In this document: piece after piece, positions 1-28,867 of the stretch
How the letters are laid out: every line of letters starts with the position of its first letter
Numbering within the stretch: position 1 is the stretch's first letter
IMG/VR virus record: IMGVR_UViG_2660238462_000003
Reading direction: 5' to 3' (one strand)
DNA length: 28,867 nucleotides
From: a virus
Lineage: Duplodnaviria; Heunggongvirae; Uroviricota; Caudoviricetes
Program-made: the position numbers and the translations under genes
The notes under the pieces: model-generated
Databases searched by the model: none
The model's input: only the letters and a program-made list of their open reading frames with translations
Told to the model about the DNA's origin: nothing

Positions 1-258
1 ATGGCAATTTATTCTCTTGTTGATGAAAACGATTTGCGCACAATGAAGGACATTGATCGGTTCATTCGTGAAAAAGAGTGCATAGCACTTACCACGCTGG
101 CAAACTCAACACGCTGGAAAATGGAGCAGGCAGGTAAATTCCCGCGACGTATCAAGATCGGTGAACGTGCTGCAGGGTATCGACTTTCAGAGGTTCAGGC
201 ATGGATCCGTGGTGAGTGGCATCCTGGATGGAAACCTGGAAAAACAAAACAGCAATAA
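1..258 (+). CDS. AlpA-family winged-HTH DNA-binding protein (phage regulator / excisionase-like)
   Basis: 85 aa ORF; motif ...KFPRRIKIGERAAGYRLSEVQAWI typical of AlpA/Xis-like HTH; followed by terminator; true start could lie upstream of window or at an internal Met. Confidence 0.7.
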   Translation: MAIYSLVDENDLRTMKDIDRFIREKECIALTTLANSTRWKMEQAGKFPRRIKIGERAAGYRLSEVQAWIRGEWHPGWKPGKTKQQ

Positions 259-270
259 CCAGTAAATAAT

Positions 271-296
271 GCCCCTCATCACGAGGGGTTTTTTGT
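271..296 (+). terminator. Rho-independent terminator after alpA-like gene
   Basis: GC hairpin cccctc-atcac-gagggg (272-288) followed by T-run ttttttg. Confidence 0.55.
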
Positions 297-314
297 CTAT
301 AAGGTAAAAACGCG

Positions 315-893
315 ATGAATAAAAATATTGCCGTGACGGGCAAGGGGTACGCTCGTCCAGTGAAAAAATTCTGCGATATTCGTGATCTCGTCGTTCTGCG
401 CTTTGATAGTGTGAACGTTCGTGTGGTGTATCTGAACGGCGATCCGTGGTTTGTTGCAAAAGATGTTTGTGCTGCGCTGGAACTAACCAATTCGCGTACG
501 GCGTTGCAGATGCTTGATGATGATGAAAAGGGAGTAAATTTAACTTACACCCCAGGAGGAAATCAGAATATGAGAATTATCTCTGAGTCAGGTTTCTACA
601 AACTAATAGCCCGCAGCCGCAAAGCAACGACGCCTGGCACATTTGCTCATCGTTTCAGTAACTGGGTATTCAGAAATGTGATACCAGGTATCAGAAAAAC
701 GGGGACTTATGGTATCCCGTGGGGTGCATTACAGGATTTTTCCCGCCGTAAAGAGCAATATCAAATAAGTGCCAGCGAGAAGGGGAGGGAGCTACAGGCA
801 TGTAAGCGCAAAAAGCGTGAGCTGGAGGAAGAAGAAAAAACGCTGATACGTGAATATCAGCCTGAGTTTTACTTTGGTAACCGCATTCAGTGA
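315..893 (+). CDS. BRO-N domain protein (phage antirepressor-like) with charged coiled-coil C-terminus
   Basis: 192 aa; N-terminal ...FVAKDVCAALELTNSRTALQMLDDDEKG...SESGFYKLIARSRKA... resembles BRO-N/KilA-N family; C-terminal KRKKRELEEEEK. Confidence 0.6.
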   Translation: MNKNIAVTGKGYARPVKKFCDIRDLVVLRFDSVNVRVVYLNGDPWFVAKDVCAALELTNSRTALQMLDDDEKGVNLTYTPGGNQNMRIISESGFYKLIARSRKATTPGTFAHRFSNWVFRNVIPGIRKTGTYGIPWGALQDFSRRKEQYQISASEKGRELQACKRKKRELEEEEKTLIREYQPEFYFGNRIQ

Positions 894-902
894 CAAAACA
901 AA

Positions 903-923
903 GGCGACCGCAAAAGGGTCGCC
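903..923. terminator. Stem-loop (possible bidirectional terminator)
   Basis: ggcgacc-gcaaaag-ggtcgcc perfect 7-bp stem just after BRO-N stop; no clean T-run. Confidence 0.35.
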
Positions 924-1226
924 AGTGGGAACAAGGGAAAACAAAAGCATCACCAACAATGCCACATTTGCGGCTGGTGGGCAATGTGATCAGTCAGATT
1001 TGGTTCGTTCCAAGGTTTGCAACGAGAGCTTTTTCCTGTGCTCTTTAAGGAATTTCTCAAGAGCAAACGAACAAGGTGCGAATCTTTCTGATTCATGTTC
1101 ATGCGCTATATTTTTGCGTCGTCTCTTACGAGTTGGTGATGGTGTTTTGGTTGATTCTGTGTCGCTCATGGTGCTGTCCTGTAAAGCAATGCGCCTGCGT
1201 TCCTCAAACTATGGCGCTGATATTGG

Positions 1227-1532
1227 CTATTCATGCTCTTTGACCTTGCGTCGCTGGAGTTCTTCACGCGCGACGGTGACGAGTTGCCCGATCTCCTCGG
1301 CTGCTTTGATGCCGATTTGTTCGACCTTAGCCAGGGCATCCAGTGACGACACAAGGGGATTTTCTCCGCTGCCTTCTGCTTGGCGGCGGGCTATTTCTCC
1401 GCGCATGGCGGTTACGATAAATCCGGCATTGCTTTCACCGTCCAGCTTAACGGATTCCATCCCTTGCATAACATCTAGTGGGACTCTGACAGTTGTCAGT
1501 TGTGATTTTGCGTTTTTGTTAGCCGTTGCCAT
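1227..1532 (-). CDS. Small ribbon-helix-helix-like / DUF3950-like putative regulator (candidate island repressor)
   Basis: 101 aa; strong SD (AGGAG) 8 nt upstream; N-terminal TTVRVPLDVMQGMESVK...GFIVTAMRGEI looks like beta-strand + helix RHH; divergent from the replication operon. Confidence 0.5.
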   Translation of the reverse strand: MATANKNAKSQLTTVRVPLDVMQGMESVKLDGESNAGFIVTAMRGEIARRQAEGSGENPLVSSLDALAKVEQIGIKAAEEIGQLVTVAREELQRRKVKEHE

Positions 1533-1593
1533 TTCTGAAACTCCTAATCATCGGTGTGTTTCAGTATACACAAAAAAAGAAATACAAAAAGCC

Positions 1594-1630
1594 TTGACGT
1601 GTGTTTCATGCGCTCATAACATGAAACACA
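1594..1630. promoter_or_regulatory. Promoter-like TTGACG with overlapping perfect 10-bp inverted repeat operator
   Basis: TTGACG at 1594-1599; gtgtttcatg (1601-1610) and catgaaacac (1620-1629) are exact reverse complements separated by 9 bp; sits in the divergent region between the 1227..1532(-) gene and the 1913(+) operon. Confidence 0.4.
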
Positions 1631-1912
1631 CCGAAAGGATTGTTGAAATACAAAGAGCAACGCCCCGCAGTGCTGGGAACACATACGGGGCGTCTAACCA
1701 ACAACGTAAACTAGGAGCCGTTATGGTTGCTGTAAATCATATACCACACCTTGTACACACACAAACGGCCTTTGTGTGGCGTTTTCTGGCACTGAGTGCC
1801 GGAGAATCTCAAATCATCCACGTAACCGCCTGGACGGAACGCGAAGCGCGTAGCCGTTGCCCGTCCGGTTGTGTTGCTGTATTCGCTGCAAAAATCCGCC
1901 AGGGAGTGAGTC

Positions 1913-2098
1913 ATGCTTAAAACCTTCCGTGTATTTGCCCGAGCTGTTAACCCAATAGGCCACACAATTGGTATCGCTCAGAATGTGAAGGCTGTTAATG
2001 TTCAGACGGCTATTGCTGCGGTGAGAAGCGAATCATCAGAATATGGCTTATCACAAGTCATTATTTCAGCAGTGTATGAATTAAAAGAGGTGCATTAA
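1913..2098 (+). CDS. Hypothetical small protein (61 aa), first gene of replication operon
   Basis: SD GGGAG upstream; stop overlaps next start (TAATG). Confidence 0.4.
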   Translation: MLKTFRVFARAVNPIGHTIGIAQNVKAVNVQTAIAAVRSESSEYGLSQVIISAVYELKEVH

Positions 2099-2289
2099 TG
2101 CAGGAAATTACATTACACGAAGCCGCTGAACGTGCGCACCAGACAGAAATTATTTGCCGCCTTCTTGAGGTATACCCGAACAAAATTACAGATGCTGATA
2201 TATCCGCACTGGCGAGCCTACTGGCGCGTCTTTCGGGAAGTGTCGCTAGTTTTTTGATTGAGGAAGAAAGTAAGCTGGTGGGGGATTAA
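2098..2289 (+). CDS. Hypothetical small protein (63 aa)
   Basis: Translationally coupled in operon; no recognisable motif. Confidence 0.4.
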   Translation: MQEITLHEAAERAHQTEIICRLLEVYPNKITDADISALASLLARLSGSVASFLIEEESKLVGD

Positions 2290-2511
2290 ATGAATACAGA
2301 ACGGGAAGTCTTTTTTAAATTGTTAGCATGTGCAGAAAGTTCATTAACTTTAAATAATTCAGCAAAAGCAATATTAAATATGTGGCTTGATTGCATAAAT
2401 GACAATGAAGATGCAAATATTGCTTATGGCCTGTTGTCACTTATTGATGAATCAGCAGAAAAACTCAATGACGCAATAAATAGTGCCCTGCTATCAAATA
2501 AGTCGAGTTAA
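2290..2511 (+). CDS. Hypothetical small protein (73 aa), AT-rich codon usage
   Basis: SD GGGGGA upstream; composition markedly more AT-rich than neighbours. Confidence 0.4.
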   Translation: MNTEREVFFKLLACAESSLTLNNSAKAILNMWLDCINDNEDANIAYGLLSLIDESAEKLNDAINSALLSNKSS

Positions 2512-2528
2512 GTCGAGGAATAAATAAT

Positions 2529-2828
2529 ATGGAAATGAAAAATTCTGGCTTTATTGCCAGCGGCCCCGCTCGACCTGAATTTATGAACGGCGATATTTAC
2601 CGCGATAAATACGGCGGCACGGTAACGATTAAAGGCGTGGCAGAACGGCGCATCACTTACCGCCGTGAGGGGTATAGCTATGACTGCGTGATGCCTGTTT
2701 ATCAGTTCCGGCGTGATTTTCCCCTGGTATATGCCGCACCCCGCAGTAAGCCCATCAGCAGGGAAAAAGCGTGGGGAAATATCCAGAAAATGAAAACCAT
2801 GATTAACGGATTCAGAGGTAAAAAATGA
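2529..2828 (+). CDS. Hypothetical protein (99 aa) translationally coupled to primase
   Basis: SD AGGAA upstream; stop overlaps primase start (ATGA). Confidence 0.45.
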   Translation: MEMKNSGFIASGPARPEFMNGDIYRDKYGGTVTIKGVAERRITYRREGYSYDCVMPVYQFRRDFPLVYAAPRSKPISREKAWGNIQKMKTMINGFRGKK

Positions 2829-4579
2829 AACTGGCACCGAACGTAAAACAGCAGTCACGCGGCATAAAACACAAAGGAACAGAAGTCATTATTTTTGCGG
2901 GTAGTGATGCCTGGGCACACGCGAAACAATGGCAGGAACATGATGCGCGTATGGCCGGAGATAATGAGCCTCCTGTGTGGCTTGGGGAGCAGCAGCTATC
3001 CGAACTGGATAATCTGCAAATTGTGCCGGAAGGCCGAAAATCAGCACGCATATACAGGGCCGGATATCTTGCGCCTGTAATGATAAAGGCGATTGGTCAG
3101 AAGCTGGCGGCAGCAGGCGTACAGGATGCAAATTTTTATCCTGAGGGTATGCACGGCCAGGAGGTGCAGAACTGGCGCGAATATCTGGCCCGTGAACGCC
3201 AGAATCTTTCTGATGGTCTGGTCATTGAGCTTCCGGTAAAGCAAAAGGCGCAACTTTCGCAGATGGCGGACAGTGAGCGCGCGCAGTTGCTTGCCGATCG
3301 CTTTGATGGCGTTTGCGTACATCCTGAAAGTGAAATCGTTCACGTATGGCGCGGCGGGGTATGGTGTCCGGTCAGCACAATGGAACTTAGCCGCGAAATG
3401 GTGGCGATCTATTCAGAGCACAGGGCCACTTTCAGCAAGCGCGTAATCAATAACGCCGTGGAAGCGTTAAAAGTTATTGCCGAACCAATGGGCGAGCCGT
3501 CTGGCGATTTGCTGCCGTTCGCCAATGGTGCGCTTGACCTGAAAACGGGGGAATTTTCCCCGCACACGCCGGAGAACTGGATCACCACGCACAACGGCAT
3601 TGAGTACACGCCACCAGCACCAGGGGAGAACATCCGCGATAACGCGCCAAACTTTCATAAATGGCTTGAGCACGCAGCCGGAAAAGACCCGCGCAAGATG
3701 ATGCGTATATGTGCCGCGCTGTACATGATTATGGCGAACCGGTACGACTGGCAGATGTTTATTGAGGCCACCGGAGACGGCGGGAGCGGTAAAAGTACAT
3801 TCACACACATAGCCAGCCTTCTGGCAGGGAAACAGAACACGGTAAGCGCTGAAATGACATCGCTTGATGATGCTGGTGGACGTGCGCAGGTTGTCGGGAG
3901 TCGTCTTATCGTCCTGGCTGACCAGCCGAAATATACAGGCGAAGGAACGGGCATCAAGAAAATCACAGGCGGCGACCCCGTGGAAATTAACCCGAAATAT
4001 GAAAAGCGTTTCACGGCGGTAATCAGGGCGGTGGTGCTGGCGACCAACAACAACCCGATGATATTCACCGAACGGGCCGGAGGTGTGGCACGTCGTCGCG
4101 TGATTTTCCGTTTCGACAATATCGTCAGTGAGGCCGAAAAAGACAGGGAGCTACCGGAAAAGATTGCGGCTGAAATCCCCGTTATTATCCGCCGATTGCT
4201 GGCGAACTTTACCGACCCTGAGAAGGCACGGGCTTTACTACTGGAACAGCGTGACGGTGATGAAGCACTGGCAATAAAGCAACAGACGGATCCGGTTATT
4301 GAGTTTTGCCAGTTCCTGAATTTTCTGGAGGAAGCGCGCGGCCTGATGATGGGTGGCGGTGGTGATTCAGTGAAGTACACGACCAGGAACAGCCTTTACC
4401 GCGTCTATCTGGCGTTTATGGCATACGCGGGCAGGAGCAAACCGCTAAACGTGGCTGAGTTCAGCAAGGCCATGAAGCCAGCGGCGAAAGTTTACGGGCA
4501 TGAATATATTACGCGAAAAGTTAAGGGAGTAACGCAGACCAACGCAATTACAACAGACGATTGCGACGCGTTTTTATAA
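2825..4579 (+). CDS. P4-family / D5-type primase-helicase (satellite replication protein)
   Basis: 584 aa; Walker A GDGGSGKST and surrounding D5_N/primase-C-like architecture; followed directly by iteron array. Confidence 0.85.
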   Translation: MKLAPNVKQQSRGIKHKGTEVIIFAGSDAWAHAKQWQEHDARMAGDNEPPVWLGEQQLSELDNLQIVPEGRKSARIYRAGYLAPVMIKAIGQKLAAAGVQDANFYPEGMHGQEVQNWREYLARERQNLSDGLVIELPVKQKAQLSQMADSERAQLLADRFDGVCVHPESEIVHVWRGGVWCPVSTMELSREMVAIYSEHRATFSKRVINNAVEALKVIAEPMGEPSGDLLPFANGALDLKTGEFSPHTPENWITTHNGIEYTPPAPGENIRDNAPNFHKWLEHAAGKDPRKMMRICAALYMIMANRYDWQMFIEATGDGGSGKSTFTHIASLLAGKQNTVSAEMTSLDDAGGRAQVVGSRLIVLADQPKYTGEGTGIKKITGGDPVEINPKYEKRFTAVIRAVVLATNNNPMIFTERAGGVARRRVIFRFDNIVSEAEKDRELPEKIAAEIPVIIRRLLANFTDPEKARALLLEQRDGDEALAIKQQTDPVIEFCQFLNFLEEARGLMMGGGGDSVKYTTRNSLYRVYLAFMAYAGRSKPLNVAEFSKAMKPAAKVYGHEYITRKVKGVTQTNAITTDDCDAFL

Positions 4580-4589
4580 TTTTTTGTAA

Positions 4590-4815
4590 AAGCCATCTAC
4601 CCCATCTACCTGAACAAAATAAACGCATATTATTCAACATGATAAGTGGGTATAGGGCTAGGTAGAAGGCTAATAAAAGCTCTCTACCTCTTCTACCTGA
4701 TTTTATCAGTTTCAGGTAGCAGGGTAGACGGCAGGTAGAGGAGTCAAAAAGCTATCTACCCGCTGAAAGCCGCGCCATTACTGACATGATGAGCATTCGG
4801 GTAGATGGGTAGAGG
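4590..4815. repeat. Iteron array, putative satellite replication origin
   Basis: At least 11 copies of (A/T)CTACC / GGTAG(A/T) core in both orientations (e.g. catctaccccatctacctga, ctctacctcttctacctga, tcaggtagcagggtagacggcaggtagagg, gggtagatgggtagagg); AT-rich flank; immediately 3' of primase. Confidence 0.6.
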
Positions 4816-4864
4816 GGGGGAGGCACAACTAAAAACTTTTTAAACGAGGGGGGGGTGAAAATAA

Positions 4865-5179
4865 ATGCGCATACATAAAAATCACTTAATAAACATGCCA
4901 GCCGAAAACATGAATCAGGGGCGACAAATGACCAAAATTCGCAGAGACAGAACACAGGCAAAATATAAAGCGTTAGACATGACAGAGCTTTCCTTAAAGG
5001 TGGCAATCAAAGCGATAGACCACCACACACGGGCAGGATACGCGAAGGAACATCCCGACCTGATAAGCGCATTCATGACCACAGCAGCGGCAAACTTTGC
5101 CACGCTGACAGAACGGGAGATTGCCGAAGCGGAACAGGTGACAACCATCAATGTTAAAACCGGAGAGCAGACAGCATGA
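4865..5179 (+). CDS. Hypothetical protein (104 aa; alternative start at 4919)
   Basis: ORF with stop overlapping SSB start; purine-rich SD-like sequence upstream of both candidate starts; G8 tract immediately upstream. Confidence 0.4.
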   Translation: MRIHKNHLINMPAENMNQGRQMTKIRRDRTQAKYKALDMTELSLKVAIKAIDHHTRAGYAKEHPDLISAFMTTAAANFATLTEREIAEAEQVTTINVKTGEQTA

Positions 5180-5625
5180 CAGCACAGATAGCGGCTTACG
5201 GGCGGCTGGTGGCTGACCCGCAGTTAAAGACCACCAGCAAAGGGACACAAATGGCGATGGCGAGTATGGCGGTTCCCCTGCCGTGCAGCCAGGCAGATGA
5301 CGGAACGGCGACGATGTGGTTATCCGTCCTGGCGTTTGGCAGACAGGCCGACGCACTGGCAAAACACCACAAAGGCGAACTGGTGAGCGTGGCGGGTAAC
5401 ATGCAGGTAAGCCAGTGGACAGGCCAGAACGGCGAAACGCGGCGGGGCTGGCAGGTTATCGCAGACAGCGTAATCAGTGCGCGAACGGCGCGACCGGGCG
5501 GCAAAAAAGGCCAACAGGGGCAGGCTACTGACGAACTGAACAGAGCAAAACAACAGGCAGATCAGCAAGGAAGCCAGCCACCAGTGGGAGATAATGAGCA
5601 ATGGGGAGATGATATCCCGTTTTAA
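5176..5625 (+). CDS. Single-stranded DNA-binding protein (SSB-like, divergent)
   Basis: 149 aa; OB-fold-like N-terminus alignable to E. coli SSB, Q/G-rich linker, C-terminal acidic tail ending DDIPF. Confidence 0.75.
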   Translation: MTAQIAAYGRLVADPQLKTTSKGTQMAMASMAVPLPCSQADDGTATMWLSVLAFGRQADALAKHHKGELVSVAGNMQVSQWTGQNGETRRGWQVIADSVISARTARPGGKKGQQGQATDELNRAKQQADQQGSQPPVGDNEQWGDDIPF

Positions 5626-5642
5626 ATATTGCCAATAAAAAA

Positions 5643-5667
5643 GGCCGGAAAAAATAAATTTTCCGGC
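5643..5667 (+). terminator. Stem-loop between ssb-like and capsid genes (possible attenuator)
   Basis: ggccggaaaa-aataaa-ttttccggc inverted repeat; no T-run. Confidence 0.3.
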
Positions 5668-5841
5668 ATGCTACATAAATCCCGACCAAAGGGAGTGAAG
5701 ATATTAACACTAATTGTCCGCACTGAAGTTGTCACCCCAAAACTTTATACAACATTGCACTCGGTTGCATGTGTTCGCATGACAAATATCGGTGGTAGCA
5801 TATATCCACAATTATTTTTAATGAATGCAAAGAGGATGCGT

Positions 5842-6882
5842 ATGGTTGATTTATATTCGCCTACTCAGCTTGTACAGGTGGTTAATGCTGTAGATGTACA
5901 AAAACAACTAAATGCGTTGTTTACCAGTTTGTTTTTTACTCGCTCGGTAATGTTTGAATCGCGCGATATTATTCTTGATACAATCGACGATCCAAATATC
6001 CCAATTGCAGCGTTTTGTTCTCCTATGGTGGGTAGTAAAGTTTCACGTGACGAAGGGTACGAATCAAAAACAATTCGTCCAGGCTATATGAAGCCGAAAA
6101 GCAGCATTGATCCAAATAAGTTAGCTGTGCGCCCTGCTGGTGTATCACCTGAGCAATACAATGCTTTTGGGGCACGTAATATTAAAGTTAAACAGGCGAT
6201 TGTAAATCAGGCTAAAGCTATTCGTGCACGTATTGAATGGCTTGCTGTTCAGGCAATCACAACGGGGAAAAATATCATTGAGGGCGATGGTATTGAACGT
6301 TATGAGCTGGACTGGAATATAAAACCACAAAATATCATCACTCAGTCTGGCGGTACTGAGTGGTCAGGTAAGGATAAAGAAACTTTTGATCCAAATGATG
6401 ATATTGAGAGCTACGCAGAATTTAGTGAGGGCGTCACTAATATCATCATTATGGGTGGTAATGTATGGAAGAAATACCGTTCATTCAGAGCGATAAAAGA
6501 GGCTTTGGATACCCGTCGTGGTTCTAATTCCGAACTGGAAACGGCCCTTAAAGACCTTGGTGATTCGGTGAGTTTTAAAGGGTATATGGGCGATGTTGCG
6601 ATTGTTGTTTACAGCGGGCGTTATACCGACGAGGACGGAACAGAAAAACATTTCCTTGATCCTGATTTGATGGTGCTTGGCAATACGGCTCTTCAGGGGA
6701 TTGTCGCCTATGGCGGTATTCAGGATCCGGAGCTAATCCGAATGGGGCTGACTAAAGCCGAACTTGCACCGAAAAACTATATTGTGCCTGGTGATCCGGC
6801 TATTGAATATGTGCAGACACATTCAGCACCACAGCCAATACCGGCCCGCATCAATCGTTTTGTTACCGTTCGCATTGGCTAA
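5842..6882 (+). CDS. Major capsid protein, lambda gpE family
   Basis: Shared blocks with lambda gpE as recalled: NITQSGGTEWS, DTRRGSNSELETA, GDVAIVVYSG, MVLGNT, PGY.KPK; start chosen at ATG 5842 (SD GAGG 6 nt upstream; ORF opens at 5629); about 347 aa vs 341 for gpE. Confidence 0.85.
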   Translation: MVDLYSPTQLVQVVNAVDVQKQLNALFTSLFFTRSVMFESRDIILDTIDDPNIPIAAFCSPMVGSKVSRDEGYESKTIRPGYMKPKSSIDPNKLAVRPAGVSPEQYNAFGARNIKVKQAIVNQAKAIRARIEWLAVQAITTGKNIIEGDGIERYELDWNIKPQNIITQSGGTEWSGKDKETFDPNDDIESYAEFSEGVTNIIIMGGNVWKKYRSFRAIKEALDTRRGSNSELETALKDLGDSVSFKGYMGDVAIVVYSGRYTDEDGTEKHFLDPDLMVLGNTALQGIVAYGGIQDPELIRMGLTKAELAPKNYIVPGDPAIEYVQTHSAPQPIPARINRFVTVRIG

Positions 6883-6891
6883 GGGGGAGCA

Positions 6892-7233
6892 ATGGCTACT
6901 CATTACACTGAACTCATGGCTGGCACTGAAGCACTGGTGACTACGCTGGGGATATTTTCAGCTAATAAAGGGGTAATTCCTGCATTTACGCCACTGATGC
7001 AGGAAGATGCAACAGGTGCACTGGTGGTATGGGATGGTTCGAGCGTAGGTAAAGCGGTTTATGTTTCCGCTGTACAAATCGACACAGCGAAAAAAACACA
7101 GGCACAGGTTTATAAGACAGGTGTTTTAAATGTTGATGCTCTGAACTGGCCTGAGTCTGTAAAAGAACTGTCGGCAAAGGTTGCCGCGTTTGTTGGCTCA
7201 GGTATTTCTGTTCAGCCGCTGGCTCGTGTGTAA
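6892..7233 (+). CDS. Head decoration protein, lambda gpD family
   Basis: 113 aa; PAFTPLMQEDATGALVVWDGSSVGKAV and WPE...AFVGSGISV align with lambda gpD; strong SD AAGGGGGAG. Confidence 0.7.
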   Translation: MATHYTELMAGTEALVTTLGIFSANKGVIPAFTPLMQEDATGALVVWDGSSVGKAVYVSAVQIDTAKKTQAQVYKTGVLNVDALNWPESVKELSAKVAAFVGSGISVQPLARV

Positions 7234-7244
7234 AGGGGGATACA

Positions 7245-7628
7245 ATGCAGAATCATTACAATGACCTTAAGCCAATTGCCGAAATGATGTATCCGGATCC
7301 AGCAGTAGAGGAATTAAAGGCTATTGCTGACAAAATGCGTTTAAGTGAACGCCTTGTTGATATGAATCAGGTGATGGAACTTACTACCCTTAGCCGTCGC
7401 ACATTGCTAAACCTTGAGGCTAGTGGAGAGTTCCCGGAGCGTGTGCAGGTTACGGAAGGGCGTAAGGCCTGGTATTTAAGTGAAGTGATCGACTGGATAA
7501 ACAATATTCCTCGATCTTCTGAATATTGCCGCGTACCTGTCCCAAAAAAGCCAGATGCGGCGCTATGCCTCAAGATTGAGCGTGTACGTCGCAATGCACG
7601 GGATGGTCGCTATAAGTTGATTGGTTGA
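7245..7628 (+). CDS. AlpA-like winged-HTH DNA-binding protein (second copy) immediately upstream of cos
   Basis: 127 aa; MNQVMELTTLSRRTLLNLEASGEFPERVQV...AWYLSEVIDWI matches AlpA/Xis-like HTH; strong SD AAGGGGGA. Confidence 0.6.
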   Translation: MQNHYNDLKPIAEMMYPDPAVEELKAIADKMRLSERLVDMNQVMELTTLSRRTLLNLEASGEFPERVQVTEGRKAWYLSEVIDWINNIPRSSEYCRVPVPKKPDAALCLKIERVRRNARDGRYKLIG

Positions 7629-7650
7629 TGAAATTAGGGCCCGTTCTGGC

Positions 7651-7830
7651 TGGCGGGTCCTTTCCGGCGATCCGGTAGGCTACGGGGCGGCGACCTCGCG
7701 GGTTTTCGCTATTTATGAGCCTTTTTCGGGTGCTGGTGGTGGTTTTGTTGTTCGCTCTATCTCTATGAATAAAAAGGAAAAGATAAAGCCAATACACCAA
7801 CCTGAAACATTACTTAAGTGGGGATATTGA
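7651..7830 (+). other. Lambda-type cos site (cosQ - cosN - cosB)
   Basis: 7685-7696 GGGCGGCGACCT equals the lambda cohesive end; following CGCGGGTTTTCGCTATTTATGA matches the lambda left end; preceding GGGTCCTTTCCGGCGATCCGGTAGGCTACG closely matches the lambda right end (cosQ); downstream cosB region diverges. Confidence 0.8.
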
Positions 7831-8300
7831 TGAAATCGCACCTGATGAACAAAAAAAACATGGCGCAAAGCTGCCGTGTAAGTGCGACAGCGTTCGACAA
7901 GTGGGGAGTGACTCCCGTTGAACGTAAAGGCCGCGAGGCGTTTTATGATGTTGCCAGCGTAATAGACAATCGGGTTAGCAATGCAATTAACCAGATTACA
8001 GACGACAAAGGCGAGATTGATGATGATGAACTCCTACGAGTCAGGATCAGATTGCTGACAGCACAGGCAGAGGCGCAGGAGCTTAAAAACGAGCGCGAAC
8101 GCGGCGACGTTATTGATACAGCGTTTTGTATATACGTGCTTTCAAAATTGGCGAGTCAGATTTCTTCAATCATGGACAGCCTGCCGCTTGCCATGACAAG
8201 GAAGTTTCCCGACATGAAGCCGTCTATGCTGGATGGACTGAAAAAGAAGTTATCAGAGCCTGTAACGCATGCGCAAAACTTGACGAAAACATACCGCTGA
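7830..8300 (+). CDS. Terminase small subunit, lambda Nu1 family (in-frame part; C-terminal domain continues in -1 frame to 8371)
   Basis: RLLTAQAEAQELKNERERGDVIDTAFCIYVLSKLASQISSIMDSLPLAMTRKFPDMK aligns with lambda Nu1; SD GGGGA 5 nt before ATG 7830; -1 frame 8246-8371 encodes EVIRACNACAKLDENIPLMLSDYLMETAG matching the Nu1 C-terminus. Confidence 0.8.
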   Translation: MKSHLMNKKNMAQSCRVSATAFDKWGVTPVERKGREAFYDVASVIDNRVSNAINQITDDKGEIDDDELLRVRIRLLTAQAEAQELKNERERGDVIDTAFCIYVLSKLASQISSIMDSLPLAMTRKFPDMKPSMLDGLKKKLSEPVTHAQNLTKTYR

Positions 8301-8382
8301 TGCTGTCCGATTATCTGATGGAAACTGCCGGAAACGTACCGGATAAGTTGCAGCCGAATAAAGATAAGTAACGTAGTACGCT

Positions 8383-8664
8383 ATGACTGAATCCGAAATA
8401 CTGCGATTAATCCGCCGTGCTTGTGGAATCAGCAAGCAGCATGACGAACAGGCCACGCAGCCGGACAGCGTGACCGCAGATAATTATGTGCGTGTAGTGG
8501 CTGAGGTGATGCGCCGTGACGGTATTGAGCTTAACGGCGTGGATATGCGCAACATACGAACAAGAGTCCTTGAGTTGCTGGCATATCGTCGCCGTTCTCA
8601 ACAACGGAGGGAGAGCGCGAAAAATACTTACCAGTGGAAGAAGCCGGAACGATTGCGGCGGTAA
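8383..8664 (+). CDS. Hypothetical basic protein (93 aa)
   Basis: ORF directly after terS; Arg-rich C-terminus; weak SD; no recognisable family. Confidence 0.35.
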   Translation: MTESEILRLIRRACGISKQHDEQATQPDSVTADNYVRVVAEVMRRDGIELNGVDMRNIRTRVLELLAYRRRSQQRRESAKNTYQWKKPERLRR

Positions 8665-8679
8665 CTTGCTGATATTCCC

Positions 8680-9060
8680 GATAACGCAAAATTGCGCTGG
8701 CTGACTTGTTGCATTGCAAAAAGTTAAGCAGGAAGGCACGGCCTGTAAGATGGGATGCAGTAAGTAGTTCAAGGCTACCTTGTGCTGGCACGCACAGTTA
8801 AGCCGTCGGTGCTGGATATCCCCCACTGGGGGAAAAGCTGGCTACATCCCTCACATCTGAGGACTGATAACGCGACATTGCGCTGGCTGGCAAAGTGCAA
8901 AATTGCACGATGGCCTAACCCATTGATTATTTCGAAAACCTGCAATGCAGGAAATCGGGGAAGTAAGCCTAAGCTATTGATTGTTTCGAAAACCCCCATT
9001 GGGGGATGTCGGGAAAGTAAGACTAACCCATTGATTCTTCCACAATCCTCAATTTGAGGA
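8680..9060. repeat. Non-coding region of short palindromes and degenerate direct repeats
   Basis: Direct repeat gataacgc(a/g)a(a/c)attgcgctggctg at 8680 and 8866; palindromes cgcaaaattgcg, ttgcattgcaa, cccccactggggg, gtgcaaaattgcac, cctgcaatgcagg, cccccattggggg, cctcaatttgagg; three roughly 55-bp units each starting (c/t)cattgatt(n)tt(t/c)c. Confidence 0.5.
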
Positions 9061-9479
9061 GGCCGGAACGTCTACATAGCTGCATCGCCGTAATGATGAT
9101 TCAGCCCACCAGCCAAATCAGCACAGCAACGACAGAATAGCCCGACACAGAAAAACCACGAATATGGGGTTTTTGTTATGACATGGTCATGATGACCACT
9201 CATACAAAACAGGTAAAGCCCACCAGCCTGATTAAAGGTTAACCGGAAAAAAGCCAGGTATCCAATCTCGATATGGGGATCCCTATATCGACATTAACGC
9301 CCACTAAAACTGTGCATATATGCATAGAAAAAGCATCCACCAGCTTTATGACGGATGCCGCTCATCTTATAAATAATCGTGTATTGCAGTGTGTATTGCG
9401 ACTCCTTTAAACGATAGGTCTGAGCATTCGTAATGTACTGTTTTTAAATTTTATTTTTTCCTGTCTTTTCATAAAGGCG

Positions 9480-9707
9480 ATGTATGCCGCCACCATTGAG
9501 AGTGAGCTGGATACGCAGTCAGCGATGGATTTTATTCTGGGCGCGAACAGTCAGGAGCAGCGGGAAAGGCTGACCGGCTGGATTGGTGAAATTGCCGCGT
9601 ATTACGCCGCAGCGCCGGTCCGGCTGGGAGGCGCAAAAGTACCGCACCTGATGCCGGGGGACTCACTGAACCTGCAGACGGCTCAGGACACGGATAACGG
9701 CTACTCC
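9480..9707 (+). CDS. Hypothetical protein, 3' end lost in scaffold gap
   Basis: ORF MYAATIESELDTQSAMDFILG... running into the N-run; unrecognised. Confidence 0.25.
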
Positions 9708-9717
9708 NNNNNNNNNN
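9708..9717. other. Assembly/scaffold gap (10 N)
   Basis: Run of 10 n characters. Confidence 0.95.
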
Positions 9718-9921
9718 CGCAGCTTTACGCTTGTCTTCTCTTATTTTGAAGTACAGATTCGTCAGGTAAGTCAGAAAGCCCAGAACCAGACTTCCCAGCA
9801 CACCAATAGCAGCCCACTGTGATGGACTGACCTGATCAAGCCACTGTAAAAACCAGTAGCCAGCACTGCCTGCGGAGGTGCCGTAGGCAATGCCCGTTGT
9901 TAACTTGTCCATGGATTTCAT
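9718..9921 (-). CDS. Holin, phage 21 S21 (pinholin)-like; C-terminus truncated by gap
   Basis: [63 protein letters not shown]... matches S21/EssD-type holin; strong SD GGAGGTGAGG. Confidence 0.8.
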
Positions 9922-10294
9922 AGCCTCACCTCCGCAAATAACGGATGGTGTACACGGTTCGGAACGAAGAGGGAAAGGTATAGAAGTTACATTAGCGTAA
10001 GGCCTGAACATCTATTCAAAAAGAAAAACGCCAGCGATTATTCTGGCGTAGCTGAAAGCATCATAAAATTATCAAATACGAAAATTACAAAATCATTAAA
10101 ACGCATCACGTTACATCATGTGTTTTTCTAAAAAAATCTTGATGAATATTTGTGGGGAGGAACACCAAAATATCTTCTGAAAACACTTACAAAATATGAC
10201 GTATTTTCATAACCGCATATCTCAGCAACTTTCCCAACAGAATATAAATTGTAGCTTAATAACCTTTCCGCCATCACCATTCGCTCTTCAAGAA

Positions 10295-10680
10295 TTAATT
10301 TTCGTGGATCTCAACTGAGCGTGAGAAGCAGATTGTTTTACGAGCCAACCGCTTAATACGGGTGCGTAGCGTCAGATTATTACGCTCAATGCGTTGGGTG
10401 AATATTTTGCCGGTCAGATGCTTATTCTTCGGCACCTCCCGGCCATAGCTGCCCCAGTCATCGCTGGTCAGCATGCCGATATTGAAGGGTGTAAGCAGTG
10501 CCAGTAGCTCCCGGCACGTTTGATCGGTTCGGGGACCAAAAGTGTAGGCCAGTACACCGCCTGTTTTGGTGTTGTACGCGTACCAGAGTCAGTGTTGCCG
10601 GGCTTTACTGCCAACGTAGCTCCATTGCTCATCAAGCTCGCAGATAAGCGCCACATCAGCATGGGCAACAGGCGAAGAAG
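10295..10680 (-). pseudogene. insB: IS1 insB-like, internal TGA stop and short C-terminus
   Basis: Minus-strand translation LICELDEQWSYVGSKARQH*LWYAYN...MLTSDDWGSYGREVPK...RIERNNLTLRTRIKRLARKTICFSRSVEIHEN resembles InsB; stop falls where IS1 InsB has Trp. Confidence 0.6.
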
Positions 10681-10953
10681 TTATTCGCTTTGGCGCGAGT
10701 TTTTTAAAGTCCGGATGACGGTGTTAATACCAATTTTCAGTGTCCTGGCGGTATCGCGAACCCCGGCACCATTAAAGGCCATTTCAGTTATCCGCTCTTT
10801 CATACCCGGCTTACGTGCTTGATAAGTATAAGTGAGCTGAAACACACGGTGGCAGTCACGGCAGCGAAATCTGTCACGGCCTTTAGGGTTCTGACCATGG
10901 CGGTAAACCTGAGCTGACTGACAACGGGGACAATGAATATTAACTCTGGCCAT
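10681..10953 (-). CDS. insA: IS1 InsA-like zinc-finger/HTH protein
   Basis: 90 aa; CPRCQS...CRDCHRVFQ zinc finger and HTH GINTVIRTLKN typical of IS1 InsA (divergent from K-12 IS1). Confidence 0.8.
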   Translation of the reverse strand: MARVNIHCPRCQSAQVYRHGQNPKGRDRFRCRDCHRVFQLTYTYQARKPGMKERITEMAFNGAGVRDTARTLKIGINTVIRTLKNSRQSE

Positions 10954-11432
10954 GAGATAACCTCAAAAGCCCGTATTATACATCAGACTCAACTAATTAG
11001 AGGCATCACCATAGAACATATGTATGGCATATTATCCACCTGATATCATTGGGGTTACACCAGGTAAGTATAGGTGGGTAATCAATATTCGCCAGTTCAA
11101 CAATAAGGAAAATCTCATTGCATCACAACTATAAAAGCATGTGTTTAACTCGCAAAAAATCATTAAACTAATCTGTTATATTATAATAGCTGCGTGCAAT
11201 AATAATATTATATGCTCTTAATATTCGCTTGAAATATCTTTATATAAAAACAGATTGAATAAAATATTTTGGGGCTGGTATATTTACCAACATTAAATTG
11301 CATCTCAATATTTTCTTCAGCGTGAACAGGATTTTTATACAAACTGACACTATGGGTATCATAGTGTAGTTTTTACGATTGTAAATATCCTGCATGCAGG
11401 AACTCATCACTTTCAGATGATATCGCATACAG

Positions 11433-12392
11433 TTAATTCACCATCAGTCTTAAAGCCAGTTCTTCCGGATAGGGATCGAAGTAATTCTGTGTAAGCAAGT
11501 AATCATTAGGATACTCACCCAGATAATGCTTCAGCAGAGTCAACGGCGCAAGAAGAGGCAATGTGCCAGAACGATAGTTAAGTATAACCTCGCTCAACTC
11601 TTTACGCTGGCGTGTACTTAAGTAGTTACTAAAATACCCCTGTATATGCATCAGCACATTCGTGTGATTTTTACGTGATGCAGGTTTTATGAGAATCGCC
11701 ATCAGCTTATCACGATACACCTCAAAGAATGATTCAAGGTCCGCCCACTCGTGTATTGCAGCCACAAATGGTCCCATATCTTTATAGCCTGCCTGACTAT
11801 GCGCCAACAACTGAAGCTTATAACGACTATGAAAAGCTAATAACTCTCTTCTTGATAATTTCTCCTTGTAAAGGTGATTGAGCTCATGCAAAGCAAAAAC
11901 TCTTTCAACAAAATTCTCACGAAGCACTGGATCATGTAATCGCCCATCCTCTTCAACCGGTAGCCAAGAAAACTTTTCCATCAAAGTGCTCGTAAATAGT
12001 CCCACTCCATCTTTACGACCTCGATTACCATTTTCATCATAGACACGCACGCGCTCCATGCCACAGCTGGGAGATTTAGCACAAACCACAAACCCCGATA
12101 CATCCTTTAATTTGTCCATATAAGAACGACTAAACTCTGTCATTCTCTCTGTCACATCCTCATTCTGGTCGTGGCTGAAACACATCCGTATATTTCCTTG
12201 CGTCGAGCGCACAAGACGTAGAGCAGGACGCGGAACTGGCAGCCCTATAGCCATTTCCGGACATACTGGTCTGAATGTTACCCATTCCACTAATTTGTCC
12301 ATTAAAAAGTCAGCTCTTTTGTGACCACCATCAAAACGAACAGCAGAACCGGCCAAACAACCGCTGATTCCAATCACAGGTTTTTTTATCAT
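11433..12392 (-). CDS. DUF523/DUF1722 (YbgA-like) family protein
   Basis: 319 aa; strong SD GGGGGAGGA; N-terminal Cys-containing DUF523-like region plus C-terminal DUF1722-like region (from memory of family features). Confidence 0.55.
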   Translation of the reverse strand: MIKKPVIGISGCLAGSAVRFDGGHKRADFLMDKLVEWVTFRPVCPEMAIGLPVPRPALRLVRSTQGNIRMCFSHDQNEDVTERMTEFSRSYMDKLKDVSGFVVCAKSPSCGMERVRVYDENGNRGRKDGVGLFTSTLMEKFSWLPVEEDGRLHDPVLRENFVERVFALHELNHLYKEKLSRRELLAFHSRYKLQLLAHSQAGYKDMGPFVAAIHEWADLESFFEVYRDKLMAILIKPASRKNHTNVLMHIQGYFSNYLSTRQRKELSEVILNYRSGTLPLLAPLTLLKHYLGEYPNDYLLTQNYFDPYPEELALRLMVN

Positions 12393-12584
12393 ATCCTCCC
12401 CCTTGACTAATTCATTAACAGATAAACTGTGTAGTGCACGGAATAAATTGCCTTTCTGGCGTCATCACTGACAATTTTTCTGTTATGGACTATTCCTAAT
12501 ATAGTATAAAAGTTCTTTAAGTGATTGGTCGTAATCATCTATCTTTCATACTTACCCTCAACTATCAAAAGTACAGGATTTATT

Positions 12585-13109
12585 ATGAAGTTATGGCCTG
12601 TGTTGACTGGCATTGCACTCTCTTTCACTCTTATAGCATGTAAGGCCCCGACACCACCTAAAGGTGTGCAGCCGATTACAAATTTTGACGCCAACCGCTA
12701 TCTCGGAAAATGGTATGAAATAGCTCGCCTCGAGAACCGGTTCGAACGTGGTCTGGAACAGGTCAGCGCTACTTATGGAAAACGGAACGACGGAGGGATT
12801 CGTGTACTTAACCGTGGATACGATCCAACGAAAAATAAATGGAGCGAGAGCGAAGGTAAAGCATACTTTACTGGAGATACTAAAACTGCAGCGTTGAAGG
12901 TTTCGTTTTTTGGCCCCTTCTATGGTGGCTATAATGTAATCAAACTGGATGATGAGTATAAGTATGCTCTTGTCAGTGGTCCGAACAGAGAATACCTATG
13001 GATTCTGGCAAGGACCCCAACTATTCCAGATAAAGTAAAAGCAGACTATGTGCGAACCGCTCAAAAGCTGGGATTCAATGTCAATGAATTATTATGGGTT
13101 AAACAATAA
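12585..13109 (+). CDS. blc: Outer membrane lipoprotein Blc (bacterial lipocalin)
   Basis: Lipobox LIAC; NFDANRYLGKWYEIARLENRFERGLE...KVSFFGPFYGGYNVI...YLWILARTPTI closely matches E. coli Blc; SD AGGA 6 nt upstream. Confidence 0.85.
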   Translation: MKLWPVLTGIALSFTLIACKAPTPPKGVQPITNFDANRYLGKWYEIARLENRFERGLEQVSATYGKRNDGGIRVLNRGYDPTKNKWSESEGKAYFTGDTKTAALKVSFFGPFYGGYNVIKLDDEYKYALVSGPNREYLWILARTPTIPDKVKADYVRTAQKLGFNVNELLWVKQ

Positions 13110-13136
13110 AATCCCTACCCGAAATGATACTTATTA

Positions 13137-13165
13137 GAAAAAAAACCAGCCTTTGGGGAGGCTGG
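13137..13165 (-). terminator. Rho-independent terminator downstream of Q (tR'-like)
   Basis: On minus strand ccagcctccccaaaggctgg hairpin followed by T8. Confidence 0.5.
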
Positions 13166-13265
13166 CTAAATCAGGAAACAAGCTGTTATATGATAATAAC
13201 TACGTTGCGATTCCAACATTTAAAATGTTAGACTAATGACAATCAGACAGCAACTTTTCTTTTAA

Positions 13266-13643
13266 TTATTTCGAACAATCAGCATCCATCTCCAATCGGA
13301 GATCCAACACCATCAGCATGCCCTCCACTACGCCCTCAGCTTTCTGGAGCATCCTGCCAACCCAACAATCAGATCGCCCATGCTTACGTGCAAGCGCCAT
13401 AAAAGTCATGCCGCCGACATAATAGTCCACCAATAAATCATGCAAATCGCTGTTGTTTTTTTTCAGGCGAGCCATACATCCACAAATGATCATCGCGTCA
13501 TCGTCACAGCATTGCGGGCGAGATTTGACTTTTGAAGAAATTAACCCCTTAAAACCGGCAGCAATGGACGACCAGGTCACATCTTCATGATTATTAGCCG
13601 CCCACGCTCCCCAACGCTCAAGAACCATCTGAATATCACGCAT
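13266..13643 (-). CDS. quuD: Late-gene antiterminator Q (DLP12 QuuD-like)
   Basis: [31 protein letters not shown]...[16 protein letters not shown] matches QuuD/Q82-family; ORF opens at 13658 but start chosen at 13643. Confidence 0.8.
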
Positions 13644-13728
13644 CAACTTACTCCACAAAAATCAGACCAGAACGCCAATTACAAGCAAAAATCAACAAAA
13701 CAGTATTAGTTGATTGTTATCTCTGACT

Positions 13729-13869
13729 TCATACTCCTGCTCCTGTCAGGGTTTTGGCGTAATTCTTCAGTATTCGGTAATCGGTCAAAACAGAACCGGG
13801 GAAACGATATAAGCGCAGACGCCCCCAGCGGTGGCGAAGACGTTCTGCCATATAAAACTCAAACATCAT
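13729..13869 (-). CDS. ylcG: YlcG-like small protein (46 aa)
   Basis: Minus-strand [49 protein letters not shown] between rusA and Q; not in supplied ORF track (under size cut-off). Confidence 0.45.
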
Positions 13870-14228
13870 TCATTCCCCATTTCGGTGATGGTCAGTTCCA
13901 GCCTCCCACCTTTGGTAACAGGCATCTTCACAACGCGGTAATCAACGACCTGAGCATCATCCAGCCAGAAACCTGCTTTAGTGAGTGCGTCAAAAGCGGC
14001 TTTTTGCAGATTATCCAGGTCACGGCGACGGCGATCCGGCATGTGGCACTCAATGCGGATTTTCACAGGCATAGCCAGGCCGATATCCAGCATTGCGTTT
14101 TTAATGATTCGGGCGACGTTATCGCGGTATGCCTGCCCCTCTGCGCTGACGTGCGTGCGCCCGCGATTATGGCGGTAATAGCGATTATTGCTCGGAGGCC
14201 AGGGTAATGTGATGCTGTAGGTATTCAC
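13866..14228 (-). CDS. rusA: Holliday junction resolvase RusA
   Basis: 120 aa [41 protein letters not shown]... matches E. coli RusA as recalled. Confidence 0.9.
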
Positions 14229-14515
14229 GCCTTAATAACCCCCTCTTTCAGCCAGATAACCTGTGTTCTCGCCATACCTTCCAGCGCGCATTCTTTTGCA
14301 TATGCAGCATCGACAAAATGTGTGCGGCGGTCGATTTCGTCGTGGCAGGCAGAACATGCAATGGTGGCAATCAGGTCTGGCGGTTTGGTACCGGTGCCGC
14401 ACAATCCAGTCAGCCGGATATGTGCCAGTACAGACGTTTCAGGGTTGCCATTACATACGCCAGGGATTCTTACCTGGCATTCCCGACTACGCGCTGCTTT
14501 TCTCAAATCAGCCAT
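14225..14515 (-). CDS. ybcO: YbcO-like (DUF1364) nin-region protein
   Basis: [40 protein letters not shown]...[11 protein letters not shown]; start at 14515 with SD AGGAGGAA. Confidence 0.75.
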
Positions 14516-14678
14516 GATTCCTCCTTGCTGCCAGTCGCAACCATTTTTTATCAACCAGGCTGGCGGTATATCCGAGCAGTGTTGGTATTTCGGAAGGCTT
14601 CAGCTCCGGTTTACGCTTACGACGATCTGGTACTCTGTAGATGTGTCCGTTCATGACACGAATAAGCGGTGTAGCCAT
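14508..14678 (-). CDS. ninE: NinE-family protein (56 aa)
   Basis: Minus-strand [59 protein letters not shown]; start overlaps ybcN stop (TAATG); under ORF-track size cut-off. Confidence 0.5.
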   Translation of the reverse strand: MATPLIRVMNGHIYRVPDRRKRKPELKPSEIPTLLGYTASLVDKKWLRLAARRNHG

Positions 14679-15133
14679 TACGCCTCCTGCTTGTCGCGGA
14701 GCAGCTGGAACTCGCAGCTCTGCGGAATAGTCAGGTGGCAGCCAATATTCACCGCCCAGGCTTCAACCTTACACAGGAAGACATACATCTCTCCGGTATC
14801 AAGATCGGAGGTATGGCGTAACGACTGGATAGTGGTGATATCACCGGTTACGACATCAACCAGGTCTTTGGTTTCATAACCGAGATATGTGTGTTTGAGA
14901 GCATCTTTTACCCAAGCTGGAGTGGCGAACGTTTTACCCTTGCTGATGAGGTATTCACTGATTTCGCTGTACCACATGTGGCTGAGTGCATTCTGGGAAA
15001 GACTGCGTCTCTCGCGCCACGGTTTAAGCACCATGCGAAAGCATTTGCCGTCCTCCAGATAAGGCTGGATCTGCCGACCGATAGCGGTGAAGTTACCGCG
15101 ATGCAATTTGATACCATCTTGTGGGAGGTTCAC
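14678..15133 (-). CDS. ybcN: YbcN-like nin-region protein
   Basis: 151 aa ORF resembling DLP12 YbcN; position upstream of ninE-ybcO-rusA. Confidence 0.75.
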
Positions 15134-15408
15134 GCTTCACCTCCGCAGAGGTCAAACGTTGGATGCAAGATATCGCAGGTGCATTTCTGCATCTGTGACT
15201 GGTTGAAAGGTGTTCTGATTGTCGTTTGCACTTTGAGTCCCCTCAAAGCGCAGAAGTCACCGGAGTTGTTCAGGCTCCGATGACATGATTATGGCGAGTT
15301 GATTATGATGAATCAATAGGTTCTTATGTCAAATGAACACTAGATCCAAAGGAGGGTAACAATTATCATAGCCAATGAGATTAATCTCATTTTTAATAAG
15401 GAAATTTC

Positions 15409-16827
15409 ATGAAATATTTCTCAACTGGTTTTTATGTTTCAAACTCCACATCTCTAGCTGAGATCTTTAATGAATGTTTTTCTTGGGTAAACGACTCACC
15501 ACATACAACTTTTATTCCAGCACAATTAGTATGTGATTATAAAAGCGAGGAGTACTTCATAGAGTCTAAAAATGAAAGAATTGATATAATAACTTATAAA
15601 AACAAAGATACTAGTTTAGGCTGTTTTAGGTATTCGAAAATATCTGAGCCACACAAATGGGTAACAGATATTTCAATTAATAAAAATCTCAAAACTGATA
15701 CCATGTGGATTCAGGTGGAATCTAGCGTTGTAAGCCAAGATGCAGCTTATCTAGCCCCGCAACCTAAGAAACCATTAGTTGTTATGAGATTGATTGATAA
15801 ATTTTCTGGTGGTCTTGATGATATTTTCAAGGTGTCAGTCGAACCTCATTCCTTAGATGATACTGATGAACATTTAAATATAGCAGCTAAAGTTATAAAT
15901 GGTGAAACTGACAACAGACTACCAATAATATACGTTAGCTCCAAGTATTTTTTTAATGAACATGCTCACAATATCATCCCAGAACGCCTTGCAAGAAAGG
16001 TATGCGGATTAGCACATGTATTAATTGAGCCTAGCAATAGACTATTTTCTATTAAGCTAAAAAATGAGACAAATGCTAAAAATGCCTATGCTGGTGCTGT
16101 TGGTATCTATTGGCCACGGGGTCAAAATATCAGTTTTTATCGCCGTGGTGAGAAAACCGCAAAAGAATTTGAAGATGAGTTATTTGATGATGTTGTAAGA
16201 GCTACGACTACAATGGCTCCTGTCTCAGATAGTGGATGGAGTGAGATACAAACCAGAAAAACGAAAGACTCTATTAACTCACTCAAAGAAAGAGGAGAAT
16301 ACACACGCGAACTGATGGCGCTTTACGAAGCCGATAATGTTGCGAAAGATGACCAAATAGAAGATCTTAAGCATAAGATCTCCTCTTTAGAGCACAGAGT
16401 ACGCACTCTTCAATCACAAGCTTCAGCCCAAGGAAGCATTGTGCTTAATGCTGGTGAAGAGACTGATTTTTTTGATGGAGAAATCAAAAATATAATTATT
16501 GACGCACTAAAAACTGCCATAAAAAATAAAAATGAATTTGGTAGAAGCTACCATATCTTATCATCCCTAATTGCCAATAATGAATACAATAAAGAAACCG
16601 AGAGTCGCCGCCAATTACTTAAAAGGACTTTAACAGGTTACAGAAGCATGGATAGCGCAACACAAAGAAATTTAAAGGACTTAGGTTTCAGTGCGTCAAG
16701 CGATGGAAAACACTGGAAGTTAACATATAATGAAGACCCTCGATATTCCTATATTTTACCTAAAACAGGAAGTGACCACAGAGGTTCTTTAAATGCTATC
16801 TCGGATATAGCAAACATTATTTTCTAA
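15409..16827 (+). CDS. Hypothetical 472-aa protein, AT-rich moron between nin region and ren
   Basis: Long ORF with SD AAGGAAA; much lower GC than flanking genes; central coiled-coil-like segment (EDLKHKISSLEHRVRTLQSQ); no recognised motif. Confidence 0.55.
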   Translation: MKYFSTGFYVSNSTSLAEIFNECFSWVNDSPHTTFIPAQLVCDYKSEEYFIESKNERIDIITYKNKDTSLGCFRYSKISEPHKWVTDISINKNLKTDTMWIQVESSVVSQDAAYLAPQPKKPLVVMRLIDKFSGGLDDIFKVSVEPHSLDDTDEHLNIAAKVINGETDNRLPIIYVSSKYFFNEHAHNIIPERLARKVCGLAHVLIEPSNRLFSIKLKNETNAKNAYAGAVGIYWPRGQNISFYRRGEKTAKEFEDELFDDVVRATTTMAPVSDSGWSEIQTRKTKDSINSLKERGEYTRELMALYEADNVAKDDQIEDLKHKISSLEHRVRTLQSQASAQGSIVLNAGEETDFFDGEIKNIIIDALKTAIKNKNEFGRSYHILSSLIANNEYNKETESRRQLLKRTLTGYRSMDSATQRNLKDLGFSASSDGKHWKLTYNEDPRYSYILPKTGSDHRGSLNAISDIANIIF

Positions 16828-16835
16828 TAAATTTC

Positions 16836-16861
16836 AATAGCACTCACAAATGAGTGCTATT
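16836..16861. terminator. Hairpin between convergent moron genes
   Basis: aatagcactca-caaa-tgagtgctatt perfect 11-bp stem. Confidence 0.4.
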
Positions 16862-16878
16862 GTTGCCACTGAATTACT

Positions 16879-17133
16879 CTATTTAAATTCAACTTTTATC
16901 CCTTTGTTTAGCAGGGCATCAGAAACTGCCTTTTTTGTAACATTTATCCCTGCAAGCAATGCTTTATGCATTGGTCCCTTAAAAATTTCTACTTCTTCTT
17001 CAGTGAGTTTAGGCAATGTAATATAAATAACATCTTTCATCTGCTTGTTTTTATAGCATGAGCTTCTTGTGTGCTTACAATCGATATTTTCTTTATTTCC
17101 CAAAACATCATCCCCTTTATAATTCAGTTCCAC
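16879..17133 (-). CDS. Hypothetical small protein (up to 84 aa; non-ATG start likely, or 53 aa from internal ATG), AT-rich
   Basis: ORF convergent with the 472-aa gene; first codon at 17133 is GTG; weak SD. Confidence 0.3.
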   Translation of the reverse strand: MELNYKGDDVLGNKENIDCKHTRSSCYKNKQMKDVIYITLPKLTEEEVEIFKGPMHKALLAGINVTKKAVSDALLNKGIKVEFK

Positions 17134-17197
17134 ACATCAATTATTTAGTTATCACGAATGTCGTAAAACTAAAATTAGTAACAATAATTGCTCATAC

Positions 17198-17485
17198 CTA
17201 CTCTCTTCCATATAAAGCCAACACCCGCTTCATCGCGGCACTTTGACGACACTCCTTAAAAATCAGATTCGTGCTCACCTTTCCTTCCCGTTCTTCTCTG
17301 GTAGCGAACCGGTAATACACCGTTCGCCAGACCTTACCATCAACGACCAGGATTCCTGACCGCGCCATTTTAGCCGCAGCCTGATTTATGCTGGTTACGG
17401 TTGCGCCTGTTACCGCGGCAACGTCCTGCGCACAGAAGTTCTTATGAGTCCCCAGGTAATGAATAATTGCCTCTTTGCCCGTCAT
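17198..17485 (-). CDS. ren: Ren protein
   Basis: MTGKEAIIHYLGTH...VTSINQAAAKMAR...GKVWRTVYYRFATREEREGK... matches lambda Ren as recalled; immediately downstream of P. Confidence 0.8.
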   Translation of the reverse strand: MTGKEAIIHYLGTHKNFCAQDVAAVTGATVTSINQAAAKMARSGILVVDGKVWRTVYYRFATREEREGKVSTNLIFKECRQSAAMKRVLALYGRE

Positions 17486-18183
17486 ACACTTGCTCCTTTC
17501 AGCCCAAACTTCGCTTTGATTTCTGCGATCTTCGCCAGAGCCTGAACACGATTAAGCGGTCTCCCGCCCATGACAGGAAGTTGTTTTACTGGTTCAGGTA
17601 TCGCCTCACCACGGTTAATTCGCGCTGTCATACAGGCCAGTTCATCGGCAGCCTTGCGCCGTAATTCCGCATCAGTCAGCGCATTGGCCCGCATGTTCTG
17701 ATACAGGTTGGTAACCAGCCAGTAGTGCGCGTTTGATTTCCACGGATAAGACTCTGCATCTGGATACAGGCCACGTTTCCGGCAATACTCGTAAACCATA
17801 TCAACCAGCTCGCTGGCGTTTGGCAGCCCGGCGGTAACGGATGCTTCTTCCCGGCACCAGGCAACAAACTGCCCGGGTGATGGCAGGAATGGTCGATTCT
17901 GCCGACGGGCTACGCGCATTCCTGCGTTAACCTGTTCCATCGTGGTGATCCCGTTTTCCCGGAAAGCCAGAACCCACTGGCGGCGGATTTCGTTCAGTTC
18001 GTTCTGGTCCCGGTTAGCCAGGCTCGCCGGGAAAGTTGCCAGTAACTGGCTGAACACACCATTGATGATCTGCGCTACCTGTTGTACCTGCGGCTTTTCG
18101 TCGTACTGTTCCGGCATGTTGTTGGCGATCCGGCGCATCTGCTCACGGTCAAAGTTAACCATCTGTGCGGCGATGTTTTTCAT
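17482..18183 (-). CDS. P: Replication protein P (DnaB loader)
   Basis: 233 aa essentially identical to lambda P as recalled (MKNIAAQMVNFDREQMRRIANNMPEQYDEKPQVQQVAQIINGVF...). Confidence 0.9.
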   Translation of the reverse strand: MKNIAAQMVNFDREQMRRIANNMPEQYDEKPQVQQVAQIINGVFSQLLATFPASLANRDQNELNEIRRQWVLAFRENGITTMEQVNAGMRVARRQNRPFLPSPGQFVAWCREEASVTAGLPNASELVDMVYEYCRKRGLYPDAESYPWKSNAHYWLVTNLYQNMRANALTDAELRRKAADELACMTARINRGEAIPEPVKQLPVMGGRPLNRVQALAKIAEIKAKFGLKGASV

Positions 18184-19109
18184 AAATCCACCCCGTAAAT
18201 CCAGTCAGTGTTTGTCAGGTCGAGTTTTGATTTTCCGGCTATCACGCCAGCCTGTTGCTTGTTACGGTTGATTTCGAGTTGGGTCCACTTGTCGCGGAGT
18301 TTGGCCGGACTTAGCACGTTACCGGACCAGAAGTTGTCCTGGCATGCCCAGCGGAACAGCACGCACATGTCGCGGTGGTTACGGCCGTCACGTTCACGCA
18401 TCAGGCGGATATCGTTAGCCCACCCTGCAAAATTCGGTTTTCTGGCTGATGGCGCGATGGTCTTCACCATGTCAAACATCCACTCTGCGGCGGTCAGGTC
18501 TTCTGCTGTCCCCCACCTGCTGCCGCTCTGAATTGCAGCATCTGGTTTCTCCACAGGAAGATCGTTTTCTGGTTGGTCAGAGGATTCGCCAGAATTCTCG
18601 GACGAAAAAGGTTTTATATTGTCTTTTGTTAGTTTGTATTTTGTGTTTACCTGATTCGGGTAAGTGCCTTTACCTGATTTGGGTAAACTTTTCTTACCTG
18701 ATTCAGGTAAATTTACCTCTTTCAGGTAAACTTTATTTTTCTTACCTGATTCGGGTAATGTTGACCATTCACTGACCACATTATTAATGCCGATATTCCG
18801 CCCGCTCTGAATAAAAATCCCACGCTTTACCAGAACACTTTTTGCAGCAGAACACTTGTGCGGCAATATCCCGGTCAACTCGGAAAGTTGCTCGTTGCTC
18901 ACCCAATCCAGTTTTTTATTAAAGCCATATGTTTTGCGCATGACAGCCAGGAAGACCAGAAGCTGGTGCTGTGTTAATCCGGCCAGCATCACAGCTTCCA
19001 GCAACTCATTTGCAATGCGCGTATAACCATCATCGAGATCTGCCACGCGCGGCTCCTTTTGTGCCGCATCCGGCACTGGAAAATTGAATATCTCAGCAGT
19101 GTTTGCCAT
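18180..19109 (-). CDS. O: Replication initiator O (lambda-like C-terminal domain, different N-terminal DNA-binding domain)
   Basis: C-terminal ...YSSENSGESSDQPENDL...GTAEDLTAAEWMFDMVKTIAPSARKPNFAGWANDIRLMRERDGRNHRDMCVLFRWACQDNFWSGNVLSPAKLRDKWTQLEINRNKQQAG... matches lambda O; start at 19109 (SD GGGAGGA) rather than 19199. Confidence 0.85.
   Translation of the reverse strand: MANTAEIFNFPVPDAAQKEPRVADLDDGYTRIANELLEAVMLAGLTQHQLLVFLAVMRKTYGFNKKLDWVSNEQLSELTGILPHKCSAAKSVLVKRGIFIQSGRNIGINNVVSEWSTLPESGKKNKVYLKEVNLPESGKKSLPKSGKGTYPNQVNTKYKLTKDNIKPFSSENSGESSDQPENDLPVEKPDAAIQSGSRWGTAEDLTAAEWMFDMVKTIAPSARKPNFAGWANDIRLMRERDGRNHRDMCVLFRWACQDNFWSGNVLSPAKLRDKWTQLEINRNKQQAGVIAGKSKLDLTNTDWIYGVDL
18647..18758. 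repeat. ori iterons inside O gene
   Basis: Five 17-bp iterons TTACCTGATTCGGGTAA (variants at 18647, 18670, 18695, 18714, 18742) with an AT-rich stretch alongside. Confidence 0.75.
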
Positions 19110-19195
19110 AATTCCTCCCGCAATGAGTGTGTTACGATTTGCACCTGAAAGTCGGTTCTGTTCCCGCAGACCGACTTTCGCCATTTCTGAACCTG

Positions 19196-19735
19196 TCATA
19201 TTGCCCCCAGCATGGTGGTCACCATCGCCATTAATGGACCAGCCAGATCCGGGTCCACACGAAACATCGACACAATACCTTCACTCATTTCCTTCAGTTT
19301 CTGGTGGCGTGGTGCGTTGAGAATGACAGCCTGTTTTGCCTCACTGAGTTCCTTTTCCATTTCAGCCAACCGAGTCATGAAGCTATCCTGCTCAACCAGG
19401 TAACCGCGATATTCCAGCGGTAGTACCGCCAGAATTGCCGGGGTCAGTTCACGCACGTTATTTCGGTATTTTTCAGAATCGAATTTGTTATCGAGGAAGC
19501 GGAACAGCTTCTGGCGTGCACGGCTGACATCATCAGGGAAATCGATGGTGCCGTCGCCCTGCTCCCGATACTCATTCACAATGAGTGCGGCAACGACATC
19601 CTGATTATCTACAGCCGACCAGGCGCGGACGGCATCACGGATTTTTTCGTGGCCTGGAGCTTGTTTTGTTTGAGAACGATTTATCACCGCAGTCGGAATA
19701 AATCCGCTAGTCTGTTGGTATGTAAGTGGTTGCAT
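19196..19735 (-). CDS. YdaT-like protein in the cII position
   Basis: 179 aa; SD AAGGAG; segment PAILAVLPLEYRGYLVEQDSFMTRLAEMEKEL resembles YdaT-family proteins (recalled, uncertain). Confidence 0.45.
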   Translation of the reverse strand: MQPLTYQQTSGFIPTAVINRSQTKQAPGHEKIRDAVRAWSAVDNQDVVAALIVNEYREQGDGTIDFPDDVSRARQKLFRFLDNKFDSEKYRNNVRELTPAILAVLPLEYRGYLVEQDSFMTRLAEMEKELSEAKQAVILNAPRHQKLKEMSEGIVSMFRVDPDLAGPLMAMVTTMLGAI

Positions 19736-19804
19736 AATTGACTCCTTTAGTTTGAATTGACTGTTAAGTTGATTGCTTATTGTTAAAGAGCGTGAAATGG
19801 AAAT

Positions 19805-20035
19805 TTAAGCTGCGTTCTTTTCGGTGTGTGGAAACAACTTCGGAAGATCCGGGCGAATCTGGTATGCCTTCACAACTCCACCAGTAGCCGTAACAATGCT
19901 GCCGACATGTTCAGGGGATACCTTTGCTTTGTTGTGAAGCCACTTATAGACGGCCTGCTGTGAAACTTCGCAGGCATCGCCTAGTTTCTTTTGTGAACCA
20001 ACGATATTGATCGCTGTTTTGATTGCTGGGTTCAT
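19805..20035 (-). CDS. Cro-like HTH regulator
   Basis: 76 aa; HTH GSQKKLGDACEVSQQAVYKW; divergent from cI across operator region; SD GGAGG. Confidence 0.65.
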   Translation of the reverse strand: MNPAIKTAINIVGSQKKLGDACEVSQQAVYKWLHNKAKVSPEHVGSIVTATGGVVKAYQIRPDLPKLFPHTEKNAA

Positions 20036-20139
20036 AACAACCTCCGTGGTTAATCCGAATAAAGATTAAAACTATGGTTGTTTTTAGTCAACAACCATTT
20101 TCGTTTGATGAAATAAAACCTTGGTTGTACATTTGATCT
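20036..20139. promoter_or_regulatory. Immunity-region operators and divergent promoters (OR / pR / pRM-like)
   Basis: Inverted repeat actatggttgtt / aacaaccat (20070-20100) plus half-site ccttggttgtac between cro-like and cI. Confidence 0.6.
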
Positions 20140-20829
20140 ATGAAAACAACACTCTCAGAAAGACTTAAAGAAGCCAGATTAGCGCGAGGCCTTACACAAA
20201 AGGCGCTTGGGGATTTGGTCGGGGTTAGCCAGGCTGCTATTCAGAAAATCGAAACAGGGAAAGCTAACCAAACAACTAAAATCGTGGAGATCGCGAACGC
20301 TTTGGGTGTGCGCGCAGAATGGTTATCTTCTGGCGTTGGAAATATGTCAGACAGTACAGTGCAACCAATACAATCAACTGTCAGCCATTCCAAATACTTC
20401 AAAATTGACGTTCTTGATATAGAAGTCAGTGCCGGGCCAGGTGTAATCAACCGTGAGTTTGTAGAAGTTCTACGCTCGGTTGAGTACTCGTTTGACGATG
20501 CTCGTCACATGTTCGATGGCAGGAAGGCGGAAAATATCCGCATCATTAACGTGCGAGGTGACAGCATGTCAGGGACGATCGAACCAGGTGACCTGCTGTT
20601 CGTTGATATCACTGTTAAATCTTTCGACGGTGATGGCATCTATGCGTTTCTGTACGACGACACTGCCCATGTAAAACGTCTTCAAATGATGAAGGATAAG
20701 CTGCTGGTTATCTCTGATAACAAGAGCTACTCGCCGTGGGACCCGATCGAGAAAGACGAGATGAACCGGGTGTTCATATTCGGTAAGGTCATTGGAAGCA
20801 TGCCGCAGACGTACAGGAAGCATGGTTAA
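20140..20829 (+). CDS. cI: CI-type repressor (XRE HTH + S24 LexA-like peptidase domain)
   Basis: N-terminal HTH LTQKALGDLVGVSQAAIQKIE; C-terminal ...RGDSMSGTIEPGDLLFVD...KRL with Ser/Lys dyad typical of S24 autoproteolysis. Confidence 0.85.
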   Translation: MKTTLSERLKEARLARGLTQKALGDLVGVSQAAIQKIETGKANQTTKIVEIANALGVRAEWLSSGVGNMSDSTVQPIQSTVSHSKYFKIDVLDIEVSAGPGVINREFVEVLRSVEYSFDDARHMFDGRKAENIRIINVRGDSMSGTIEPGDLLFVDITVKSFDGDGIYAFLYDDTAHVKRLQMMKDKLLVISDNKSYSPWDPIEKDEMNRVFIFGKVIGSMPQTYRKHG

Positions 20830-21058
20830 TTTATCTACGACTTAAGGGAGCGAAGGTTAAGGTTTATACCACTCGGATTAGATATTGCACTAAATTCTCT
20901 ATAAGAACGCCAAATCTGTTTGCATATTTCAGTAAATATTCTCGTTGTTAGCTGAGATTTGTTGCTACTGTCAGCAAAATGTCCCCCTATCTCGTAGCGG
21001 TTTTTATTTCGAATCATTATGTTAAGATGTTTCTGATTATAATGAATGGAAACATAAA

Positions 21059-21439
21059 ATGAGAAAAATCCTAATCGCTGCCATGATGGCATCTGTATTG
21101 GCTGGGTGTGCTTCTTCAGGCAACCAGCAACTCAAAAATGAAACTGAAATTAGTGTCCAGTCTAAACTTCAGGAAGGTAAAACAACCAAGAATGAGGTTA
21201 AATCTTACTTTGGTTCTCCTGATGCTGTTTCATATACTGACAGTGGAAACGAGATCTGGAAGTACGCCTTTGCAAAAGTAAAAGTTAATGGCACCACTTT
21301 TATTCCATTCTATGGATTATTCCATAATGGAACGAACGGTACGAAAAAAGAACTTACTATTCTTTTTAACGATGACACGATTAAGAAATACACAATGTCA
21401 GAAACCCAAATAAACTCGAAATCAGGTTGGGCTGACTGA
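21059..21439 (+). CDS. Lipoprotein moron with BamE/SmpA_OmlA-like pattern, in the rex position downstream of cI
   Basis: Signal peptide with lipobox LAGC; KNEVKSYFGSPDAV...GNEIWKYAF...LTILFNDDTIKKY pattern resembles BamE-like fold; AT-rich; terminator follows. Confidence 0.6.
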   Translation: MRKILIAAMMASVLAGCASSGNQQLKNETEISVQSKLQEGKTTKNEVKSYFGSPDAVSYTDSGNEIWKYAFAKVKVNGTTFIPFYGLFHNGTNGTKKELTILFNDDTIKKYTMSETQINSKSGWAD

Positions 21440-21447
21440 TAATCATA

Positions 21448-21475
21448 CCCGGCAACCGCGCCGGGTTTTCTTTTC
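21448..21475 (+). terminator. Rho-independent terminator after lipoprotein gene
   Basis: cccggc-aaccgc-gccggg followed by ttttctttt. Confidence 0.6.
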
Positions 21476-21584
21476 CTCCCCCTCATAACTCATACCGTCC
21501 AAAAAACCACCACACCTCACTTCAGTTATCGCTATGCGATGCAAGTCACAAAATAAATCCATCCTAAATACAACCAGTTATATT

Positions 21585-21650
21585 TAAAACAACCGACAAA
21601 ACAACTTTTGTTGTTGACGATAAAACAACTATAGTTTTAAATTAAATTCA
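21585..21650 (+). promoter_or_regulatory. pL/OL-like promoter-operator
   Basis: TTGACG (21614-21619), 17-bp spacer, TTAAAT (21637-21642); operator-like aacaactatagtttt resembles OR half-sites; aacaacttttgttgtt palindrome. Confidence 0.4.
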
Positions 21651-21716
21651 TCGCAACGACACAACGATACGGTAACCACCTGTTTCACCGTTGCGATGAC
21701 CGCTTAGATCCGCAGT

Positions 21717-22127
21717 TTGAATTTCAGCAGGCTTCGGGGAGTGCGAGGGGTGAAACGGACGCGTGAACGTCGGTGTGACCAGCTGAAATCAACACAACAC
21801 TTTATACCTCAGTCGCTTCAACGAGGCGGCTTAGTTATGACAACCGGCGGCCATCCACCGCCTGAATACGCGCAGAAGTCTCTATATGTTCAGCAGCCCA
21901 GCTTACGGGCAGGAGTTTTTATGGTTCATCAACATTACGGAACGCAGACCGTTAATCGCGGTGCGGTCATGCCAGGAATGCTGGTCAAACACAAAGATGG
22001 TACCTGGACTGCATCAGCTAATTTACGCGGACGGCTTTATCTGCATCGCGGCATCGAGCGCACTTATACCCGTGATTTGCTCGTAGAAGTTTTTCTCGAC
22101 GGACGCGGTAACGGCCTGAATCACTAA
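21717..22127 (+). CDS. Possible N-like antiterminator or early-left protein (start codon uncertain: TTG 21717, GTG 21741 or ATG 21837)
   Basis: Only long ORF between pL-like promoter and gam; Arg-rich N-terminal stretch GVKRTRERR reminiscent of N-family arginine-rich motifs; no ATG at ORF start. Confidence 0.3.
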
Positions 22128-22202
22128 TCCCCTTTCCTGTTTTCCTAATCAGCCTGGCATTTCGCGGGCGATATTTTCACAGCCATTTTCAGGAGTTCAG
22201 CC

Positions 22203-22499
22203 ATGAACGCTTATTACATTCAGGATCGTCTTGAGGCTCAGAGCTGGGCGCGTCACTACCAGCAGATCGCCCGTGAAGAGAAAGAGGCAGAACTGGCAGA
22301 CGACATGGAAAAAGGCCTGCCCCAGCACCTGTTTGAATCGCTATGCATCGATCATTTGCAACGCCACGGGGTCAGCAAAAAAGCCATTACCCGTGCGTTT
22401 GATGACGATGTTGAGTTTCAGGAGCGCATGGCAGAACACATCCGGTACATGGTTGAAACCATTGCTCACCACCAGGTTGATATTGATTCAGAGGTATAA
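22203..22499 (+). CDS. gam: Gam (RecBCD inhibitor), short-form length
   Basis: 98 aa [56 protein letters not shown]... matches lambda Gam; in-frame stop at 22146-22148 upstream. Confidence 0.9.
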
Positions 22500-22504
22500 A
22501 ACGG

Positions 22505-23290
22505 ATGAGTACAGCACTCGCAACGCTGGCTGGGAAGCTGGCTGAACGAGTCGGCATGGATTCTGTCGACCCACAGGAACTGATCACCACTCTTCGCCAG
22601 ACGGCATTTAAAGGTGATGCCAGCGATGCGCAGTTCATCGCATTGCTGATCGTCGCCAACCAGTACGGTCTTAATCCGTGGACGAAAGAAATTTACGCCT
22701 TCCCTGATAAGCAGAACGGCATCGTTCCGGTGGTGGGCGTTGATGGCTGGTCCCGCATCATCAACGAAAACCAGCAGTTTGACGGCATGGACTTTGAACA
22801 GGACAACGAATCCTGCACATGCCGGATTTACCGCAAAGACCGCAATCATCCGATCTGCGTTACCGAGTGGATGGATGAATGCCGCCGCGAACCATTCAAA
22901 ACCCGCGAAGGCAGAGAAATCACGGGGCCGTGGCAGTCGCATCCCAAACGGATGTTACGGCATAAAGCCATGATTCAGTGTGCCCGTCTGGCCTTCGGAT
23001 TTGCTGGTATCTATGACAAGGATGAAGCCGAGCGCATTGTCGAAAATACTGCATACACTGCAGAACGTCAGCCGGAACGCGACATCACTCCGGTTAACGA
23101 TGAAACCATGCAGGAGATTAACACTCTGCTGATCGCCCTGGATAAAACATGGGATGACGACTTATTGCCGCTCTGTTCCCAGATATTTCGCCGCGACATT
23201 CGCGCATCGTCAGAACTGACACAGGCCGAAGCAGTGAAAGCTCTTGGATTCCTTAAACAGAAAGCCACTGAGCAGAAGGTGGCAGCATGA
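22505..23290 (+). CDS. bet: Bet (RecT-family ssDNA annealing protein)
   Basis: 261 aa essentially identical to lambda Bet as recalled. Confidence 0.95.
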
Positions 23291-23967
23291 CACCGGACAT
23301 TATCCTGCAGCGTACCGGGATCGACGTGAGAGTTGTCGAACAGGGGGATGATGCATGGCACAAATTACGGCTCGGCGTCATCACCGCTTCAGAAGTTCAC
23401 AACGTGATAGCAAAGCCCCGCTCAGGAAAGAAGTGGCCTGACATGAAAATGTCCTACTTCCACACCCTGCTGGCTGAGGTTTGCACCGGTGTGGCTCCGG
23501 AAGTTAATGCTAAGGCGCTGGCCTGGGGAAAACAGTACGAGAACGACGCCAGAACCCTGTTTGAATTCACTTCCGGCGTGAATATTACTGAATCCCCGAT
23601 CATCTATCGCGACGAAAATATGCGCACCGCCTGCTCTCCCGATGGTTTATGCAGTGACGGCAACGGCCTTGAACTGAAATGCCCGTTTACCTCCCGGGAT
23701 TTCATGAAATTCCGGCTCGGTGGTTTCGAGGCAATAAAATCGGCTTACATGGCCCAGGTGCAGTACAGCATGTGGGTGACGCGAAAAGATGCCTGGTACT
23801 TTGCCAACTATGACCCGCGCATGAAGCGTGAAGGCCTGCATTACGTCGTGGTTGAGCGGAATGAAAAGTACATGGCGAGTTTTGACGAGATGGTGCCGGA
23901 GTTCATCGAAAAAATGGACGAGGCACTGGCTGAAATTGGTTTTGTATATGGGGAGCAATGGCAATGA
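23287..23967 (+). CDS. exo: Exo (lambda exonuclease)
   Basis: 226 aa essentially identical to lambda Exo as recalled. Confidence 0.95.
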
Positions 23968-24146
23968 AGCATCCTCACGATAATATCCGGGTAGGCGCGA
24001 TCACTTTCGTCTACTCCGTTACAAAGCGAGGCTGGGTATTTCCCGGCCTTTCTGTTATCCGAAATCCGCTGAAAGCCCAGCGGCTGGCTGAGGAGATAAA
24101 TAATAAACGGGGAGCTGTATGCACAAAGCATCTCCCGTTGAATTAA
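23958..24146 (+). CDS. Lambda orf61-like small protein
   Basis: 61 aa ORF directly after exo, position and size match lambda orf61. Confidence 0.55.
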
Positions 24147-24310
24147 GAACGAGTATCGAGATGGCACATAGCCTCGCTCAAATTGGAGTCAGGTTTGTGC
24201 CAATACCAGTAGAAACAGACGAAGAATTTCATACGTTAGCCGCATCCCTTTCACAAAAGCTGGAAATGATGGTGGCGAAAGCAGAAGCAGATGAGAGAGA
24301 CCAGGTATGA
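24119..24310 (+). CDS. Lambda orf63-like small protein
   Basis: 63 aa ORF, position and size match lambda orf63. Confidence 0.55.
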   Translation: MHKASPVELRTSIEMAHSLAQIGVRFVPIPVETDEEFHTLAASLSQKLEMMVAKAEADERDQV

Positions 24311-24386
24311 CAACCACTGAATGCATTTTTCTGGCAGCGGGCTTCATATTCTGTGTGCTTATGCTTGCCGACATGGGGCTTGTTCA

Positions 24387-24602
24387 ATGACACCTCAGCA
24401 AGAAAACGCCCTTCGCAGCATTGCCCGTCAGGCTAATTCTGAAATCAAAAAAGCCAGACAGCAGTTTCCGGATAAAAACGTCGATGACATTTGCCGTAGC
24501 GTACTAAAGAAGCACCGCGAAACGGTAACGCTGATGGGATTCACACCGACTCATTTAAGCCTGGCGATCGGCATGTTGAACGGCGTCTTTAAGGAACGGT
24601 GA
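24387..24602 (+). CDS. Lambda orf60a-like small protein
   Basis: MTPQQENALRSIARQANSEIKKARQQFPDKNVDD...; start at internal ATG 24387 of ORF 24321..24602. Confidence 0.55.
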   Translation: MTPQQENALRSIARQANSEIKKARQQFPDKNVDDICRSVLKKHRETVTLMGFTPTHLSLAIGMLNGVFKER

Positions 24603-24700
24603 ACATGAAAAGCAAAATCATCAGGGAGCTACAGGCTCCTTTTTTATTATTCGCATTCACCCTCAAGCGTATTAACCAACAATTCAGGGATTAATGAAAG

Positions 24701-24922
24701 ATGGCAGACATAATTGATTCAGCATCAGAAATTGAAGAATTACAGCGCAACACAGCAATAAAAATGCGCCGCCTGAACCACCAGGCTATATCTGCCACTC
24801 ATTGTTGTGAGTGTGGCGATCCGATAGATGAACGAAGACGACTGGCCGTTCAGGGTTGTCGGACTTGTGCCAGTTGCCAGCAAGATCTGGAGCTTATCAG
24901 TAAACAGAGAGGTTCGAAGTGA
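24701..24922 (+). CDS. TraR/DksA-family C4 zinc-finger protein
   Basis: 73 aa with CCECGDPIDERRR...CRTCASCQ four-Cys motif. Confidence 0.7.
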   Translation: MADIIDSASEIEELQRNTAIKMRRLNHQAISATHCCECGDPIDERRRLAVQGCRTCASCQQDLELISKQRGSK

Positions 24923-25132
24923 GCGAAATTAACTAGAAGCCAAAGATAAAATCATCGCTGAGCAGGAGAAAATCGCTAACGGAGAAAAGACAGTAAGTCA
25001 GTATATGAAAACCGCATGATATCATCAGATAAAAATCGGTCGTAAAGCGAAATATTAATACCAGAACAAACGAGTCGAGGTAAATTATATTACCTCGATA
25101 AATTAACTAAAACTTGCCCGCTATATACTATA

Positions 25133-25735
25133 TCATTCAGTATCATCACGCGCGGTCTGTGCATATGTCACTACCGCACCTAATATATTAATTTTCTTTT
25201 CAACATAGATAATATTATCGTACTCATAATTGCCATACGGATAGCAAATGCGAATATTCTCATGTAGATCGGGGTCATCCACCTCAGCTCCAGAACAACT
25301 TTTTGAACTACCGGAAGTATACCGATACGGTGCAACGTAAGACGATGTCTCTCCAGGCAAAAAATAAGTTAGTGTCGTAAGGGGTATAATCAGAAAAAAT
25401 CCAGCAAATATGCACATCCCTGCATAAACCTTAAGGTATGCTGACAGACTCTTCCAGCCGCTTTGTTTTACTATCCCCTTCTTAACCCAAAACAGAGATA
25501 ACAGAAAAGCTATTCCCATGCTAAACAGAATGTAATAGTGGGATATACTCTGATTAAGAAACGTGACCCTGTAGATATCTGCCCGCCACCAGAAGAAAAG
25601 GAAAATAAAGATCAGCCCTGAAACTGTCATGCAAATCAAATAAGGATACGAATCTTTTTTCATGTTTAGCGCCCATAAAATTTTTCCTGACCCGGACAAA
25701 TTTACCATCCATTTTTTGCGCAGAAAATAGCTCAT
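25133..25735 (-). CDS. Hypothetical membrane protein, AT-rich moron (start uncertain)
   Basis: Three hydrophobic helices (LICMTVSGLIFIFLFFWW, ILFSMGIAFLLSLFWV, AGMCIFAGFFLIIPLTTLTYF) then Cys/Tyr-rich C-terminal domain; low GC; no convincing SD at any of three candidate ATGs. Confidence 0.45.
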   Translation of the reverse strand: MSYFLRKKWMVNLSGSGKILWALNMKKDSYPYLICMTVSGLIFIFLFFWWRADIYRVTFLNQSISHYYILFSMGIAFLLSLFWVKKGIVKQSGWKSLSAYLKVYAGMCIFAGFFLIIPLTTLTYFLPGETSSYVAPYRYTSGSSKSCSGAEVDDPDLHENIRICYPYGNYEYDNIIYVEKKINILGAVVTYAQTARDDTE

Positions 25736-26134
25736 TACTTACTGCACAATAATACACAAAATTGCGTAAATTTTTTGCATGGATTTTAGCTCTTTCAGCC
25801 GACATTTAAGGGGTAAATAGCATTTCCTAAAAGCAACTGCACCAACCCAACAGAATGGGCTACCGCTTACGTTGAGAGCAAAAAAGTGTATAGCAGCAAT
25901 GAACAGCATCCTCGCACTGACGAGGATTTCTTTTATCTGAACTCGCTACGGCGAGTTTTTTTATGGAGATGATAAATGCACTTCCGAGTCACAGGTGAAT
26001 AGAATGGAGAACCATTCAACAGAGTTATCGAAGCCGAGAACATCAGCGACTGCTATGACCACTGGATGCTGTGGGCGCAGATAGCACATGCAGACGTAAC
26101 CAATATTCGAATTGAAGAACTGAAAGAACACCAA

Positions 26135-26156
26135 GCCGCCTGATGGCGGTTTTTTC
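26135..26156 (+). terminator. Rho-independent terminator upstream of xis
   Basis: gccgcc-tgat-ggcgg followed by T6; preceded by a start-less C-terminal remnant ORF. Confidence 0.5.
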
Positions 26157-26182
26157 TTGCGTGTAATTGCGGAGACTTTGCG

Positions 26183-26401
26183 ATGTACTTGACACTTCAG
26201 GAGTGGAACGCTCGCCAGCGACGCCCAAGAAGCCTTGAAACAGTTCGTCGATGGGTGCGCGAATGCAGGATATTCCCTCCTCCGGTTAAGGATGGAAGAG
26301 AATATCTGTTCCACGAATCAGCGGTAAAGGTTGACTTAAATCGACCAGTAACAGGTAGCCTTTTGAAGAGGATCAGAAATGGGAAGAAGGCGAAGTCATG
26401 A
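26183..26401 (+). CDS. xis: Excisionase Xis
   Basis: 72 aa MYLTLQEWNARQRRPRSLETVRRWVRECRIFPPPVKDGREYLFHESAVKVDLNRP... matches lambda Xis. Confidence 0.95.
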   Translation: MYLTLQEWNARQRRPRSLETVRRWVRECRIFPPPVKDGREYLFHESAVKVDLNRPVTGSLLKRIRNGKKAKS

Positions 26402-27449
26402 GCGCCGGGATTTACCCCCTAACCTTTATATAAGAAACAATGGATATTACTGCTACAGGGACCCAAGGACGGGTAAAGAGTTTGGATTAGGCCGAGACAG
26501 GCGAATCGCAATCACTGAAGCTATACAGGCCAACATTGAGTTATTTTCAGGACACAAACACAAGCCTCTGACAGCGAGAATCAACAGTGATAATTCCGTT
26601 ACGTTACATTCATGGCTTGATCGCTACGAAAAAATCCTGGCCAGCAGAGGAATCAAGCAGAAGACACTCATAAATTACATGAGCAAAATTAAAGCAATAA
26701 GGAGGGGTCTGCCTGATGCTCCACTTGAAGACATCACCACAAAAGAAATTGCGGCAATGCTCAATGGATACATAGACGAGGGCAAGGCGGCGTCAGCCAA
26801 GTTAATCAGATCAACACTGAGCGATGCATTCCGAGAGGCAATAGCTGAAGGCCATATAACAACAAACCCTGTCGCTGCCACTCGCGCAGCAAAATCAGAG
26901 GTAAGGAGATCAAGACTTACGGCTGACGAATACCTGAAAATTTATCAAGCAGCAGAATCATCACCATGTTGGCTCAGACTTGCAATGGAACTGGCTGTTG
27001 TTACCGGGCAACGAGTTGGTGATTTATGCGAAATGAAGTGGTCTGATATCGTAGATGGATATCTTTATGTCGAGCAAAGCAAAACAGGCGTAAAAATTGC
27101 CATCCCAACAACATTGCATGTTGATGCTCTCGGGATATCAATGAAGGAAACACTTGATAAATGCAAAGAGATTCTTGGCGGAGAAACCATAATTGCATCT
27201 ACTCGTCGCGAACCGCTTTCATCCGGCACAGTATCAAGGTATTTTATGCGCGCACGAAAAGCATCAGGTCTTTCCTTCGAAGGGGATCCGCCTACCTTTC
27301 ACGAGTTGCGCAGTTTGTCTGCAAGACTCTATGAGAAGCAGATAAGCGATAAGTTTGCTCAACATCTTCTCGGGCATAAGTCGGACACCATGGCATCACA
27401 GTATCGTGATGACAGAGGCAGGGAGTGGGACAAAATTGAAATCAAATAA
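26379..27449 (+). CDS. int: Tyrosine integrase Int
   Basis: 356 aa matching lambda Int as recalled (MGRRRSHERRDLPPNLYIRNNGYYCYRDPRTGKEFGLGRDRRIAITEAIQANIELF...). Confidence 0.95.
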   Translation: MGRRRSHERRDLPPNLYIRNNGYYCYRDPRTGKEFGLGRDRRIAITEAIQANIELFSGHKHKPLTARINSDNSVTLHSWLDRYEKILASRGIKQKTLINYMSKIKAIRRGLPDAPLEDITTKEIAAMLNGYIDEGKAASAKLIRSTLSDAFREAIAEGHITTNPVAATRAAKSEVRRSRLTADEYLKIYQAAESSPCWLRLAMELAVVTGQRVGDLCEMKWSDIVDGYLYVEQSKTGVKIAIPTTLHVDALGISMKETLDKCKEILGGETIIASTRREPLSSGTVSRYFMRARKASGLSFEGDPPTFHELRSLSARLYEKQISDKFAQHLLGHKSDTMASQYRDDRGREWDKIEIK

Positions 27450-27545
27450 TGATTTTATTTTGACTGATAGTGACCTGTTCGTTGCAACAAATTGATAAGC
27501 AATGCTTTTTTATAATGCCAACTTAGTATAAAAAAGCAGGCTTCA
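27450..27545. other. Prophage attachment junction (lambda att core with phage arm on left, bacterial arm on right)
   Basis: Core ttagtataaaaaagc (27524-27538) is the reverse complement of GCTTTTTTATACTAA; left flank matches the lambda P arm, right flank gcaggcttca matches E. coli attB. Confidence 0.8.
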
Positions 27546-27583
27546 ACGGATTCATTTTTCTATTTCATAGCCCGGAGCAACCT

Positions 27584-28867
27584 GTGAACACATTTTCAGT
27601 TTCCCGTCTGGCGCTGGCATTGGCTTTTGGCGTGACGCTGACCGCCTGTAGCTCAACCCCGCCCGATCAACGTCCTTCTGATCAAACCGCGCCTGGTACC
27701 TCTTCTCGCCCGATTCTGTCGGCAAAAGAAGCGCAGAATTTCGATGCTCAACACTATTTTGCATCCCTGACACCAGGTGCTGCAGCGTGGAATCCTTCCC
27801 CGATTACCCTGCCTGCGCAACCTGACTTTGTTGTCGGCCCGGCGGGCACTCAAGGTGTAACGCATACCACGATTCAGGCGGCGGTAGATGCGGCAATTAT
27901 CAAGCGTACCAACAAGCGCCAGTATATTGCCGTGATGCCTGGTGAGTATCAGGGAACGGTATATGTCCCTGCCGCTCCGGGTGGAATTACTCTGTACGGT
28001 ACAGGTGAAAAACCGATTGATGTGAAGATTGGGCTTTCCCTTGATGGTGGCATGAGCCCTGCCGACTGGCGTCACGACGTCAACCCGCGCGGCAAATATA
28101 TGCCAGGTAAACCAGCGTGGTATATGTACGATAGCTGCCAGAGCAAACGCAGCGACAGTATCGGTGTTCTCTGCTCTGCGGTCTTCTGGTCACAAAACAA
28201 TGGCCTGCAACTGCAAAATCTGACCATCGAAAACACGCTGGGCGATAGCGTAGATGCAGGTAACCATCCGGCGGTGGCACTGCGTACTGATGGTGACCAG
28301 GTACAGATTAACAACGTTAACATTCTCGGTCGTCAGAACACCTTCTTTGTCACCAACAGCGGTGTGCAGAACCGTCTGGAAACGAATCGTCAGCCGCGTA
28401 CGCTGGTGACCAACAGCTACATTGAAGGGGATGTGGATATCGTTTCTGGTCGCGGCGCAGTGGTGTTCGATAACACCGAATTCCGCGTGGTGAACTCACG
28501 TACTCAGCAAGAAGCGTATGTGTTTGCACCGGCTACGCTGTCCAACATTTACTACGGTTTCCTCGCCGTAAACAGCCGTTTCAATGCTTTCGGTGATGGT
28601 GTGGCGCAACTGGGCCGCTCGCTGGATGTTGATGCCAATACCAACGGTCAGGTGGTGATCCGTGATAGCGCCATCAACGAAGGTTTTAACACGGCTAAAC
28701 CGTGGGCCGATGCGGTGATCTCTAATCGTCCGTTTGCGGGTAATACCGGCAGCGTAGATGATAACGACGAAATACAGCGCAATCTGAATGACACTAACTA
28801 CAACCGCATGTGGGAATACAATAACCGCGGCGTGGGTAGTAAAGTGGTTGCAGAGGCGAAGAAGTAA
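27584..28867 (+). CDS. ybhC: YbhC outer-membrane lipoprotein (pectinesterase-family), chromosomal
   Basis: GTG start; lipobox LTAC; 427 aa matching E. coli YbhC, the gene adjacent to att-lambda. Confidence 0.9.
   Translation: MNTFSVSRLALALAFGVTLTACSSTPPDQRPSDQTAPGTSSRPILSAKEAQNFDAQHYFASLTPGAAAWNPSPITLPAQPDFVVGPAGTQGVTHTTIQAAVDAAIIKRTNKRQYIAVMPGEYQGTVYVPAAPGGITLYGTGEKPIDVKIGLSLDGGMSPADWRHDVNPRGKYMPGKPAWYMYDSCQSKRSDSIGVLCSAVFWSQNNGLQLQNLTIENTLGDSVDAGNHPAVALRTDGDQVQINNVNILGRQNTFFVTNSGVQNRLETNRQPRTLVTNSYIEGDVDIVSGRGAVVFDNTEFRVVNSRTQQEAYVFAPATLSNIYYGFLAVNSRFNAFGDGVAQLGRSLDVDANTNGQVVIRDSAINEGFNTAKPWADAVISNRPFAGNTGSVDDNDEIQRNLNDTNYNRMWEYNNRGVGSKVVAEAKK

Follow-up and report, generated by a model that had tools for sequence, protein, structure and literature searches.

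Lambda-type capsid, cos and small terminase genes in an Escherichia coli phage satellite that is probably a helper-embedded PICI

Introduction

A viral stretch of DNA of 28,867 nucleotides (IMG/VR record IMGVR_UViG_2660238462_000003; here called the window) opens with satellite-like regulatory and replication genes that are followed by lambda-type capsid genes, a cos site and a small terminase gene. The initial annotation, made from the letters alone, took this combination for a possible distinct satellite strategy, which raises the question of whether the locus is a new kind of satellite, a known one or a piece of an ordinary prophage. Sequence comparison indicates, with a probability of about 0.85, that positions 1-9481 make up the right-hand 9.5 kb of a Gram-negative helper-embedded PICI (HE-PICI) ~10.9 kb long, of site group B:Phage_portal_2:241, integrated into a lambdoid E. 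coli prophage within its portal gene (the cognate of lambda B) and co-oriented with it. The island is a real phage satellite, but of an already catalogued type.

An island within a prophage portal gene

Near-identical copies of the island occur in 53 complete E. coli genomes, with 98.8-99.95% identity across all 9460 nt. In the complete genomes L001 and L002, the island splits a portal gene into N- and C-terminal fragments; terS-terL-W precede it and protease-D-E-tail genes come after it. An empty site is provided by the CFT073 icd prophage, whose uninterrupted portal gene is 99% identical to the L002 flanks, with an overlap of 13 nt, and comparison of attL, attR and attB gave the att cores AAGGCGATt (attL) and AAGGCGATg (attR), the island being bounded at both ends by the 8-nt identity block AAGGCGAT. 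Excision in silico produced islands of 10,925 and 10,898 bp and uninterrupted portal ORFs of 533 aa and 530 aa, and a Pfam search assigned the ORF rebuilt in this way to Phage_portal_2 (E=6e-97). DNA identity is no higher than about 66-70% between the two host portal alleles but 98.8% between the islands within them; the island is therefore mobile and site-specific.

The integrase and attL lie outside the window. The integrase, which the initial annotation had proposed to seek beyond position 1 together with att repeats, was found just to the left (L001 11897-13138) and ends 2 nt before alpA in complete copies. The window has a doubled TGTATTGC motif close to attR, and L001 has one on the int side, ~132 bp away from the core; the published HE-PICI motif used for comparison is tgTGTATTGCantgTGTATTGCa (PMC10111431). 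The satellite had been correctly placed in the left 9.5 kb, but its right end is the att core at 9474-9481 rather than position 9460. Beyond it, a 10-N scaffold gap at 9708-9717 cuts the portal sequence after 226 nt; in L001, the sequence matching 9482-9707 runs on as a portal C-terminal pseudogene fragment. That a lambdoid prophage carries the island within its portal gene is the key fact that the initial annotation had missed.

Among the matches to the island is CP006834.2/1830842-1841738, listed in the supplement of Tommasini, Mageeney & Williams (NAR Genom Bioinform 2023, PMC10111431) as HE-PICI Eco4623.11.B_Phage_portal_2_241, with the block 'aaggcgat'. This element of E. coli APEC O2-211 exemplifies group B:Phage_portal_2:241, which has 98.8% nucleotide identity over the whole finding and the same ~10.9-kb length, portal-gene target, identity block, doubled motif and four-zone organisation. 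There is essentially no difference, the window copy having a few SNPs and a 1-bp terS frameshift.

Gene content and late module

The features of the island are listed in Table 1. Profile searches, a repeat search and the exact cosN bore out the initial gene calls (two AlpA-like proteins, a primase-helicase with iterons, gpE-like and gpD-like proteins, cos and a Nu1-like TerS). The small divergent gene at 1227-1532 on the minus strand, at first described as repressor-like, belongs by profile to the YlcI/YnfO family, with nothing above threshold in the Pfam search and nothing pointing to a repressor. Two of the small ORFs downstream (1913-2098 and 2098-2289) match PHROG families of unknown function, and the family profile search gave no match above threshold for the third (2290-2511). 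The iterons directly follow the primase gene, as reported for PICIs, in which the iteron origin is placed after pri.

Table 1. Features of the island and its right flank in the window.
Feature	Position	Strand	Basis or remark
alpA (integration zone; excisionase/activator family)	1-258	+	Pfam Phage_AlpA E=5e-14
Bro-N domain protein (Bro zone)	315-893	+	Pfam Bro-N E=5e-20
YlcI/YnfO-family gene, divergent	1227-1532	-	NCBIfam NF041551 E=2e-17
Sigma-70-like promoter match, upstream of Icd-like gene	1594-1622		Promoter scan
Icd-like cell-division-inhibitor gene	1723-1920	+	Opens rightward operon; NCBIfam NF033153 E=1e-17
Three small ORFs	1913-2098, 2098-2289, 2290-2511	+	Hypothetical in complete-copy annotations
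DUF4222 protein	2529-2828	+	Pfam DUF4222 E=4e-23
Primase-helicase (P4 alpha / D5 type)	2825-4579	+	Pfam D5_N, DUF5906, Pox_D5
Predicted iteron-type replication origin	4588-4816		ATCTACC / GGTAGAT repeats in both orientations; families D1-D3, I1-I11 (repeat search)
83-aa hypothetical protein	4928-5179	+	phrog_1231, unknown function
SSB, single-strand DNA-binding protein	5176-5625	+	Pfam SSB E=6e-16
Major capsid protein, lambda gpE family, PICI lineage	5842-6882	+	Pfam Phage_cap_E E=2e-41; real start 5842
Head decoration protein, lambda gpD family	6892-7233	+	Pfam HDPD E=4e-15; 54% identical to EcCICFT073 c1500
Second AlpA-like wHTH protein	7245-7628	+	Pfam Phage_AlpA E=1e-8; phrog_2790 E=2e-48
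cos site	7653-7829	+	cosQ-cosN block 7653-7729; cosB candidate 7719-7829
Nu1-family TerS	7830-8371	+	180 aa in intact copies; Pfam Phage_Nu1 E=1e-21; phrog_57 full-length, E=5e-51
orf93, conserved PICI late-zone gene	8383-8664	+	76% identical to same-position gene in EcCICFT073
Right arm, non-coding	8665-9473		Three 54-nt tandem repeats (8913-9074), CCACCAGC repeats, TGTATTGC x2 (9378-9400)
attR core / identity block AAGGCGAT	9474-9481	+	Island right end; block 'aaggcgat' also listed for B_Phage_portal_2_241
Helper portal gene 3' part (lambda gpB family)	9482-9707	+	Helper's, not island's; 305/307 nt identical to L001

The absences first annotated hold: profile searches placed no island ORF in a family of TerL, portal, protease/scaffold, head-completion, tail or lysis proteins. 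The gene content also supports the initial view of a helper-dependent PICI-type satellite that is neither P4-like nor a cf-PICI. The island shares with cf-PICIs and P4 an integrase, AlpA, a primase-type replication module and helper dependence, but it lacks the portal, TerL, protease and head-tail connectors of cf-PICIs and the sid/psu/delta genes and C4/isrK-type immunity RNA of P4.

The closest counterpart of the late genes is found in EcCICFT073, the model E. coli Gram-negative PICI (Fillol-Salom et al. 2018, 2019), which carries capsid (c1499), decoration (c1500), a small gene, cosQ/cosN, a packaging-specificity gene and orf93 in the same order. The cosQ-cosN block is shared, and the island capsid protein is 55% identical to c1499, compared with 42% to the helper/lambda E protein. 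EcCICFT073 differs in being chromosomal, next to phoQ in CFT073, whereas the island is prophage-embedded; its cosB is different, and it encodes RppA (144 aa, dependent on helper TerS) where the island has the Nu1-family TerS. Capsid genes have been reported in 21 of 29 reference PICIs, and terS homologues in some Gram-negative PICIs were noted already in 2018. Judged by sequence, the capsid, cos and small terminase genes represent the late module typical of E. coli PICIs; in the order of these genes, the one difference from EcCICFT073 is the full-length Nu1-type TerS in place of RppA. Between the window and the L002 copy, the capsid gene shows 21 synonymous and 3 non-synonymous codon differences, and the gpE- and gpD-type genes appear to be conserved PICI-lineage genes under purifying selection, with a putative role in the shell. 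Since the capsid and decoration genes of EcCICFT073 were reported to be dispensable for interference, its DNA being found in phage-sized heads, an 'own capsid shell' of the island may do little.

Two other readings of the locus have to be set against a known HE-PICI. That this is an ordinary rearranged or defective lambdoid prophage segment, with no satellite, is extremely improbable, even though in complete genomes it is contiguous with terS, terL, W, portal fragments, protease, D, E and tail genes. Contiguity with terL, portal, scaffold and tail genes had been named by the initial annotation as a sign of such a prophage and is literally present in the complete assemblies, but because the island is a helper-embedded PICI and not because of rearrangement: it has its own att sites, and the insertion is precise, with an empty site in a 99%-identical portal gene, a portal ORF restored by excision and the same island in divergent portal alleles. 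The P4-type int, alpA, the primase with iterons, the PICI four-zone order and the lack of tail or lysis genes also speak against a prophage segment, and the att and empty-site analysis refutes it. It is also quite improbable that the island is a distinct new class of satellite, as was first suggested, making a lambda-type capsid shell of its own and borrowing no more than motor, portal and tails. The intact gpE- and gpD-type genes under purifying selection accord with this proposal, as does the distance of the capsid protein from those of phages (no more than 42% identity in 50,697 phage records), which points to a satellite-specific lineage. However, a late zone with gpE-type capsid, gpD-type decoration and lambda-type cos is standard in E. 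coli Gram-negative PICIs, and the 2018 model has it in the same order (c1499/c1500, cos, rppA); the element is catalogued as an HE-PICI; and with no scaffold, protease or portal encoded, a shell is impossible without helper head proteins.

Packaging site and small terminase

The island contains the exact lambda cosN GGGCGGCGACCT at 7685-7696, the sole exact match within the window, for which the chance expectation was estimated arithmetically at ~0.003. This cosN is contained in a 77-nt block (7653-7729) that shares 91% identity with the cosQ-cosN region of the prophage enclosing the island in a complete genome, and the alignment of island and helper cos diverges past the common ATTTATGA. While cosQ/cosN are common to the island, helpers, lambda and EcCICFT073, cosB differs, and the satellite-specific cosB candidate has a conserved GGTGGTGGTTTTGTT at 7735-7749. 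Of 59 related loci, 57 have cosN at a constant distance of 145 nt upstream of terS, and 58 have the GGTGGTGG motif. Among 80 IMG/VR loci with a TerS 79-100% identical, orf93 comes next after terS in 74 and none has an adjoining TerL. Together, these patterns suggest that the TerS lineage travels with its own conserved cosB.

Compared with lambda Nu1 and N15 gp1 (and the lambda-21 cosB specificity swaps), the island TerS belongs over its full length to the same family (phrog_57), has conserved oligomerisation and C-terminal TerL-binding motifs, the C-terminus reading LDENIPLMLSDY in the satellite and LDELIPGLLSEY in Nu1, and is encoded ~145 nt downstream of an identical cosN. Its identity, however, reaches only 38% to the lambda protein and 48% to that of N15, with the DNA-binding domain most diverged (31% to Nu1, against 44% for the middle and 39% for the C-terminal part); the island cosB lacks the R3-I1-R2-R1 array, and the satellite terS is never followed by terL. 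Among sequenced phages, no TerS exceeds 48% identity to that of the island. The concept of a satellite-encoded TerS that redirects helper TerL to satellite DNA is shared with the pac-type staphylococcal PICIs, but SaPI TerS is of an unrelated protein family and serves headful (pac) packaging, in contrast to cos packaging of the island, and SaPIs add Ppi to block phage TerS, of which no analogue was identified in the island. The Nu1-type TerS of the B:Phage_portal_2:241 group is undiscussed in PMC10111431, where the prototype 11capE is described as being without terS.

Possible life cycle

By analogy with the published 11capE and EcCICFT073 models, SOS would induce the composite prophage, Int and AlpA would excise the island at AAGGCGAT and thereby restore the helper portal gene, and the island would replicate from its iteron origin with its own primase-helicase and SSB. 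Sequence and comparative data suggest that its TerS may then bind the island-specific cosB (GGTGGTGGTTTTGTT, ~50-65 bp from the cohesive end), while the central and C-terminal Nu1-like parts may recruit helper TerL to cut at the shared lambda-type cosN. Concatemeric island DNA would enter heads for which the helper has to supply portal, protease/scaffold, head-completion and tail proteins, probably in units of four copies (~43.7 kb), a length suited to a lambda-size head. Two types of TerL, strongly divergent at the N-terminus, where TerS binds, occur among the helpers carrying the island, and it is therefore uncertain that one satellite TerS fits both. For 11capE, the published HE-PICI prototype, excision was reported, yet plaque-forming helper virions were undetectable, and many HE-PICI helpers appear truncated.

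Small terminase function and the copy in the window

In the window, terS has a 1-bp frameshift (A5 versus A6 at ~8236-8240) by which the last ~42 residues are lost; the counterpart of this region in lambda Nu1 is needed for TerL binding. If the frameshift is not a sequencing error in the homopolymer, the window copy may be defective in packaging.

Two further readings concern what this TerS does. It is unlikely, though conceivable, that the Nu1-like protein acts like Rpp, forming mixed oligomers with helper TerS, poisoning helper cosB recognition and reaching TerL only via helper TerS without replacing it. Its gene sits exactly at the rpp position downstream of cos, the central oligomerisation region is the part closest to Nu1, which makes hetero-oligomers plausible, and interference of the Rpp type is a known mechanism in the PICI family. 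Against this, the protein has no sequence similarity to RppA, and a sequence search of PDB chains gave no match at E<=1, RppC included; Rpp proteins are reported to have 139-154 aa and no TerL-binding part, whereas the island TerS is full length and keeps a Nu1-like C-terminus that would in principle suffice for direct TerL binding. An equally doubtful reading is that the window holds an immobilised, decaying island, with terS inactivated, stranded in a possibly defective helper. The truncating A-run deletion is private to the window, being absent from all 56 complete-genome copies, and the frequent truncation of HE-PICI helpers fits such decay. The source, however, is a draft scaffold with an N gap, which makes a homopolymer error equally likely; all other genes are intact, and just 5 differences in 9.48 kb separate the window from an intact copy.

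Gene content and zone order of the island

The ORFs of window 1-9460 were searched against Pfam, PHROG and NCBIfam, and the AlpA, primase, capsid, decoration and TerS calls of the initial annotation were borne out by these profiles. The searches also agreed with the absences it had reported, as large terminase (TerL), portal, protease/scaffold, head-completion, tail and lysis families gave no match among the island ORFs. A longer, TTG-started reading of the capsid gene (417 aa, 5629-6882) is an ORF-listing artefact and was discarded in favour of the ATG at 5842, the start given in complete-genome annotations.

Table. Features of the island in window coordinates.
Feature	Position	Strand	Basis or remark
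AlpA	1-258		profile search
Bro-N protein	315-893		profile search
YlcI/YnfO-family gene, divergent	1227-1532	minus	profile search
Icd-like gene	1723-1920		profile search
DUF4222	2529-2828		profile search
D5_N/DUF5906/Pox_D5 primase-helicase	2825-4579		profile search
Iterons ATCTACC/GGTAGAT, dense	4588-4816	both orientations	directly 3' of primase gene
SSB	5176-5625		profile search
Phage_cap_E major capsid protein	5842-6882		profile search
HDPD decoration protein	6892-7233		profile search
Second AlpA-like protein	7245-7628		profile search
Nu1-family small terminase	from 7830		profile search
orf93, conserved 93-aa ORF	8383-8664

Gram-negative PICIs were taken to be elements of 10-20 kb with int-alpA, a Bro zone, pri + ori and a late zone with cos, and without tail or lysis genes. 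The island combines int-alpA, a Bro zone, pri + ori and a cos-bearing late zone in 10.9 kb, tail and lysis genes being absent, and its four-zone order (integration, Bro, replication, late) is that published for helper-embedded PICIs (HE-PICIs). Membership of the P4-like satellites was rejected on gene content, with sid, psu, delta and epsilon unmatched in Pfam and PHROG, as was that of the capsid-forming PICIs, with portal, TerL, protease/scaffold and head-tail connector families unmatched in the island ORFs; the adjoining portal fragment is the helper's. On both points the initial annotation had reached the same view.

A YlcI/YnfO-family gene is also present in the helper, just upstream of its cos (7639-7833 in L001, a complete E. 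coli genome region with an intact island copy). Directly 3' of alpA, a GC-rich hairpin followed by a T-run on the plus strand (271-289) forms a terminator-like site separating the integration zone from the Bro gene. An Rfam scan of window 1-9720 at E≤0.1 returned no match, so a C4/isrK-type immunity RNA cannot be claimed for the Bro zone. Three 54-nt tandem repeats (8913-9074) each carry one short hairpin, whose stems vary yet stay complementary (CCTGCA/TGCAGG, CCCCCA/TGGGGG, CCTCAA/TTGAGG); they hold no ORF and no Rfam match, and their fold z-score is only -1.7. One 54-nt unit and the segment 9213-9302, with a palindrome, are shared with the right end of the model E. coli PICI EcCICFT073 (3803-4009 in the CFT073 region, L003).

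Integration in the portal gene of a lambdoid helper

By megablast against 5,426 complete E. coli genomes, the whole 1-9460 segment was found in 53, at 98.7-99.9% identity among the copies listed, and two of these copies (L001 and L002) were inspected for context. Each has a gene for a P4-type tyrosine integrase whose end is 2 nt from the window's first gene, AlpA, which places it beyond position 1, where the initial annotation had expected it; in L001 the integrase domains are Arm-DNA-bind_3, Phage_int_M and Phage_integrase. The island extends from int to ~800 bp past orf93 (10,925 bp in L001, 10,898 bp in L002) and splits a portal gene of the lambda family into N- and C-terminal pseudogene fragments, in the order cos, terS, terL, W, portal 5', island, portal 3', S49 protease, D, E, FI, FII and tail, with all flanking helper genes on the same strand. 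The right junction lies inside the window, where 9482-9707 is the portal 3' fragment (305/307 identical to L001).

Comparison of the attL (...GTGAAGGCGATtTATGT...) and attR (...ATAAAGGCGATgTATGC...) junctions identified AAGGCGAT as the identity block at both ends. When the flanks were joined in silico at AAGGCGAT, uninterrupted portal ORFs of 533 aa (L001) and 530 aa (L002) were obtained, and the rejoined protein matches Pfam Phage_portal_2 (E=6e-97). An empty site is provided by the CFT073 icd prophage, whose intact portal gene aligns to both L002 flanks at 99% identity, the two matches overlapping by 13 nt. The host portal alleles are ~66-70% identical in DNA, as against 98.8% between the islands they carry. 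The island is thus a discrete mobile element. Contiguity with terL, portal, scaffold and tail genes, which had been named in advance as the mark of an ordinary rearranged prophage, does occur in the complete assemblies, but a rearranged prophage is ruled out by the att junctions, the empty site and the two diverged portal alleles.

A catalogued helper-embedded PICI

HE-PICIs were defined by Tommasini, Mageeney and Williams (bioRxiv 2022; NAR Genom Bioinform 2023, PMC10111431) as Gram-negative PICIs with an integrase clade targeting 14 lambdoid late-gene sites, three of them in the portal gene. The supplement of that study lists Eco4623.11.B_Phage_portal_2_241 at CP006834.2/1830842-1841738, with the identity block aaggcgat (PMC10111431). 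CP006834.2 matches the 1-9460 segment at 98.8% over 1832289-1841721, and AAGGCGAT is the block published for B_Phage_portal_2_241. In HE-PICIs a doubled motif, tgTGTATTGCantgTGTATTGCa, flanks the attP centre ~81 bp upstream and ~132 bp downstream (PMC10111431). The window carries this doubled motif at 9378-9400, with TGTATTGC at 9380 and 9392; the att core follows after ~78-99 bp, according to the point from which one measures. In L001 the motif is at 11827 and 11839, ~132 bp downstream of the attL core. The co-oriented insertion in the helper portal gene, the att block with its restored target and the doubled motif are all those of an HE-PICI. The island is an already catalogued helper-embedded PICI, and the satellite reading of the left 9 kb was right. 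Experimental evidence of induction, excision, replication and high-frequency transfer by a helper phage comes from relatives only.

The late zone and its capsid genes

EcCICFT073 carries a putative capsid gene (c1499), a head decoration gene (c1500), a lambda-type cos and rppA (Fillol-Salom et al. 2018, 2019). In the CFT073 region the order is capsid, decoration, a 137-aa ORF, cos, RppA (144 aa) and a 93-aa ORF. The island capsid, decoration and orf93 proteins are 55%, 54% and 76% identical to these counterparts, whereas against the helper E and D proteins the island capsid and decoration proteins reach only 42% and 38-45%; among sequenced phages no capsid protein exceeds 42% identity to that of the island. 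On these comparisons, the capsid/decoration/cos set is the late module usual for E. coli PICIs. The distinct satellite strategy proposed by the initial annotation is not upheld, given that EcCICFT073 has the same late zone and the element was already catalogued as an HE-PICI; an apparently new strategy becomes a standard late module, and the record is corrected.

The capsid gene of the window differs from that of L002 by 21 synonymous and 3 non-synonymous codons, a bias which shows that it is maintained by selection and is not the inactive remnant that had been considered. Because portal, protease and scaffold genes are absent, the island capsid cannot form heads alone. Four island copies amount arithmetically to ~43.7 kb, or ~90% of the lambda genome, a length that fits a lambda-size head by lambda packaging limits. 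The fit of such a tetramer is consistent with EcCICFT073, whose packaged DNA is phage-sized (Fillol-Salom et al. 2018). PICIs keep gpE and gpD genes of their own under purifying selection.

cos and the small terminase

The lambda cohesive-end sequence GGGCGGCGACCT occurs exactly and only once in the window (7685-7696), confirming the predicted lambda-type cos; it falls in a 77-nt block with 91% identity to cosQ-cosN of the prophage that flanks the island in a complete genome. The cos is placed at 7653-7729, upstream of terS; 8665-9470, considered as another place for it, has no cosN. When cos sites were aligned, cosQ, cosN and the next ~22 bp were common to the island, both helper types, lambda and EcCICFT073, with divergence beyond. 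EcCICFT073 has the segment with cosN twice; the second copy is inverted and lies downstream of rppA, between it and orf93 (L003 3264-3313; 90% identical to window 7681-7730).

In intact copies the island TerS has 180 aa and stands at the rpp position, so that EcCICFT073 with RppA and the island with a full-length Nu1-family TerS differ at the same locus; the presence of a terS homologue in some Gram-negative PICIs was already noted in 2018 (Fillol-Salom et al. 2018). Its match to phrog_57 spans residues 1-176; identity is 38% to lambda Nu1 (residues 6-167) and 48% to N15 gp1, the highest value among sequenced phages. Region by region, the DNA-binding domain is the part least like Nu1 (31%), and identity reaches 44% in the oligomerisation and 39% in the C-terminal region, which includes LDENIPLMLSDY in TerS and LDELIPGLLSEY in Nu1. 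With full-length homology, a C-terminal TerL-binding segment and a nearby cosN, the intact copies encode a Nu1-family small terminase, as the initial annotation had proposed.

Against L001 the window copy shows four SNPs and, in an A-run at ~8236-8240, a single deletion that leaves A5 for A6 and puts the last ~42 codons of terS (7830-8371) out of frame. These residues correspond to the TerL-binding region of lambda Nu1, and Nu1 lacking its last 30 residues is impaired in TerL binding. The A5 form was found in none of the 56 complete genomes with the segment, the best matches all being 99.2% identical, equivalent to one gap; the two explanations are a private inactivating mutation and a homopolymer error of the draft assembly.

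No relatives of TerS were found among species-representative genomes, and 120 IMG/VR contigs encode them, of which 80 were kept (TerS 79-100% identical). In these loci terL adjoins TerS in none and orf93 is next in 74/80, and TerS pairs with either the island or the EcCICFT073 capsid type. Two capsid/decoration pairs accompany this TerS lineage, one of the window type and one of the c1499 type, as do several types of primase that are 42-100% identical, and many of the contigs are of satellite size (8-14 kb). As one TerS lineage joins varied capsid pairs and primases, modular shuffling of PICI zones is evident. Exact cosN lies precisely 145 nt upstream of terS in 57 of the 59 loci that have it, and in 58/59 a GGTGGTGG(TTTTGTT) motif is found at ~bp 51-65 from the cohesive end, the cosB position at which Murialdo and Feiss placed the R3 equivalent of PICIs. 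The cosB motif GGTGGTGGTTTTGTT (window 7735-7749) aligns with ACCACCACCAC in EcCICFT073 (L003 ~2560-2580), which is the GGTGGTGGTTTTGTT trinucleotide run in opposite orientation, by coincidence or as a shared ancestral site.

A packaging proposal

Rpp proteins have 139-154 aa, with a wHTH and their own dimerisation domain, and lack the TerL-binding part. An Rpp-type assignment of the island TerS was rejected: BLASTP detected no similarity to RppA, full-length homology is to Nu1, and a PDB sequence search returned only chance matches, no solved chain, RppC included, being found at E≤1. From these chance matches it follows that TerS is not detectably an Rpp, and also that divergence puts even the Nu1 DNA-binding domain out of reach of phmmer. 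An Rpp-like mode of action, in which TerS would form mixed oligomers with the helper TerS, is considered unlikely.

It is suggested instead that the satellite TerS would recognise its own cosB (GGTGGTGGTTTTGTT) and recruit the helper TerL directly to the shared cosN. In cos packaging such a mode would parallel the way SaPIs use their TerS, and direct recruitment of TerL would be an alternative to Rpp. In full, the tentative proposal, with a probability of about 0.35, is that within the known PICI/HE-PICI family a TerS-type cassette alternates with the Rpp-type at the same locus and that its TerS may bind TerL directly, independently of and possibly in competition with the helper TerS, while gpE and gpD may contribute to or remodel the capsid. 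The comparative evidence for a satellite-only Nu1-family TerS lineage with a conserved cosB is a mildly new angle. Many PICIs, some with an EcCICFT073-type capsid gene among them, carry in place of Rpp a TerS of the Nu1 type that is full-length, specific to satellites and inherited along with its cosB, and the two cassettes allow two modes of cos-terminase hijacking to be compared by experiment.

The right part of the window

The portal 3' fragment is followed by a 10-N scaffold gap (9708-9717), beyond which 9718-28867 matches, inverted, the early half of a prophage of lambdoid type that occupies the lambda attachment region, in the order holin, Q, rusA, ninE, P, O, cro-like, S24-type repressor, gam, bet, exo, xis, int and ybhC. 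As the early half and the late genes run in opposite orientations, the join at 9708-9717 reflects scaffolding order and not natural adjacency. The helper of the catalogued copy is a prophage at ybhC (PMC10111431), so 9718-28867 may represent the opposite end of the helper that carries the island, attached by scaffolding. In this part, only the C-terminal ~50 codons of an AraC/HTH-type prophage gene are left, as an ORF at 10128-10280; the gene is intact in a prophage region used for comparison (L004 893-1624). Beside the remnant lie, on the minus strand, InsA-like (10681-10953) and InsB-like ORFs, which we take to be of the IS1 family, and this arrangement suggests an IS insertion within 10128-10953.

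Follow-up and report, generated by a model that had tools for sequence, protein, structure and literature searches.

An iteron field 3' of pri as the probable vegetative replication origin of a Gram-negative PICI embedded in a lambdoid prophage portal gene

Orthology with the EcCICFT073 origin

Gram-negative PICIs have their origin of replication immediately 3' of pri-rep, with two sets of iterons placed around an AT-rich region (PMC6092414). In the case of EcCICFT073, a temperature-sensitive plasmid was maintained at 44 C when it carried a pri-ori fragment, and the pri-delta-ori and delta-pri-ori constructs were impaired; deletion of ori from this fragment left fewer colonies, although some remained (PMC6092414). 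Fillol-Salom et al. (2018, ISME J; PMC6092414) stated that this organisation of the origin is common to no other known replicon. Helper-embedded PICIs also keep a primase and an origin of their own (NAR Genom Bioinform 2023, PMC10111431), and the origin of these elements was not dissected in that paper.

We analysed a 28,867-nucleotide stretch of viral DNA (IMG/VR record IMGVR_UViG_2660238462_000003), referred to here as the window. Its region 4580-4864 is very probably the vegetative replication origin of a Gram-negative PICI that is helper-embedded, lying in the portal gene of a lambdoid prophage. An initial annotation had suggested a satellite origin from the repeats found there. That reading is supported by orthology with the EcCICFT073 region shown by experiment to be required for Pri-dependent replication (PMC6092414). 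The conservation of the cores, their phasing on the helix, and the way they covary with the origin-binding domain of Pri all fit it. Every defining feature of the Gram-negative PICI origin type that sequence can reveal is present. The requirements for the region in cis and for pri would carry over by analogy with the CFT073 ortholog, whose spacers share about 73% nucleotide identity with those of the window. The kind of feature is already known, namely the origin of a PICI-type satellite, with an ortholog mapped and tested in 2018; what annotation gains is a fixed position for the ori of this island, a precise map of its iterons, and a predicted melting site. The parts of the region, in window coordinates, are as follows.

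4580-4864, no strand: entire origin region, between the pri stop and a conserved ATG; ortholog of CFT073 L016 9997-10287
4596-4610, plus strand: first pair of module L, TCTACC at 4596-4601 and 4605-4610, 9 bp apart; hexamers invariant in 16 islands
4611-4648, no strand: AT-rich spacer of 26% GC, proposed DNA-unwinding site; positioned as in PMC6092414 Fig. 2a
4649-4666, minus strand: degenerate iteron GGTATA (4649-4654) and iteron GGTAGA (4661-4666); from the motif map and island comparison
4683-4697, plus strand: second pair of module L, TCTACC at 4683-4688 and 4692-4697; 87-bp direct repeat with 4587-4613, family D2
4715-4739, minus strand: triplet of module R, GGTAGC at 4715 and GGTAGA at 4723 and 4734; from the motif map
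4755-4760, plus strand: single TCTACC of module R; invariant in 16 islands
4763-4783, no strand: conserved non-iteron block CTGAAAGCCGCGCCATTACTG, in the 54%-GC spacer 4761-4799; nearly invariant in the alignment
4800-4813, minus strand: terminal pair of module R, GGTAGA at 4800 and 4808; from the motif map
4814-4820, plus strand: G7 tract adjoining the last iteron, lineage-specific; length 6-8 in close relatives
4832-4845, no strand: invariant block AAAACTTTTTAAAC; from the 16-island alignment
4846-4855, plus strand: GAGGGGGGGG, a Shine-Dalgarno-like element with the G8 tract; 9 nt before ATG 4865

The initial annotation had reported a field of at least 11 CTACC cores in both orientations, and a motif count gives exactly 11 within 4597-4812. 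Five are on the plus strand (core starts 4597, 4606, 4684, 4693, and 4756) and six on the minus strand (4661, 4715, 4723, 4734, 4800, and 4808). The other 28.6 kb of the window hold 24 copies, a background rate that predicts 0.18 copies for 216 nt (Poisson P about 1e-16). For the hexamer TCTACC, ten of the 12 copies in the window fall in the field, every other 250-nt stretch has at most one, and no second TCTACC cluster occurs anywhere in the 28.9-kb window. The degenerate copy GGTAT at 4649-4653 is an intact GGTAG in relatives (L005-L010). The field lies immediately 3' of pri, whose stop is at 4579, and its first iteron is at 4596. Module L (about 4587-4700) consists of two plus-strand iterons, a 38-nt spacer of 26% GC, one or two minus-strand iterons, and two plus-strand iterons, such that the AT-rich spacer 4611-4648 is flanked by the iterons at 4596-4610 and 4649-4697. 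Module R (about 4711-4816) consists of three minus-strand iterons, one plus-strand iteron, a 39-nt spacer of 54% GC, and two minus-strand iterons. The order of the modules is L-R in the window and in CFT073, and R-L in L081-L084 and L091.

Neighbouring cores are 8-11 bp apart, and the clusters are separated by 22, 23, 44, and 55 bp. Spacing relative to the helical repeat had been put forward as a check on the iterons, and among periods of 8-13 bp the best fit was at 10.5 bp (R=0.70; compared to random placement, P about 0.04), a statistic that for the window by itself is modest. The best period was 10.5-10.75 bp in five of six origins examined, origins with other cores included: the window, CFT073, L014, Serratia (R=0.92), and Morganella (R=0.89). 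Since the best phasing period is about 10.5 bp, the iterons lie on one face of the helix.

Further scans of the region returned little else. No DnaA box (within one mismatch), IHF site, or GATC occurs in 4560-4900, which fits a self-contained initiator-helicase origin. A scan of 4400-5000 for promoters and terminators found none, sigma-70-like promoters included. An Rfam scan of the whole window found no family at gathering score, so no known RNA element explains the region. The single-stranded DNA of 4585-4825 is predicted to fold strongly (z=-3.8), a by-product of the inverted iterons that does not discriminate between models.

To relate the region to the tested origin, we mapped the published EcCICFT073 primers on the CFT073 genome. 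The delta-ori clone ends 4 nt past the pri stop, and the insert of pri-ori runs on to about 22 nt inside the next ORF; primer rep-2c is one G off RefSeq CFT073 and has no exact match, so this 3' end of the tested fragment is placed to within a few nt. CFT073 L016 9997-10287 lies inside the fragment carried by pri-ori and missing from the pri-delta-ori plasmids. By these primer positions, the tested "ori" is exactly the 11-iteron region orthologous to 4580-4864.

The two origins each have 11 copies of the TCTACC/GGTAGA core, with the iteron sets arranged in the same order and orientation about the AT-rich spacer, and they share the blocks CTGAAAGCCGCGCCATTACTG and AAAACTTTTTAAACGAGGGGG and the downstream arrangement of an ORF followed by SSB. 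In CFT073, as in the window, the 11-core layout directly follows the pri stop, and the two Pri proteins are 95-100% identical in each of four regions. They differ in that the spacers have diverged by about 27%, and in that the middle set has three direct and two inverted copies in EcCICFT073 but two direct and three inverted in the window. EcCICFT073 has G5 and lacks the G7 tract, whereas the window has G8 and G7, and EcCICFT073 occupies a chromosomal insertion site, whereas the island of the window sits in a prophage portal gene and has its own TerS.

The comparison set comprised 16 E. coli and Shigella islands, EcCICFT073 among them. All 16 have 9-12 CTACC/GGTAG cores in conserved order and orientation, even at about 72% spacer identity. 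Columns of the core hexamers are invariant in 52 of 66 cases, compared to 68 of 219 outside the cores (Fisher p=9e-12, odds ratio 8.2). Position is conserved at nine of the 11 iteron sites. Sites 4661 and 4715 are lineage-specific, with compensating copies nearby in relatives; the other two copies of the triplet, 4723 and 4734, are invariant. Across 5426 complete E. coli genomes, 544 have a match to the intergenic region, and in 468 the match covers 80% or more of it; every match is chromosomal and beside a primase gene.

The conserved block CTGAAAGCCGCGCCATTACTG is not an iteron. Of 50 distinct CTACC-class origins, 46 contain its heptamer ATTACTG, as does one origin of the TGTTCA class, and the sole ATTACTG copy of P4 is inside the P4 ori. 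The GC-rich spacer 4761-4799 holds this block, for which the origin model described below does not account.

The Pri initiator and its island

The genes on which the argument draws are listed here.

2825-4579, plus strand: Pri (Pri-Rep), 584 aa; Pfam D5_N, DUF5906 (SF3 helicase), and Pox_D5; TIGR01613; PDB 7OLA
4286-4552, plus strand: C-terminal winged-helix-like domain of Pri, residues 488-576, proposed iteron reader; phmmer match to 1KA8
4865-5179, plus strand: next ORF, PHROG 1231, function unknown; start at ATG 4865 or ATG 4928
5176-5625, plus strand: island-encoded SSB, part of the replication module; Pfam SSB, TIGR00621
7245-7628: AlpA-like regulator; Pfam PF05930
about 7830-8372: island TerS; from annotation

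Downstream of the field, the PHROG 1231 ORF and SSB are followed by a lambda-E-type capsid protein, a D-type decoration protein, the AlpA-like regulator, and TerS. In E. coli JNE23-011, which has an identical region, the island is a block of about 10.9 kb, integrase first, that splits the portal gene of a lambdoid prophage in two, and this is the configuration described for helper-embedded PICIs (PMC10111431). Bro, an Icd-like protein, primase, SSB, and captured late genes add to the likeness to such elements, for example 11capE (PMC10111431). The hallmarks of a PICI that we looked for were an integrase, an AlpA-type regulator, unidirectional genes, a length of about 10-15 kb, and the lack of tail and lysis genes. 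The island has them, with int, HTH, Bro, Icd-like, pri, SSB, capsid, decoration, AlpA-like regulator, and TerS genes in the L001 annotation.

The start of the ORF at 4865-5179 is ambiguous, because PGAP places it at 4928 in the clade of the window and PHROG 1231 aligns from residue 22. Every one of the 16 islands in the alignment has an ATG at the 4865 position, and it is there that PGAP begins the ORF in the CFT073 group.

Pri is recognized by NCBIfam model TIGR01613, which describes the P4-family primase, and PDB entry 7OLA (deposited as "DNA primase") matches residues 190-432, the SF3 core. Residues 488-576 match PDB 1KA8 (phmmer E=8e-6), the winged-helix origin-binding domain of P4 alpha (PMC2777425). 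Residues 1-150 contain no Pfam domain, and hence no catalytic primase domain by that measure, which makes the priming step uncertain; their sole match is PHROG 2850, a family of unknown function.

Homologs of Pri were collected together with their adjoining origins. A scan of genome contigs with a single protein found 3 loci, and an alignment-based scan of IMG/VR found 80. In a set of 79 IMG/VR loci, all 64 with a C-terminus of the type found in the window have 9-13 CTACC and 0-1 GTTCA cores, and all 15 with a P4-alpha-like C-terminus ending in EDWLP have no CTACC. Of these 15, twelve instead use GTTCA (8-10 cores, TGTTCAC or GTGTTCAT) and the other three GGTATAC, in both cases with the layout seen in the window. 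The proteins of the GGTATAC loci differ from their GTGTTCAT neighbours by few C-terminal residue changes, such as KTRGVVTN to KARGMVTN. More distant proteins extend the pattern: the layout of the window is built from TGTTCAC(C) in Serratia aquatilis (primase 53% identical) and vB_KppS-Ant (41%), and from TGTTCAT in Morganella (52%).

Within the CTACC class the C-terminal domain is 81-99% identical, even where identity over the N-terminal 150 residues falls to 47%. Between CTACC-class and TGTTCA-class Pri it is about 30% identical, compared to 51-70% for the helicase core, making the C-terminal domain the most divergent part of Pri between classes. The iteron class, whether TCTACC, TGTTCAC/T, or GGTATAC, tracks the C-terminal domain of Pri. 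The C-terminal winged helix presumably binds the TCTACC iterons directly, judging from the homology and covariation of the sequences.

We infer the following mechanism. Induction would lead to synthesis of the island Pri (2825-4579), an SF3 helicase with a P4-alpha-like C-terminal winged helix. The C-terminal domain would bind the 11 TCTACC(Y) iterons, presented on one helix face in modules L and R. A multimeric Pri complex would then open the 26%-GC spacer at 4611-4648, the putative melting site, where the Pri helicase would load itself. Priming and a host polymerase would copy the island, aided by the island SSB encoded just downstream.

The guanine tracts and other readings of the repeats

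The G7 and G8 tracts, at 4814-4820 and 4848-4855, are the sole runs of six or more G or C in the window. The initial annotation gave these coordinates correctly and described the tracts as bracketing the repeats, which they do not: both are 3' of the field, G7 (tract 1) adjoining the last iteron and G8 (tract 2) a further 28 nt away. Nor is the presence of both an excess for the window, because base composition alone gives 1.7 runs of at least seven G or C (mononucleotide shuffles), compared to the 2 seen in 28.9 kb.

Tract lengths were compared over 75 related loci. Tract 2 is G5 in 51, G3 in 6, G6 in 6, G7 in 8, G8 in 3, and G10 in 1, with GAGGGGG as the modal form. Tract 1 is absent from 54 and present in 21 (G6 in 1, G7 in 17, G8 in 3); the loci without it, as in distant relatives, have AGGAGGTG or CAAGGGGAGG in its place. 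Lengths of 6, 7, 8, and 10 for tract 2 occur between flanks identical to those of the window. Of the 132 matching E. coli records, 3 have G8, about 54 have G6 or G7, and about 44 have G5, and the G8 records often share identical flanks with G6 or G7 records. For tract 1, G7 is the main allele in complete E. coli genomes, with 56 exact matches and 31 more at 95-99% identity, G6 and G8 included. In the clade at 94% identity or above, tract 2 measures 5-10 and tract 1 measures 6-8, ranges to which sequencing error may contribute, as differences in tract length between assemblies can arise from slippage or from homopolymer sequencing error.

Since lengths do vary among related islands (3-10 for tract 2 and 6-8 for tract 1), invariance cannot be held against the earlier suggestion that the tracts are prone to slippage, although tract 1 is missing from most of the islands compared. 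G7 is a lineage-specific G-rich stretch beside the last iteron, and G8 is an expanded form of a conserved Shine-Dalgarno-like element, GAGGGGG.

The second part of that suggestion, that slippage modulates downstream expression, fares less well. In its strongest form it would make G7 and G8 a contingency (phase-variable) locus, tuning or switching the downstream replication and capsid genes. The position of tract 2 in the ribosome-binding region would suit such a locus, as would the many lengths of tract 2 found within flanks like those of the window and over all relatives, the spread from G5 to G8 among the 132 E. coli records, and the three lengths of tract 1. We nevertheless consider it unlikely. 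The 3' edge of tract 2 stays a constant 9 nt from the ATG, the predicted anti-SD duplex has nearly the same energy from G5 to G9 (-11.6 to -12.2 kcal/mol, compared to -6.4 for G3), and the predicted minimum free energy of the local mRNA is -13.8 kcal/mol throughout G5-G9. With the distance from the Shine-Dalgarno element to the ATG fixed, and pairing and folding unchanged, an expression switch is unsupported. Against it also are the scan of 4400-5000, which found no promoter spanning either tract, the absence of tract 1 from 54 of 75 loci, the plain G5 that is modal for tract 2, the capacity of homopolymer sequencing errors to produce such length differences, and the PGAP start in the clade of the window at 4928, 73 nt downstream. 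Both tracts are slippage-prone and polymorphic in length, and probably have little functional consequence.

The tracts lie outside any ORF that tolerates the observed changes of one nucleotide. A reverse-strand ORF at 4752-5006 runs across both, and was rejected as a gene: it begins with TTG, it overlaps the plus-strand ORF, and the tract differences of one nucleotide among near-identical islands would shift its frame.

The repeats themselves could be operators for a regulator (AlpA-like, HTH, or Pri as its own regulator) of the downstream ORF-SSB-capsid operon, instead of or in addition to an origin. The field does lie between two co-oriented blocks of genes, with a ribosome-binding site directly downstream, and origins of the iteron kind often serve in regulation as well. 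A secondary regulatory role beside origin function is possible. As the primary explanation, operators are very unlikely: neither a sigma-70-like promoter nor a terminator is found in 4400-5000, the motif class follows the C-terminal domain of Pri across 79 loci and not the variable downstream module, and the ortholog is a cis requirement for replication (PMC6092414).

A pac/cos-type packaging site bound by the island small terminase is highly improbable. The island has a TerS of its own at about 7830-8372, and TerS sites often take the form of short repeats. The field, however, is 3 kb from terS, and across the compared islands it follows the primase and not the packaging genes. The same ori is found upstream of modules with a lambda-E-type capsid, an HK97 capsid with protease, a protease-capsid fusion, or TerS first, and thus persists in islands with quite different packaging modules, the cos-dependent EcCICFT073 included. 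In EcCICFT073, moreover, the deletions of the cos sites (strains delta-cos.1 and delta-cos.2) are distinct from that of ori. The repeat motif also varies in step with Pri. A chance or low-complexity repeat without function, for which only the shortness of a 5-nt core could speak, is refuted by the enrichment of the core, by cores that keep position, orientation, and sequence where spacers have diverged to about 72% identity, and by covariation with Pri, the same layout recurring with different cores in Serratia, Morganella, and vB_KppS-Ant.

Relation to P4 and other replicons

The assignment as a Gram-negative PICI origin invites comparison with other replicons in which an initiator acts on repeats. 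SaPI origins, known here by description, resemble it in having the ori immediately 3' of the initiator-helicase gene and two iteron sets flanking an AT-rich region (PMC6092414), with the match of the Pri SF3 core to PDB 7OLA as a further point in common, and differ in regulatory organisation and in iterons without sequence similarity to those of the window. Classical iteron plasmid origins of the RepA/pi type, taken as tandem direct iterons of 17-22 bp with DnaA boxes and often IHF sites or GATC clusters, were rejected as a match, as the cores here are 6-8 bp long, occur in both orientations, and have no DnaA box, IHF site, or GATC beside them.

In the case of P4, the origin would work like the P4 alpha/ori system. 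In both, the initiator joins an SF3 helicase to a C-terminal origin-binding domain of the winged-helix type, and the iterons are short (6-8 bp), in both orientations, and about one helical turn apart. The P4 core TGTTCAC(C) serves relatives of the Pri of the window that are 40-55% identical to it. Module R, with three minus-strand iterons, one plus, and two minus over 93 bp, mirrors the annotated type-1 repeats of the P4 ori, which have the same series of orientations over 96 bp. Module L, with two plus-strand iterons, an AT-rich stretch of about 43 nt, and then minus-strand iterons, resembles a 120-bp unit of P4 crr (two plus, 43 nt, two minus, one plus). A match in spacing between the P4 ori and module R was at first entertained and then downgraded to similarity: the gaps are 10, 11, 25, 40, and 10 in P4 and 8, 11, 22, 44, and 8 in module R. 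Because they differ by 3-4 bp, with cores aligned on their shared ACC end, the layouts show resemblance and not identity.

The element is nonetheless not a P4 replicon, because its iteron differs, its site is single and compound, and its initiator is shorter. The type I iteron of P4 is TGTTCACC, whereas the core in the window is TCTACC. The P4 ori (9310-9413) and crr (4291-4590) are about 4.7 kb apart, whereas the modules of the window are adjacent in one compound field. Pri has 584 aa, compared to 777 for P4 alpha, and no N-terminal primase domain is detected in it by Pfam.

A joint reading of these comparisons can be offered tentatively, as a possibility on balance somewhat doubtful. The PICI origin would consist of two permutable modules, R corresponding to the P4 ori and L to a crr unit, retargeted at least four times (TCTACC, TGTTCAC, TGTTCAT, and GGTATAC) together with the winged helix of Pri, giving orthogonal replication groups in shared cells; CTGAAAGCCGCGCCATTACTG would be the start of helicase loading or priming across iteron classes and P4. 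If this were true, P4 and PICI replicons would form one family, contrary to the 2018 statement. Permutable modules, iteron class switching along with the winged helix, and the conserved block are leads, not results, and they could bear on the coexistence and cross-replication of satellites and on the relatedness of P4 and PICIs. Taken in the direction of the primase gene, the elements of P4 run inverted relative to those of the window.

Arrangement of the origin halves and the conserved block of module R

The two halves of the origin, L and R, follow one another in the order L then R in the window and in CFT073, the ortholog with a tested origin. In the related loci L081-L084 and L091, by contrast, the order in the 300 nt after the primase stop codon is R then L, and the origin therefore looks like an assembly of two modules that can be moved. 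Within module R, the spacer holds a GC-rich, non-iteron block that is nearly invariant:

4763-4783, CTGAAAGCCGCGCCATTACTG, conserved non-iteron block in the spacer of module R

The ATTACTG heptamer of this block is found in 46 of 50 distinct origins of the CTACC class and in one origin of the TGTTCA class (L091), while in L081-L084 a palindrome takes the place of the block. The heptamer is shared with satellite phage P4, in which its sole occurrence (position 9342) falls inside the P4 ori.

The initiator and its iterons

Among proteins with the same iterons, the most variable part of the primase-helicase Pri is its N-terminal 150 residues (47-95% identity). A Pfam comparison of residues 1-150 (window 2825-3274) found no catalytic primase domain, neither Toprim nor AEP nor zinc ribbon. 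In L097, L099 and L100, iterons of a fourth class, GGTATAC, follow the primase stop codon, at the positions held by GTGTTCAT in L096. The primases of these three loci differ from that of L096 in just a few residues of the C-terminus, as in the change from KTRGVVTN to KARGMVTN; on sequence comparison these residues are candidate specificity determinants. As many as 4-5 copies of the primase/origin region occur in some E. coli genomes. Several islands that share an iteron class can therefore coexist, and their presence in one genome raises the question of cross-replication or incompatibility.

G-rich tracts and the start of the next ORF

A match to the canonical G-quadruplex pattern lies at 4799-4820 (GGG-TAGAT-GGG-TAGA-GGGGGGG; four G3 runs, with loops of 5, 4 and 1). 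It consists of the last two iterons and the G7 tract, and is confined to the close clade of the window. The longest allele seen for the second tract, G8 in the window, is a G10 in IMG/VR locus L023 (position ~2912), with flanks identical to those of the window. The ORF that follows the origin has two candidate start codons, and the choice between them is ambiguous: the position of ATG 4865 is conserved and a G-rich SD precedes it, and ATG 4928 is favoured by PGAP and by the PHROG 1231 profile. The 63 nt between the two are in frame, and changes between clades in this stretch are mostly non-synonymous.

Insertion of the island in a prophage portal gene

The whole island, from int to TerS (~10.9 kb), interrupts a lambdoid prophage portal gene and has the same orientation as that gene, which matches the helper-embedded PICI configuration (PMC10111431). 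PGAP annotates the portal gene halves as partial pseudogenes:

window 9472-10254, portal gene half
L001 (annotated E. coli JNE23-011 locus) 5329-6162 and 17073-17855, portal gene halves

The island carries lambda-E-type capsid and D-type decoration genes of its own (window 5629-7233). A second capsid/decoration set lies a few kb downstream, in the surrounding prophage (window 11564-12977).

Follow-up and report, generated by a model that had tools for sequence, protein, structure and literature searches.

[quoted passage not shown] The reading frame, ssb, stands in a row of satellite genes. The features of the locus are listed here, with coordinates in the window unless another locus is named.

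1-258, plus strand: alpA-type regulator/excisionase; its start codon opens the window.
2529-2828, plus strand: DUF4222 gene, conserved immediately 5' of pri in such islands.
2825-4579, plus strand: pri, a D5_N/DUF5906/Pox_D5 primase-helicase (replication initiator), 98% identical to EcCICFT073 Pri.
4596-4813, no strand assigned: putative satellite replication origin, iterons between pri and orf83.
4928-5179, plus strand: orf83, encoding a hypothetical protein of 83 aa; its stop codon overlaps the start of ssb (translational coupling); annotated in NZ_AP045067.
5176-5625, plus strand: ssb, a 149-aa satellite-encoded SSB (ORF, HMM matches, AF2 model with Foldseek, RefSeq identity).
Within the SSB, residues ~1-103: OB domain; residues 104-140: disordered Gln/charged linker; then the acidic tip E-Q-W-G-D-D-I-P-F.
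5842-6882, plus strand: lambda-E-like major capsid protein homologue, a satellite late gene (NZ_AP045067 annotation and Pfam scan).
6892-7233, plus strand: gpD-like head decoration protein, a satellite late gene (NZ_AP045067 annotation and Pfam scan).
7245-7628: second AlpA-family HTH gene (phrog_2790, 'excisionase and transcriptional regulator'), in the late region between the decoration gene and terS.
7830-8372, plus strand: Nu1-like small terminase (terS), frameshifted here.
9472-9707, plus strand: lambdoid portal gene, C-terminal fragment only, on the right flank of the island and cut off by a run of N.
L001, 7129-7962 and 18873-19655: the portal gene parts around the island.

An element in E. 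coli JNE23-011 (NZ_AP045067) matched the first 9.7 kb of the window at 99.9% identity. The gene order annotated there begins with a tyrosine integrase, an AlpA-type HTH protein, BRO-N, a YlcI-like gene (on the minus strand), an Icd-like gene and small ORFs, continues with DUF4222, a DNA primase family protein, a hypothetical protein, SSB, major capsid and head decoration, and ends with an HTH regulator, the small terminase and a hypothetical protein. The integrase was seen in this copy, just upstream of the DNA that the window covers. A Pfam scan of the window agreed (AlpA, Bro-N, DUF4222, D5_N with DUF5906 and Pox_D5, Phage_cap_E, HDPD, a second AlpA-like match and Phage_Nu1), and all annotated island genes except one (1227-1532) were on the plus strand. 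The island has the rightward int-alpA-...-pri-ori organization of a PICI, with iterons 3' of pri. In NZ_AP045067 it splits a lambdoid portal gene, with the N-terminal part 5' of int and the C-terminal part downstream, so that it lies within, and is co-oriented with, a lambdoid late gene; the left junction is outside the window. We conclude that the island is an EcCICFT073-type Gram-negative PICI in the helper-embedded configuration of PMC10111431, a study that places HE-PICI sites in lambda genes A, B, C and E. Gene order, the NZ_AP045067 copy and synteny with EcCICFT073 together place ssb on a phage satellite, which bears out the description of the gene as island-encoded. An exact-match search for attL/attR returned only an 11-nt repeat, away from the portal break, and left the att core undefined. 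Rfam at gathering thresholds gave no structured RNA in window positions 1-10000.

To the right of the island, positions 9708-9717 are 10 N and represent a scaffold gap. The lambdoid region at 9718-28867 is therefore a separate contig, with adjacency and orientation to the island not established; it carries lambdoid lysis, Q, O/P, cI and Red-region genes, including bet/exo/gam. The same run of N led us to reject a prophage rearrangement at this junction. Neither the satellite DNA nor the lambdoid DNA of the window held another SSB gene. In terS, one A was lost from an A6 run (8240-8244) relative to the otherwise identical NZ_AP045067 copy, which could be a homopolymer sequencing error or a genuine loss of satellite packaging.

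Between pri and orf83, the iteron TCTACC(C/T) occurred 10 times within the 218 bp at 4596-4813, with copies in both orientations; YCTACCY matched 13 times across the 28.9-kb window, and 10 of those matches fell in this interval. Origins of Gram-negative PICIs were mapped by Fillol-Salom et al. [quoted passage not shown] The next gene, orf83, matched phrog_1231 (function unknown) and no Pfam family. It was 81% identical to its EcCICFT073 counterpart, cf-PICIs have an 85-aa ORF at the same position, and in E. coli PICIs and cf-PICIs alike the gene is conserved as the partner that precedes ssb; its named matches were from Escherichia and Shigella. The AlphaFold2 (AF2) model of the orf83 product was a helical hairpin with no significant match among PDB folds. 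The protein is a possible accessory factor of the SSB or of the primase.

The ssb reading frame is intact, running on the plus strand from ATG at 5176 to TAA at 5623-5625 and encoding 149 aa that end in EQWGDDIPF. A GGAG Shine-Dalgarno sequence lies ~11 nt 5' of the start codon, and the ATG shares an ATGA overlap with the orf83 stop codon. Directly after the ssb stop, at 5644-5667, there is a 9-bp GC-rich hairpin with a T-run on the minus strand only; it is terminator-like and would stop antisense transcription from the capsid side. A second, weaker terminator-like hairpin lies within ssb at 5510-5532.

The product scored 58.7 bits against Pfam PF00436 (SSB; gathering cut-off 26, E 6.4e-16, SSB residues 5-99) and 67.6 bits against NCBIfam TIGR00621 (cut-off 53.95), which it matched end to end; PHROG 44, 'single strand DNA binding protein', matched at 138 bits, and SSBs were the only matches in a sequence search of the PDB. 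The ORF at 5176-5625 is a genuine member of the bacterial-type SSB family, and the reading of the earlier note held in the HMM search that it had proposed, above the curated cut-offs of both PF00436 and TIGR00621. The protein is 100% identical to RefSeq WP_057688280.1, annotated as an SSB in NZ_AP045067. The finding is thus already known, the exact protein being in RefSeq as 'single-stranded DNA-binding protein', and as a sequence finding it adds nothing new, since the protein had been annotated, and its place in the replication module described, before.

We modeled the protein with AlphaFold2, using a family alignment of 110 sequences as input. The OB core was predicted with strands at 2-11, 16-19, 25-36, 44-54, 69-82 and 88-101 and a helix at 55-62, at block-mean pLDDT values of 77-95. 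From residue 104 onward the model was disordered (pLDDT <60 over 104-149), with a low-confidence helix at 115-129. The best 50 Foldseek matches in the PDB were all bacterial SSBs, with a best E of 2e-10; S. aureus SsbA (7ym1_B) was matched at E 2e-10 with a TM of 0.80 on the target. An OB fold missing from structure prediction would have told against the SSB reading, and both the AF2 model and Foldseek returned that fold.

BLASTP gave 26% identity to E. coli SSB over the OB domain. Residues W48, F54 and W81 aligned with W54, F60 and W88 of E. coli SSB, and each was at least 90% conserved across the family alignment. The position of the stacking residue W40 is occupied by Gln39, so that 3 of the 4 stacking aromatics are present. 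His55, at the tetramer interface of E. coli SSB, is replaced by Leu49, which is invariant in the family. We infer that the satellite protein would bind ssDNA and form tetramers.

The note had singled out an exact DDIPF tail used to recruit partner proteins. DDIPF is present in the window SSB, but the exact sequence is atypical for the family. D145 and F149 were invariant in the family alignment, I147 and P148 were at least 90% conserved, and position 146 varied among N, G, D, E and S. Tails in the 120 closest cluster representatives were GDNIPF in 47, GDGIPF in 17, GDDIPF in 13 and EDEIPF in 8. Relatives in other Enterobacterales genera ended in ...YDDDF, ...DDETPF, ...DDEAPF, ...NDEPEF or ...DDDIPF, and more distant relatives had mostly acidic-[ILV]-P-F ends. 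Exact DDIPF is thus a minority state of a conserved D-x-I-P-F core and no special retention, and the idea of a special mimicry is weakened because the second Asp of the tip is variable and relatives in other Enterobacterales islands end in YDDDF, DDETPF or NDEPEF. The satellite tip has 3 acidic residues, compared with 4 in E. coli SSB. No correlation was apparent between tip sequence and primase family (D5_N versus DUF927) among the loci compared.

The claim that the linker is very different from that of bacterial SSB was borne out against E. coli SSB. The satellite linker has 37 residues (104-140) rather than 56, with 16% Gly versus 30%, 8% Pro versus 16%, and 24% charged residues (many Lys, Arg, Asp and Glu) versus 5%; Gln content is similar in the two. 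The linker motif GQATDAL(N/R)RA(K/Q)Q is conserved in many alleles and does not occur in the tails of CFT073 and cf-PICIs. The window SSB differs from the family consensus by the substitutions Q90R and A120E.

The closest experimentally characterized system is EcCICFT073 (NC_004431, 1377930-1388654), the model Gram-negative PICI, with which the window island shares both homology and synteny. The two have the same gene order, with DUF4222, pri, ori, a small ORF, ssb and the capsid and decoration genes in common; PMC6092414 identifies c1499 and c1500 as the EcCICFT073 equivalents of the last two. In EcCICFT073 the SSB (WP_000126698.1, 136 aa, NC_004431 1384538-1384948) occupies the same position and is followed by PerC, capsid and decoration. 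The OB domains of the two SSBs align without gaps and both proteins end in GDDIPF, while the linker of the window SSB is 13 residues longer and carries the motif GQATDELNRAKQQ. The SSB of capsid-forming PICIs (cf-PICIs; cluster P0062, 136 aa) has an OB domain nearly identical to that of the window and shares the pri/85-aa ORF/ssb arrangement, but its tail and linker are of the CFT073 type, and downstream it has HK97-type capsid, protease, portal and TerS/TerL genes where the window island has lambda E/D-like genes. Chromosomal E. coli SSB (PDB 1EQQ/1EYG) has the OB fold, the disordered linker and terminal DDIPF in common with the satellite protein, in which the loop joining strands 2 and 3 is shorter by 5 residues. 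The SSB of HK620 and the phage SSBs of PHROG 44 are likewise host-distant SSBs of mobile elements with an acidic P-F C-terminus that recruits partners; mobile-element SSBs that are distant from the host yet acidic-tipped are a known kind. In PMC10111431, primase, SSB, DUF5906 and the mapped origins form the 'Replication' category of Gram-negative PICI genes. Searches of the literature turned up no experimental work on a PICI SSB, and the protein goes unmentioned in both the EcCICFT073 packaging paper and the cf-PICI preprint.

Between the window and EcCICFT073, Pri was 98% identical and SSB 66%, with dS of ~0.97 for ssb and 0.15 for pri, and nucleotide identity fell from ~97% in pri to 50-75% in the ori and ssb core. 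The ssb dS lies far above that of pri, which argues for allele exchange by recombination. Across 19 allele pairs, dN/dS in the OB domain was 0.06-0.23 (Nei-Gojobori; two further pairs had saturated dS), and by this measure ssb is under purifying selection. We rejected diversifying selection as the source of the low SSB identity to CFT073: a dN/dS of ~0.14 with a dS of ~1 indicates allele replacement and mosaicism instead. Mosaicism within the gene was assessed by comparing window positions 5176-5625 with L003 7001-7411 and L013 10539-10949. The window OB domain nearly equaled the cf-PICI allele (pN 0.017) and the tail was a different module; recombination therefore also takes place within ssb, between the OB domain and the tail.

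A search of 5.8 billion proteins with the satellite SSB gave 720 matches at E<1e-5. Among the 120 matches listed, every source-supplied name was SSB, and most came from Escherichia, with some from Shigella, Salmonella and Citrobacter; the identical sequence was present on 33 contigs, named 'single-stranded DNA-binding protein'. In a library of representatives at 50% identity there were 341 clusters at E<1e-10 and 7360 at E<1e-3. Megablast with window positions 4600-5700 (part of the ori, orf83 and ssb) found a match in 1666 of 5426 complete E. coli genomes.

We examined gene context in 30 loci, drawn from one-genome-per-species contigs of about 20 Enterobacterales genera. A primase of the D5_N or DUF927 type lay directly 5' of ssb on the same strand in 24 of them. 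In cf-PICIs, cluster P0062 begins with int, alpA, DUF4222, D5_N primase, the 85-aa ORF, SSB and PerC, and a packaging module follows (HK97 capsid, protease, portal, connectors, HNH, TerS and TerL). Cluster P0101, in Salmonella islands, has a DUF927 primase-helicase, then SSB, then ProQ. The order of primase then ssb therefore holds whatever the primase family or packaging module. The Salmonella DUF927-primase islands also contain a second SSB-family ORF of 114 aa, ~3 kb downstream of the first (L008-L011, 10117-10461). A 62%-identical SSB lies beside a ProQ-like gene, as in enterobacterial islands, on the 5.7-kb contig JAHEOE010000100.1 (L040), binned as 'Candidatus Paceibacterota' and probably mis-binned.

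In the contexts examined, members of this SSB subfamily lay in integrative satellites and islands; two of these records had been filed as plasmids. No INPHARED phage record had a relative of the satellite SSB above 32% identity, and on that ground we rejected a phage origin of ssb. Plasmid-database matches at 60-87% identity raised a plasmid origin, which we rejected as well, since the two records checked were not true plasmid replicons; both consist of island-like DNA with int, alpA or an HTH gene, primase and ssb. CP088587.1 (L044), a 32.6-kb E. coli 'plasmid', is a cf-PICI flanked by chromosomal pntB and mdtJI and is probably a mis-assigned chromosomal fragment. NZ_CP033626.1 (L045), a 22.9-kb circular Klebsiella 'plasmid', contains no genes other than those of satellite type (int, HTH, ant, DUF4222, primase-helicase, hypothetical, SSB, PerC and tape measure), and one block of sequence recurs at its two ends; the record resembles a satellite, episomal or concatemeric, that was assembled as a plasmid. 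An SSB of the conjugative-plasmid (F) type, which would closely resemble chromosomal E. coli SSB and lie in a plasmid leading region, was likewise set aside, given the 26% identity to E. coli SSB and the island-like nature of the plasmid records.

Family membership, fold, conservation of the tip, gene linkage and purifying selection are established for this gene, and we think it probable that the protein is a replicon-dedicated SSB of the PICI replication module that recruits host replisome partners. The DDDIPF hexapeptide of SSB is a docking site for chi, DnaG, PriA and others. PMC3045619, PMC3632105 and PMC5872125 describe this for chi and DnaG. After induction, the satellite primase-helicase would open the iteron origin ~360 bp 5' of ssb, and the satellite SSB, co-translated with the orf83 protein, would coat the exposed ssDNA. 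Its disordered tail, through the D-x-I-P-F end, would then dock onto host readers of the SSB tip (Pol III chi, DnaG, PriA and others), and host replisome components could thereby reach the satellite replicon while satellite and helper amplify and host SSB is possibly limiting. Both the identity of the partners and the benefit to satellite replication are deduced from these features. The suggestion in the note that the protein could support the satellite's own replication fits the location of ssb inside the replication module. EcCICFT073 pri-ori suffices to maintain a temperature-sensitive plasmid (PMC6092414; the cloned fragment may or may not carry ssb), and as pri-ori alone does so, the SSB is probably accessory rather than essential. 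Against a replicon SSB stand the missing W40 equivalent, the change of His55 to Leu and the short, Gly-poor linker.

Those same linker features are among the points that favor an interfering or decoy SSB, one that competes with host SSB, titrates the host proteins that bind its tip or occupies helper ssDNA, with the effect that replication or Red recombination of the lambdoid helper is damped and the satellite favored. Published chimeras indicate that stimulation of PriA requires the SSB tip and a Gly-rich linker together, and they suggest that C-terminal domains with a short, Gly-poor linker fail to stimulate it; the satellite tip may therefore bind some host partners without activating them. 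The tip is host-like, perturbation of host ssDNA metabolism has been proposed in the literature for an SSB-like phage protein that ends in FDDDIPF, and PICIs are known for interference with their helpers. Competition with the host or helper for SSB-interacting proteins, as raised in the note, is plausible as a conjecture. We nevertheless regard a decoy as unlikely: in the loci examined ssb was always linked to pri-ori and never to the late or interference region, the known interference function that the literature describes for EcCICFT073 concerns packaging, and tip sequences are diverse (DNIPF, DGIPF, YDDDF, DDETPF) and do not follow the host tip, which is invariant. Also unlikely is a selective hijacking of the host SSB interactome, in which the host-like tip, carried on a short, charged, Gly-poor linker, would bind chi, PriA, ExoI, RecQ and possibly lambda Bet with altered outcomes. 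Were that so, replication would be channeled to the PICI origin, helper or host DNA transactions would be depressed, and the interchangeable tail modules among alleles would tune partner capture. At stake is whether satellites need an SSB of their own to out-replicate the helper, and whether the SSB tip is a route into the host replisome.

A replicon-dedicated SSB also has to be weighed against roles outside replication. The protein might partner a recombination or annealing protein of the satellite or helper, with the tip recruiting an annealase, for example to form concatemers for cos packaging. HK620 SSB stimulates Sak4 through its last six residues (NDYPPF), the adjacent scaffold contig has lambdoid bet/exo/gam, and EcCICFT073 is packaged as phage-length concatemers; however, the Pfam scan and PHROG revealed no recognizable annealase in the island, and the only constant neighbors of ssb are the primase and, in E. 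coli, orf83, a protein with no identifiable fold relative. We consider such a partnership improbable. A protective or anti-defense function, in which the SSB shields satellite ssDNA from host nucleases or modulates a defense that senses SSB or ssDNA, seems to us quite improbable, although SSB-like proteins of mobile elements have been reported to trigger or modulate reverse-transcriptase defense (DRT10). PADLOC had no match for the SSB, orf83, BRO-N, the YlcI-like ORF or orf93, which also led us to reject a role as a defense system for these five ORFs; the OB domain has a dN/dS of ~0.1 with no sign of diversifying selection, which argues against an arms-race target, and the linkage of ssb is to the replicon. 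The constant primase linkage, the lack of an annealase or a PADLOC match and the low dN/dS make both of these roles less likely. Finally, with terS frameshifted next to it in the window, ssb might be thought a decaying or non-functional passenger. This is highly improbable: the reading frame is intact, the identical protein recurs on those 33 contigs, purifying selection is strong, and the 1.1-kb query (part of the ori, orf83 and ssb) is matched in about a third of complete E. coli genomes.

Follow-up and report, generated by a model that had tools for sequence, protein, structure and literature searches.

A lambda-type capsid and decoration gene pair in a helper-embedded PICI of Escherichia coli

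The island and its prophage setting

The stretch of DNA analyzed here (the window, 28,867 nucleotides of the IMG/VR virus record IMGVR_UViG_2660238462_000003) carries at 5842-7233 a gene for a homologue of the lambda major capsid protein gpE followed by one for a homologue of the decoration protein gpD (hereafter E and D), both of which belong to an island of about 10.9 kb (Table 1). A sequence-only reading had placed gpE-like and gpD-like genes at exactly these coordinates, and matches in Pfam, PHROG and PDB bear out both assignments. When the annotated and the larger co-oriented island ORFs were scanned, the Pfam and PHROG families detected were AlpA (twice), Bro-N, D5_N/DUF5906 primase, single-strand DNA-binding protein (SSB), E, D and a Nu1-like small terminase subunit (TerS), besides small unknowns. 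No portal, protease, head-tail connector, scaffold or large terminase subunit (TerL) was found among these ORFs (10 in Pfam and 10, partly overlapping, in PHROGs), in agreement with the reading's remark that the pair stands without portal, protease or scaffold partners; its further statement that nothing else of the head module is present did not hold, as an exact cosN (7685-7696) and a Nu1-like terS gene (7830-8372) lie just downstream.

Table 1. Features of the island and of the prophage sequence at its right end, in window coordinates.
Feature	Coordinates	Strand	Basis
alpA, AlpA-family regulator/excisionase, first gene past the integrase	1..258	+	Pfam Phage_AlpA 5.4e-14
Bro-N domain protein (PICI "Bro zone")	315..893	+	Pfam Bro-N 4.9e-20
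PICI primase/helicase (pri-rep)	2825..4579	+	Pfam D5_N 1.1e-15, DUF5906 5.1e-10, Pox_D5
Iteron-like direct repeats downstream of pri	4588..4766	.	Repeat families D2/D8, three copies, spacing 87 and 72 nt
SSB, end of the replication zone	5176..5625	+	Pfam SSB 6.4e-16
GC-rich hairpin between replication module and E	5644..5667	.	Terminator-like scan
Candidate promoter of an E-D operon	5754..5801	+	Read from the sequence; conservation
E, PICI major capsid protein homologue, lambda gpE type, 346 aa	5842..6882	+	Pfam, PHROG, PDB, AF2; orthologue of EcCICFT073 c1499 / PDB 3BQW
D, PICI head decoration protein homologue, gpD/SHP type, 113 aa	6892..7233	+	Pfam, PHROG, PDB; orthologue of EcCICFT073 c1500
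Second AlpA-family protein, directly 3' of D	7245..7628	+	Pfam Phage_AlpA 1.1e-08; PHROG 2790 2.2e-48; PDB 8C3T AlpA 6.6e-10
Exact lambda-type cosN GGGCGGCGACCT	7685..7696	+	Zero mismatches; sole match in the window
Nu1-like small terminase gene (terS)	7830..8372	+	Pfam Phage_Nu1 9.5e-22; PHROG 57 terS 5e-51 (intact L002 copy)
Conserved 93-aa protein, PHROG 1561 (unknown function)	8383..8664	+	PHROG 1.2e-55; no Pfam match
Three 54-nt repeats in tandem, close to the right island end	8913..9074	.	Repeat family D1
attR identity block AAGGCGAT, right PICI end	9474..9481	+	attL and attR junctions compared in L002
Helper portal gene (lambda B type), C-terminal part	9482..9708	+	Translation and sequence; split portal pseudogenes in L001 and L002

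On the basis of gene content and junctions, the island is classified as a classical Gram-negative phage-inducible chromosomal island (PICI) of E. coli that is helper-embedded, being inserted in the portal gene of a lambdoid prophage and co-oriented with it. The integrase gene lies just beyond the left edge of the window and was found directly upstream of alpA in L001 and L002, two loci in complete genomes that are 98.8-99.9% identical to the window (99.9% for L002); with int taken from these loci, int and alpA occupy the left end of the island and are co-oriented with most of its genes. The primase is the island's own and is followed by the iteron-like repeats, a candidate origin whose place matches that of Gram-negative PICI origins (PMC6092414). 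Comparison of the attL and attR junctions in L002 gave AAGGCGAT as the att core and 10,925 bp between the cores, as expected for such elements (approximately 10-20 kb), and no tail or lysis families occur among the island ORFs. Directly past attR, and on the same strand, stands the C-terminal fragment of the helper portal gene, truncated at 9709-9718 by a scaffold gap of 10 N. In L001, L002 and L013 the island is flanked by split "phage portal protein" pseudogenes; as the window itself contains the right junction only, its portal-site configuration is probable by comparison with L001 and L002.

The site at 7685-7696 agrees with the lambda cosN consensus at every position; as in lambda, it lies just upstream of a terS-like gene. 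In the window this gene is frameshifted, one A having been lost in the run at 8241-8245 according to the alignment with L001 and L002. The Nu1-like protein (180 aa) aligns with helper Nu1 from end to end at 36% identity and is 81% identical to the 180-aa Nu1-like protein of locus L010, and no solved relative was found for it. As RppA and RppC have 144 and 153 aa, respectively (PMC6739421), the length of the protein together with its end-to-end alignment led to rejection of an Rpp identity, and sequence comparison identifies the gene as a terS homologue. No 144-aa Rpp-type gene was recognized in the window.

The second AlpA gene 3' of D is also present in L003-L006 and L017. An N-terminal "HY.(D/E)L" motif common to D and this second AlpA (repeat D6) was attributed to chance because it is absent in L003-L006. 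The tandem 54-nt repeats may represent attP arm or cosB-type sites. No family match to P4-type Sid or Psu was obtained among the island ORFs, D being a member of the gpD/SHP family rather than Psu. A search of the whole window against Rfam returned no RNA families, and PADLOC returned no defence-family match for E, D, the Bro protein or the 93-aa ORF.

The shell and decoration genes

The E gene is complete, from an ATG at 5842, preceded by the Shine-Dalgarno-like AAGAGGA (5830-5836), to a TAA at 6880-6882, and its product matches the Pfam family Phage_cap_E (PF03864) over profile positions 4-327 of 329 (E=1.1e-41, 143.4 bits against a cutoff of 22.9) and the PHROG "major head protein" (2e-89). 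Among solved structures, sequence matches were obtained to 3BQW (2.7e-121) and lambda gpE (7VI9, 4.7e-77), and an AF2 model of moderate confidence (mean pLDDT 70.9) gave TM scores of 0.86 to 3BQW and 0.84 to lambda gpE (7SJ5), which predicts an HK97-like fold as in the solved gpE structures. The insertions and deletions that separate it from lambda E span only 1-4 residues, residues of approximately 221-240 (LDTRRGSNSELETA) are near-identical to those of lambda E, and 67 positions conserved at 90% or more carry the same residue in the PICI clade and in the phage set alike.

D starts 9 nt past the stop codon of E, with GGGGGAG ahead of it, and matches the Pfam family HDPD (PF02924; E=4.1e-15, 56.4 bits against a cutoff of 29.1), the PHROG "head decoration" (6e-26) and, by sequence against PDB, phage 21 SHP (1TD0, 3.8e-16) and lambda gpD (7VII, 7.9e-12). 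The two island proteins thereby fall into the same Pfam families and fold as lambda gpE/gpD and phage 21 SHP; nevertheless, D differs from gpD and SHP in its N-terminal segment and in a C-terminal VQPLxx extension, and the order of the genes is E then D, outside any complete head operon, whereas lambda has D then E. The description of both proteins as homologous to, but substantially diverged from, their lambda counterparts was confirmed: identity is 41-42% between E and its counterpart in the helper prophage and 42.3% between E and lambda E, while D shows 35-38% to helper or lambda D (38% to helper D across 78 residues) and 35-40% when phage 21 SHP is included beside lambda gpD. Given this homology and its co-inheritance with E, D may form a trimer at the three-fold sites of an expanded shell. 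Since gpD docks at the three-fold sites by way of the gpE E-loop and N-arm (PMC5701804), retention of a cognate D would make sense only if its E partner forms an expanded lattice.

Upstream of E, GC-rich self-complementary segments of differing sequence were recognized by eye in L003, L004 and L006 at a place similar to that of the hairpin listed in Table 1. The candidate promoter comprises three repeats of the type TTGCA(C/T) at intervals of about 10 nt (5754-5780), a -35-like TTCGCA (5774-5779), a TG (5793-5794) and a -10-like TAGCAT (5796-5801). A sigma-70 consensus scan reported no promoter upstream of E, the candidate scoring 8/12 plus the extended -10 TG; the repeat block and TGnTAGCAT are retained, amid otherwise poor conservation, in relatives from Kluyvera, Superficieibacter, Cedecea and Kosakonia, and it is this conservation that suggests promoter activity.

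Relatives, lineage and selection

The E-D pair is already known as a hallmark of Gram-negative PICIs, and as a textbook property of these elements it is therefore no discovery. Fillol-Salom et al. (2018, PMC6092414) described the same pair in EcCICFT073 as c1499 (capsid) and c1500 (decoration), and c1499 had been crystallized in 2008 (PDB 3BQW). Of 29 reference Gram-negative PICIs, 21 have a capsid gene (PMC10111431), and SatelliteFinder treats this gene as a core PICI component (PMC10085698). The island of the window shares with EcCICFT073 the E-to-D order, the place of the pair after the pri/SSB replication module, and int and alpA. It differs in carrying a second AlpA and a Nu1-like terS after D, in its location in a prophage portal gene instead of a chromosomal site, and in lacking a ribbon-helix-helix-like ORF of 68-75 aa that overlaps the E start in islands of the EcCICFT073 c1499 type.

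A closer parallel in setting is offered by the helper-embedded PICIs (11capE and others) reported by Tommasini, Mageeney & Williams (2023, PMC10111431), which, like the island studied here, are small int-alpA-Bro-pri islands with their own E-family capsid gene, integrated inside a lambdoid head gene and co-oriented with it; the target in the window, B (portal), is one of the main target genes of these elements. L005 and L006, the closest relatives by E (80% and 85% identity, respectively), interrupt the helper E gene at about codon 83-86, as 11capE also lies in helper E.

Other satellites with shell proteins of their own are also known. Ccm of SaPIbov5 (PMC6893505) is an HK97-fold homologue of the helper capsid protein encoded, as is island E, without portal or protease on a cos-packaged island; it is found in particles and redirects prolate heads to small T=4 heads, whereas no size change was seen with an E. 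coli PICI orthologue, and it is 23% identical to the helper capsid protein and has no partner decoration protein, while island E is accompanied by D. Capsid-forming PICIs such as EcCIEDL933 (Alqurainy et al., 10.1101/2022.09.08.507074) share a related int-alpA-rep backbone and an own shell protein with the island, but they encode the full set of capsid, protease, portal, connectors, HNH, TerS and TerL and make their own small capsids; the island has no portal, protease, connectors or TerL beside its capsid gene and does not belong to this class. The premise of novelty in the sequence-only reading, according to which known satellites alter helper capsid size through scaffold-type proteins and not through a replacement shell protein, is contradicted by these precedents (Ccm, capsid-forming PICIs and c1499/c1500).

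Sequence comparison indicates that the pair is an old satellite-specific lineage and not helper debris, because no deposited phage E exceeds 42.3% identity to island E and the pair shows no extra closeness to its own helper (identities of 0.41 and 0.46 to the own helper and of 0.40 and 0.44 to a foreign helper). Recent capture from the helper was rejected on the same two observations, and near-identity to helper E and D, the sign of recent recombination debris named in the sequence-only reading, was not found in the alignments. Each of the 12 distinct elements surveyed, which come from 12 host genera or species, has E before D, irrespective of replicase type (three represented) and of the type of integration site (five represented); a contig search with the clade alignment gave four loci, and exact-protein look-ups completed the genomic context. 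E and D have been inherited together, their distances being strongly correlated (Mantel r=0.93, p=2e-4). Besides prophage genes, the integration sites include chromosomal positions far from any prophage, namely fis and a site next to phoQ. It was also observed that L016 lies within an apparent tail sheath gene, in a prophage whose tail module is P2-like.

Both genes are under strong purifying selection. Island E gave dN/dS values of 0.02-0.08 in comparisons at 80-92% protein identity, where synonymous sites are saturated; within E. coli the value was 0.055, and island D gave 0.07-0.12. The corresponding helper values are 0.04-0.20 (E) and 0.2-0.4 (D), and the island copies are therefore at least as constrained, and on these values a pseudogene or relic was rejected. 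The protein clusters have 1,275 and 643 members, and the frames are intact across the 12 elements; truncated alleles are few, e.g., P0013 (233 aa) on a 41 kb contig. Among 5,426 complete E. coli genomes, satellites with the pair were detected in at least 395 (window type) and at least 598 (CFT073 type). As to the distance between these two types, E and D of the window are 56% and 54% identical, respectively, to those of L010, whose E is about 96% identical to 3BQW. In L015 a gpC-type protease/scaffold gene, only 50% identical to any phage protein, follows D, showing that the lineage can travel with further head-assembly genes.

Average-linkage clustering at 52% placed 28 island sequences (without P0043) apart from the phage set, while a midpoint-rooted neighbor-joining tree did not recover the clade as monophyletic because the chimera P0043 was included. 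In P0043 (locus L019), helper residues 1-232 are joined to island residues 233-342, with the crossover within 16 nt of identity. This sequence comes from one metagenome scaffold, and its junction is spanned by no complete E. coli genome; it was rejected as a natural helper/PICI hybrid and is likely an assembly artefact.

Possible functions of the pair

The only experimental information comes from EcCICFT073. When lambda served as helper, only DNA of phage size was packaged; deletion of c1499 or c1500 neither reduced transfer nor relieved interference with lambda, and an island in which c1499 had been swapped for a size-neutral marker was transferred at high frequency (PMC6092414). When the post-ori genes were cloned singly in pBAD18, only c1503 (rppA) blocked lambda, with similar results for phi80 (PMC6739421). 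Any structural role of the pair is thus not essential, at least when the helper is lambda, phi80 or the one native to CFT073. The puzzle is that a pair whose purifying selection at least equals that in phages, and which is kept as a unit while replicases and integration sites are swapped, is yet without phenotype in the sole experimental system.

The E-D pair sits with cos and terS in a packaging zone, and the explanation we tentatively prefer, which we rate a little below an even chance, is that E and D are working, assembly-competent shell and cement subunits that are used on the helper portal and scaffold in full-size heads and are redundant with laboratory helpers. Upon induction, E, D, the second AlpA, cos and terS would be transcribed as a late/packaging operon with E-D first. 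Island E would then assemble on the helper portal, scaffold/protease and chaperonin into full-size T=7 heads, either alone or mixed with helper E, island D would clamp the three-fold sites of this lattice, and approximately four island genomes (4 x 10.9 kb) would be packaged from cos to cos. In favor of this explanation are the full-length homology and the fold, the strong purifying selection, the constant gene order and the co-inheritance of the pair, its separation from all phage and helper sequences and, in EcCICFT073, the phage-sized DNA and the frequent transfer of the island with the size-neutral marker. Under laboratory conditions helper E and D would make the island pair redundant, which would explain the absent knock-out phenotype in EcCICFT073. 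The benefit may be conditional, consisting in the supply of shell and cement when the island lies inside or upstream of helper head genes, or in use with natural helpers. Against this explanation stand the ineffective deletions in EcCICFT073 and the difficulty of accounting for such strong selection on redundant genes. A supply benefit for embedded islands also leaves the pair in the islands at fis and beside phoQ unexplained, and the L016 island, in its prophage with P2-like tail genes, is a further difficulty.

An unlikely further reading is that, with natural and often embedded lambdoid helpers, satellite E and D build satellite-specific shells on a stolen helper portal, whose size or stability might differ from that of helper heads. 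The negative results with EcCICFT073 would then reflect the laboratory helpers, and such islands would form a widespread class intermediate between classical PICIs, which in this scheme take over entire helper capsids, and capsid-forming PICIs, which take only the tails. Knowledge of the function of the pair would help to clarify the kinship of classical and capsid-forming satellites, and would show whether the two kinds of particle, satellite and helper, are made of different proteins.

The sequence-only reading had offered two mechanisms, smaller capsids matched to the island genome and poisoning of helper capsid assembly. Its descriptive part stands and its premise of novelty does not, and neither mechanism is supported in the EcCICFT073 orthologues, in which packaged DNA was phage-sized, interference persisted in the deletions and lambda was blocked by c1503 alone (PMC6092414, PMC6739421). 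For the island of the window both proposals appear weakened rather than excluded, because those tests concern another sub-lineage (56%/54% identity) and not a natural embedded helper.

In a Ccm-like size redirection, island E, stabilized by its own D, would replace or mix with helper E and alter curvature, giving small heads with room for one or two copies of the island but not for the helper genome. Precedent is provided by Ccm, a capsid-protein homologue that yields T=4 heads (PMC6893505), and by PmCI172, which encodes a capsid homologue and has its DNA packaged into small heads (PMC6092414); by rough volume scaling, a T=3 head would take one copy of the 10.9 kb island and a T=4 head two, and the window sub-lineage shares only 56% identity with the c1499 type used in the experiments. 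The phage-sized DNA and ineffective deletions in EcCICFT073 argue against it, and with such short insertions and deletions relative to lambda E nothing obvious points to changed geometry, making this redirection quite improbable.

Slightly less probable still is a back-up for the interrupted head operon, in which island E and D would provide the shell and cement subunits as long as the composite prophage has not excised, or when expression of the helper head genes is delayed. This idea was raised by Tommasini et al., who found 97% of embedded islands in genes A, B, C or E (PMC10111431), and it agrees with the position of the window island in the portal gene upstream of helper C, D and E and with the interruption of helper E itself by the L005 and L006 islands. 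However, the pair is kept at the chromosomal sites (fis, beside phoQ) far from prophages, D is always carried yet never interrupted, and Tommasini et al. themselves call the redundancy not essential (PMC10111431).

In a role in interference or defence, the diverged subunits would enter the capsids of the helper, or of other invading lambdoid phages, and ruin them. Mixed assembly is conceivable given the 42% identity to lambda E and the near-identical segment 221-240, and PICIs commonly interfere with their helpers (PMC6092414). Such a role is nevertheless very unlikely, as neither EcCICFT073 deletion restored lambda plaques (PMC6092414), c1503 was the sole blocking gene among those cloned singly, for lambda and similarly for phi80 (PMC6739421), PADLOC found no defence family, and the pair would belong to an induction-dependent operon. 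Finally, a decaying remnant of a captured helper late-gene cluster, without present function, might be suspected from the capture of prophage late genes by PICI late zones (PMC10111431), the knock-outs without phenotype (PMC6092414) and the few truncated alleles such as P0013, but is scarcely credible in view of the selection analysis (dN/dS of 0.02-0.08 at saturated synonymous sites), a phage source no closer than 42%, an own helper no closer than a foreign one, and frames intact across 12 elements and large protein clusters.

Identity of the E–D pair and architecture of its island

Lambda E- and D-like genes lacking portal, protease or scaffold partners had been proposed in the sequence-only reading, and both parts of this description were confirmed at the coordinates given there, the gene assignments far beyond chance. 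The two ORFs are intact and each has its own Shine-Dalgarno-like sequence, with the D-like ORF (113 codons) beginning 9 nt past the E-like ORF (346 codons) on the same strand. In Pfam, Phage_cap_E covers the E-like protein end to end (E=1.1e-41) and the D-like protein hits HDPD, the lambda head-decoration family (E=4.1e-15); PHROGs concur on both. Among PDB sequences, E matched 3BQW (2.7e-121) far more strongly than lambda gpE (7VI9, 4.7e-77), and D matched phage 21 SHP (3.8e-16) as well as lambda gpD. An AlphaFold model of E (pLDDT 70.9) gave TM scores of 0.86 on 3BQW and 0.84 on lambda gpE. 3BQW is a 2008 crystal structure entitled 'putative capsid protein of prophage (E. coli CFT073)', to which the E protein of a PICI (phage-inducible chromosomal island) beside phoQ is ~96% identical.

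A phage satellite occupies the left 9.5 kb of the window. Pfam and PHROG scans of the island ORFs revealed no gene for a portal, protease, scaffold, connector or large terminase, and none for tail or lysis functions. An exact lambda cosN, GGGCGGCGACCT (7685-7696), separates the second AlpA gene from the terS-like gene, giving the island its own cos in a lambda-style arrangement. The same island with its integrase was found in complete genomes (98.8-99.9% identical DNA; 10,925 bp between att cores), where it sits co-oriented inside the portal gene of a lambdoid prophage, with the helper's own C, D and E just 3' of the insertion. By the definition of Tommasini et al. (PMC10111431), the island is a helper-embedded PICI.

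Features of the island and of a cargo-like segment in the lambdoid prophage of the right contig
Feature	Coordinates	Strand	Remark
alpA	1-258		
Bro-N gene	315-893		followed by small ORFs of no assigned family
D5_N/DUF5906 primase	2825-4579		
Iteron-like repeats	4588-4766		3' of primase
SSB	5176-5625		
E-like ORF	5842-6882	+	
D-like ORF	6892-7233	+	
Second AlpA-family gene	7245-7628		3' of D
Nu1-like small terminase gene	7830-8372		
93-aa protein	8383-8664		no assigned function
Three tandem 54-nt repeats	8913-9074		near island right end
attR core	9474-9481		
IS1 InsA-like ORF	10681-10953		by eye only
2-thiouracil desulfurase/DUF1722 gene	11433-12392	-	
Lipocalin gene	12585-13109		

The Nu1-like gene has A5 at 8241-8245 versus A6 in two near-identical complete genomes, so that its frame is shifted and the last ~40 residues are lost, reflecting either a homopolymer sequencing error or a true inactivation of a packaging gene. 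The tandem repeats are 100, 80 and 61% identical to the first copy and each contains a short palindrome, and two 24-nt repeats are present at 8680 and 8866; these right-end repeats may serve as arm sites for the integrase or as cosB-type sites for terminase.

Lineage, co-inheritance and constraint

The proposed divergence from lambda also held. Island E is 42.3% identical to lambda E and 42% to the helper prophage E; for island D, the identity to helper D is 38% across 78 residues. A search of 50,697 deposited phage genomes gave no E closer than that of lambda and no D above 41% identity. In a large protein collection, E homologues form one group from 99% to ~50% identity, followed by a gap and then phage-type sequences at 43% or less, and clustering sets 28 island-type sequences apart from the phage set. 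Island E shows no excess likeness to the E of its own helper (0.41 versus 0.40 for a foreign helper in E. coli, 0.46 versus 0.44 in Edwardsiella), indicating that the pair is an old, satellite-specific lineage. These comparisons reject recent capture from the helper and recombination debris, the latter having been named in advance as the outcome if the proteins proved nearly identical to the helper's.

Twelve distinct elements with an island-type E were surveyed, from E. coli (several types), Kluyvera, Superficieibacter, Cedecea, Kosakonia, Edwardsiella, Lelliottia, Salmonella, Serratia and one unassigned read-archive assembly (L018). E is directly followed by D, after the replication module, in all 12, whereas the lambda order is D-E, and E and D distances across elements are strongly correlated (Mantel r=0.93, p=2e-4). 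Three replicase types (D5_N primase, AAA_25 and DUF927) occur, and five integration sites: a prophage portal gene, a prophage E gene at about codon 83-86, fis, beside phoQ, and an apparent tail sheath gene in a prophage whose tail module is P2-like. Judged from these sequences, E and D are inherited as one unit and the rest of the island is shuffled. At a threshold of at least 95% nucleotide identity, the window-type pair is present in 395 and the CFT073-type pair in 598 of 5,426 complete E. coli genomes, both annotated in RefSeq as 'major capsid protein' and 'head decoration protein'.

Pairwise Nei-Gojobori dN/dS of island E was 0.02-0.08 at 80-92% protein identity, where synonymous sites are saturated (dS above 1.5), and 0.055 for the closest pair within E. 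coli; island D gave 0.07-0.12. Compared with helper prophage genes (0.04-0.20 for E, 0.2-0.4 for D), island E and D are under constraint no weaker than that on true phage head genes. Sixty-seven E positions are at least 90% conserved with the identical residue in the island clade and the phage set, residues ~221-240 are almost the same in both, and indels relative to lambda E involve 1-4 residues only. Island D carries a clade-specific N-terminal segment and a C-terminal VQPLxx extension; the N-terminus of lambda gpD is a strand pairing with the E-loop and N-arm of gpE (PMC5701804).

In the island that Lelliottia sp. carries at fis, E and D are directly followed by a gpC-type S49 protease/scaffold gene (L015:11409-12752) only 50% identical to any deposited phage, which implies that some islands of the family hold a larger, equally diverged head-gene set. 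This island also has a Phage_HCP gene after alpA. In Salmonella enterica (L016), a same-family island with E and D at ~4292-12000 lies in a prophage with tail genes of the P2-like kind, with baseplate/tail-fibre genes on one side and the tube gene on the other. The gene interrupted is apparently that of the tail sheath, a 301-aa ORF (14260-15165) being by eye the C-terminal part of the sheath. In addition, an ENA metagenome scaffold (L019:2801-3829) encodes an E protein, P0043, that joins helper-type residues 1-232 to island-type residues 233-342 at a 16-nt identity, with helper portal, protease and D upstream and island D downstream. Since its junction is spanned by no complete E. coli genome, this apparent natural hybrid is probably an assembly artefact; a real recombinant of this type would be informative.

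Published tests and possible roles of the pair

The feature, its distribution and the hypothesis of the sequence-only reading have all been published before, and that hypothesis did not pass its first experimental tests. In the model island EcCICFT073, c1499 and c1500 were described as capsid and head decoration proteins, respectively, by Fillol-Salom et al. (2018; PMC6092414). Tommasini et al. (2023) reported that 21 of 29 reference Gram-negative PICIs have a capsid gene, and also described embedded islands with their own E homologue (PMC10111431). SatelliteFinder counts 'capsid morphogenesis' among its five core PICI components (de Sousa et al. 2023, PMC10085698), and a review by Dokland noted that EcCICFT073 has a capsid homologue, yet is packaged in normal-size capsids (PMC6893505). 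The premise that satellites use no replacement shell protein is contradicted by SaPIbov5 Ccm and capsid-forming PICIs.

It is argued here, from sequence features, that E and D are functional as a shell-and-cement pair, because both are complete, show the expected fold, evolve under strong purifying selection and stay together, with cos and terS, in a packaging zone. No role is known for a decoration protein except on an assembled, expanded lattice. Together, these points favour the building of full-size heads, a tentative reading given slightly less than an even chance. Island E, by itself or together with helper E, would form such heads on the helper's portal with its scaffold/protease and chaperonin, and island D, presumably incorporated into the particles, would stabilise them. 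Cos-to-cos packaging of ~4 island genomes would amount to 43.7 kb (90% of lambda length), and the pair would be redundant in the laboratory owing to the helper's own E and D.

Ccm-like redirection of capsid size, akin to the first proposal of the sequence-only reading, is unlikely and unsupported for the EcCICFT073 orthologues, as only phage-sized DNA was packaged when lambda served as helper (PMC6092414). A little less probable still is a back-up role, in which embedded islands that break up the helper head operon would bring their own supply; it is attractive for the window island and its E-gene-embedded relatives but leaves islands at chromosomal sites unexplained. Assembly poisoning (the second proposal) or defence is improbable and likewise unsupported in EcCICFT073: deletion of c1499 or c1500 did not restore lambda plaques (PMC6092414), and among post-ori genes cloned singly in pBAD18 only c1503 (rppA) inhibited lambda (PMC6739421). 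That so complete and constrained a pair is a decaying remnant can hardly be credited. Island transfer in EcCICFT073 was not reduced by the c1499 and c1500 deletions (3.8e3 and 8.7e3 transductants per ml for c1499 and c1500, respectively, versus 8e3), and a size-neutral c1499::cat island was transferred at 1e5-1e6 (PMC6092414). For the window island, the small-capsid and poisoning hypotheses are weakened rather than refuted by tests on orthologues that are only 56%/54% (E/D) identical to its proteins and were studied with other helpers. A pair so strongly conserved yet without a knock-out phenotype in EcCICFT073 poses a real question, which is not made newly testable here.

The spacer before E and the remainder of the window

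A hairpin (5644-5667) divides the replication genes from a block of TTGCA-type repeats. This segment (5754-5801, upstream of E) has three TTGCA(C/T)-type copies at a spacing of ~10 nt, then TGGTAGCAT; the -35/-10 pair that comes after the repeats is weak but has an extended -10 TG. The repeat block and the -10-like element are kept in four other genera, whereas the surrounding spacer is not. This segment is a candidate activator-dependent promoter, suggesting that E and D, if expressed, are probably transcribed from a dedicated promoter. In six relatives from other sub-lineages (L007, L008, L010, L013, L015 and L018), the E start is overlapped by an ORF of 68-75 aa whose N-terminus is ribbon-helix-helix-like (GGVSVYISPDIVAAL...) (ATGA/TAATG; e.g., L010:9795-10001, in a c1499-type locus); it is absent from the window sub-lineage, where the repeat-bearing spacer takes its place.

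The C-terminal part of a lambda-type portal gene follows attR and is ended by a 10-N scaffold gap (9709-9718) joining two contigs, the left ending in this helper portal gene (+ strand) and the right starting in a truncated lambdoid holin gene (- strand). As the two sides are not colinear, their adjacency is a scaffolding artefact, and the prophage at 9719-27449 therefore cannot be assumed to be the host of the island. Between its exo/bet region and integrase, this lambdoid prophage encodes a 200-aa predicted membrane protein of low G+C (25133-25735, - strand) with no Pfam or PADLOC match. A 472-aa ORF in the nin region (15409-16827; G+C about 36-39%), antisense to its neighbours, has no Pfam match and a weak PADLOC match to the candidate defence family HEC-07 (1e-9), and may be defence cargo. 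The low-G+C segment between the holin and Q antiterminator genes (10681-13109) looks like moron-type cargo.

Follow-up and report, generated by a model that had tools for sequence, protein, structure and literature searches.

Does an island that ends its late genes with a lambda-like cos site and a small terminase gene (terS) of its own carry a private packaging specificity, with the large terminase (TerL) of a helper still acting at a helper-type nicking site, or was the whole region simply captured from a helper phage? The locus lies in the stretch of DNA analysed here, 28,867 nucleotides in length and hereafter called the window. We compared its cos region and its TerS with those of phages, prophages and other satellites, and distinguished throughout between the part that is shared with lambda and the part that is not.

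The island and its setting

Positions 1-9708 of the window make up the right 9.7 kb of a PICI of the Gram-negative type, about 10.8 kb long, whose integrase gene lies just left of the window on the same contigs. It possesses the architecture of Gram-negative PICIs (int-alpA, a P4/D5-type pri-rep, few late genes, a single orientation, a length in the range of about 10-15 kb and neither tail nor lysis genes), and a ylcI-like gene, an icd-like gene and SSB also belong to its gene set. The features of this part are as follows:

1-4579, plus strand: regulatory and replication part (alpA, Bro-N, small ORFs, DUF4222, primase)
1-258, plus strand: alpA
315-893, plus strand: Bro-N
2825-4579, plus strand: D5/P4-type primase
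5842-6882, plus strand: homologue of the lambda-E-like major capsid protein (PF03864; RefSeq annotation at locus L001)
6892-7233, plus strand: homologue of the lambda-D-like head decoration protein (PF02924)
7245-7628, plus strand: AlpA-type HTH protein directly upstream of cos (PF05930; phrog_2790)
8383-8664, plus strand: conserved ORF of 93 aa, located after TerS (or Rpp) in every related island (phrog_1561)
9471-9708, plus strand: 3' part of the lambda-type portal gene that the island has interrupted (annotated as a portal fragment at L001, L002 and L170-172)
9709-9718, strandless: run of 10 N, a scaffold join

Homologues of the major capsid protein, the decoration protein and TerS are the only members of the packaging and head module present, and the set that marks cf-PICIs (own TerL, portal, protease and head-tail connectors) is absent. 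The portal fragment itself gives a weak match to Phage_portal_2. In all five complete genomes examined (APEC O2-211, JNE23-011, CFSAN018748, EC93 and STEC313), the island interrupts the portal gene of a lambda-like prophage, with which it is co-oriented, and at L001, L002, L170, L171 and L172 the portal gene is split on both sides of the island, the arrangement of helper-embedded PICIs. The element is an E. coli PICI of a clade whose members use the portal gene of lambda-like prophages as their insertion target.

The rest of the window (9719-28867) is a lambdoid prophage with lysis genes, nin region, P, O, cro, cI, red genes and int, followed by ybhC; its cos is absent from the window. The abutment of island and prophage is a scaffold join, because of the run of N at 9709-9718 and the inconsistent neighbours in sister assemblies; across eight draft assemblies the island has identical break points and differing chromosomal neighbours. 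A biological rearrangement beside the prophage lysis region was rejected for the right junction on these same grounds, and since the abutment is a join, this prophage cannot be assumed to be the helper. An Rfam scan of the whole window returned no matches, and a promoter and terminator scan of 7200-8800 gave nothing exceeding the expectation from shuffled sequence.

Anatomy of the cos site

The cos site consists of the following elements, with distances (bp) counted from the start of the cohesive end at 7685:

7655-7661, plus strand: cosQ heptamer GGGTCCT, with the same sequence and the same 30-bp spacing to the top-strand nick as lambda 48473-48479
7680-7701, plus strand: cosN core, 21 of 22 positions identical to lambda cosN
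7685-7718, plus strand: cohesive end followed by CGCGGGTTTTCGCTATTTATGA, 34 of 34 positions identical to lambda bp 1-34 (ends of NC_001416 aligned)
7735-7752, plus strand: R3-like element GGTGGTGGTTTTGTTGTT, bp 51-68
7753-7789, plus strand: A/T-rich spacer with a partly conserved TATCT..ATGAWT block in the alignment
7790-7806, minus strand: inverted R2-like element, bp 106-122, top strand CAATACACCAACCTGAA

The left half of the site is thus that of lambda. The cohesive-end sequence GGGCGGCGACCT at 7685-7696 occupies twelve nucleotides, is identical to that of lambda and has a single exact copy in the window, while 7654-7684 matches the lambda right end at 27 of 31 nucleotides. The heptamer GGGTCCT, which following work of the Feiss laboratory we take to be cosQ, is invariant in 14 aligned satellite cos sites. 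When 7600-7860 was compared by blastn with 50,697 phage records, the matches were confined to 7653-7730 (E 9e-20 to 6e-22), and downstream of about bp 46 none of these records gave a match at the DNA level. The cohesive-end 12-mer itself varies inside the satellite clade (GGGCGTCAGGCG, GGGCGGCAGACG and GGGCGTCGACCT) while cosB is constant. Judged by its sequence, the half formed by cosQ and cosN up to bp 34 would be the substrate of the lambda-type large terminase gpA, both for cutting and for termination.

From bp 35 the sequence leaves lambda, with an ungapped identity of about 42-45%. The lambda R motif (CGTTTCC...) was not found in 7719-7829 and the lambda order R3-I1-R2-R1 is not present there; neither R1 nor a clear IHF site was found in the island cosB, the best candidate for the IHF consensus in the spacer at 7753-7789, searched by eye, having at least three mismatches. 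An earlier note on this DNA, made from the sequence alone, had described the cosN and the next 22 nucleotides as the lambda left end, the upstream segment as close to the lambda right end and the downstream cosB as divergent, and these three descriptions all hold and exceed chance by a wide margin. It had also proposed that equivalents of the R sites be mapped, and the mapping yields the two elements given above: cosB (bp 35-145) comprises an R3-like element, the A/T-rich spacer and an inverted R2-like element some 55 bp further on, and TerS starts at bp 146.

The R3-like element takes the position of the N15 R3 (GGTTGTTGTTT, bp 50-60), which linker scanning placed at bp 48-60 (PMC9026076). 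Every satellite cos site has kept it, those of Enterobacter and Superficieibacter as well as those of E. coli, and its flanks vary. The reverse complement of the R2-like element contains GGTTGGTGTAT, one base from the inverted R2 GGTTGTTGTAT at bp 108 of the Monarch-like Escherichia prophage L019, and its place and orientation are those of this R2 and of lambda R2 (bp ~110); N15 itself carries a second, inverted R3 copy with one mismatch at bp 248. Both island elements differ from the N15/Monarch motif by one or two bases and share fixed T-to-G changes relative to the N15 motif. By its motifs, the island cosB derives from the N15 R motif in a form specific to satellites. When 14 divergent cos sites of satellites are aligned, taken from E. 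coli, Enterobacter-type and Superficieibacter loci whose TerS is as little as 53% identical, conservation falls on cosQ, cosN, CGCTATTTATGA and the R3-like and R2-like elements, and the bases between them drift. The spacer at 7753-7789 could possibly serve as a bend site.

Two further observations concern these repeats. The number of GGT units differs between the near-identical islands L084 and L085, and this would be awkward if the spacing from R3 to cosN were as critical as in lambda. An inverted TTTTGTTGTTC at bp 163-173, inside TerS, was considered as a counterpart of the remote rR2 of N15 and rejected because it is a low-complexity A-run encoding an N-K-K motif found across the family.

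The small terminase gene and its frameshift

Three features describe the gene that follows cosB:

7830-8300, plus strand: satellite TerS gene of the Nu1/N15 family (PF07471), truncated to 156 aa
8241-8245, plus strand: A5 run where relatives have A6, a 1-nt deletion that causes a frameshift
8246-8371, plus strand: out-of-frame remainder of TerS; it encodes …LDENIPLMLSDYLMETAG…, the C-terminal counterpart of the TerL-binding end of Nu1

That a Nu1-like TerS follows the cos site, as had been supposed, is borne out by an ORF from 7830 that matches Phage_Nu1 (PF07471; 77.9 bits for the window form and 85.8 bits for the intact form, cut-off 30) and phrog_57 (E 5e-51). The protein is, however, nearer to N15 gp1, its best match among phage records (47.6% identity for the intact form), than to Nu1 (38% over the full length), and it is frameshifted here. 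Its N-terminus aligns with the DNA-binding domains of N15 and Nu1, and it agrees with N15 (AFDKWGV and PVEKRGRE), not with lambda, in its recognition-helix motif, AFDKWGV, and in its short wing, PVERKGRE. The AlphaFold 2 model has a strand-helix-helix-hairpin-helix topology but is poor (pLDDT 61), and Foldseek returned a weak match to the Nu1 DNA-binding domain 1j9i (E 0.4, probability 0.93); neither is strong enough to prove the fold. A sequence search of intact TerS against the PDB gave nothing but chance matches at E<=10, and none to the RppC chains. The solved fragments of Nu1 and Rpp span just the divergent N-terminus.

The intact protein, as at L001 and L002, has 180 aa, and the deletion removes residues about 141-180. 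The lost LDENIPLMLSDYLMETAG segment aligns with LDELIPGLLSEYIEQSG of Nu1, and the C-terminal LDENIPLMLSDYL of the island TerS parallels LDELIPGLLSEYI. The lost segment falls within the C-terminal ~40 residues, which form the TerL-binding domain (Murialdo & Feiss, PMC9026076). Since this end is out of frame, the prediction for the window copy as sequenced is that it fails to recruit TerL; it may be nonfunctional, or the base call may be wrong. Among complete E. coli genomes, 56 have this terS; none of them has the A5 allele and 51 match the A6 version exactly, so that A5 may stem from a sequencing error. A product identical to the 156-aa form is indexed in 61 collection blocks, and the eight places listed for it are all NCBI drafts of one accession series; A5 is either a lineage-specific mutation or a systematic homopolymer error. 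TerS variants of other lineages (P0078, P0082/P0085) have the same frameshift in the A-run, and the truncated variants in the protein database comprise P0078, P0082, P0088, P0091, P0092, P0097 and P0113.

The gene as a whole is under purifying selection. The median pairwise dN/dS of TerS is 0.17, with 0.08 for the DNA-binding domain and 0.25 for the C-terminal 40 residues, and 65 of 66 sampled satellite TerS ORFs are intact, the window copy being the exception.

Co-variation of TerS type and cosB type

About 90 TerS loci were assembled from one genome per species, IMG/VR viral contigs, exact-protein look-ups and complete E. coli genomes; those with enough flanking DNA entered the following comparison, in which loci are grouped by the identity of their TerS to that of the island:

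TerS at least 55% identical: cosB GGTGGTGGT(T/G)TTGTT in 35 of 35; adjacent TerL in 0 of 35
TerS 43-54% identical: N15-type cosB GGTTGTTGTT in 26 of 26; adjacent TerL in 25 of 26
TerS below 43% identical: N15-type cosB in 14, lambda-type CGTTTCCGTTCTTCTT in 12, neither in 2; adjacent TerL in 25 of 28

TerS type and cosB type therefore vary together. The satellite-type cosB is found in none of the approximately 52-54 loci with a TerS below 55%, 50 of which have an adjacent TerL, and no phage-context locus among those analysed carries the satellite-type TerS-cosB pair. The pair is restricted to satellites, where an E-like capsid gene is usually located upstream. The island TerS is a satellite gene, because an adjoining TerL is lacking throughout its clade (0/35). 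Moreover, its identity to the phage clade is just 44-48%, which leaves a clean gap, and the (GGT)3 change is fixed in 35 of 35 satellites and absent from 40 of 40 N15-type phage loci. At one locus in a satellite context, L144, the GGTTGTTGTTG motif is unmodified.

The embedding prophage and the question of capture

The prophages that embed the island provide a direct comparison. In five of five composites the embedding prophage has a cos with textbook lambda R3, R2 and R1 sites followed by Nu1 and TerL; all five are lambda-type and none is N15-type. Island and embedding prophage agree at 28-31 of 33 positions over -33 to -1 and at 29-34 of 34 over bp 1-34 (33-34 of 34 at L001, L002, L171 and L172), and only at 41-45% beyond. 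The earlier note had named a cosB identical to that of a resident helper phage as the finding that would speak for recombinational capture and against a switch of specificity; such identity is found in none of the five genomes. Because the island cosB is not that of the resident helper-like phage, simple capture of a helper cos-Nu1 region by recombination is unsupported, and we rejected it in view of the mismatch of both cosB and TerS with the embedding prophage.

Comparison with known satellites and phages

The closest parallel in gene order is the Rpp-type PICI EcCICFT073. Rpp-type E. coli PICIs, with cos1 and RppA of EcCICFT073 as the example, have been described by Fillol-Salom et al. (2018, PMC6092414; 2019, PMC6739421) and by Murialdo & Feiss (2022, PMC9026076). 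The island is collinear with EcCICFT073 (int-alpA-...-pri-SSB-MCP-Dec-small ORF-cos-gene-orf93), with nucleotide similarity detectable in the late half only. In both, cosQ and cosN are lambda-like, the sequence diverges from about bp 35-42 onward, and a specificity gene stands directly after cos, rppA in EcCICFT073 where the island has terS. The repeats differ, since cos1 contains ..GTGACACCACCACCAC.. in the opposite orientation whereas the island has GGTGGTGGTTTTGTTGTT, and so do the genes: that of the island encodes, in its intact form, a full TerS of the Nu1/N15 family with a TerL-binding tail, and a BLASTP comparison of TerS with RppA gave no alignment at E<=100. Rpp needs the TerS of the helper, whereas a complete TerS in principle would not.

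The block character of this exchange is seen in L084, a TerS-type island at the phoQ att site that EcCICFT073 also uses. The two are 94% identical as far as bp 42 of cos1; their cosB and the gene after it are unrelated, and homology (90%) returns about 150 bp past the gene and extends through the 93-aa ORF. This block swap between rpp and terS indicates that cosB and the specificity gene form one exchangeable cassette. An inverted second cos bounds the right side of the cassette in CFT073, IHE3034 and L084 and is absent from the island of the window.

In SaPI1 and SaPIbov1, an island TerS together with the large terminase of the helper redirects packaging to the island's own site; these elements use headful pac packaging, have an unrelated TerS family and reside in Gram-positive hosts. 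The likeness, for which we draw in part on the summary in PMC6092414, is one of principle, as the present island is of the cos type and its TerS is of the Nu1/N15 family.

Among phages, N15 and the Monarch-like prophages are nearest, with the most similar TerS, the same recognition-helix motif, the same distance of R3 from cosN and a related R motif; the N15 pair of gp1 and a cosB with R3 GGTTGTTGTTT is that of Feiss et al. (2015), as summarised in PMC9026076. The Monarch-like arrangement of R3 and inverted R2 is mirrored in the island. However, a phage TerS gene is followed by TerL, unlike that of the island, and the cohesive end of N15 is GGGCGGCGTCCG whereas the island has that of lambda.

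The TerS-island family itself is already catalogued, because EcCIIHE3034 carries a TerS of the same family (79% identity) and the same cosB type. This island and EcCI18098 were marked as 'TerS-encoding' E. coli PICIs by Fillol-Salom et al. (2018, PMC6092414); they differ from the present one in their att site (cspD-clpS) and in the inverted cos that lies downstream of TerS. In the single published attempt, EcCIIHE3034 was not transferred by its resident prophages after mitomycin C induction (PMC6092414). In the literature searched we found no published analysis of cosB/TerS specificity in this family. The helper-embedded configuration has also been described (Tommasini, Mageeney & Williams 2023, PMC10111431), and the island shares it: in each of the five complete genomes it interrupts a lambda late gene, in this case portal gene B, and runs in the same direction. 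The helper-embedded 11capE (PMC10111431) lacks terS and has a 258-bp cos region 90% identical to that of its helper, whereas the island shares about 67 bp and has its own cosB and TerS.

A proposed packaging model and its alternatives

We think it probable, with considerable room for doubt, that the island carries a modular cos, in which a helper-type cosQ and cosN are combined with a private TerS-cosB pair that couples to the TerL of the helper. This combination was the core of the earlier note and fits all the comparative data, although two of its particulars need revision: cosB is derived from the N15 type, and TerS lacks its tail in the copy at hand. We infer that the island TerS binds DNA, recruits TerL and diverts packaging. 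Dimers of the island TerS would bind the R3-like and R2-like elements via a winged-helix domain of the N15 type, while the Nu1-like C-terminus would dock the gpA-type TerL of the helper. The helper TerL would then nick the lambda-type cosN of the island and package island concatemers, and packaging would terminate at the conserved cosQ/cosN of the next unit. Compatibility of the island TerS C-terminus with lambda-type gpA is assumed here, on a similarity of about 45-50%. The Nu1 of the helper would use the island cosB poorly, because this cosB is without lambda R sites. Such poor use is expected from published results, as cos plasmids with a non-lambda cosB show lower transfer mediated by lambda or phi80 (PMC6739421), and N15 DNA is not packaged by lambda although lambda DNA is packaged by N15 (PMC9026076).

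One alternative is that the specificity is shared and not private: the TerS of N15/Monarch-type helpers would read the island cosB with its GTTGTT, and the island would have acquired its TerS from such a phage, as a copy that is redundant or boosts packaging. The N15-like DNA-binding domain and the R-like elements only one or two bases off the phage motif agree with this, as do the Monarch-like E. coli prophages with identical cosQ/cosN and R sites GGTTGTTGTTT (L019, L020 and L153-L167), the unmodified motif at L144 and the reported permissiveness of the N15 terminase, which also packages lambda DNA (PMC9026076). We nevertheless consider it unlikely in view of the embedding prophages, all of which are lambda-type, the clean gap that separates the TerS of satellites from that of the phage clade, and the fixation of (GGT)3 in satellites against its absence from N15-type phage loci.

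We see still less probability in the idea that the cos-TerS block is a decaying remnant, captured from a lambdoid late region and without a present role in transfer. The window copy would on this account already be a pseudogene, and the frameshift, the other truncated variants and the failed mobilisation attempt on two TerS-encoding E. coli PICIs (PMC6092414) could all be read in this way. A dN/dS of 0.17, the near-universal intactness of the sampled ORFs and the intact allele in 51 of 56 complete genomes argue against decay, as does the conservation across genera of the non-coding R3- and R2-like footprints beside neighbouring bases that drift. A mode of action like that of Rpp seems about equally improbable. 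Mixed dimers of island and helper TerS would here poison recognition of the helper cosB and retarget the complex to the island cosB, with the helper TerS contacting TerL, so that the 156-aa form would be active. The TerS gene does sit exactly at the rpp position and is exchanged with rpp as a cassette, and the central region of TerS is about 50% identical to that of Nu1, which presumably mediates self-association. The A-run frameshift recurs in other TerS lineages, and Rpp proteins, with 135-153 aa and no TerL-binding tail (PMC9026076), have the same architecture as the frameshifted product. However, TerS has no detectable similarity to RppA or to the RppC chains in the PDB, its C-terminal tail is conserved (dN/dS 0.25) and intact at all loci sampled but one, and the A5 allele, absent from the 56 complete genomes, may be an error of sequencing.

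Returning to the modular cos, a broader proposal can be made only tentatively, and we would not yet favour it: that PICIs of E. coli and related enterobacteria hold a third specificity class of cos packaging found in satellites only, in which a TerS of N15 descent goes with R sites of the (GGT)3 type. This class would be allelic to Rpp with its cosB, exchanged as a unit behind a cosQ-cosN core that stays constant and, in several islands, placed between two inverted cos cores. A further, speculative step is that recurrent frameshifts in the A6 run would yield a tail-less, Rpp-like TerS.

Implications

The general principle is already published for Rpp-type PICIs and the family of TerS-encoding islands is listed; what is new are the recognition elements, the three-way co-variation of TerS and cosB and the boundaries of the cassette, so that the novelty is modest. 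We know of no earlier description, in Gram-negative satellites, of a cos-type hijack by an own small terminase, and if the island TerS alone couples a lambda-type TerL to the island cosB, this would be the first. It would also explain the silence of TerS-encoding islands in tests with the wrong helpers, and it is relevant to the unexplained result that TerS-encoding E. coli PICIs could not be mobilised, as well as to the competition between islands embedded in a portal gene and their helper.

Packaging specificity decides which DNA exits a lysing cell. The comparative data supply candidate R sites and a natural series of TerS/cosB variants (lambda type, N15 type and satellite type) that can be used for mapping how the winged-helix domains of the Nu1 family read DNA. 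Rpp is one route to stealing a lambda-type terminase, and this locus indicates a second and simpler one at the same genomic position, namely a small terminase that is complete and brings its own recognition site.

Orientation and unit number of the R3-like repeat

The first cos site (cos1) of EcCICFT073, the rpp island of E. coli CFT073, carries CACCACCACCAC at about bp 54-65, as seen when positions 8960-9741 of this locus (L173) are compared with window 7685-7752 and with L084, a TerS-type island at the same att site. This motif is the inverse complement of GGTGGTGGT, which is found at bp 51-59 of cos in the TerS-type islands, indicating that the same triplet repeat is placed at equal distance from cosN but in opposite orientation. 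The R3-like element does not always hold the same number of GGT units, and the near-identical islands L084 and L085 differ by 6 bp. Moreover, comparison of the cos regions of L084/L085 and two further loci (L132 and L144) shows that a long G run stands in place of the GGT units in some loci. Either change, in unit number or by G-run replacement, displaces the GTTGTT part relative to cosN.

TerS and downstream features

The terS gene of the window has A5 in place of A6 (8241-8245), a 1-base deletion that shortens TerS to 156 aa and was found in none of the 56 complete genomes carrying this terS. The same frameshift in this A run is present in TerS of other lineages (database proteins P0078 and P0082/P0085). 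Two further ORFs were recorded:

8383-8664: 93-aa ORF (phrog_1561), found after TerS or Rpp in all related islands
15409-16827, plus strand: 472-aa ORF, PADLOC HEC-07 match (E 1e-9)

One database protein (P0084) combines the product of the 93-aa ORF with the first 130 residues of TerS in a single fusion. Near the right end of the island, a 54-nt unit occurs three times in tandem (8913-9074), each copy with its own short hairpin, e.g. CCTGCAATGCAGG and CCCCCATTGGGGG; Rfam gave no match for these units. Ten consecutive Ns follow at 9709-9718, where the island contig is artificially attached to a different contig, and sister draft assemblies have identical break points but differing neighbours for the same island. 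In the lambdoid prophage on the right, the 472-aa ORF is located within the ren/nin region on the opposite strand; it has no match in Pfam and is possibly an anti-phage cargo gene.

Second cos sites and prophage-island composites

An inverted second cos follows the cassette of cosB and rpp or terS in three islands:

EcCICFT073 (L173): about 9677-9741
EcCIIHE3034 (L174): about 10078, minus strand
L084: 3186-3259

The cassette is thus flanked by inverted cosQ-cosN cores in these islands, and no second cos is present in the island of the window. Two co-oriented cos sites are found about 12.8 kb apart in the prophage-island composite of one complete E. coli genome (L001, 894 and 13657), and likewise in four others (L002 and L170-L172). 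In CFSAN018748 (L170; 1725 vs 14490), the cohesive-end 12-mer is GGGCGGAAGGCG in the embedding prophage and GGGCGGCGACCT in the island; judged from these sequences, the sticky ends produced from helper and island would differ. If the island stays unexcised in such composites, a functional cosQ/cosN sits within the packaging path of the helper.

Follow-up and report, generated by a model that had tools for sequence, protein, structure and literature searches.

Helper-embedded phage-inducible chromosomal islands (PICIs), which lie in prophage late genes and occupy portal-gene (B:Phage_portal_2) sites among others, have already been described (PMC10111431). TerS of phage lambda binds TerL via residues 100-181, as cited in PMC6739421. 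With no stimulator present, -1 frameshifting in E. coli amounted to about 0.15% on Z_ZZN tetramers, versus 0.11% background, and to about 0.3% on the best heptamers; A_AAG was the shiftiest tetramer and reached 5.6%, but only in combination with the strong IS3 pseudoknot (PMC4066793). Some IS elements make natural use of A_AAG, and slippage on it is a known route of incidental or compensatory shifting (PMC5009743). The locus compared here with these systems is an island terS gene split between two reading frames. It lies in the window, i.e. the whole 28,867-nucleotide stretch that was analysed, together with the following features.

1-9470, + strand: body of the phage-inducible chromosomal island, all genes intact except terS
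7685-7718, + strand: cosN-type site whose 34 nt (GGGCGGCGACCTCGCGGGTTTTCGCTATTTATGA) match the left end of lambda DNA exactly
7719-7829, + strand: region between cosN and terS, island-specific, at the position of cosB
7830-8300, + strand: terS, frame-0 part, 156 aa
8241-8245, + strand: A5 run in terS, a 1-nt deletion relative to the A6 (CTG AAA AAA GAA) of all close orthologues
8246-8371, + strand: 3' part of terS, shifted into the -1 frame and coding for the final 41 aa of wild-type TerS
8383-8664, + strand: 93-aa ORF downstream of terS, conserved and intact
9471-9707, + strand: C-terminal fragment of the portal gene of the helper prophage, cut by the N10 gap
9708-9717: N10 scaffold gap in the draft scaffold

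Judged from its genes and sites, the element is a phage-inducible chromosomal island of a known kind with a lambda-type cosN, and helper dependence is predicted. The island measures about 10.9 kb. Its integrase gene lies just before the start of the window, directly upstream in the 99.9%-identical locus L034 of E. coli JNE23-011. The genes and sites that follow are, in order, HTH, Bro-N, Icd-like, DUF4222, D5-type primase, SSB, gpE-like capsid, gpD-like decoration, AlpA, cos, terS, and a hypothetical gene, with Pfam matches to Bro-N, D5_N/DUF5906, SSB, Phage_cap_E, HDPD, and Phage_AlpA. This is the gene order of PICIs, in which int is followed by a regulatory/Bro zone, a primase-SSB zone, and a late zone with AlpA. 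The C-terminal stretch of the island SSB (5534-5600) was variable, with many indels relative to E. coli APEC O2-211 (149 versus 140 aa), all in frame. The 93-aa ORF had no Pfam family match. The number of E. coli genomes with its DNA was about double that for terS, so the ORF also travels with islands that do not have this terS; many of the matches covered only positions 684-1001 of the query.

The island is inserted within the portal gene of a prophage, as expected for a helper-embedded element. In JNE23-011, it splits the portal gene of a lambdoid prophage into an N-terminal part of 834 nt and a C-terminal part of 783 nt (6867-7700 and 18611-19393 in L034), and the order is nohD (a Nu1 homologue), terL, W, portal N-part, island, portal C-part, gpC, gpD, gpE. 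The portal remnant in the window comprises the first 79 codons of the C-terminal fragment. Near the right end of the island, the sequence GTGTATTGCAGTGTGTATTGC was found at 9379-9399; it recurs beside the integrase gene at the left end (7826-7846 of L034), and the two copies are probably integrase arm-type or att-flanking sites. A search for a clear att core repeat of the island found none. Downstream of the last island gene, three tandem 54-nt repeats (8913-9074; 100%, 80%, and 61% identity to the first copy) are also kept in JNE23-011 and could be candidate protein-binding iterons.

Beyond the N10 gap, the sequence from 9718 onward contains the essD holin, IS1, YbgA, prophage early genes, and ybhC. 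In the sister scaffolds from RU1 derivatives, the equivalent gap was followed by different DNA each time; adjacency to the sequence from 9718 is therefore not demonstrated. An IS1 InsA-like ORF (10681-10953, - strand) adjoins a second prophage region (11400-28867), which extends to ybhC, next to the region of the lambda attachment site. This second region may represent the early helper-prophage half, brought to its place by scaffolding.

Frame 0 of terS runs from an ATG at 7830, with a GTG at 7818 as possible alternative start, to a TGA at 8298-8300. The resulting 156-aa product is identical to wild-type TerS (WP_000835282.1) over residues 1-139, continues with an out-of-frame tail of 17 aa before the TGA, and ends in ...SMLDGLKKKLSEPVTHAQNLTKTYR. 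The -1 frame stays open to a TAA at 8369-8371 and from 8246 encodes EVIRACNACAKLDENIPLMLSDYLMETAGNVPDKLQPNKDK, 41 aa with homology to the C-terminal portion of lambda Nu1. At the junction, the sequence reads CTG AAA AAG AAG (8238-8249), with G at 8240, five A residues at 8241-8245, and G at 8246. The gene is thus not an intact single ORF, its frame being interrupted by the 1-nt deletion at 8241-8245. When the two frames were spliced at the junction, a protein of 180 aa was obtained that matched WP_000835282.1 at all 180 residues. Translation thus bore out the statement of the earlier note that the in-frame ORF stops at 8300 and that a Nu1-like C-terminus follows in the -1 frame from 8246.

The spliced TerS scored 85.8 bits against Pfam Phage_Nu1 (PF07471; cutoff 30), in agreement with the previous assignment of the gene to the Nu1 type. 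The 156-aa product alone still scored 77.9 bits with the same family and cutoff, and it keeps the Nu1 core. In BLASTP, residues 6-167 of spliced TerS aligned with residues 3-181 of lambda Nu1 at 38% identity (E = 2e-36), and LKKEVIRACN of the island protein was paired with LKRDIIKAMN of Nu1 across the junction. Because this collinear alignment passes straight across the junction, the match of the -1 frame to the Nu1 C-terminus, which had been proposed from inspection, is homology and not chance. Collinear homology to Nu1 that includes the C-terminal TerL-binding segment was seen only after the frames had been joined. With the Nu1 homologue of the helper prophage (annotated nohD in JNE23-011), island TerS shares 36% identity, again with the C-terminal half best conserved; it is about equally similar to lambda Nu1 and to nohD. 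A sequence search of the PDB with joined TerS gave no match at E <= 0.01.

As is typical of Nu1-type genes, terS lies directly downstream of a cos site. The cosN-type site is located 112 nt upstream of the terS ATG and matches exactly not only that of lambda but also the cos found in JNE23-011 in the prophage that surrounds the island. In contrast, the approximately 110 nt at 7719-7829 are unrelated to lambda or helper-prophage sequence, and their position points to a putative cosB. A helper-type cosN combined with an adjacent region of its own fits an island that uses the cutting site of its helper but its own TerS for recognition. In such a scheme, wild-type island TerS would bind the island-specific cosB, and its Nu1-like C-terminus would bring helper TerL to the shared cosN.

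Orthologues were compared at the junction. A 1-kb query around terS matched 1,466 of 5,426 complete E. coli genomes, and the two best matches were one base longer than the query. With a 100-nt query centered on the site, the 51 closest complete E. coli genomes all aligned over 101 nt at 99.0%, and a match of 100% identity to this A5 query was absent from all 5,426. Each of the 51 carries A6 (CTG AAA AAA GAA GTT) and encodes one ORF of 180 aa. A scan of metagenomes with a pattern open to A5 or A6 returned 11 matching contigs, every one of them A6. In 11 orthologues sampled from E. coli, with DNA identities as low as about 84% and all annotated as terminase small subunit, the ORF was uninterrupted throughout (543 nt, 180 aa). 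The site itself varies among orthologues (AAA AAA GAA, AAA AAG GAA, or AAA AGG GAA) but always in one frame. More distant orthologues have CTT AAA AAG GAA GTG and CTT AAA AGG GAA GTG, and the diverged copies reading AAA AGG GAA do not have the A-run at all. Thus, the two-frame arrangement was absent from the 51 closest genomes, the 11 metagenome contigs, and the 11 sampled orthologues, and the frameshift, whose conservation the earlier note had proposed to check, is not conserved. Because all close orthologues are A6 and single-frame, the window terS carries a 1-nt deletion in the A6 tract. A homopolymer indel had been offered as the second option in the earlier note, and it is this option that the comparison of A5 with A6 in 51/51 genomes and 11/11 contigs supports. 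Another A-run at the 5' end of terS, the A8 run at 7851-7858 (AAC AAA AAA AAC, encoding NKKN), is longer than the tract that mutated and was invariant in 6/6 aligned copies.

The nearest complete genome, that of JNE23-011, differs from window positions 1-9707 by 6 SNPs and one 1-nt gap, which is the A5 site. The terS deletion is the only indel between the two over these 9,707 bp, and general homopolymer errors in the assembly were rejected on this ground. Of the island genes compared with those of APEC O2-211, 15 are full length in the window, and only terS is split. An intergenic G8 run at about 4846-4855 is G6 in APEC O2-211; JNE23-011 agrees with the window. Exact-sequence look-up in NCBI and Logan placed the 156-aa product on 34 contigs and the 180-aa product on at least 1,000. 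Ten A5 loci were retrieved, and they agree with the window at every position as far as their N10 gaps, which are slightly shifted and each followed by different DNA; the contig ends differ. All inspected NCBI assemblies with the A5 allele are strain RU1 or its lab-evolved lines, the carrier accessions (GCA_001413005.1 and neighboring numbers) being listed as E. coli RU1 and RU1 MA1-12, LB1-12, and BHI2-12 (PMC9638481). Exact-pattern scans of species-representative genomes, for the A5 allele or for either allele, gave no match. The recurrence of A5 in separately assembled genomes of RU1 and derived lines makes random sequencing error, a further option of the earlier note, unlikely. The distribution argues strongly that the A5 allele is a real mutation private to strain RU1 and its laboratory descendants.

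The A-run at the junction had been likened to the dnaX-type slippery motif, a resemblance that did not withstand closer analysis. In the zero frame, CUG_AAA_AAG gives the heptamer G_AAA_AAG, which is not a canonical X_XXY_YYZ sequence because its first base is G. The canonical part is confined to the A-site tetramer A_AAG, and in the P site the tRNA would have to pair anew with GAA. The heptamer GAAAAAG is not unusual in itself, occurring 9 times in the window compared with 6.3 expected. In the region 10-14 nt upstream of the shift site, no Shine-Dalgarno (SD) sequence was found, anti-SD pairing being +0.7 kcal/mol or weaker. A weak GGAUGGA with an anti-SD pairing of -5.5 kcal/mol lies only 1-2 nt upstream, which is not a spacing that stimulates -1 shifts. 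The downstream stem-loop or pseudoknot that the earlier note had suggested looking for was not found either: the best hairpin downstream of the site has -5.0 kcal/mol, and the 84-nt downstream region folds no better than shuffled sequences (z = 0.16). Rfam at gathering thresholds detected no RNA family in the whole window and therefore no known frameshift element, and a promoter and terminator scan of 7200-9500 revealed nothing relevant near the shift site. Transcriptional slippage was rejected as improbable, since in E. coli it becomes efficient only on A/T tracts of about 9 or more. Because A_AAG is the shiftiest tetramer, some trans-frame TerS must be made from the A5 allele; a trace of wild-type TerS by -1 slippage is expected at about background level (approximately 0.1-0.3%).

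Three other explanations of the split gene were considered. RU1 might truly be A6, with A5 arising as a systematic homopolymer undercall or being copied from one reference. The window does stem from a scaffolded draft with an N10 gap, all A5 carriers come from one project and one strain, and homopolymers are the classic site of such errors. However, A5 was found not only in the ancestor but also in 13 or more derivative genomes, each assembled separately and with differing contig ends, and in Logan assemblies made from reads. No other indel relative to the nearest relative occurs over 9.7 kb, and the G8 run was called identically in both. We therefore regard an artefact, including a systematic platform error common to all RU1 libraries, as unlikely. 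A real deletion with a selected role, either because low-level slippage still matters or because of the truncated cos-binding TerS, is very improbable: it would have arisen in one strain only, there is no recurrence and no sign of selection, and since TerS is needed stoichiometrically, about 0.1-0.3% of the normal level is unlikely to matter. Precedent does exist, as compensatory frameshifting on homopolymer indels is documented, e.g. for the G-run of the herpes simplex virus thymidine kinase gene (PMC5009743). The truncated product, with its Nu1 core kept, might also bind cos in a dominant-negative manner without recruiting TerL, thereby sparing the helper prophage and modulating the conflict between island and prophage.

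Programmed -1 frameshifting of the dnaX/IS type at G_AAA_AAG, with a short cos-binding and a full-length TerL-recruiting isoform, is the reading to which we give least credence, so small is its probability. In its favor, the shifty tRNA-Lys(UUU) decodes AAA AAG, slipping by -1 restores the 180-aa wild-type protein exactly, and A_AAG serves some IS elements naturally, as stated above. Against these points stand the non-canonical heptamer lacking both an SD at stimulatory spacing and a downstream structure, the low expected efficiency, and the finding that no orthologue examined has the two-frame arrangement. Moreover, the sequence downstream is identical to that of alleles that need no shift. 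The headline of the earlier note held in one part, since alignment supports a Nu1-type terS with its C-terminus in the -1 frame; a programmed frameshift with two isoforms fell with the single-frame orthologues, which the earlier note itself had named as refuting, and the absence of a stimulator.

It is highly probable that the split of terS is a recent, ordinary 1-nt deletion private to the RU1 lineage, with no programmed recoding. A mutation rather than a programmed frameshift is deduced because every other copy of terS is a single intact frame. The terS gene of this lambda-helper-dependent chromosomal island would have lost one A, changing CTG AAA AAA GAA to CTG AAA AAG AAG, by an ordinary slipped-strand frameshift mutation that occurred recently in the E. 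coli RU1 lineage and was presumably inherited by the laboratory-evolved RU1 derivatives. Normal translation would then yield the 156-aa protein, keeping the DNA-binding and oligomerization parts and losing the last 41 residues. Because the residues removed are homologous to the TerL-binding region of Nu1, the RU1 copy of the island is probably packaging-defective; by analogy with lambda Nu1 biology, it could no longer bring helper TerL to its own cos site. Slippage by -1 on A_AAG would restore wild-type TerS only at about background level.

In annotation, the locus should accordingly be treated as a known island terS that is frameshifted here (pseudogene) and not as a recoding site. It is a cautionary case, as a lysine-codon A-run at a frame break mimics dnaX and the comparison of orthologues settles the matter. 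Otherwise, the split has little significance, as both the gene and the class of element that it affects are known. The type of island is of interest because such a satellite encodes a Nu1 homologue of its own, has the same cosN as its helper, and interrupts the helper portal gene, although this class is already in the literature.

Compared with the dnaX and IS sites, which combine A_AAA_AAG with an upstream SD and a downstream hairpin, the window terS shares the lysine codons AAA AAG at the frame change and the property that a -1 shift would give a functional product. It differs from them in the G at the first position and in having neither an SD at 10-14 nt, nor a hairpin, nor conservation among orthologues. 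The island has the same organization as the helper-embedded PICIs, i.e. int, Bro zone, primase/SSB, and a late zone with gpE-like, gpD-like, and AlpA genes, and the same type of insertion in the portal gene of a lambdoid prophage (PMC10111431). With these PICIs and with the Rpp packaging-redirection system of EcCICFT073 (PMC6739421), it also shares the combination of a helper-type cosN with an island-specific adjacent region. Rpp proteins have 144-153 aa, and EcCICFT073 and 11capE have no terS; the window protein is a full-length Nu1 homologue, and an identity as Rpp-type adaptor was therefore rejected. Island TerS and lambda Nu1 are collinear from the NKK motif to the C-terminus, with the C-terminal half best conserved, and both genes lie immediately 3' of the same cosN sequence. 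The N-terminal DNA-binding part of the island protein, which falls outside the Pfam match, has diverged, 13 extra residues are present at the C-terminus, and the protein is encoded by a satellite rather than a phage. WP_000835282.1, annotated as terminase small subunit and present in E. coli APEC O2-211, JNE23-011, and many others, resides in the same island with the same neighboring genes and cos. Its gene is unsplit, whereas that in the window is without one A of the A6 tract and is thereby divided between two frames.

Follow-up and report, generated by a model that had tools for sequence, protein, structure and literature searches.

A candidate docking array for helper-phage Roi and Rha proteins in the non-coding arm of a helper-embedded PICI satellite

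Helper-embedded PICIs (HE-PICIs), as described by Tommasini, Mageeney and Williams (2023; PMC10111431), lie in late genes of prophages, are co-oriented with them, and carry their own genes in a four-zone order of integration (Int/AlpA), Bro, replication and late functions. A doubled attP arm motif, tgTGTATTGCantgTGTATTGCa, is found on both sides of the att centre, and the spacing between arm motif and core is 81 ± 2 bp (PMC10111431). In a text search of that paper there is a single mention of IHF, to the effect that the arm motif is unlike an IHF site, and Roi, Rha and palindromes are not mentioned. How Gram-negative PICIs perceive the helper phage was still under study according to a 2018 paper, in which lambda induced another E. 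coli PICI, and literature searches gave no identified inducer of a Gram-negative PICI.

Other known systems combine sites of a similar kind. In lambda cosB, the R sites of gpNu1 are interleaved with the IHF site I1. The late promoters of satellite P4 are activated by proteins of its helper P2, through Ogr sites and, at P_LL, Cox boxes. The Roi protein of phage HK022 is reported (Clerget and Boccard, J Bacteriol 1996) to bind a site within the roi gene that adjoins an IHF site.

The locus studied here, like P4, has several candidate cis sites for a DNA-binding protein of which the helper would be the sole source, so that the satellite would follow helper expression. Each P4 site belongs to a defined promoter and the set responds to a single helper family, whereas the present sites have no evident promoter and are copies of an intragenic phage operator, stacked and exchanged between satellites in several classes. 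As in cosB, IHF sites alternate with presumed sites of a small DNA-binding protein, and the element is cos-packaged and encodes a Nu1-like protein, but cosN is 1 kb away (7685–7696) and the palindromes belong to roi and rha genes. The composite in the HK022 roi gene is the same, with WATCAANNNNTTR ~10 bp away from a palindrome of 13 bp. That palindrome, CTGCAATGCAG, recurs in unit 1 of the array, and the palindromes of other roi alleles recur in units 2 and 3. The phage has one composite copy inside a coding sequence; in the satellite the copies are outside genes, threefold at 54 bp, of three specificities and perfected in symmetry, and no Roi is encoded.

The satellite and its right arm

In the window, i.e. 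the whole stretch of 28,867 nt of viral DNA that was analysed, a lambda-like prophage has its portal gene interrupted by a satellite. The 5' part of the gene is situated left of the integrase and the 3' part starts at 9474; the halves read …IVKAIYV and …KAMYAATIESELD…, the reading frame is restored right of the att core, and the flanking genes are co-oriented. The integrase gene is immediately left of the window and was read in a 100%-identical reference locus (L001; other related loci are numbered likewise). The satellite genes are AlpA-type, Bro-N, D5-type primase, SSB, capsid E, decoration D, AlpA-type and Nu1-like TerS, in that order, which follows the four zones of HE-PICIs. The island also shares with HE-PICIs the insertion in a prophage late gene, the co-orientation and the doubled TGTATTGC motif. 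The centre-to-centre distance from this motif to the att core is ~90 bp, which agrees only approximately with the published spacing. A second copy of the motif is found at 2114–2133 of L001, right of attL. In contrast, the array of IHF sites and palindromes and the Chi cluster reported below are absent from the published HE-PICI description.

The segment 8662–9486 is the right non-coding arm of this helper-embedded PICI satellite. It consists of three zones: the cassettes of zone 1 (8662–9075), the Chi sites of zone 2 (9106–9344), and zone 3 (9380–9486), with the arm motif of the integrase and the att core (Table 1). The arm DNA is island-specific and is not conserved chromosomal intergenic DNA. 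No tRNA or tmRNA was found as the integration target. A first-pass annotation of 8665–9460, made from the sequence alone, had suggested an island-chromosome junction; a junction is indeed adjacent, with the att core just beyond that segment, but its target is the prophage portal gene. The annotation had also suggested protein-binding sites, including arm sites for integrase and IHF. Three perfect IHF consensus sites and an arm-type motif are present, but the IHF sites and palindromes of the array, 400–800 bp from the att core, are not arm sites; they are copies of internal segments of helper roi and rha genes. Two other elements were considered for the arm and rejected. The only exact lambda-type cosN sequence (GGGCGGCGACCT) is at 7685–7696, upstream of the TerS gene, and the iterons of a PICI replication origin (CTCTACC/ATCTACC and their inverse) are elsewhere, at 4587–4816.

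Table 1. Features of the right non-coding arm (window coordinates)
Feature	Position	Strand	Remarks
Type II cassette	8662–8702		near-consensus IHF site TAACTTGCTGATA (8662–8674), palindrome ten bp on
Optional segment between the 24-nt repeats	8704–8865		absent from relatives L006, L089 and L430
TTGCATTGCAA	8709–8719		in optional segment
TCCCCCACTGGGGGA	8819–8833		in optional segment; unit 2 palindrome arms, without IHF site
CCTCA-CATC-TGAGG	8849–8862		in optional segment; unit 3 palindrome arms
Second 24-nt repeat and palindrome pair	8866–8908		degenerate palindrome CGCGA-CA-TTGCG (8869–8888 region), then GTGCAA-AA-TTGCAC (8895–8908)
Type I unit 1	8913–8966	-	IHF site AATCAATGGGTTA (8916–8928); 13-nt perfect palindrome CCTGCAATGCAGG (8939–8951)
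Type I unit 2	8967–9020	-	IHF site AATCAATAGCTTA (8970–8982); 13-nt perfect palindrome CCCCCATTGGGGG (8993–9005)
Type I unit 3	9021–9074	-	IHF site AATCAATGGGTTA (9024–9036); 13-nt perfect palindrome CCTCAATTTGAGG (9047–9059)
Chi site 1, GCTGGTGG	9106–9113	-	exact octamer
Inverted repeat AAAAACCAC-GAATAT-GGGGTTTTT	9151–9174	+	internal KilA-N gene segment, sense
Palindrome TGGTCATGATGACCA	9184–9198		TGGTCAT-G-ATGACCA, perfect; kept in related satellites (TGGTCATAATGACCA in L008 and L430)
Chi site 2, GCTGGTGG	9220–9227	-	exact octamer, in near-invariant block 9210–9262
Inverted repeat AATCTCGATATGGGGA / TCCCTATATCGACATT	9264–9295		kept in relatives
Palindrome TGCATATATGCA	9313–9324		this satellite lineage only
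Terminator-like hairpin, then T-run	9332–9359	-	overlaps Chi site 3
Chi site 3, GCTGGTGG	9337–9344	-	exact octamer
Integrase arm-type motif, doubled	9380–9399	+	TGTATTGC-N4-TGTATTGC = TGTATTGCAGTGTGTATTGC; match to the motif of PMC10111431
att core (attR), AAGGCGATGTATG	9474–9486		followed in frame by the 3' part of the portal gene

The first-pass description of 8665–9460 as a non-coding island end packed with palindromes was borne out. No ORF in it is convincing; those that cross it are chance ORFs, 91 aa or shorter. The segment contains 19 palindromes (arms ≥5 bp, centre ≤4 nt), compared with 4.47 ± 2.47 in 500 dinucleotide-preserving shuffles, one of which reaches 19. For arms of at least 6 bp, ten are found where 1.15 are expected (0/500 shuffles). 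No other 796-nt stretch of the window is as dense; the median is 4. The excess resides in 8665–9075 (14 versus 2.2; 0/500 shuffles), and the count in 9076–9460 (5 versus 2.3) is not significant. A scan of the region for promoters and terminators stayed at chance level, with the minus-strand hairpin at 9332–9359 as the sole standout. A repeat peptide encoded on the minus strand, where each unit makes up 18 codons in frame, was dismissed: unit 3 opens with a stop codon, there is no start or ribosome-binding site, and the frame is not conserved in relatives.

The cassettes and their counterparts in phage genes

In each cassette of zone 1 an IHF consensus site is situated ~10 bp from a palindrome. 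Three tandem units with different palindromes had already been noticed, at about 55 bp with palindromes of 12–13 bp; the units measure exactly 54 nt and all three palindromes 13 nt. Units 2 and 3 are 80% and 61% identical to unit 1. The direct repeat given earlier as 25 bp at 8680 and 8866 does occupy these positions (8680–8703 and 8866–8889), although its length is 24 nt, with 22/24 identical. Of two palindromes placed further right, both are present, the first at 9184–9198 rather than 9185–9199 and the second ending at 9324 rather than 9326, and in the right half the three Chi sites account for what had been read as degenerate direct repeats.

The IHF consensus WATCAANNNNTTR has four exact matches in the 28.9-kb window, against 1.93 expected. 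Three of the four are in the array, on the minus strand and spaced by 54 bp, and IHF is predicted to bind them. The site of the type II cassette differs from the consensus at one position (minus strand TATCAGCAAGTTA), and the palindrome of this cassette, CGCAA-AA-TTGCG, is contained in AACGCAAAATTGCGCTGGCT (8683–8702). The second 24-nt repeat and the palindrome GTGCAA-AA-TTGCAC are found as a pair ahead of the units in all related satellites.

Roi is known from the literature as a DNA-binding protein. All three units correspond to the same roi codons, ~41–58. Unit 2 is antisense to roi, with 90.6% identity over 53 nt, and belongs to the class of HK629 and VT2-Sakai roi, and unit 3, also in antisense, matches the class of phi330 roi at 96% over 50 nt. 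The palindrome of unit 1 is of the HK022 roi class, which the 'PALQ' alleles share, and the unit is identical to the phage allele in L088 at 41 of 54 positions. Each unit thus has the palindrome and the adjoining IHF site of a roi allele. In each of the three alleles (HK022, HK629 and phi330 types), roi has a single IHF consensus, at nt 153, and in HK022 and HK629 the palindrome occurs once per genome, within roi. The HK022 palindrome is a candidate for the Roi site reported in 1996. In the HK629 and VT2-Sakai genes the coding copy of the unit 2 palindrome is imperfect (CCACCATTGGGGG, with CCACC), whereas the satellite copy is perfect (CCCCC).

Among more than 40 distinct roi alleles, the palindrome arms covary (TCA/TGA, TGC/GCA, CCC/GGG, TCC/GGA and GCC/GGC) despite changes in the residues encoded. 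This points to selection on symmetry rather than coding in the roi palindrome. Each arm type is accompanied by one recognition-helix variant, with no recombinants. Some 15 codons separate the two, so tight linkage may account for part of this association.

The link between the type II palindromes and Rha genes was found only through inspection of helper prophage genes; BLAST of 8665–8915 against phage genomes gave no match above chance. The helper prophage in L001 encodes a Rha protein (Pfam, 98.9 bits), and its gene carries the type II palindrome with flank, read in antisense as GACGCAAAATTGCGTTGGCT. This sequence is matched at 20/20 positions by the relative L006 and at 18/20 by the window. 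The palindrome CGCAA-AA-TTGCG is present in 191 Rha-family gene copies; like those of the units, the type II palindromes are shared with phage genes. A search for diverse relatives of the helper Rha gene gave 80 loci, all at least 98% identical and uninformative on alleles. The counterpart for the pair at 8866–8908 is GTGCAATTTTGCAC, which encodes x-C-N-F-A at equivalent positions of three divergent Phage_pRha (Pfam) proteins, and the codons flanking the N-F motif of Rha genes are mutually reverse complementary (R/A, C/A and A/G). This suggests that a palindromic site of their own is a general feature of Rha-family coding sequences, with the flanking codons constrained as reverse complements.

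A sequence search of the PDB with Roi and Rha gave no relative of solved structure. Neither the window nor any of 28 related satellite loci encodes a helix motif of Roi/Rha type. In the helper prophage of the reference genome a Rha gene is present and no roi-type gene was found, so the three roi-type units are without a cognate in that particular helper.

Predicted role of the array

We favour, with moderate confidence, the reading that 8662–9075 is a docking array for helper Roi and Rha proteins together with host IHF, and that it encodes nothing. The sequence identities, IHF consensus matches, covariation, modularity, and the Chi and att features are observed; protein binding and its consequence are predicted. 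In each cassette IHF would bend the DNA ~10 bp from a palindrome that Rha-family genes contain a few codons downstream of their predicted recognition helix. On expression from a lambdoid helper, Roi and Rha dimers of several specificities would bind the palindromes with IHF. The units repeat every 54 bp, or about five helical turns, so that a bent nucleoprotein complex could be built at the 3' end of the satellite late operon. Because the satellite has no Roi or Rha gene, such an array would couple it to helper expression in trans. Its role might be that of a sensor, a roadblock where the operon ends, or a sink that draws autoregulators off the phage.

The lack of a recognizable promoter alongside the array and its distance from att sit less easily with docking, as does the missing roi-type gene in the helper of the reference genome. 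Lambda, which is not known to have a roi gene, nevertheless induces another E. coli PICI, so Roi is not a universal inducer.

If the docking reading is right, the array is a concrete, testable cis element that ties satellites to the helper Roi/Rha family and host IHF, and its variation between satellites could explain helper range. Rha-family genes are very common and poorly understood in phages. More tentatively, it is possible that E. coli phage satellites hold an exchangeable library of operator mimics, made of 54-bp cassettes that each serve one class of helper Roi or Rha, and that Rha-family regulators in general carry their own operator in the codons after the recognition helix. Stacked and swapped cassettes would then let a satellite recognize or disarm the early proteins of many lambdoid helpers, as a protein-level analogue of a spacer array, and a Rha-family protein and its operator would co-evolve as the same nucleotides.

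Related satellites contain one to three units each, in shuffled class combinations and always with a period of 54 bp. Their unit ends are ragged, and in L110 and L007 some units reach further into the roi sequence. Such ends would also be expected of non-functional debris, where fragments of Bro-network genes (roi, rha and kilA) were left by recombination with helpers, and one was amplified by slippage and patched by gene conversion. Bro-network families are highly dynamic in satellites (PMC10111431), chimeric Rha::KilA-N ORFs occur in L385 and L395, and a KilA-N fragment of ~55 nt in the same arm of L005 has ~24 nt remaining here. However, the palindrome arms are perfect in 21 of 23 distinct satellite units though the flanks decay, and a palindrome that is imperfect in the coding copy was made perfect. 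The exact period is kept in every lineage, as is the IHF core CTAA....TTGAT, while its four free positions and the right flank vary. Moreover, the same short segment of a 720-nt gene is kept side by side from three alleles. We regard debris as an unlikely explanation for the array.

The orientation of the cassettes allows another reading, in which read-through of the late operon on the plus strand yields an antisense RNA complementary to roi codons ~41–58, in three classes, and to ~20 nt of rha mRNA, and silences them. The roi- and rha-type cassettes are all antisense to phage genes on the plus strand, which is the coding strand of all satellite genes, and the stretch from the last ORF to the array showed no terminator. 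The homology spans 45–50 nt, spacer included, and three one-sided arm variants (window 8869–8888, L094 and L108) would form G-U pairs on the plus strand, although three of three such cases has a chance probability of 0.125, from too few variants. On the other hand, no promoter or terminator frame was found, and the plus-strand fold hardly exceeds that of shuffles (z = -1.99) and is weaker than the minus-strand fold (z = -3.35). The HK629-type satellite palindrome departs from its target towards perfect symmetry, unit 1 differs from the alleles of its class at three free positions of the IHF site, the complementarity to rha is only ~20 nt and mostly self-complementary, and the KilA-N-like piece lies in sense. 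The structured non-coding RNA proposed in the first-pass annotation found no support in Rfam: the whole window gave no match at gathering score, antisense immunity RNAs such as C4, P4 CI and isrK included, and at E ≤ 10 over 8300–9700 there were only two chance-level hits to unrelated families. We consider an antisense array quite unlikely. Repeats of a ToxI-like type III toxin-antitoxin system, which directly precede an endoribonuclease toxin gene, were rejected as well, since no ORF follows the array; Chi sites, att and a portal fragment do.

The spacer between IHF site and palindrome resembles that of a particular phage allele, which fits recent capture or RNA pairing as well as it does binding by protein.

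It is very unlikely that the palindromes serve the satellite's own machinery, i.e. that they bind the AlpA-type pair, the 93-aa upstream protein, or integrase and excisionase, with IHF, in an excision or packaging complex. The array is att-proximal and downstream of the genes for the Nu1-like TerS and an AlpA-type protein, IHF is a normal partner of integrases and lambda terminase, and the type II palindromes with GTGCAAAATTGCAC are found ahead of the units in all lineages. However, cosN is 1 kb upstream, at 7685, and the published integrase arm motif is elsewhere and precisely placed. The same cassettes are shared by satellites with different integrases and different neighbour genes, and they are identical to allele-specific sites in phage genes, which sites for own proteins would not need to be. 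Highly improbable, finally, are recombination patches, short homologies or hairpin targets for satellite-helper exchange at roi and rha that feed gene capture: the likeness of units to individual phage alleles extends to the spacers and suggests repeated exchange, chimeric genes have junctions near palindromes, and three Chi sites adjoin the array, but fifty bp is short for RecA-dependent exchange, the phage early-region DNA that exchange at roi would insert is not seen beside arrays, and IHF sites, phasing and perfected symmetry are left unexplained.

A scan of genome contigs for two IHF motifs 54 nt apart gave 77 matches, every one in an unrelated organism and not one in a representative of Enterobacteriaceae, so that the view of the array given here is confined to E. 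coli. A seemingly new non-coding unit in L129 was dropped since it is inside a 534-aa ORF.

The Chi cluster and a KilA-N segment

All ten Chi sites of the window are within the satellite, against 0.77 expected, and none is found in the lambda-like prophage DNA examined. The three sites of the arm are exact copies of the E. coli RecBCD regulatory octamer GCTGGTGG, in one orientation and ~115 bp apart, and differ from Chi in E. coli in being clustered in a satellite. Their orientation fits RecBCD entry from the cosN end at 7685 and movement rightward. For the satellite as a whole, 7 of 10 sites fit entry from either cos end, which is not significant. The Chi sites of zone 2 would attenuate RecBCD running rightward from the cos end. 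A Chi-rich satellite within Chi-free prophage DNA points to a strategy of RecBCD evasion for satellites that lack a Gam-type inhibitor. The block 9210–9262, which contains the second Chi site, is near-invariant among satellites with different integrases.

The inverted repeat at 9151–9174 matches phage KilA-N genes at 24/26 positions (E = 1), which is weak on its own. It appears to be a remnant or copy of an internal segment of these genes, of which the relative L005 has the longer copy. With what looks like a plain KilA-N gene remnant in the DNA next to the array, part of the arm may be debris.

The satellite and its right non-coding arm

Across positions 8600-9520 the window matches loci in 21 complete E. 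coli genomes at 100% identity; 49 genomes contain at least 80% of this segment. In L001, the reference locus from one of the identical genomes, an island of ~10.9 kb is annotated with genes in the order integrase, AlpA-type regulator, Bro-N protein, Icd-like protein, primase, SSB, major capsid, decoration protein, second AlpA-type regulator, small terminase and a 93-residue protein. Pfam results for the window's own ORFs agree with these assignments. The island splits the portal gene of a lambda-like prophage and has the same orientation as the prophage late genes, which is the helper-embedded PICI arrangement set out by Tommasini, Mageeney and Williams (PMC10111431). The doubled attP arm motif of that paper is present in the window, as is an att core, and the portal reading frame picks up again beyond the core. 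Because of the island layout, the attP arm motif, the att core and the resumed portal frame, the region 8665-9460 is assigned as the right non-coding arm of the satellite.

Two other identities for the arm were rejected. The only exact lambda cosN lies upstream of the Nu1-like gene, between it and the second AlpA-type gene. An iteron/AT-rich origin, typical of E. coli PICIs (2018 PICI paper), is found beside the primase gene; here direct and inverted iterons flank an AT-rich stretch downstream of the gene, and this is likely the satellite replication origin. The Nu1-like protein matches the Pfam Nu1 model in the C-terminal half only (positions 79-158 of 164), as would be expected for a packaging-redirecting homologue. 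Compared with the otherwise near-identical L001, its TerS gene (7829-8371 in the L001 frame) is without one base at ~8245, which splits the 180-residue small-terminase ORF in two; the missing base may be a true frameshift or an error of sequencing. The portal fragment is interrupted by a scaffold join, visible as a run of 10 N. Past this join comes the early and left part of a lambda-like prophage, reversed in orientation (P21-type holin, P, O, CI-type repressor, RecT-type recombinase, lambda-type integrase, ybhC-like pectinesterase), so the window is not colinear with the genome.

The arm begins directly after the stop codon of the final plus-strand ORF, and an ORF scan of 8665-9460 revealed no credible ORF. 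Palindromes with arms of at least 5 bp number 19, against 4.47 ± 2.47 in 500 shuffles preserving dinucleotides, and those with arms of at least 6 bp number 10 against 1.15, a count reached by 0 of the 500. The surplus is confined to the left half (8665-9075); 9076-9460 is not significant.

These results bear out the non-coding, palindrome-packed stretch described in the first-pass annotation. Its three units of about 55 bp, each with its own palindrome of 12-13 bp, proved on repeat search to be 54-nt tandem units (identity to unit 1, 80 and 61%), each with a different perfect palindrome of 13 nt. The 25-bp direct repeat was recovered at both positions with a length of 24 nt (22 of 24 identical), and the palindromes placed at 9185-9199 and 9313-9326 exist with corrected limits. 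Integrase arm sites at the island end are supported by the attP arm motif, but the palindrome cassettes are copies of roi- and rha-type sites instead. The supposed chromosomal junction gives way to a flanking portal gene of a lambda-like prophage, as seen in L001 and in the frame resumed past the att core.

A stretch of 186 bp between successive 24-nt repeats (window 8704-8889 versus locus L006 3010-3045) is also present in L005 and absent from L006, L089 and L430, consistent with gain or loss through recombination between the repeats.

Features of the arm and of neighbouring landmarks, in window coordinates
Feature	Position	Remark
Putative origin	4587-4816	iterons AAAAGCYNTCTACC / GGTAGA
Lambda cosN	7685-7696	GGGCGGCGACCT, exact
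Chi beyond cosN	7732-7739	36 bp past cosN end
Split small-terminase ORFs	7818-8300, 8126-8371	
Stop codon of final + strand ORF	8662-8664	
IHF site, near consensus	8662-8674	10 bp ahead of first rha-type cassette
24-nt direct repeat	8680, 8866	start positions
Palindrome ACGCAA-AA-TTGCGY	8683-8702	degenerate copy 8869-8888
Palindrome GTGCAA-AA-TTGCAC	8895-8908	
Three 54-nt units	8913-9074	
Arm Chi sites, CCACCAGC(C)	9106, 9220, 9337	start positions
KilA-N-like inverted repeat	9151-9174	
Palindrome TGGTCATGATGACCA	9184-9198	off by one or two bases in first-pass annotation
Block around second arm Chi	9210-9262	
Inverted repeat	9264-9295	
Palindrome TGCATATATGCA	9313-9324	off by one or two bases in first-pass annotation
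Terminator-like hairpin and T-run	9332-9359	minus strand
Doubled attP arm motif	9380-9399	tgTGTATTGCantgTGTATTGCa
att core	9474-9486	AAGGCGAT-N-TATG
10-N run	9708-9717	scaffold join

Cassettes related to phage roi and rha genes

Sensitive BLAST against phage genomes related the 54-bp units to the anti-repressor gene roi. Unit 2 matches roi of HK629, VT2-Sakai and many Stx phages (90.6% over 53 nt) and unit 3 its phi330 counterpart (96% over 50 nt), both antisense to the phage gene and at codons ~41-58. The roi gene of HK022, which is without annotation in its record and was found by tblastn, holds the unit 1 palindrome at the equivalent place. All three alleles contain a perfect IHF consensus (AATCAAT…TTA) at nt 153 of the gene and, ~10 bp from it, a 13-bp palindrome: CTGCAATGCAG in HK022, CCACCATTGGGGG in HK629 and CCTCAATTTGAGG in phi330. 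Over the whole genome sequences of HK022 and HK629, the respective palindrome occurs a single time, inside roi. By Pfam, Roi consists of a Rha-like N-terminal domain and a KilAC/ANT domain, the N terminus scoring 26.9 bits against Phage_pRha, under the 29.9-bit cut-off. Clerget and Boccard reportedly found in 1996 that Roi binds a site inside its own gene beside an IHF site, and that IHF stabilises the binding. The composite of IHF site and palindrome would be a natural candidate for this site. Roi is described, in two papers citing Clerget and Boccard, as a DNA-binding protein tied to IHF-deficient hosts.

Two scans of viral contigs yielded over 40 different N-terminal sequences of roi. Divided into codons, the 13-mer reads CCN-NNA-WTN-NNG-G; the residues encoded vary by allele (PQIE, PALQ, PPMV, PPME, PPMA), and the arms remain complementary via paired changes (TCA/TGA, TGC/GCA, CCC/GGG, TCC/GGA, GCC/GGC). 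A given arm type goes with a single form of the conserved helix that precedes it (…RHDNVK-RT-IETL, -QS-IERL, -IS/VS-IERL, -RA-, -RS-), even in very divergent backgrounds. Helix/palindrome recombinants are absent from the more than 40 alleles, and recombination is evident just downstream. Judged by these alleles, the palindrome is selected as a palindrome. Dimeric DNA-binding proteins with matched operators would produce such covariation, with the caveat that helix and palindrome are tightly linked.

Comparable arrays are found at the att-proximal ends of satellites integrated beside dinD, phoQ and clpS and of 23 satellite loci from viral contigs, and these relatives have different integrases and neighbouring genes. 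They contain one, two or three roi-type units in differing class combinations, with a period of 54 bp in every array. Palindrome arms are perfect in 21 of the 23 distinct units, and the IHF core CTAA....TTGAT is conserved; the four free positions, the spacer and above all the right flank vary. In satellites the HK629-type palindrome invariably takes the perfect form CCCCCATTGGGGG; the complete roi genes compared have CCACCATTGGGGG. The L090 satellite has a centre variant, CCTCAAATTGAGG, shared with a phage allele (L065 and L136). Some units in L110 and L007 reach further into roi sequence, which indicates capture of the roi-type units from phage genes.

The palindromes left of the units gave no match in phage BLAST. 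The helper prophage in L001 encodes a Rha-family regulator (Pfam, 98.9 bits) whose gene carries GACGCAAAATTGCGTTGGCT in antisense; L006 agrees with it at 20 of 20 positions and the window at 18 of 20. This palindrome codes for R-N-F-A of a conserved Rha motif (191 gene copies, low-identity homologues included). The residues flanking N-F co-change as reverse-complement codons, A-N-F-G being GCC AAT TTT GGC, and GTGCAATTTTGCAC, coding C-N-F-A, is found at the exactly equivalent position in three mutually divergent Phage_pRha proteins. The flanking codon pairs, CGC…GCG (R/A), TGC…GCA (C/A) and GCC…GGC (A/G), are mutually reverse-complementary, and this implies that the DNA itself is selected within the coding sequence. 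Measured from the conserved helix, the palindrome starts at a near-equal distance in Roi and Rha (+9 or +10 residues), and an insertion in Roi bears the IHF site.

A palindrome over the codons flanking N-F is seen in Rha-family genes generally (L229 25358-25882; L337, L344, L354, L361, L427, L517, L528, L560). Another long palindrome, AAACTACGAAA-T-TTTCGTAGTTT, occurs in related satellites (L005 3424, L430 2591, L110 4623); it could encode R-N-F-R and may be a further Rha-type operator class. ORFs in viral contigs L385 and L395 fuse a Rha N terminus (…QRNFASAYYIDEQ) directly to a KilA-N segment (TKEFLAELEKNHESVVF…), apparently the product of recombination between the two families close to their internal inverted repeats.

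Possible function of the array

In sequence, the cassettes are shown to be copies of sites that helper regulator genes carry internally in allele-specific form, to contain consensus IHF sites, and to maintain symmetry and phasing free of coding constraint. Neither the window nor 28 related satellite loci encode a protein with the Roi/Rha helix motif; a phage is shown to be the sole possible source of the cognate proteins. From the copied operator-like sites, the IHF consensus, the kept symmetry and the phage-only proteins, we infer joint assembly of helper-encoded Roi/Rha and host IHF on the array. The units recur every 54 bp, or about five turns of the helix, which would keep the bends made by IHF in phase from one unit to the next. 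The array could act as a helper sensor, as a sink drawing the single-site autoregulators Roi and Rha off the phage, or as a protein roadblock at the operon end. For a roadblock, operon transcription may be terminator-resistant, which is conceivable because AlpA of Pseudomonas is described as a processive antiterminator; in the embedded configuration, helper late transcription also passes through. The array would provide putative cis sites by which the satellite reads helper proteins, comparable to those through which P4 reads its helper P2 via Ogr and Cox. Lambda is not known to carry roi; the reference helper has rha and no roi-type gene. Induction of another PICI by lambda (2018 PICI paper), together with the rha-only reference helper, counts against Roi as a general inducer.

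Sites for the satellite's own proteins or patches for recombination are possible readings of the array, and both explain less than assembly of helper proteins. An array of antisense RNAs is disfavoured. The way the roi- and rha-type cassettes are oriented fits such an array, as does the lack of a terminator ahead of it, but the satellite departures from the target make the symmetry better, and the match to rha is very short and self-complementary. The absence of an Rfam family and an unremarkable plus-strand fold also speak against it. Lacking an Rfam match, the structured non-coding RNA locus suggested in the first-pass annotation is unsupported as well. The way the array is conserved speaks against pure debris.

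Previous work had established the island type with its att motif, as well as Chi and the HK022 Roi/IHF site. Neither full-text literature searches nor the PICI papers described roi/rha-type operators arrayed with IHF sites in a satellite, intragenic palindromes as a general feature of Rha-family genes, or a Chi cluster in a satellite arm.

Chi sites and other elements of the right half

Three repeats in the right half are the reverse complement of Chi (GCTGGTGG), in one shared orientation and with spacings of 114 and 117 bp. The window holds 10 Chi sites against 0.77 expected for its whole length, all within the ~9.4-kb satellite part (973-9344; compare L001 2184-12880). None is present in the remaining 19 kb of the window or in ~14 kb of lambda-like prophage flanking the satellite in L001. 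Chi on the minus strand is read by RecBCD moving rightward, which here means away from the cos end at 7685. When all sites of the element are counted, 7 of 10 are oriented for entry at one of the two cos ends, no more than a suggestive result. Satellites with different integrases keep the block surrounding the second arm Chi almost unchanged.

One inverted repeat resembles an internal segment of phage KilA-N genes (24 of 26, E=1). This match, weak alone, is strengthened because a ~55-nt sense-orientation copy in the non-coding arm of a dinD-associated satellite (L005 2935-2990) aligns with hkbK of HK620 (L112 1195-1255); of this stretch the window keeps the inverted repeat only. The piece lies in sense orientation and may be no more than a gene remnant. 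The two palindromes of the right half and its second inverted repeat are kept in relatives, and no counterpart was found elsewhere. The terminator-like hairpin overlaps the third Chi, is conserved in locus L008 and could terminate transcripts that run into the island from its right side.

Follow-up and report, generated by a model that had tools for sequence, protein, structure and literature searches.

The segment between the antiterminator gene Q and the holin gene of this prophage is best read as a variable Q-S moron slot, holding a common three-gene passenger module (blc, rudS and an AraC-like regulator gene) that has decayed through an IS1-family element while late transcription and lysis have probably remained coupled. 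A probability of about 0.8 is assigned to this account as a whole. Within it, the anatomy, the homologies, the prevalence and the viability of phages with an intact module are shown, whilst the course of late transcription is inferred. The only certain functional consequence for the source strain is the loss of the AraC-family regulator, putatively PatE-like, whilst blc and rudS are kept intact. The elements themselves were already known, as both the blc moron and a phage-borne RudS have been published, and the finding has little weight for phage biology, IS relics inside passenger genes being an everyday form of genome decay.

The slot and its borders

Within the window (i.e. the whole stretch of 28,867 nucleotides that was analysed), the segment 9922-13265 lies between Q (13266-13658, minus strand) and an S21-type holin gene starting at 9921 on the minus strand. 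The features of this region are as follows.

9708..9717, no strand: run of 10 N, a scaffold join of two contigs with opposite gene orientation
9718..9921, minus strand: S21/EssD-type class II holin with an MKSM dual start (PF04971, E=3e-35)
10018..10049 (also given as 10049-10028), minus strand: intrinsic terminator-like hairpin and T-run after the AraC gene (terminator scan)
10128..10301, minus strand: 3' remnant of the AraC-family regulator gene, last ~57 codons and stop (PF12833, E=2e-9; aligns to L002 6351-6542)
10302..11010, minus strand: IS1-family relic, 709 of 766 bp (InsA domains, A6C motif, InsB frame, one inverted repeat)
11011..11030, minus strand: first 20 nt (ATGCCATACATATGTTCTAT) of the putatively PatE-like AraC-family regulator gene, upstream of IS1 (aligned to an uninterrupted copy, L002 6351-7082)
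11433-12392, minus strand: rudS, an intact fusion of TudS (DUF523) and DUF1722, 319 aa (PF04463, E=4e-40; PF08349, E=6e-40)
12585-13109, plus strand: Blc-like outer-membrane lipocalin lipoprotein, 174 aa, lipobox LIAC (Pfam Lipocalin_2, E=1e-43)
13136..13167, minus strand: tR'-like intrinsic terminator, a 9-bp GC-rich stem followed by T8 (terminator scan)
13266..13658, minus strand: antiterminator Q gene of a lambda-like prophage, 130 aa (PF06530, E=1e-50)

The prophage is lambda-like and integrated at attB-lambda adjoining ybhC. Its early region (int, RecT, cI, O, P, RusA and Q) consists of full-length ORFs with strong family matches. At the nucleotide level, Q exhibited 87% identity to the quuD-type Q of strain JNE23-011, with the alignment ending at 13284, and 74-77% identity to the Q genes of Stx phages. 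A strong hairpin followed by T8 at 13167-13144 (minus strand), ~100 nt past the Q stop codon, fits tR'; RNA folding of 13125-13230 on the same strand gave -27.5 kcal/mol (z=-4.4), and this terminator is also kept in phage 1H12 and strain WP4. A consensus scan for pR' returned weak sites only (13294-13265) and did not pin the promoter. Two candidates selected by eye could not be confirmed: TTGCTG-17-TAACAT near 13251-13223 and, at 13195-13190, the hexamer TATCAT. In the DLP12-like prophage of JNE23-011, this hexamer is aligned to a TAATAT that follows quuD.

At the opposite border, the second terminator-like hairpin precedes the holin ATG by ~100 nt and is invariant in strains MY203L1 and WP4, with the surrounding stretch exhibiting 87-97% identity in phages 1H12 and IdasGreatGrand. 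The holin is truncated ~3 codons short of its stop by the 10-N gap (annotated holins of relatives are 71 aa). This truncation is one of three points beyond the initial annotation, the others being the location of the IS1 element inside the AraC gene and the predicted identity of the YbgA-like gene as RudS. An unrelated plus-strand fragment of a lambda-family portal gene lies to the left of the gap. R/Rz are outside the window and the holin forms the contig end. As the scaffold gap removes the lysis genes beyond the holin, the lysis competence of the source prophage cannot be judged from a contig ending inside the holin gene.

The initial annotation had described about 3.3 kb of cargo between tR' and the holin, and every element that it named was found there. 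Its premise that the late operon normally runs straight from Q/pR'/tR' into the lysis genes is not borne out, the Q-S slot being a textbook site for passenger genes and a classic moron site. Bordered by Q and its terminator on one side and by the start of the holin gene on the other, the cargo is swapped for other cargo in relatives; against a quuD-porin-essD prophage, homology ends at 13284 and returns at 9932. Phages bearing this cargo (i.e. 1H12 and IdasGreatGrand) are viable, and the cargo is absent from most Q-related phages, which makes it dispensable for lytic growth. Its GC content is 39% as compared to 51% for the nin-Q region, with the araC-like gene at 32%, and terminator-like sites occur at 13167-13144 and 10049-10028. 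No tRNA genes or known RNA families of the kind carried in the Stx-phage slot were detected across the whole window.

The passenger genes blc and rudS

The order Q, blc (plus strand), rudS, araC-like gene and holin is uninterrupted in L002. An intact module was present in 781 of 5426 complete E. coli genomes, counted as those with at least 80% of the segment, and in the cultivated plaque-forming phages IdasGreatGrand (PP925829) and 1H12 (NC_049947) together with ten similar Lambda_* records. In this module rudS and the araC-like gene are co-oriented with late transcription and blc is opposite.

The presence of a blc lipocalin gene, as first annotated, was borne out by the Pfam match and by NCBIfam NF007786 ('outer membrane lipoprotein Blc'; 316 bits, cut-off 267). 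A lipoprotein signal ending in the lipobox cysteine (MKLWPVLTGIALSFTLIAC, with K as the next residue) was taken by eye from the translation. The gene is antisense to late transcription and has its own promoter region. The cargo Blc is 60% identical to K-12 Blc (as judged against a hand-entered K-12 sequence) and ~80% identical to the rudS-adjacent Blc paralog of Enterobacter, Citrobacter and Leclercia. Derivation from E. coli's own chromosomal blc was therefore rejected, because the rudS-linked paralog of other genera is closer. Carriage of blc as a moron has already been reported for >50% of cultivated infant-gut Lambdaviruses (PMC6969025).

The neighbouring gene does carry the DUF523 and DUF1722 domains for which it had been called YbgA-like (PF04463, residues 7-149; PF08349, residues 192-309), whereas that name does not stand: the protein is identical to gp66 of phage 1H12 at 295 of 319 positions (92%) in a gap-free alignment. 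As 1H12 gp66 is the RudS_vir protein assayed by Jamontas et al. 2024 (PMC11417400), the cargo gene is, on this homology, RudS, a predicted [4Fe-4S] tRNA 4-thiouridine (s4U) desulfidase. The three cysteines listed as cluster ligands for RudS_vir (Cys12, Cys44 and Cys110) are present, and Glu46, Arg55, Ser107 and Ser109 match the catalytic residues of RudS_KT by position offset; all seven residues were unchanged in six of six sequences. In vivo, 1H12 gp66 lowered tRNA s4U with an activity below that of other RudS proteins, and the same study describes E. coli as being without RudS (PMC11417400). Among the 5426 complete E. coli genomes, at least 781 contained rudS as cargo of the Q-holin prophage slot, and in this species RudS seems to exist only in that setting. 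Annotations of 'YbgA family' at Q-holin loci should accordingly read RudS.

Pairs of blc and rudS were found on the chromosomes of Citrobacter, Enterobacter and others with no AraC, Q or holin gene nearby. Chromosomal RudS genes lie in light-responsive or MerR-controlled operons (PMC11417400), and the Enterobacter rudS has a MerR/MlrA-like neighbour gene. The cargo is thus chromosomal in type, as initially proposed, the blc-rudS pair having been taken up from a locus on the chromosome of other Enterobacteriaceae. Arrival of the araC-like gene in the same event was refuted by the absence of an AraC match at any of 60-odd chromosomal rudS loci; this AT-rich gene is a phage-associated addition. 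The cargo protein shares with the RudS family the same two-domain architecture, the three cluster cysteines and the catalytic Glu, Ser and Arg, with RudS_vir as a direct ortholog. Unlike chromosomal rudS genes, the window copy has no regulator and is placed in a phage late operon.

The IS1-family relic and the AraC-like gene

As stubs of the AraC-like gene occur on either side of it, the IS1-family element sits within the third cargo gene, which has been reduced to 20 nt and 174 nt. Intact homologs of this gene are prophage- or phage-borne and encode a 243-aa protein with a C-terminal AraC helix-turn-helix (HTH_18, matched on the remnant). This protein is 54% identical over 235 aa to ECs_0287 of Sakai Sp1, which is probably PatE (Z0321, OI-8) as judged by island and size. 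Matches to YdeO/GadX-like profiles were below cut-off. PatE, PsrA and PsrB are prophage-encoded AraC-like regulators of EHEC, of about 245 aa (PMC10877973), and activation of GAD/hdeA acid-resistance genes is a defining trait of this group. The homolog resembles these regulators in being prophage-borne, ~245 aa, AT-rich and equipped with a C-terminal AraC helix-turn-helix. At 54% identity to ECs_0287 it would be only a paralog of PatE, with a putative PatE-like function, and the copy in the window is destroyed.

The element had been described as a defective IS1 relative, and both of the lesions reported were recovered. Whilst insA (10681-10953) is intact with both InsA domains (PF03811 and PF12759) and the A6C -1 frameshift motif is found at 10705-10699, the insB frame reads ...SKARQH*LWYAY with a TGA at 10591-10589, a position occupied by TGG (Trp) in the copies of E. 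coli MY203L1 and phage Rac-SA53. A single terminal inverted repeat is located at 10988-11010, and no second IS1 repeat was detected in a search of the whole window; as compared to full 766-bp copies, 57 bp including the other inverted repeat are gone from the insB-side end. The element is therefore an immobile relic and not a complete element.

Amino acid identity between the relic and IS1A was only 43-45% (tblastn, E=1e-27 to 1e-42), whereas the intact 766-bp element of phage Rac-SA53 differed by 9 mismatches (~98.7% identity over 709 bp). The Rac-SA53 element (KU052037) has an 8-bp target duplication and an insAB product note of 'Mobile element protein IsEc30'. The two are alike in their InsA, A6C and InsB organisation; the relic differs in lacking 57 bp with one inverted repeat, in the TGA within insB and in having no target duplication. 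Rac-SA53 was the sole IS1 match in the phage collection, at a different site, and the IS1-bearing allele of the cargo was found in no cultivated phage of that collection. A literature search found no paper establishing the viability of Rac-SA53, and this phage was left out of the evidence.

The full copy in MY203L1 is flanked by GCAAGTGAT and ATAGAACAT, which are not a target-site duplication, and the target gene lacks 312 bp there; the missing duplication indicates that these 312 bp were lost by an IS1-adjacent deletion. A further deletion of 265 bp, specific to the window and with a 3-nt microhomology, comprises the insB-side IS1 end and 208 bp more of the araC-like gene. The IS1/cargo junction was found in nine complete E. 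coli genomes, whilst the 265-bp deletion junction was contiguous in none of 5426. The probable order of events begins in a small lineage with the insertion of an IS1-family element into the araC-like gene, after which the adjacent deletion took 312 bp of this gene and, in the window only, the second deletion removed the insB-side end. A TGG-to-TGA change killed insB, and the element is now immobile.

Late transcription and comparison with known phages

Upon induction, Q-modified RNA polymerase would start at pR' and pass tR', the antisense blc, rudS, the IS1 relic and the terminator at 10049-10028 before entering the holin gene. Late transcription and lysis are expected to stay coupled because Stx and DLP12-type phages work by such read-through. 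Stx phages carry several kb of non-essential cargo between Q/pR'/tR' and S that is expressed via Q-dependent read-through, and Q-modified RNA polymerase resists intrinsic and Rho-dependent terminators over many kb. The initial suggestion of an uncoupling of Q from lysis by the cargo is contradicted by the occurrence of the same cargo, with both late-strand terminators, in cultivated phages and in 781 of 5426 genomes. As an intact module is found in plaque-forming phages and in these genomes, the cargo alone does not uncouple Q from lysis. There is no sign in the window that lysis is blocked and the arrangement is ordinary. Read-through across the IS1 relic in the source strain is likewise probable by analogy.

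The relic is the sole remaining possible polar block. IS1 insertions are classically polar, and the TGA together with the deletion leaves ~480 nt, from the insB stop to the terminator at 10049-10028, spanned by no ORF exceeding the 50-codon AraC remnant; such a stretch could load Rho on transcripts that lack Q modification. Late transcripts might then stop before the holin and produce replication without lysis, a reading to which the absence of the IS1-bearing allele from cultivated phage records also lends itself. We consider this outcome very unlikely. The terminator scan detected no terminator-like sites on the late strand inside IS1, Q antitermination generally overrides both classes of terminator, and viable relatives already traverse two cargo terminators. 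The IS1 allele moreover persists with ~1% divergence in nine complete genomes whose lysis genes downstream are intact (e.g. MY203L1), and K-12 DLP12 carries an IS5 in the same slot with a lysis operon reported as expressed and under Q, RpoE and Hha control (PMC7918800). A literature search on DLP12, nmpC and essD returned no direct data on IS polarity.

That the prophage is defective for causes outside the cargo, for instance a satellite-disrupted head gene or lesions past the gap that would make the Q-holin segment irrelevant, is also unlikely, if somewhat less so. At the end of the left contig, a lambda-type portal fragment forms the right junction of a satellite insertion, the same structure splits the portal gene of a DLP12-like prophage in JNE23-011, and the holin contig ends at the gap; however, the contigs are oppositely oriented across the 10-N join and need not share a prophage, and the early genes from int to Q are full-length. 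An assembly artefact, in which a repeat was collapsed or mis-joined at the truncated IS1/AraC junction, is barely conceivable. Although the source is a scaffolded draft and the exact junction is missing from the complete genomes, the junction is continuous with a microhomology typical of genuine deletions, nine complete genomes carry both the other IS1 junction and the AraC 5' stub in identical form, and the window copy of IS1 has private substitutions.

A further proposal, which we hold to be unlikely, is that rudS is not neutral. Since the gene points in the same direction as the late operon, read-through driven by Q upon UV/SOS induction could remove s4U, a near-UV photosensor, from tRNA. 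This would avert tRNA cross-linking and stringent shut-down during late protein synthesis, and the envelope would be protected by Blc; blc and rudS would then be a captured light-stress module serving both phage and lysogen. The modest question raised is what benefit a tRNA-thiouridine eraser might bring to a temperate phage.

The preferred reading of a variable moron slot places the window among several known phages. Stx phages (i.e. 933W, BP-4795, phi24B and VT1-Sakai) have related Q genes, at the 74-77% identity given above; their cargo differs in comprising tRNAs and stxAB co-oriented with late transcription, with no blc, rudS or araC. Comparison with nmpC of DLP12, as suggested in the initial annotation, identified the same slot between a related Q and an EssD-type holin, with the homology breaks at its two edges: K-12 has quuD, nmpC::IS5B, essD, rrrD and rzpD. 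DLP12 and the window are alike in that the cargo includes an antisense gene as well as an IS element, whereas in DLP12 the cargo is a porin gene, the IS is a complete IS5 inside the antisense gene and the chromosomal site is another. 1H12 (a Jouyvirus), the Lambda_* isolates and IdasGreatGrand share Q, an opposite blc, rudS, the araC-like gene and an S21-type holin with the window. The cargo of 1H12 and IdasGreatGrand exhibits 90-97% nucleotide identity to that of the window and differs in having an intact gene for the 243-aa AraC-like protein with no IS1, where the window has two stubs around a relic.

Organization of the Q-holin interval

The late operon of the prophage lies on the minus strand. 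The cargo limits proposed in the initial annotation (9922-13265) agree to the nucleotide with the span between the Q stop and the beginning of the holin gene.

Features of the Q-holin interval
13266-13658, -, Q (PF06530, E=1e-50)
13167-13144, -, hairpin with a 9-bp GC-rich stem followed by T8 (terminator scan)
12585-13109, + (opposite to the late operon), Blc-like lipoprotein gene (Pfam and NCBIfam profile matches)
192 bp, intergenic region between the divergent blc and rudS genes
11433-12392, -, intact DUF523+DUF1722 gene, 319 aa (Pfam domains)
402 bp, region downstream of rudS on the late strand, 31% GC
11011-11030, -, surviving first 20 nt of the araC-like gene
10302-11010, -, IS1-family relic
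10128-10301, -, AraC-HTH remnant, 174 nt (PF12833)
10049-10028, -, second terminator-like hairpin (terminator scan)
start at 9921, -, S21/EssD-type holin (PF04971, E=3e-35)
9708-9717, run of 10 N

The 13167-13144 hairpin was taken as tR'. It is kept in relatives with the same cargo, and RNA folding of 13125-13230(-) gave z=-4.4; a pR' promoter was not located near Q and this hairpin. Similarity to other Q-bearing phages is lost ~18 nt short of the Q stop codon (region 13284-13120), indicating that the final codons of Q, together with everything from there to the terminator, travel with the cargo and not with the Q gene.

The prophage is lambda-like, located at attB-lambda and apparently intact in its early region, with YbcO and RusA, P and O, a YdaT-like protein, an S24-type cI repressor, RecT, a lambda-type integrase and then ybhC encountered rightward of Q. 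Between ybcN and P, the nin region contains an ORF of 472 aa and 33-38% GC in antisense orientation (15409-16827, +). PADLOC matched this ORF weakly to candidate HEC-07 (E=1e-9), and a Pfam search gave no match; roughly the same stretch holds DUF4041 or ybcK genes in other genomes, and the ORF may be a defence-type moron.

The run of 10 N, overlooked in the initial annotation, truncates the holin ~3 codons short of its stop and joins it to a plus-strand fragment of a lambda-type portal gene on the left. The two contigs scaffolded together here have their genes in opposite orientations, and the break probably stems from lysis-gene sequence repeated among prophages. For the cargo-bearing prophage, neither the lysis genes beyond the holin (endolysin and spanins) nor any structural gene is inside the window. 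The left contig (1 to ~9470) encodes BRO-N, Icd-like, primase, SSB, major capsid, head decoration and small terminase proteins, and the right end of this element adjoins the 3' part of the portal gene. In E. coli JNE23-011 (L006, 12701-23610), a DLP12-like prophage has its portal gene split by the same element, which there includes its integrase. The left-contig element is phage-satellite-like and integrated within a helper-type head gene.

Identity and origin of the cargo genes

The gene initially described as YbgA-like was present as a DUF523+DUF1722 gene, but the name did not hold. Its product (RefSeq label for this type, 'YbgA family protein') is RudS, as judged by a gapless match to gp66 of phage 1H12 with 295 of 319 residues identical. 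Alignment with chromosomal homologs showed no variation at Cys12, Cys44 or Cys110, nor at the positions corresponding to the catalytic Glu, Arg, Ser and Ser. The 1H12 protein is 'RudS_vir', which was synthesised and tested by Jamontas et al. 2024 (PMC11417400). In E. coli, tRNA 4-thiouridine fell with every RudS variant tested, less strongly with RudS_vir than with others, and the paper's abstract describes a diminished UVA-induced growth delay upon RudS overexpression.

Chromosomal RudS homologs of 66-77% identity were detected, using one genome per species, in Citrobacter, Enterobacter, Kluyvera, Leclercia, Lelliottia, Klebsiella oxytoca, Pectobacterium and Dickeya. At most Enterobacter/Leclercia loci, a Blc paralog ~80% identical to that of the window lies divergent upstream of rudS, with a MerR/MlrA-like regulator and a transthyretin-like gene in between. 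The phage arrangement, with blc and rudS divergent and immediately next to each other, is also that of Citrobacter sedlakii and Citrobacter sp. JGM124. These pairs justify the earlier description of 'chromosomal-type cargo' for blc-rudS, but not E. coli's own blc as the source. The lipocalin scores above the NCBIfam Blc cut-off and has only 60% identity to a K-12 Blc sequence, and the pair comes from another enterobacterial genus.

None of the chromosomal rudS loci scanned contained the AraC-like gene, Q or holin. The araC-like gene, at 32% GC, was added separately and is phage-associated. Its intact product exhibits 54% identity to ECs_0287 of Sakai prophage Sp1, which we infer to be PatE from its island (OI-8/Sp1) and size, and YdeO/GadX-like profile matches under cut-off, which would place it among prophage-encoded PatE/Psr-type regulators. 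All components of the cargo have been described previously, and the cargo and IS1 relic are of little significance, the exception being the presence of rudS, a tRNA-thiouridine eraser, in the late operon of a temperate phage.

The IS1 relic and the interrupted araC-like gene

A defective IS1 with a TGA at a Trp codon of insB and one end missing had been reported, and each part of this description was upheld. Complete copies, with imperfect repeats at their termini, measure 766 bp; the window retains 709 bp and a single repeat (10988-11010). An intact insA (10681-10953) and the A6C frameshift motif (10705-10699) are present, and the insB frame reads ...SKARQH*LWYAY, with the TGA stop (10591-10589) being TGG in the copies of E. 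coli MY203L1 and phage Rac-SA53. The MY203L1 copy differs at 8 of 709 positions and has its own insB nonsense codon (i.e. TAG), also at a TGG (Trp) codon; transposase decay was independent in the two lineages. Protein identity to IS1A was only 43-45% and a nucleotide comparison with IS1A gave nothing significant, marking the element as a divergent relative of IS1. It is ~98.7% identical to that of Rac-SA53 (insAB product note, 'Mobile element protein IsEc30').

Alignment with uninterrupted relatives revealed that IS1 interrupts the third cargo gene, whose omission left the otherwise accurate initial annotation incomplete. The gene order in WP4-S18 (L002) is Q, lipocalin(+), YbgA-family protein, 243-aa helix-turn-helix protein and holin. 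The MY203L1 allele has a complete IS1 in place of 312 bp of the araC-like gene (L002 6751-7062), with no target duplication in the flanks (GCAAGTGAT and ATAGAACAT), a signature of insertion followed by IS1-adjacent deletion. The window has an additional 265-bp deletion, removing 57 bp of IS1 and 208 bp of the araC-like gene, with 3-nt microhomology at the junction. These comparisons point to a two-step history of insertion with adjacent deletion and then the further 265-bp deletion. The insertion is old and decaying, and the araC-like regulator is destroyed in the window.

Of 5426 complete E. coli genomes, 781 have the 3.9-kb segment 9760-13700 at a single location with >=80% coverage. At least this number carry rudS via the prophage module, contrary to the RudS paper, according to which E. 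coli is without RudS/TudS homologs (PMC11417400). The region just past IS1 had matches in 918 genomes, the IS1/cargo junction in only 9, and the window's own deletion junction was contiguous in 0 of the 5426; four full-coverage matches to the latter had halves ~355 bp apart (i.e. the undeleted form). In FCI56 an IS1A has inserted independently at the 3' end of Q (L071 4853-5550), as has an IS3-family element within blc in Br_167_kylling (L072 4399-5627); the slot tolerates repeated IS insertions. The module (Q, blc, rudS, araC-like, holin) also occurred at 90-100% protein identity on two short contigs (L059, JARKOR010000151; L064, JARKOR010000135) binned as a Saccharibacteria MAG ('Candidatus Nanosynbacter sp.'), which almost certainly represent E. 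coli prophage DNA assigned to the wrong bin.

Late transcription across the cargo

The proposal that the cargo separates Q-dependent late transcription from lysis is contradicted by cultivated phages with the same cargo between Q and holin. IdasGreatGrand, 1H12 and ten similar Lambda_* records share the three genes, their order and orientation. The holin-upstream segment with the second terminator has 87-97% identity in IdasGreatGrand and 1H12, and the hairpin sequence is invariant in both aligned bacterial relatives (MY203L1, WP4). The accession series and Lambda_* names link the 1H12/Lambda_* phages to Mathieu et al. 2020 (PMC6969025), a study of temperate coliphages cultivated from infant E. 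coli strains and viromes; 1H12 has 0 occurrences in its main text. A blc moron was present in more than half of the Lambdaviruses of that study.

The evidence thus says no to uncoupling by the cargo, and the IS1 relic is the only remaining candidate block. A polar relic would stop late transcripts before the holin, but the terminator scan found 0 terminator-like sites on its late strand and polarity would need Rho, to which the Q-modified polymerase is known to be resistant. Such a block, and with it uncoupling via the relic, is very unlikely.

Comparison with DLP12-type prophages at the nmpC position, as initially suggested, showed that the slot matches. Homology to a DLP12-like porin-bearing prophage ends at 13284, within the 3' end of Q, and restarts only 11 nt short of the holin ATG, at 9932, and therefore the whole interval is a swappable cassette. 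The same position in K-12 DLP12 holds quuD, nmpC::IS5B and essD. The window Q exhibits 74-77% identity to Q genes of Stx phages, in which the stx cargo occupies the same slot and is the textbook case of Q-dependent read-through.
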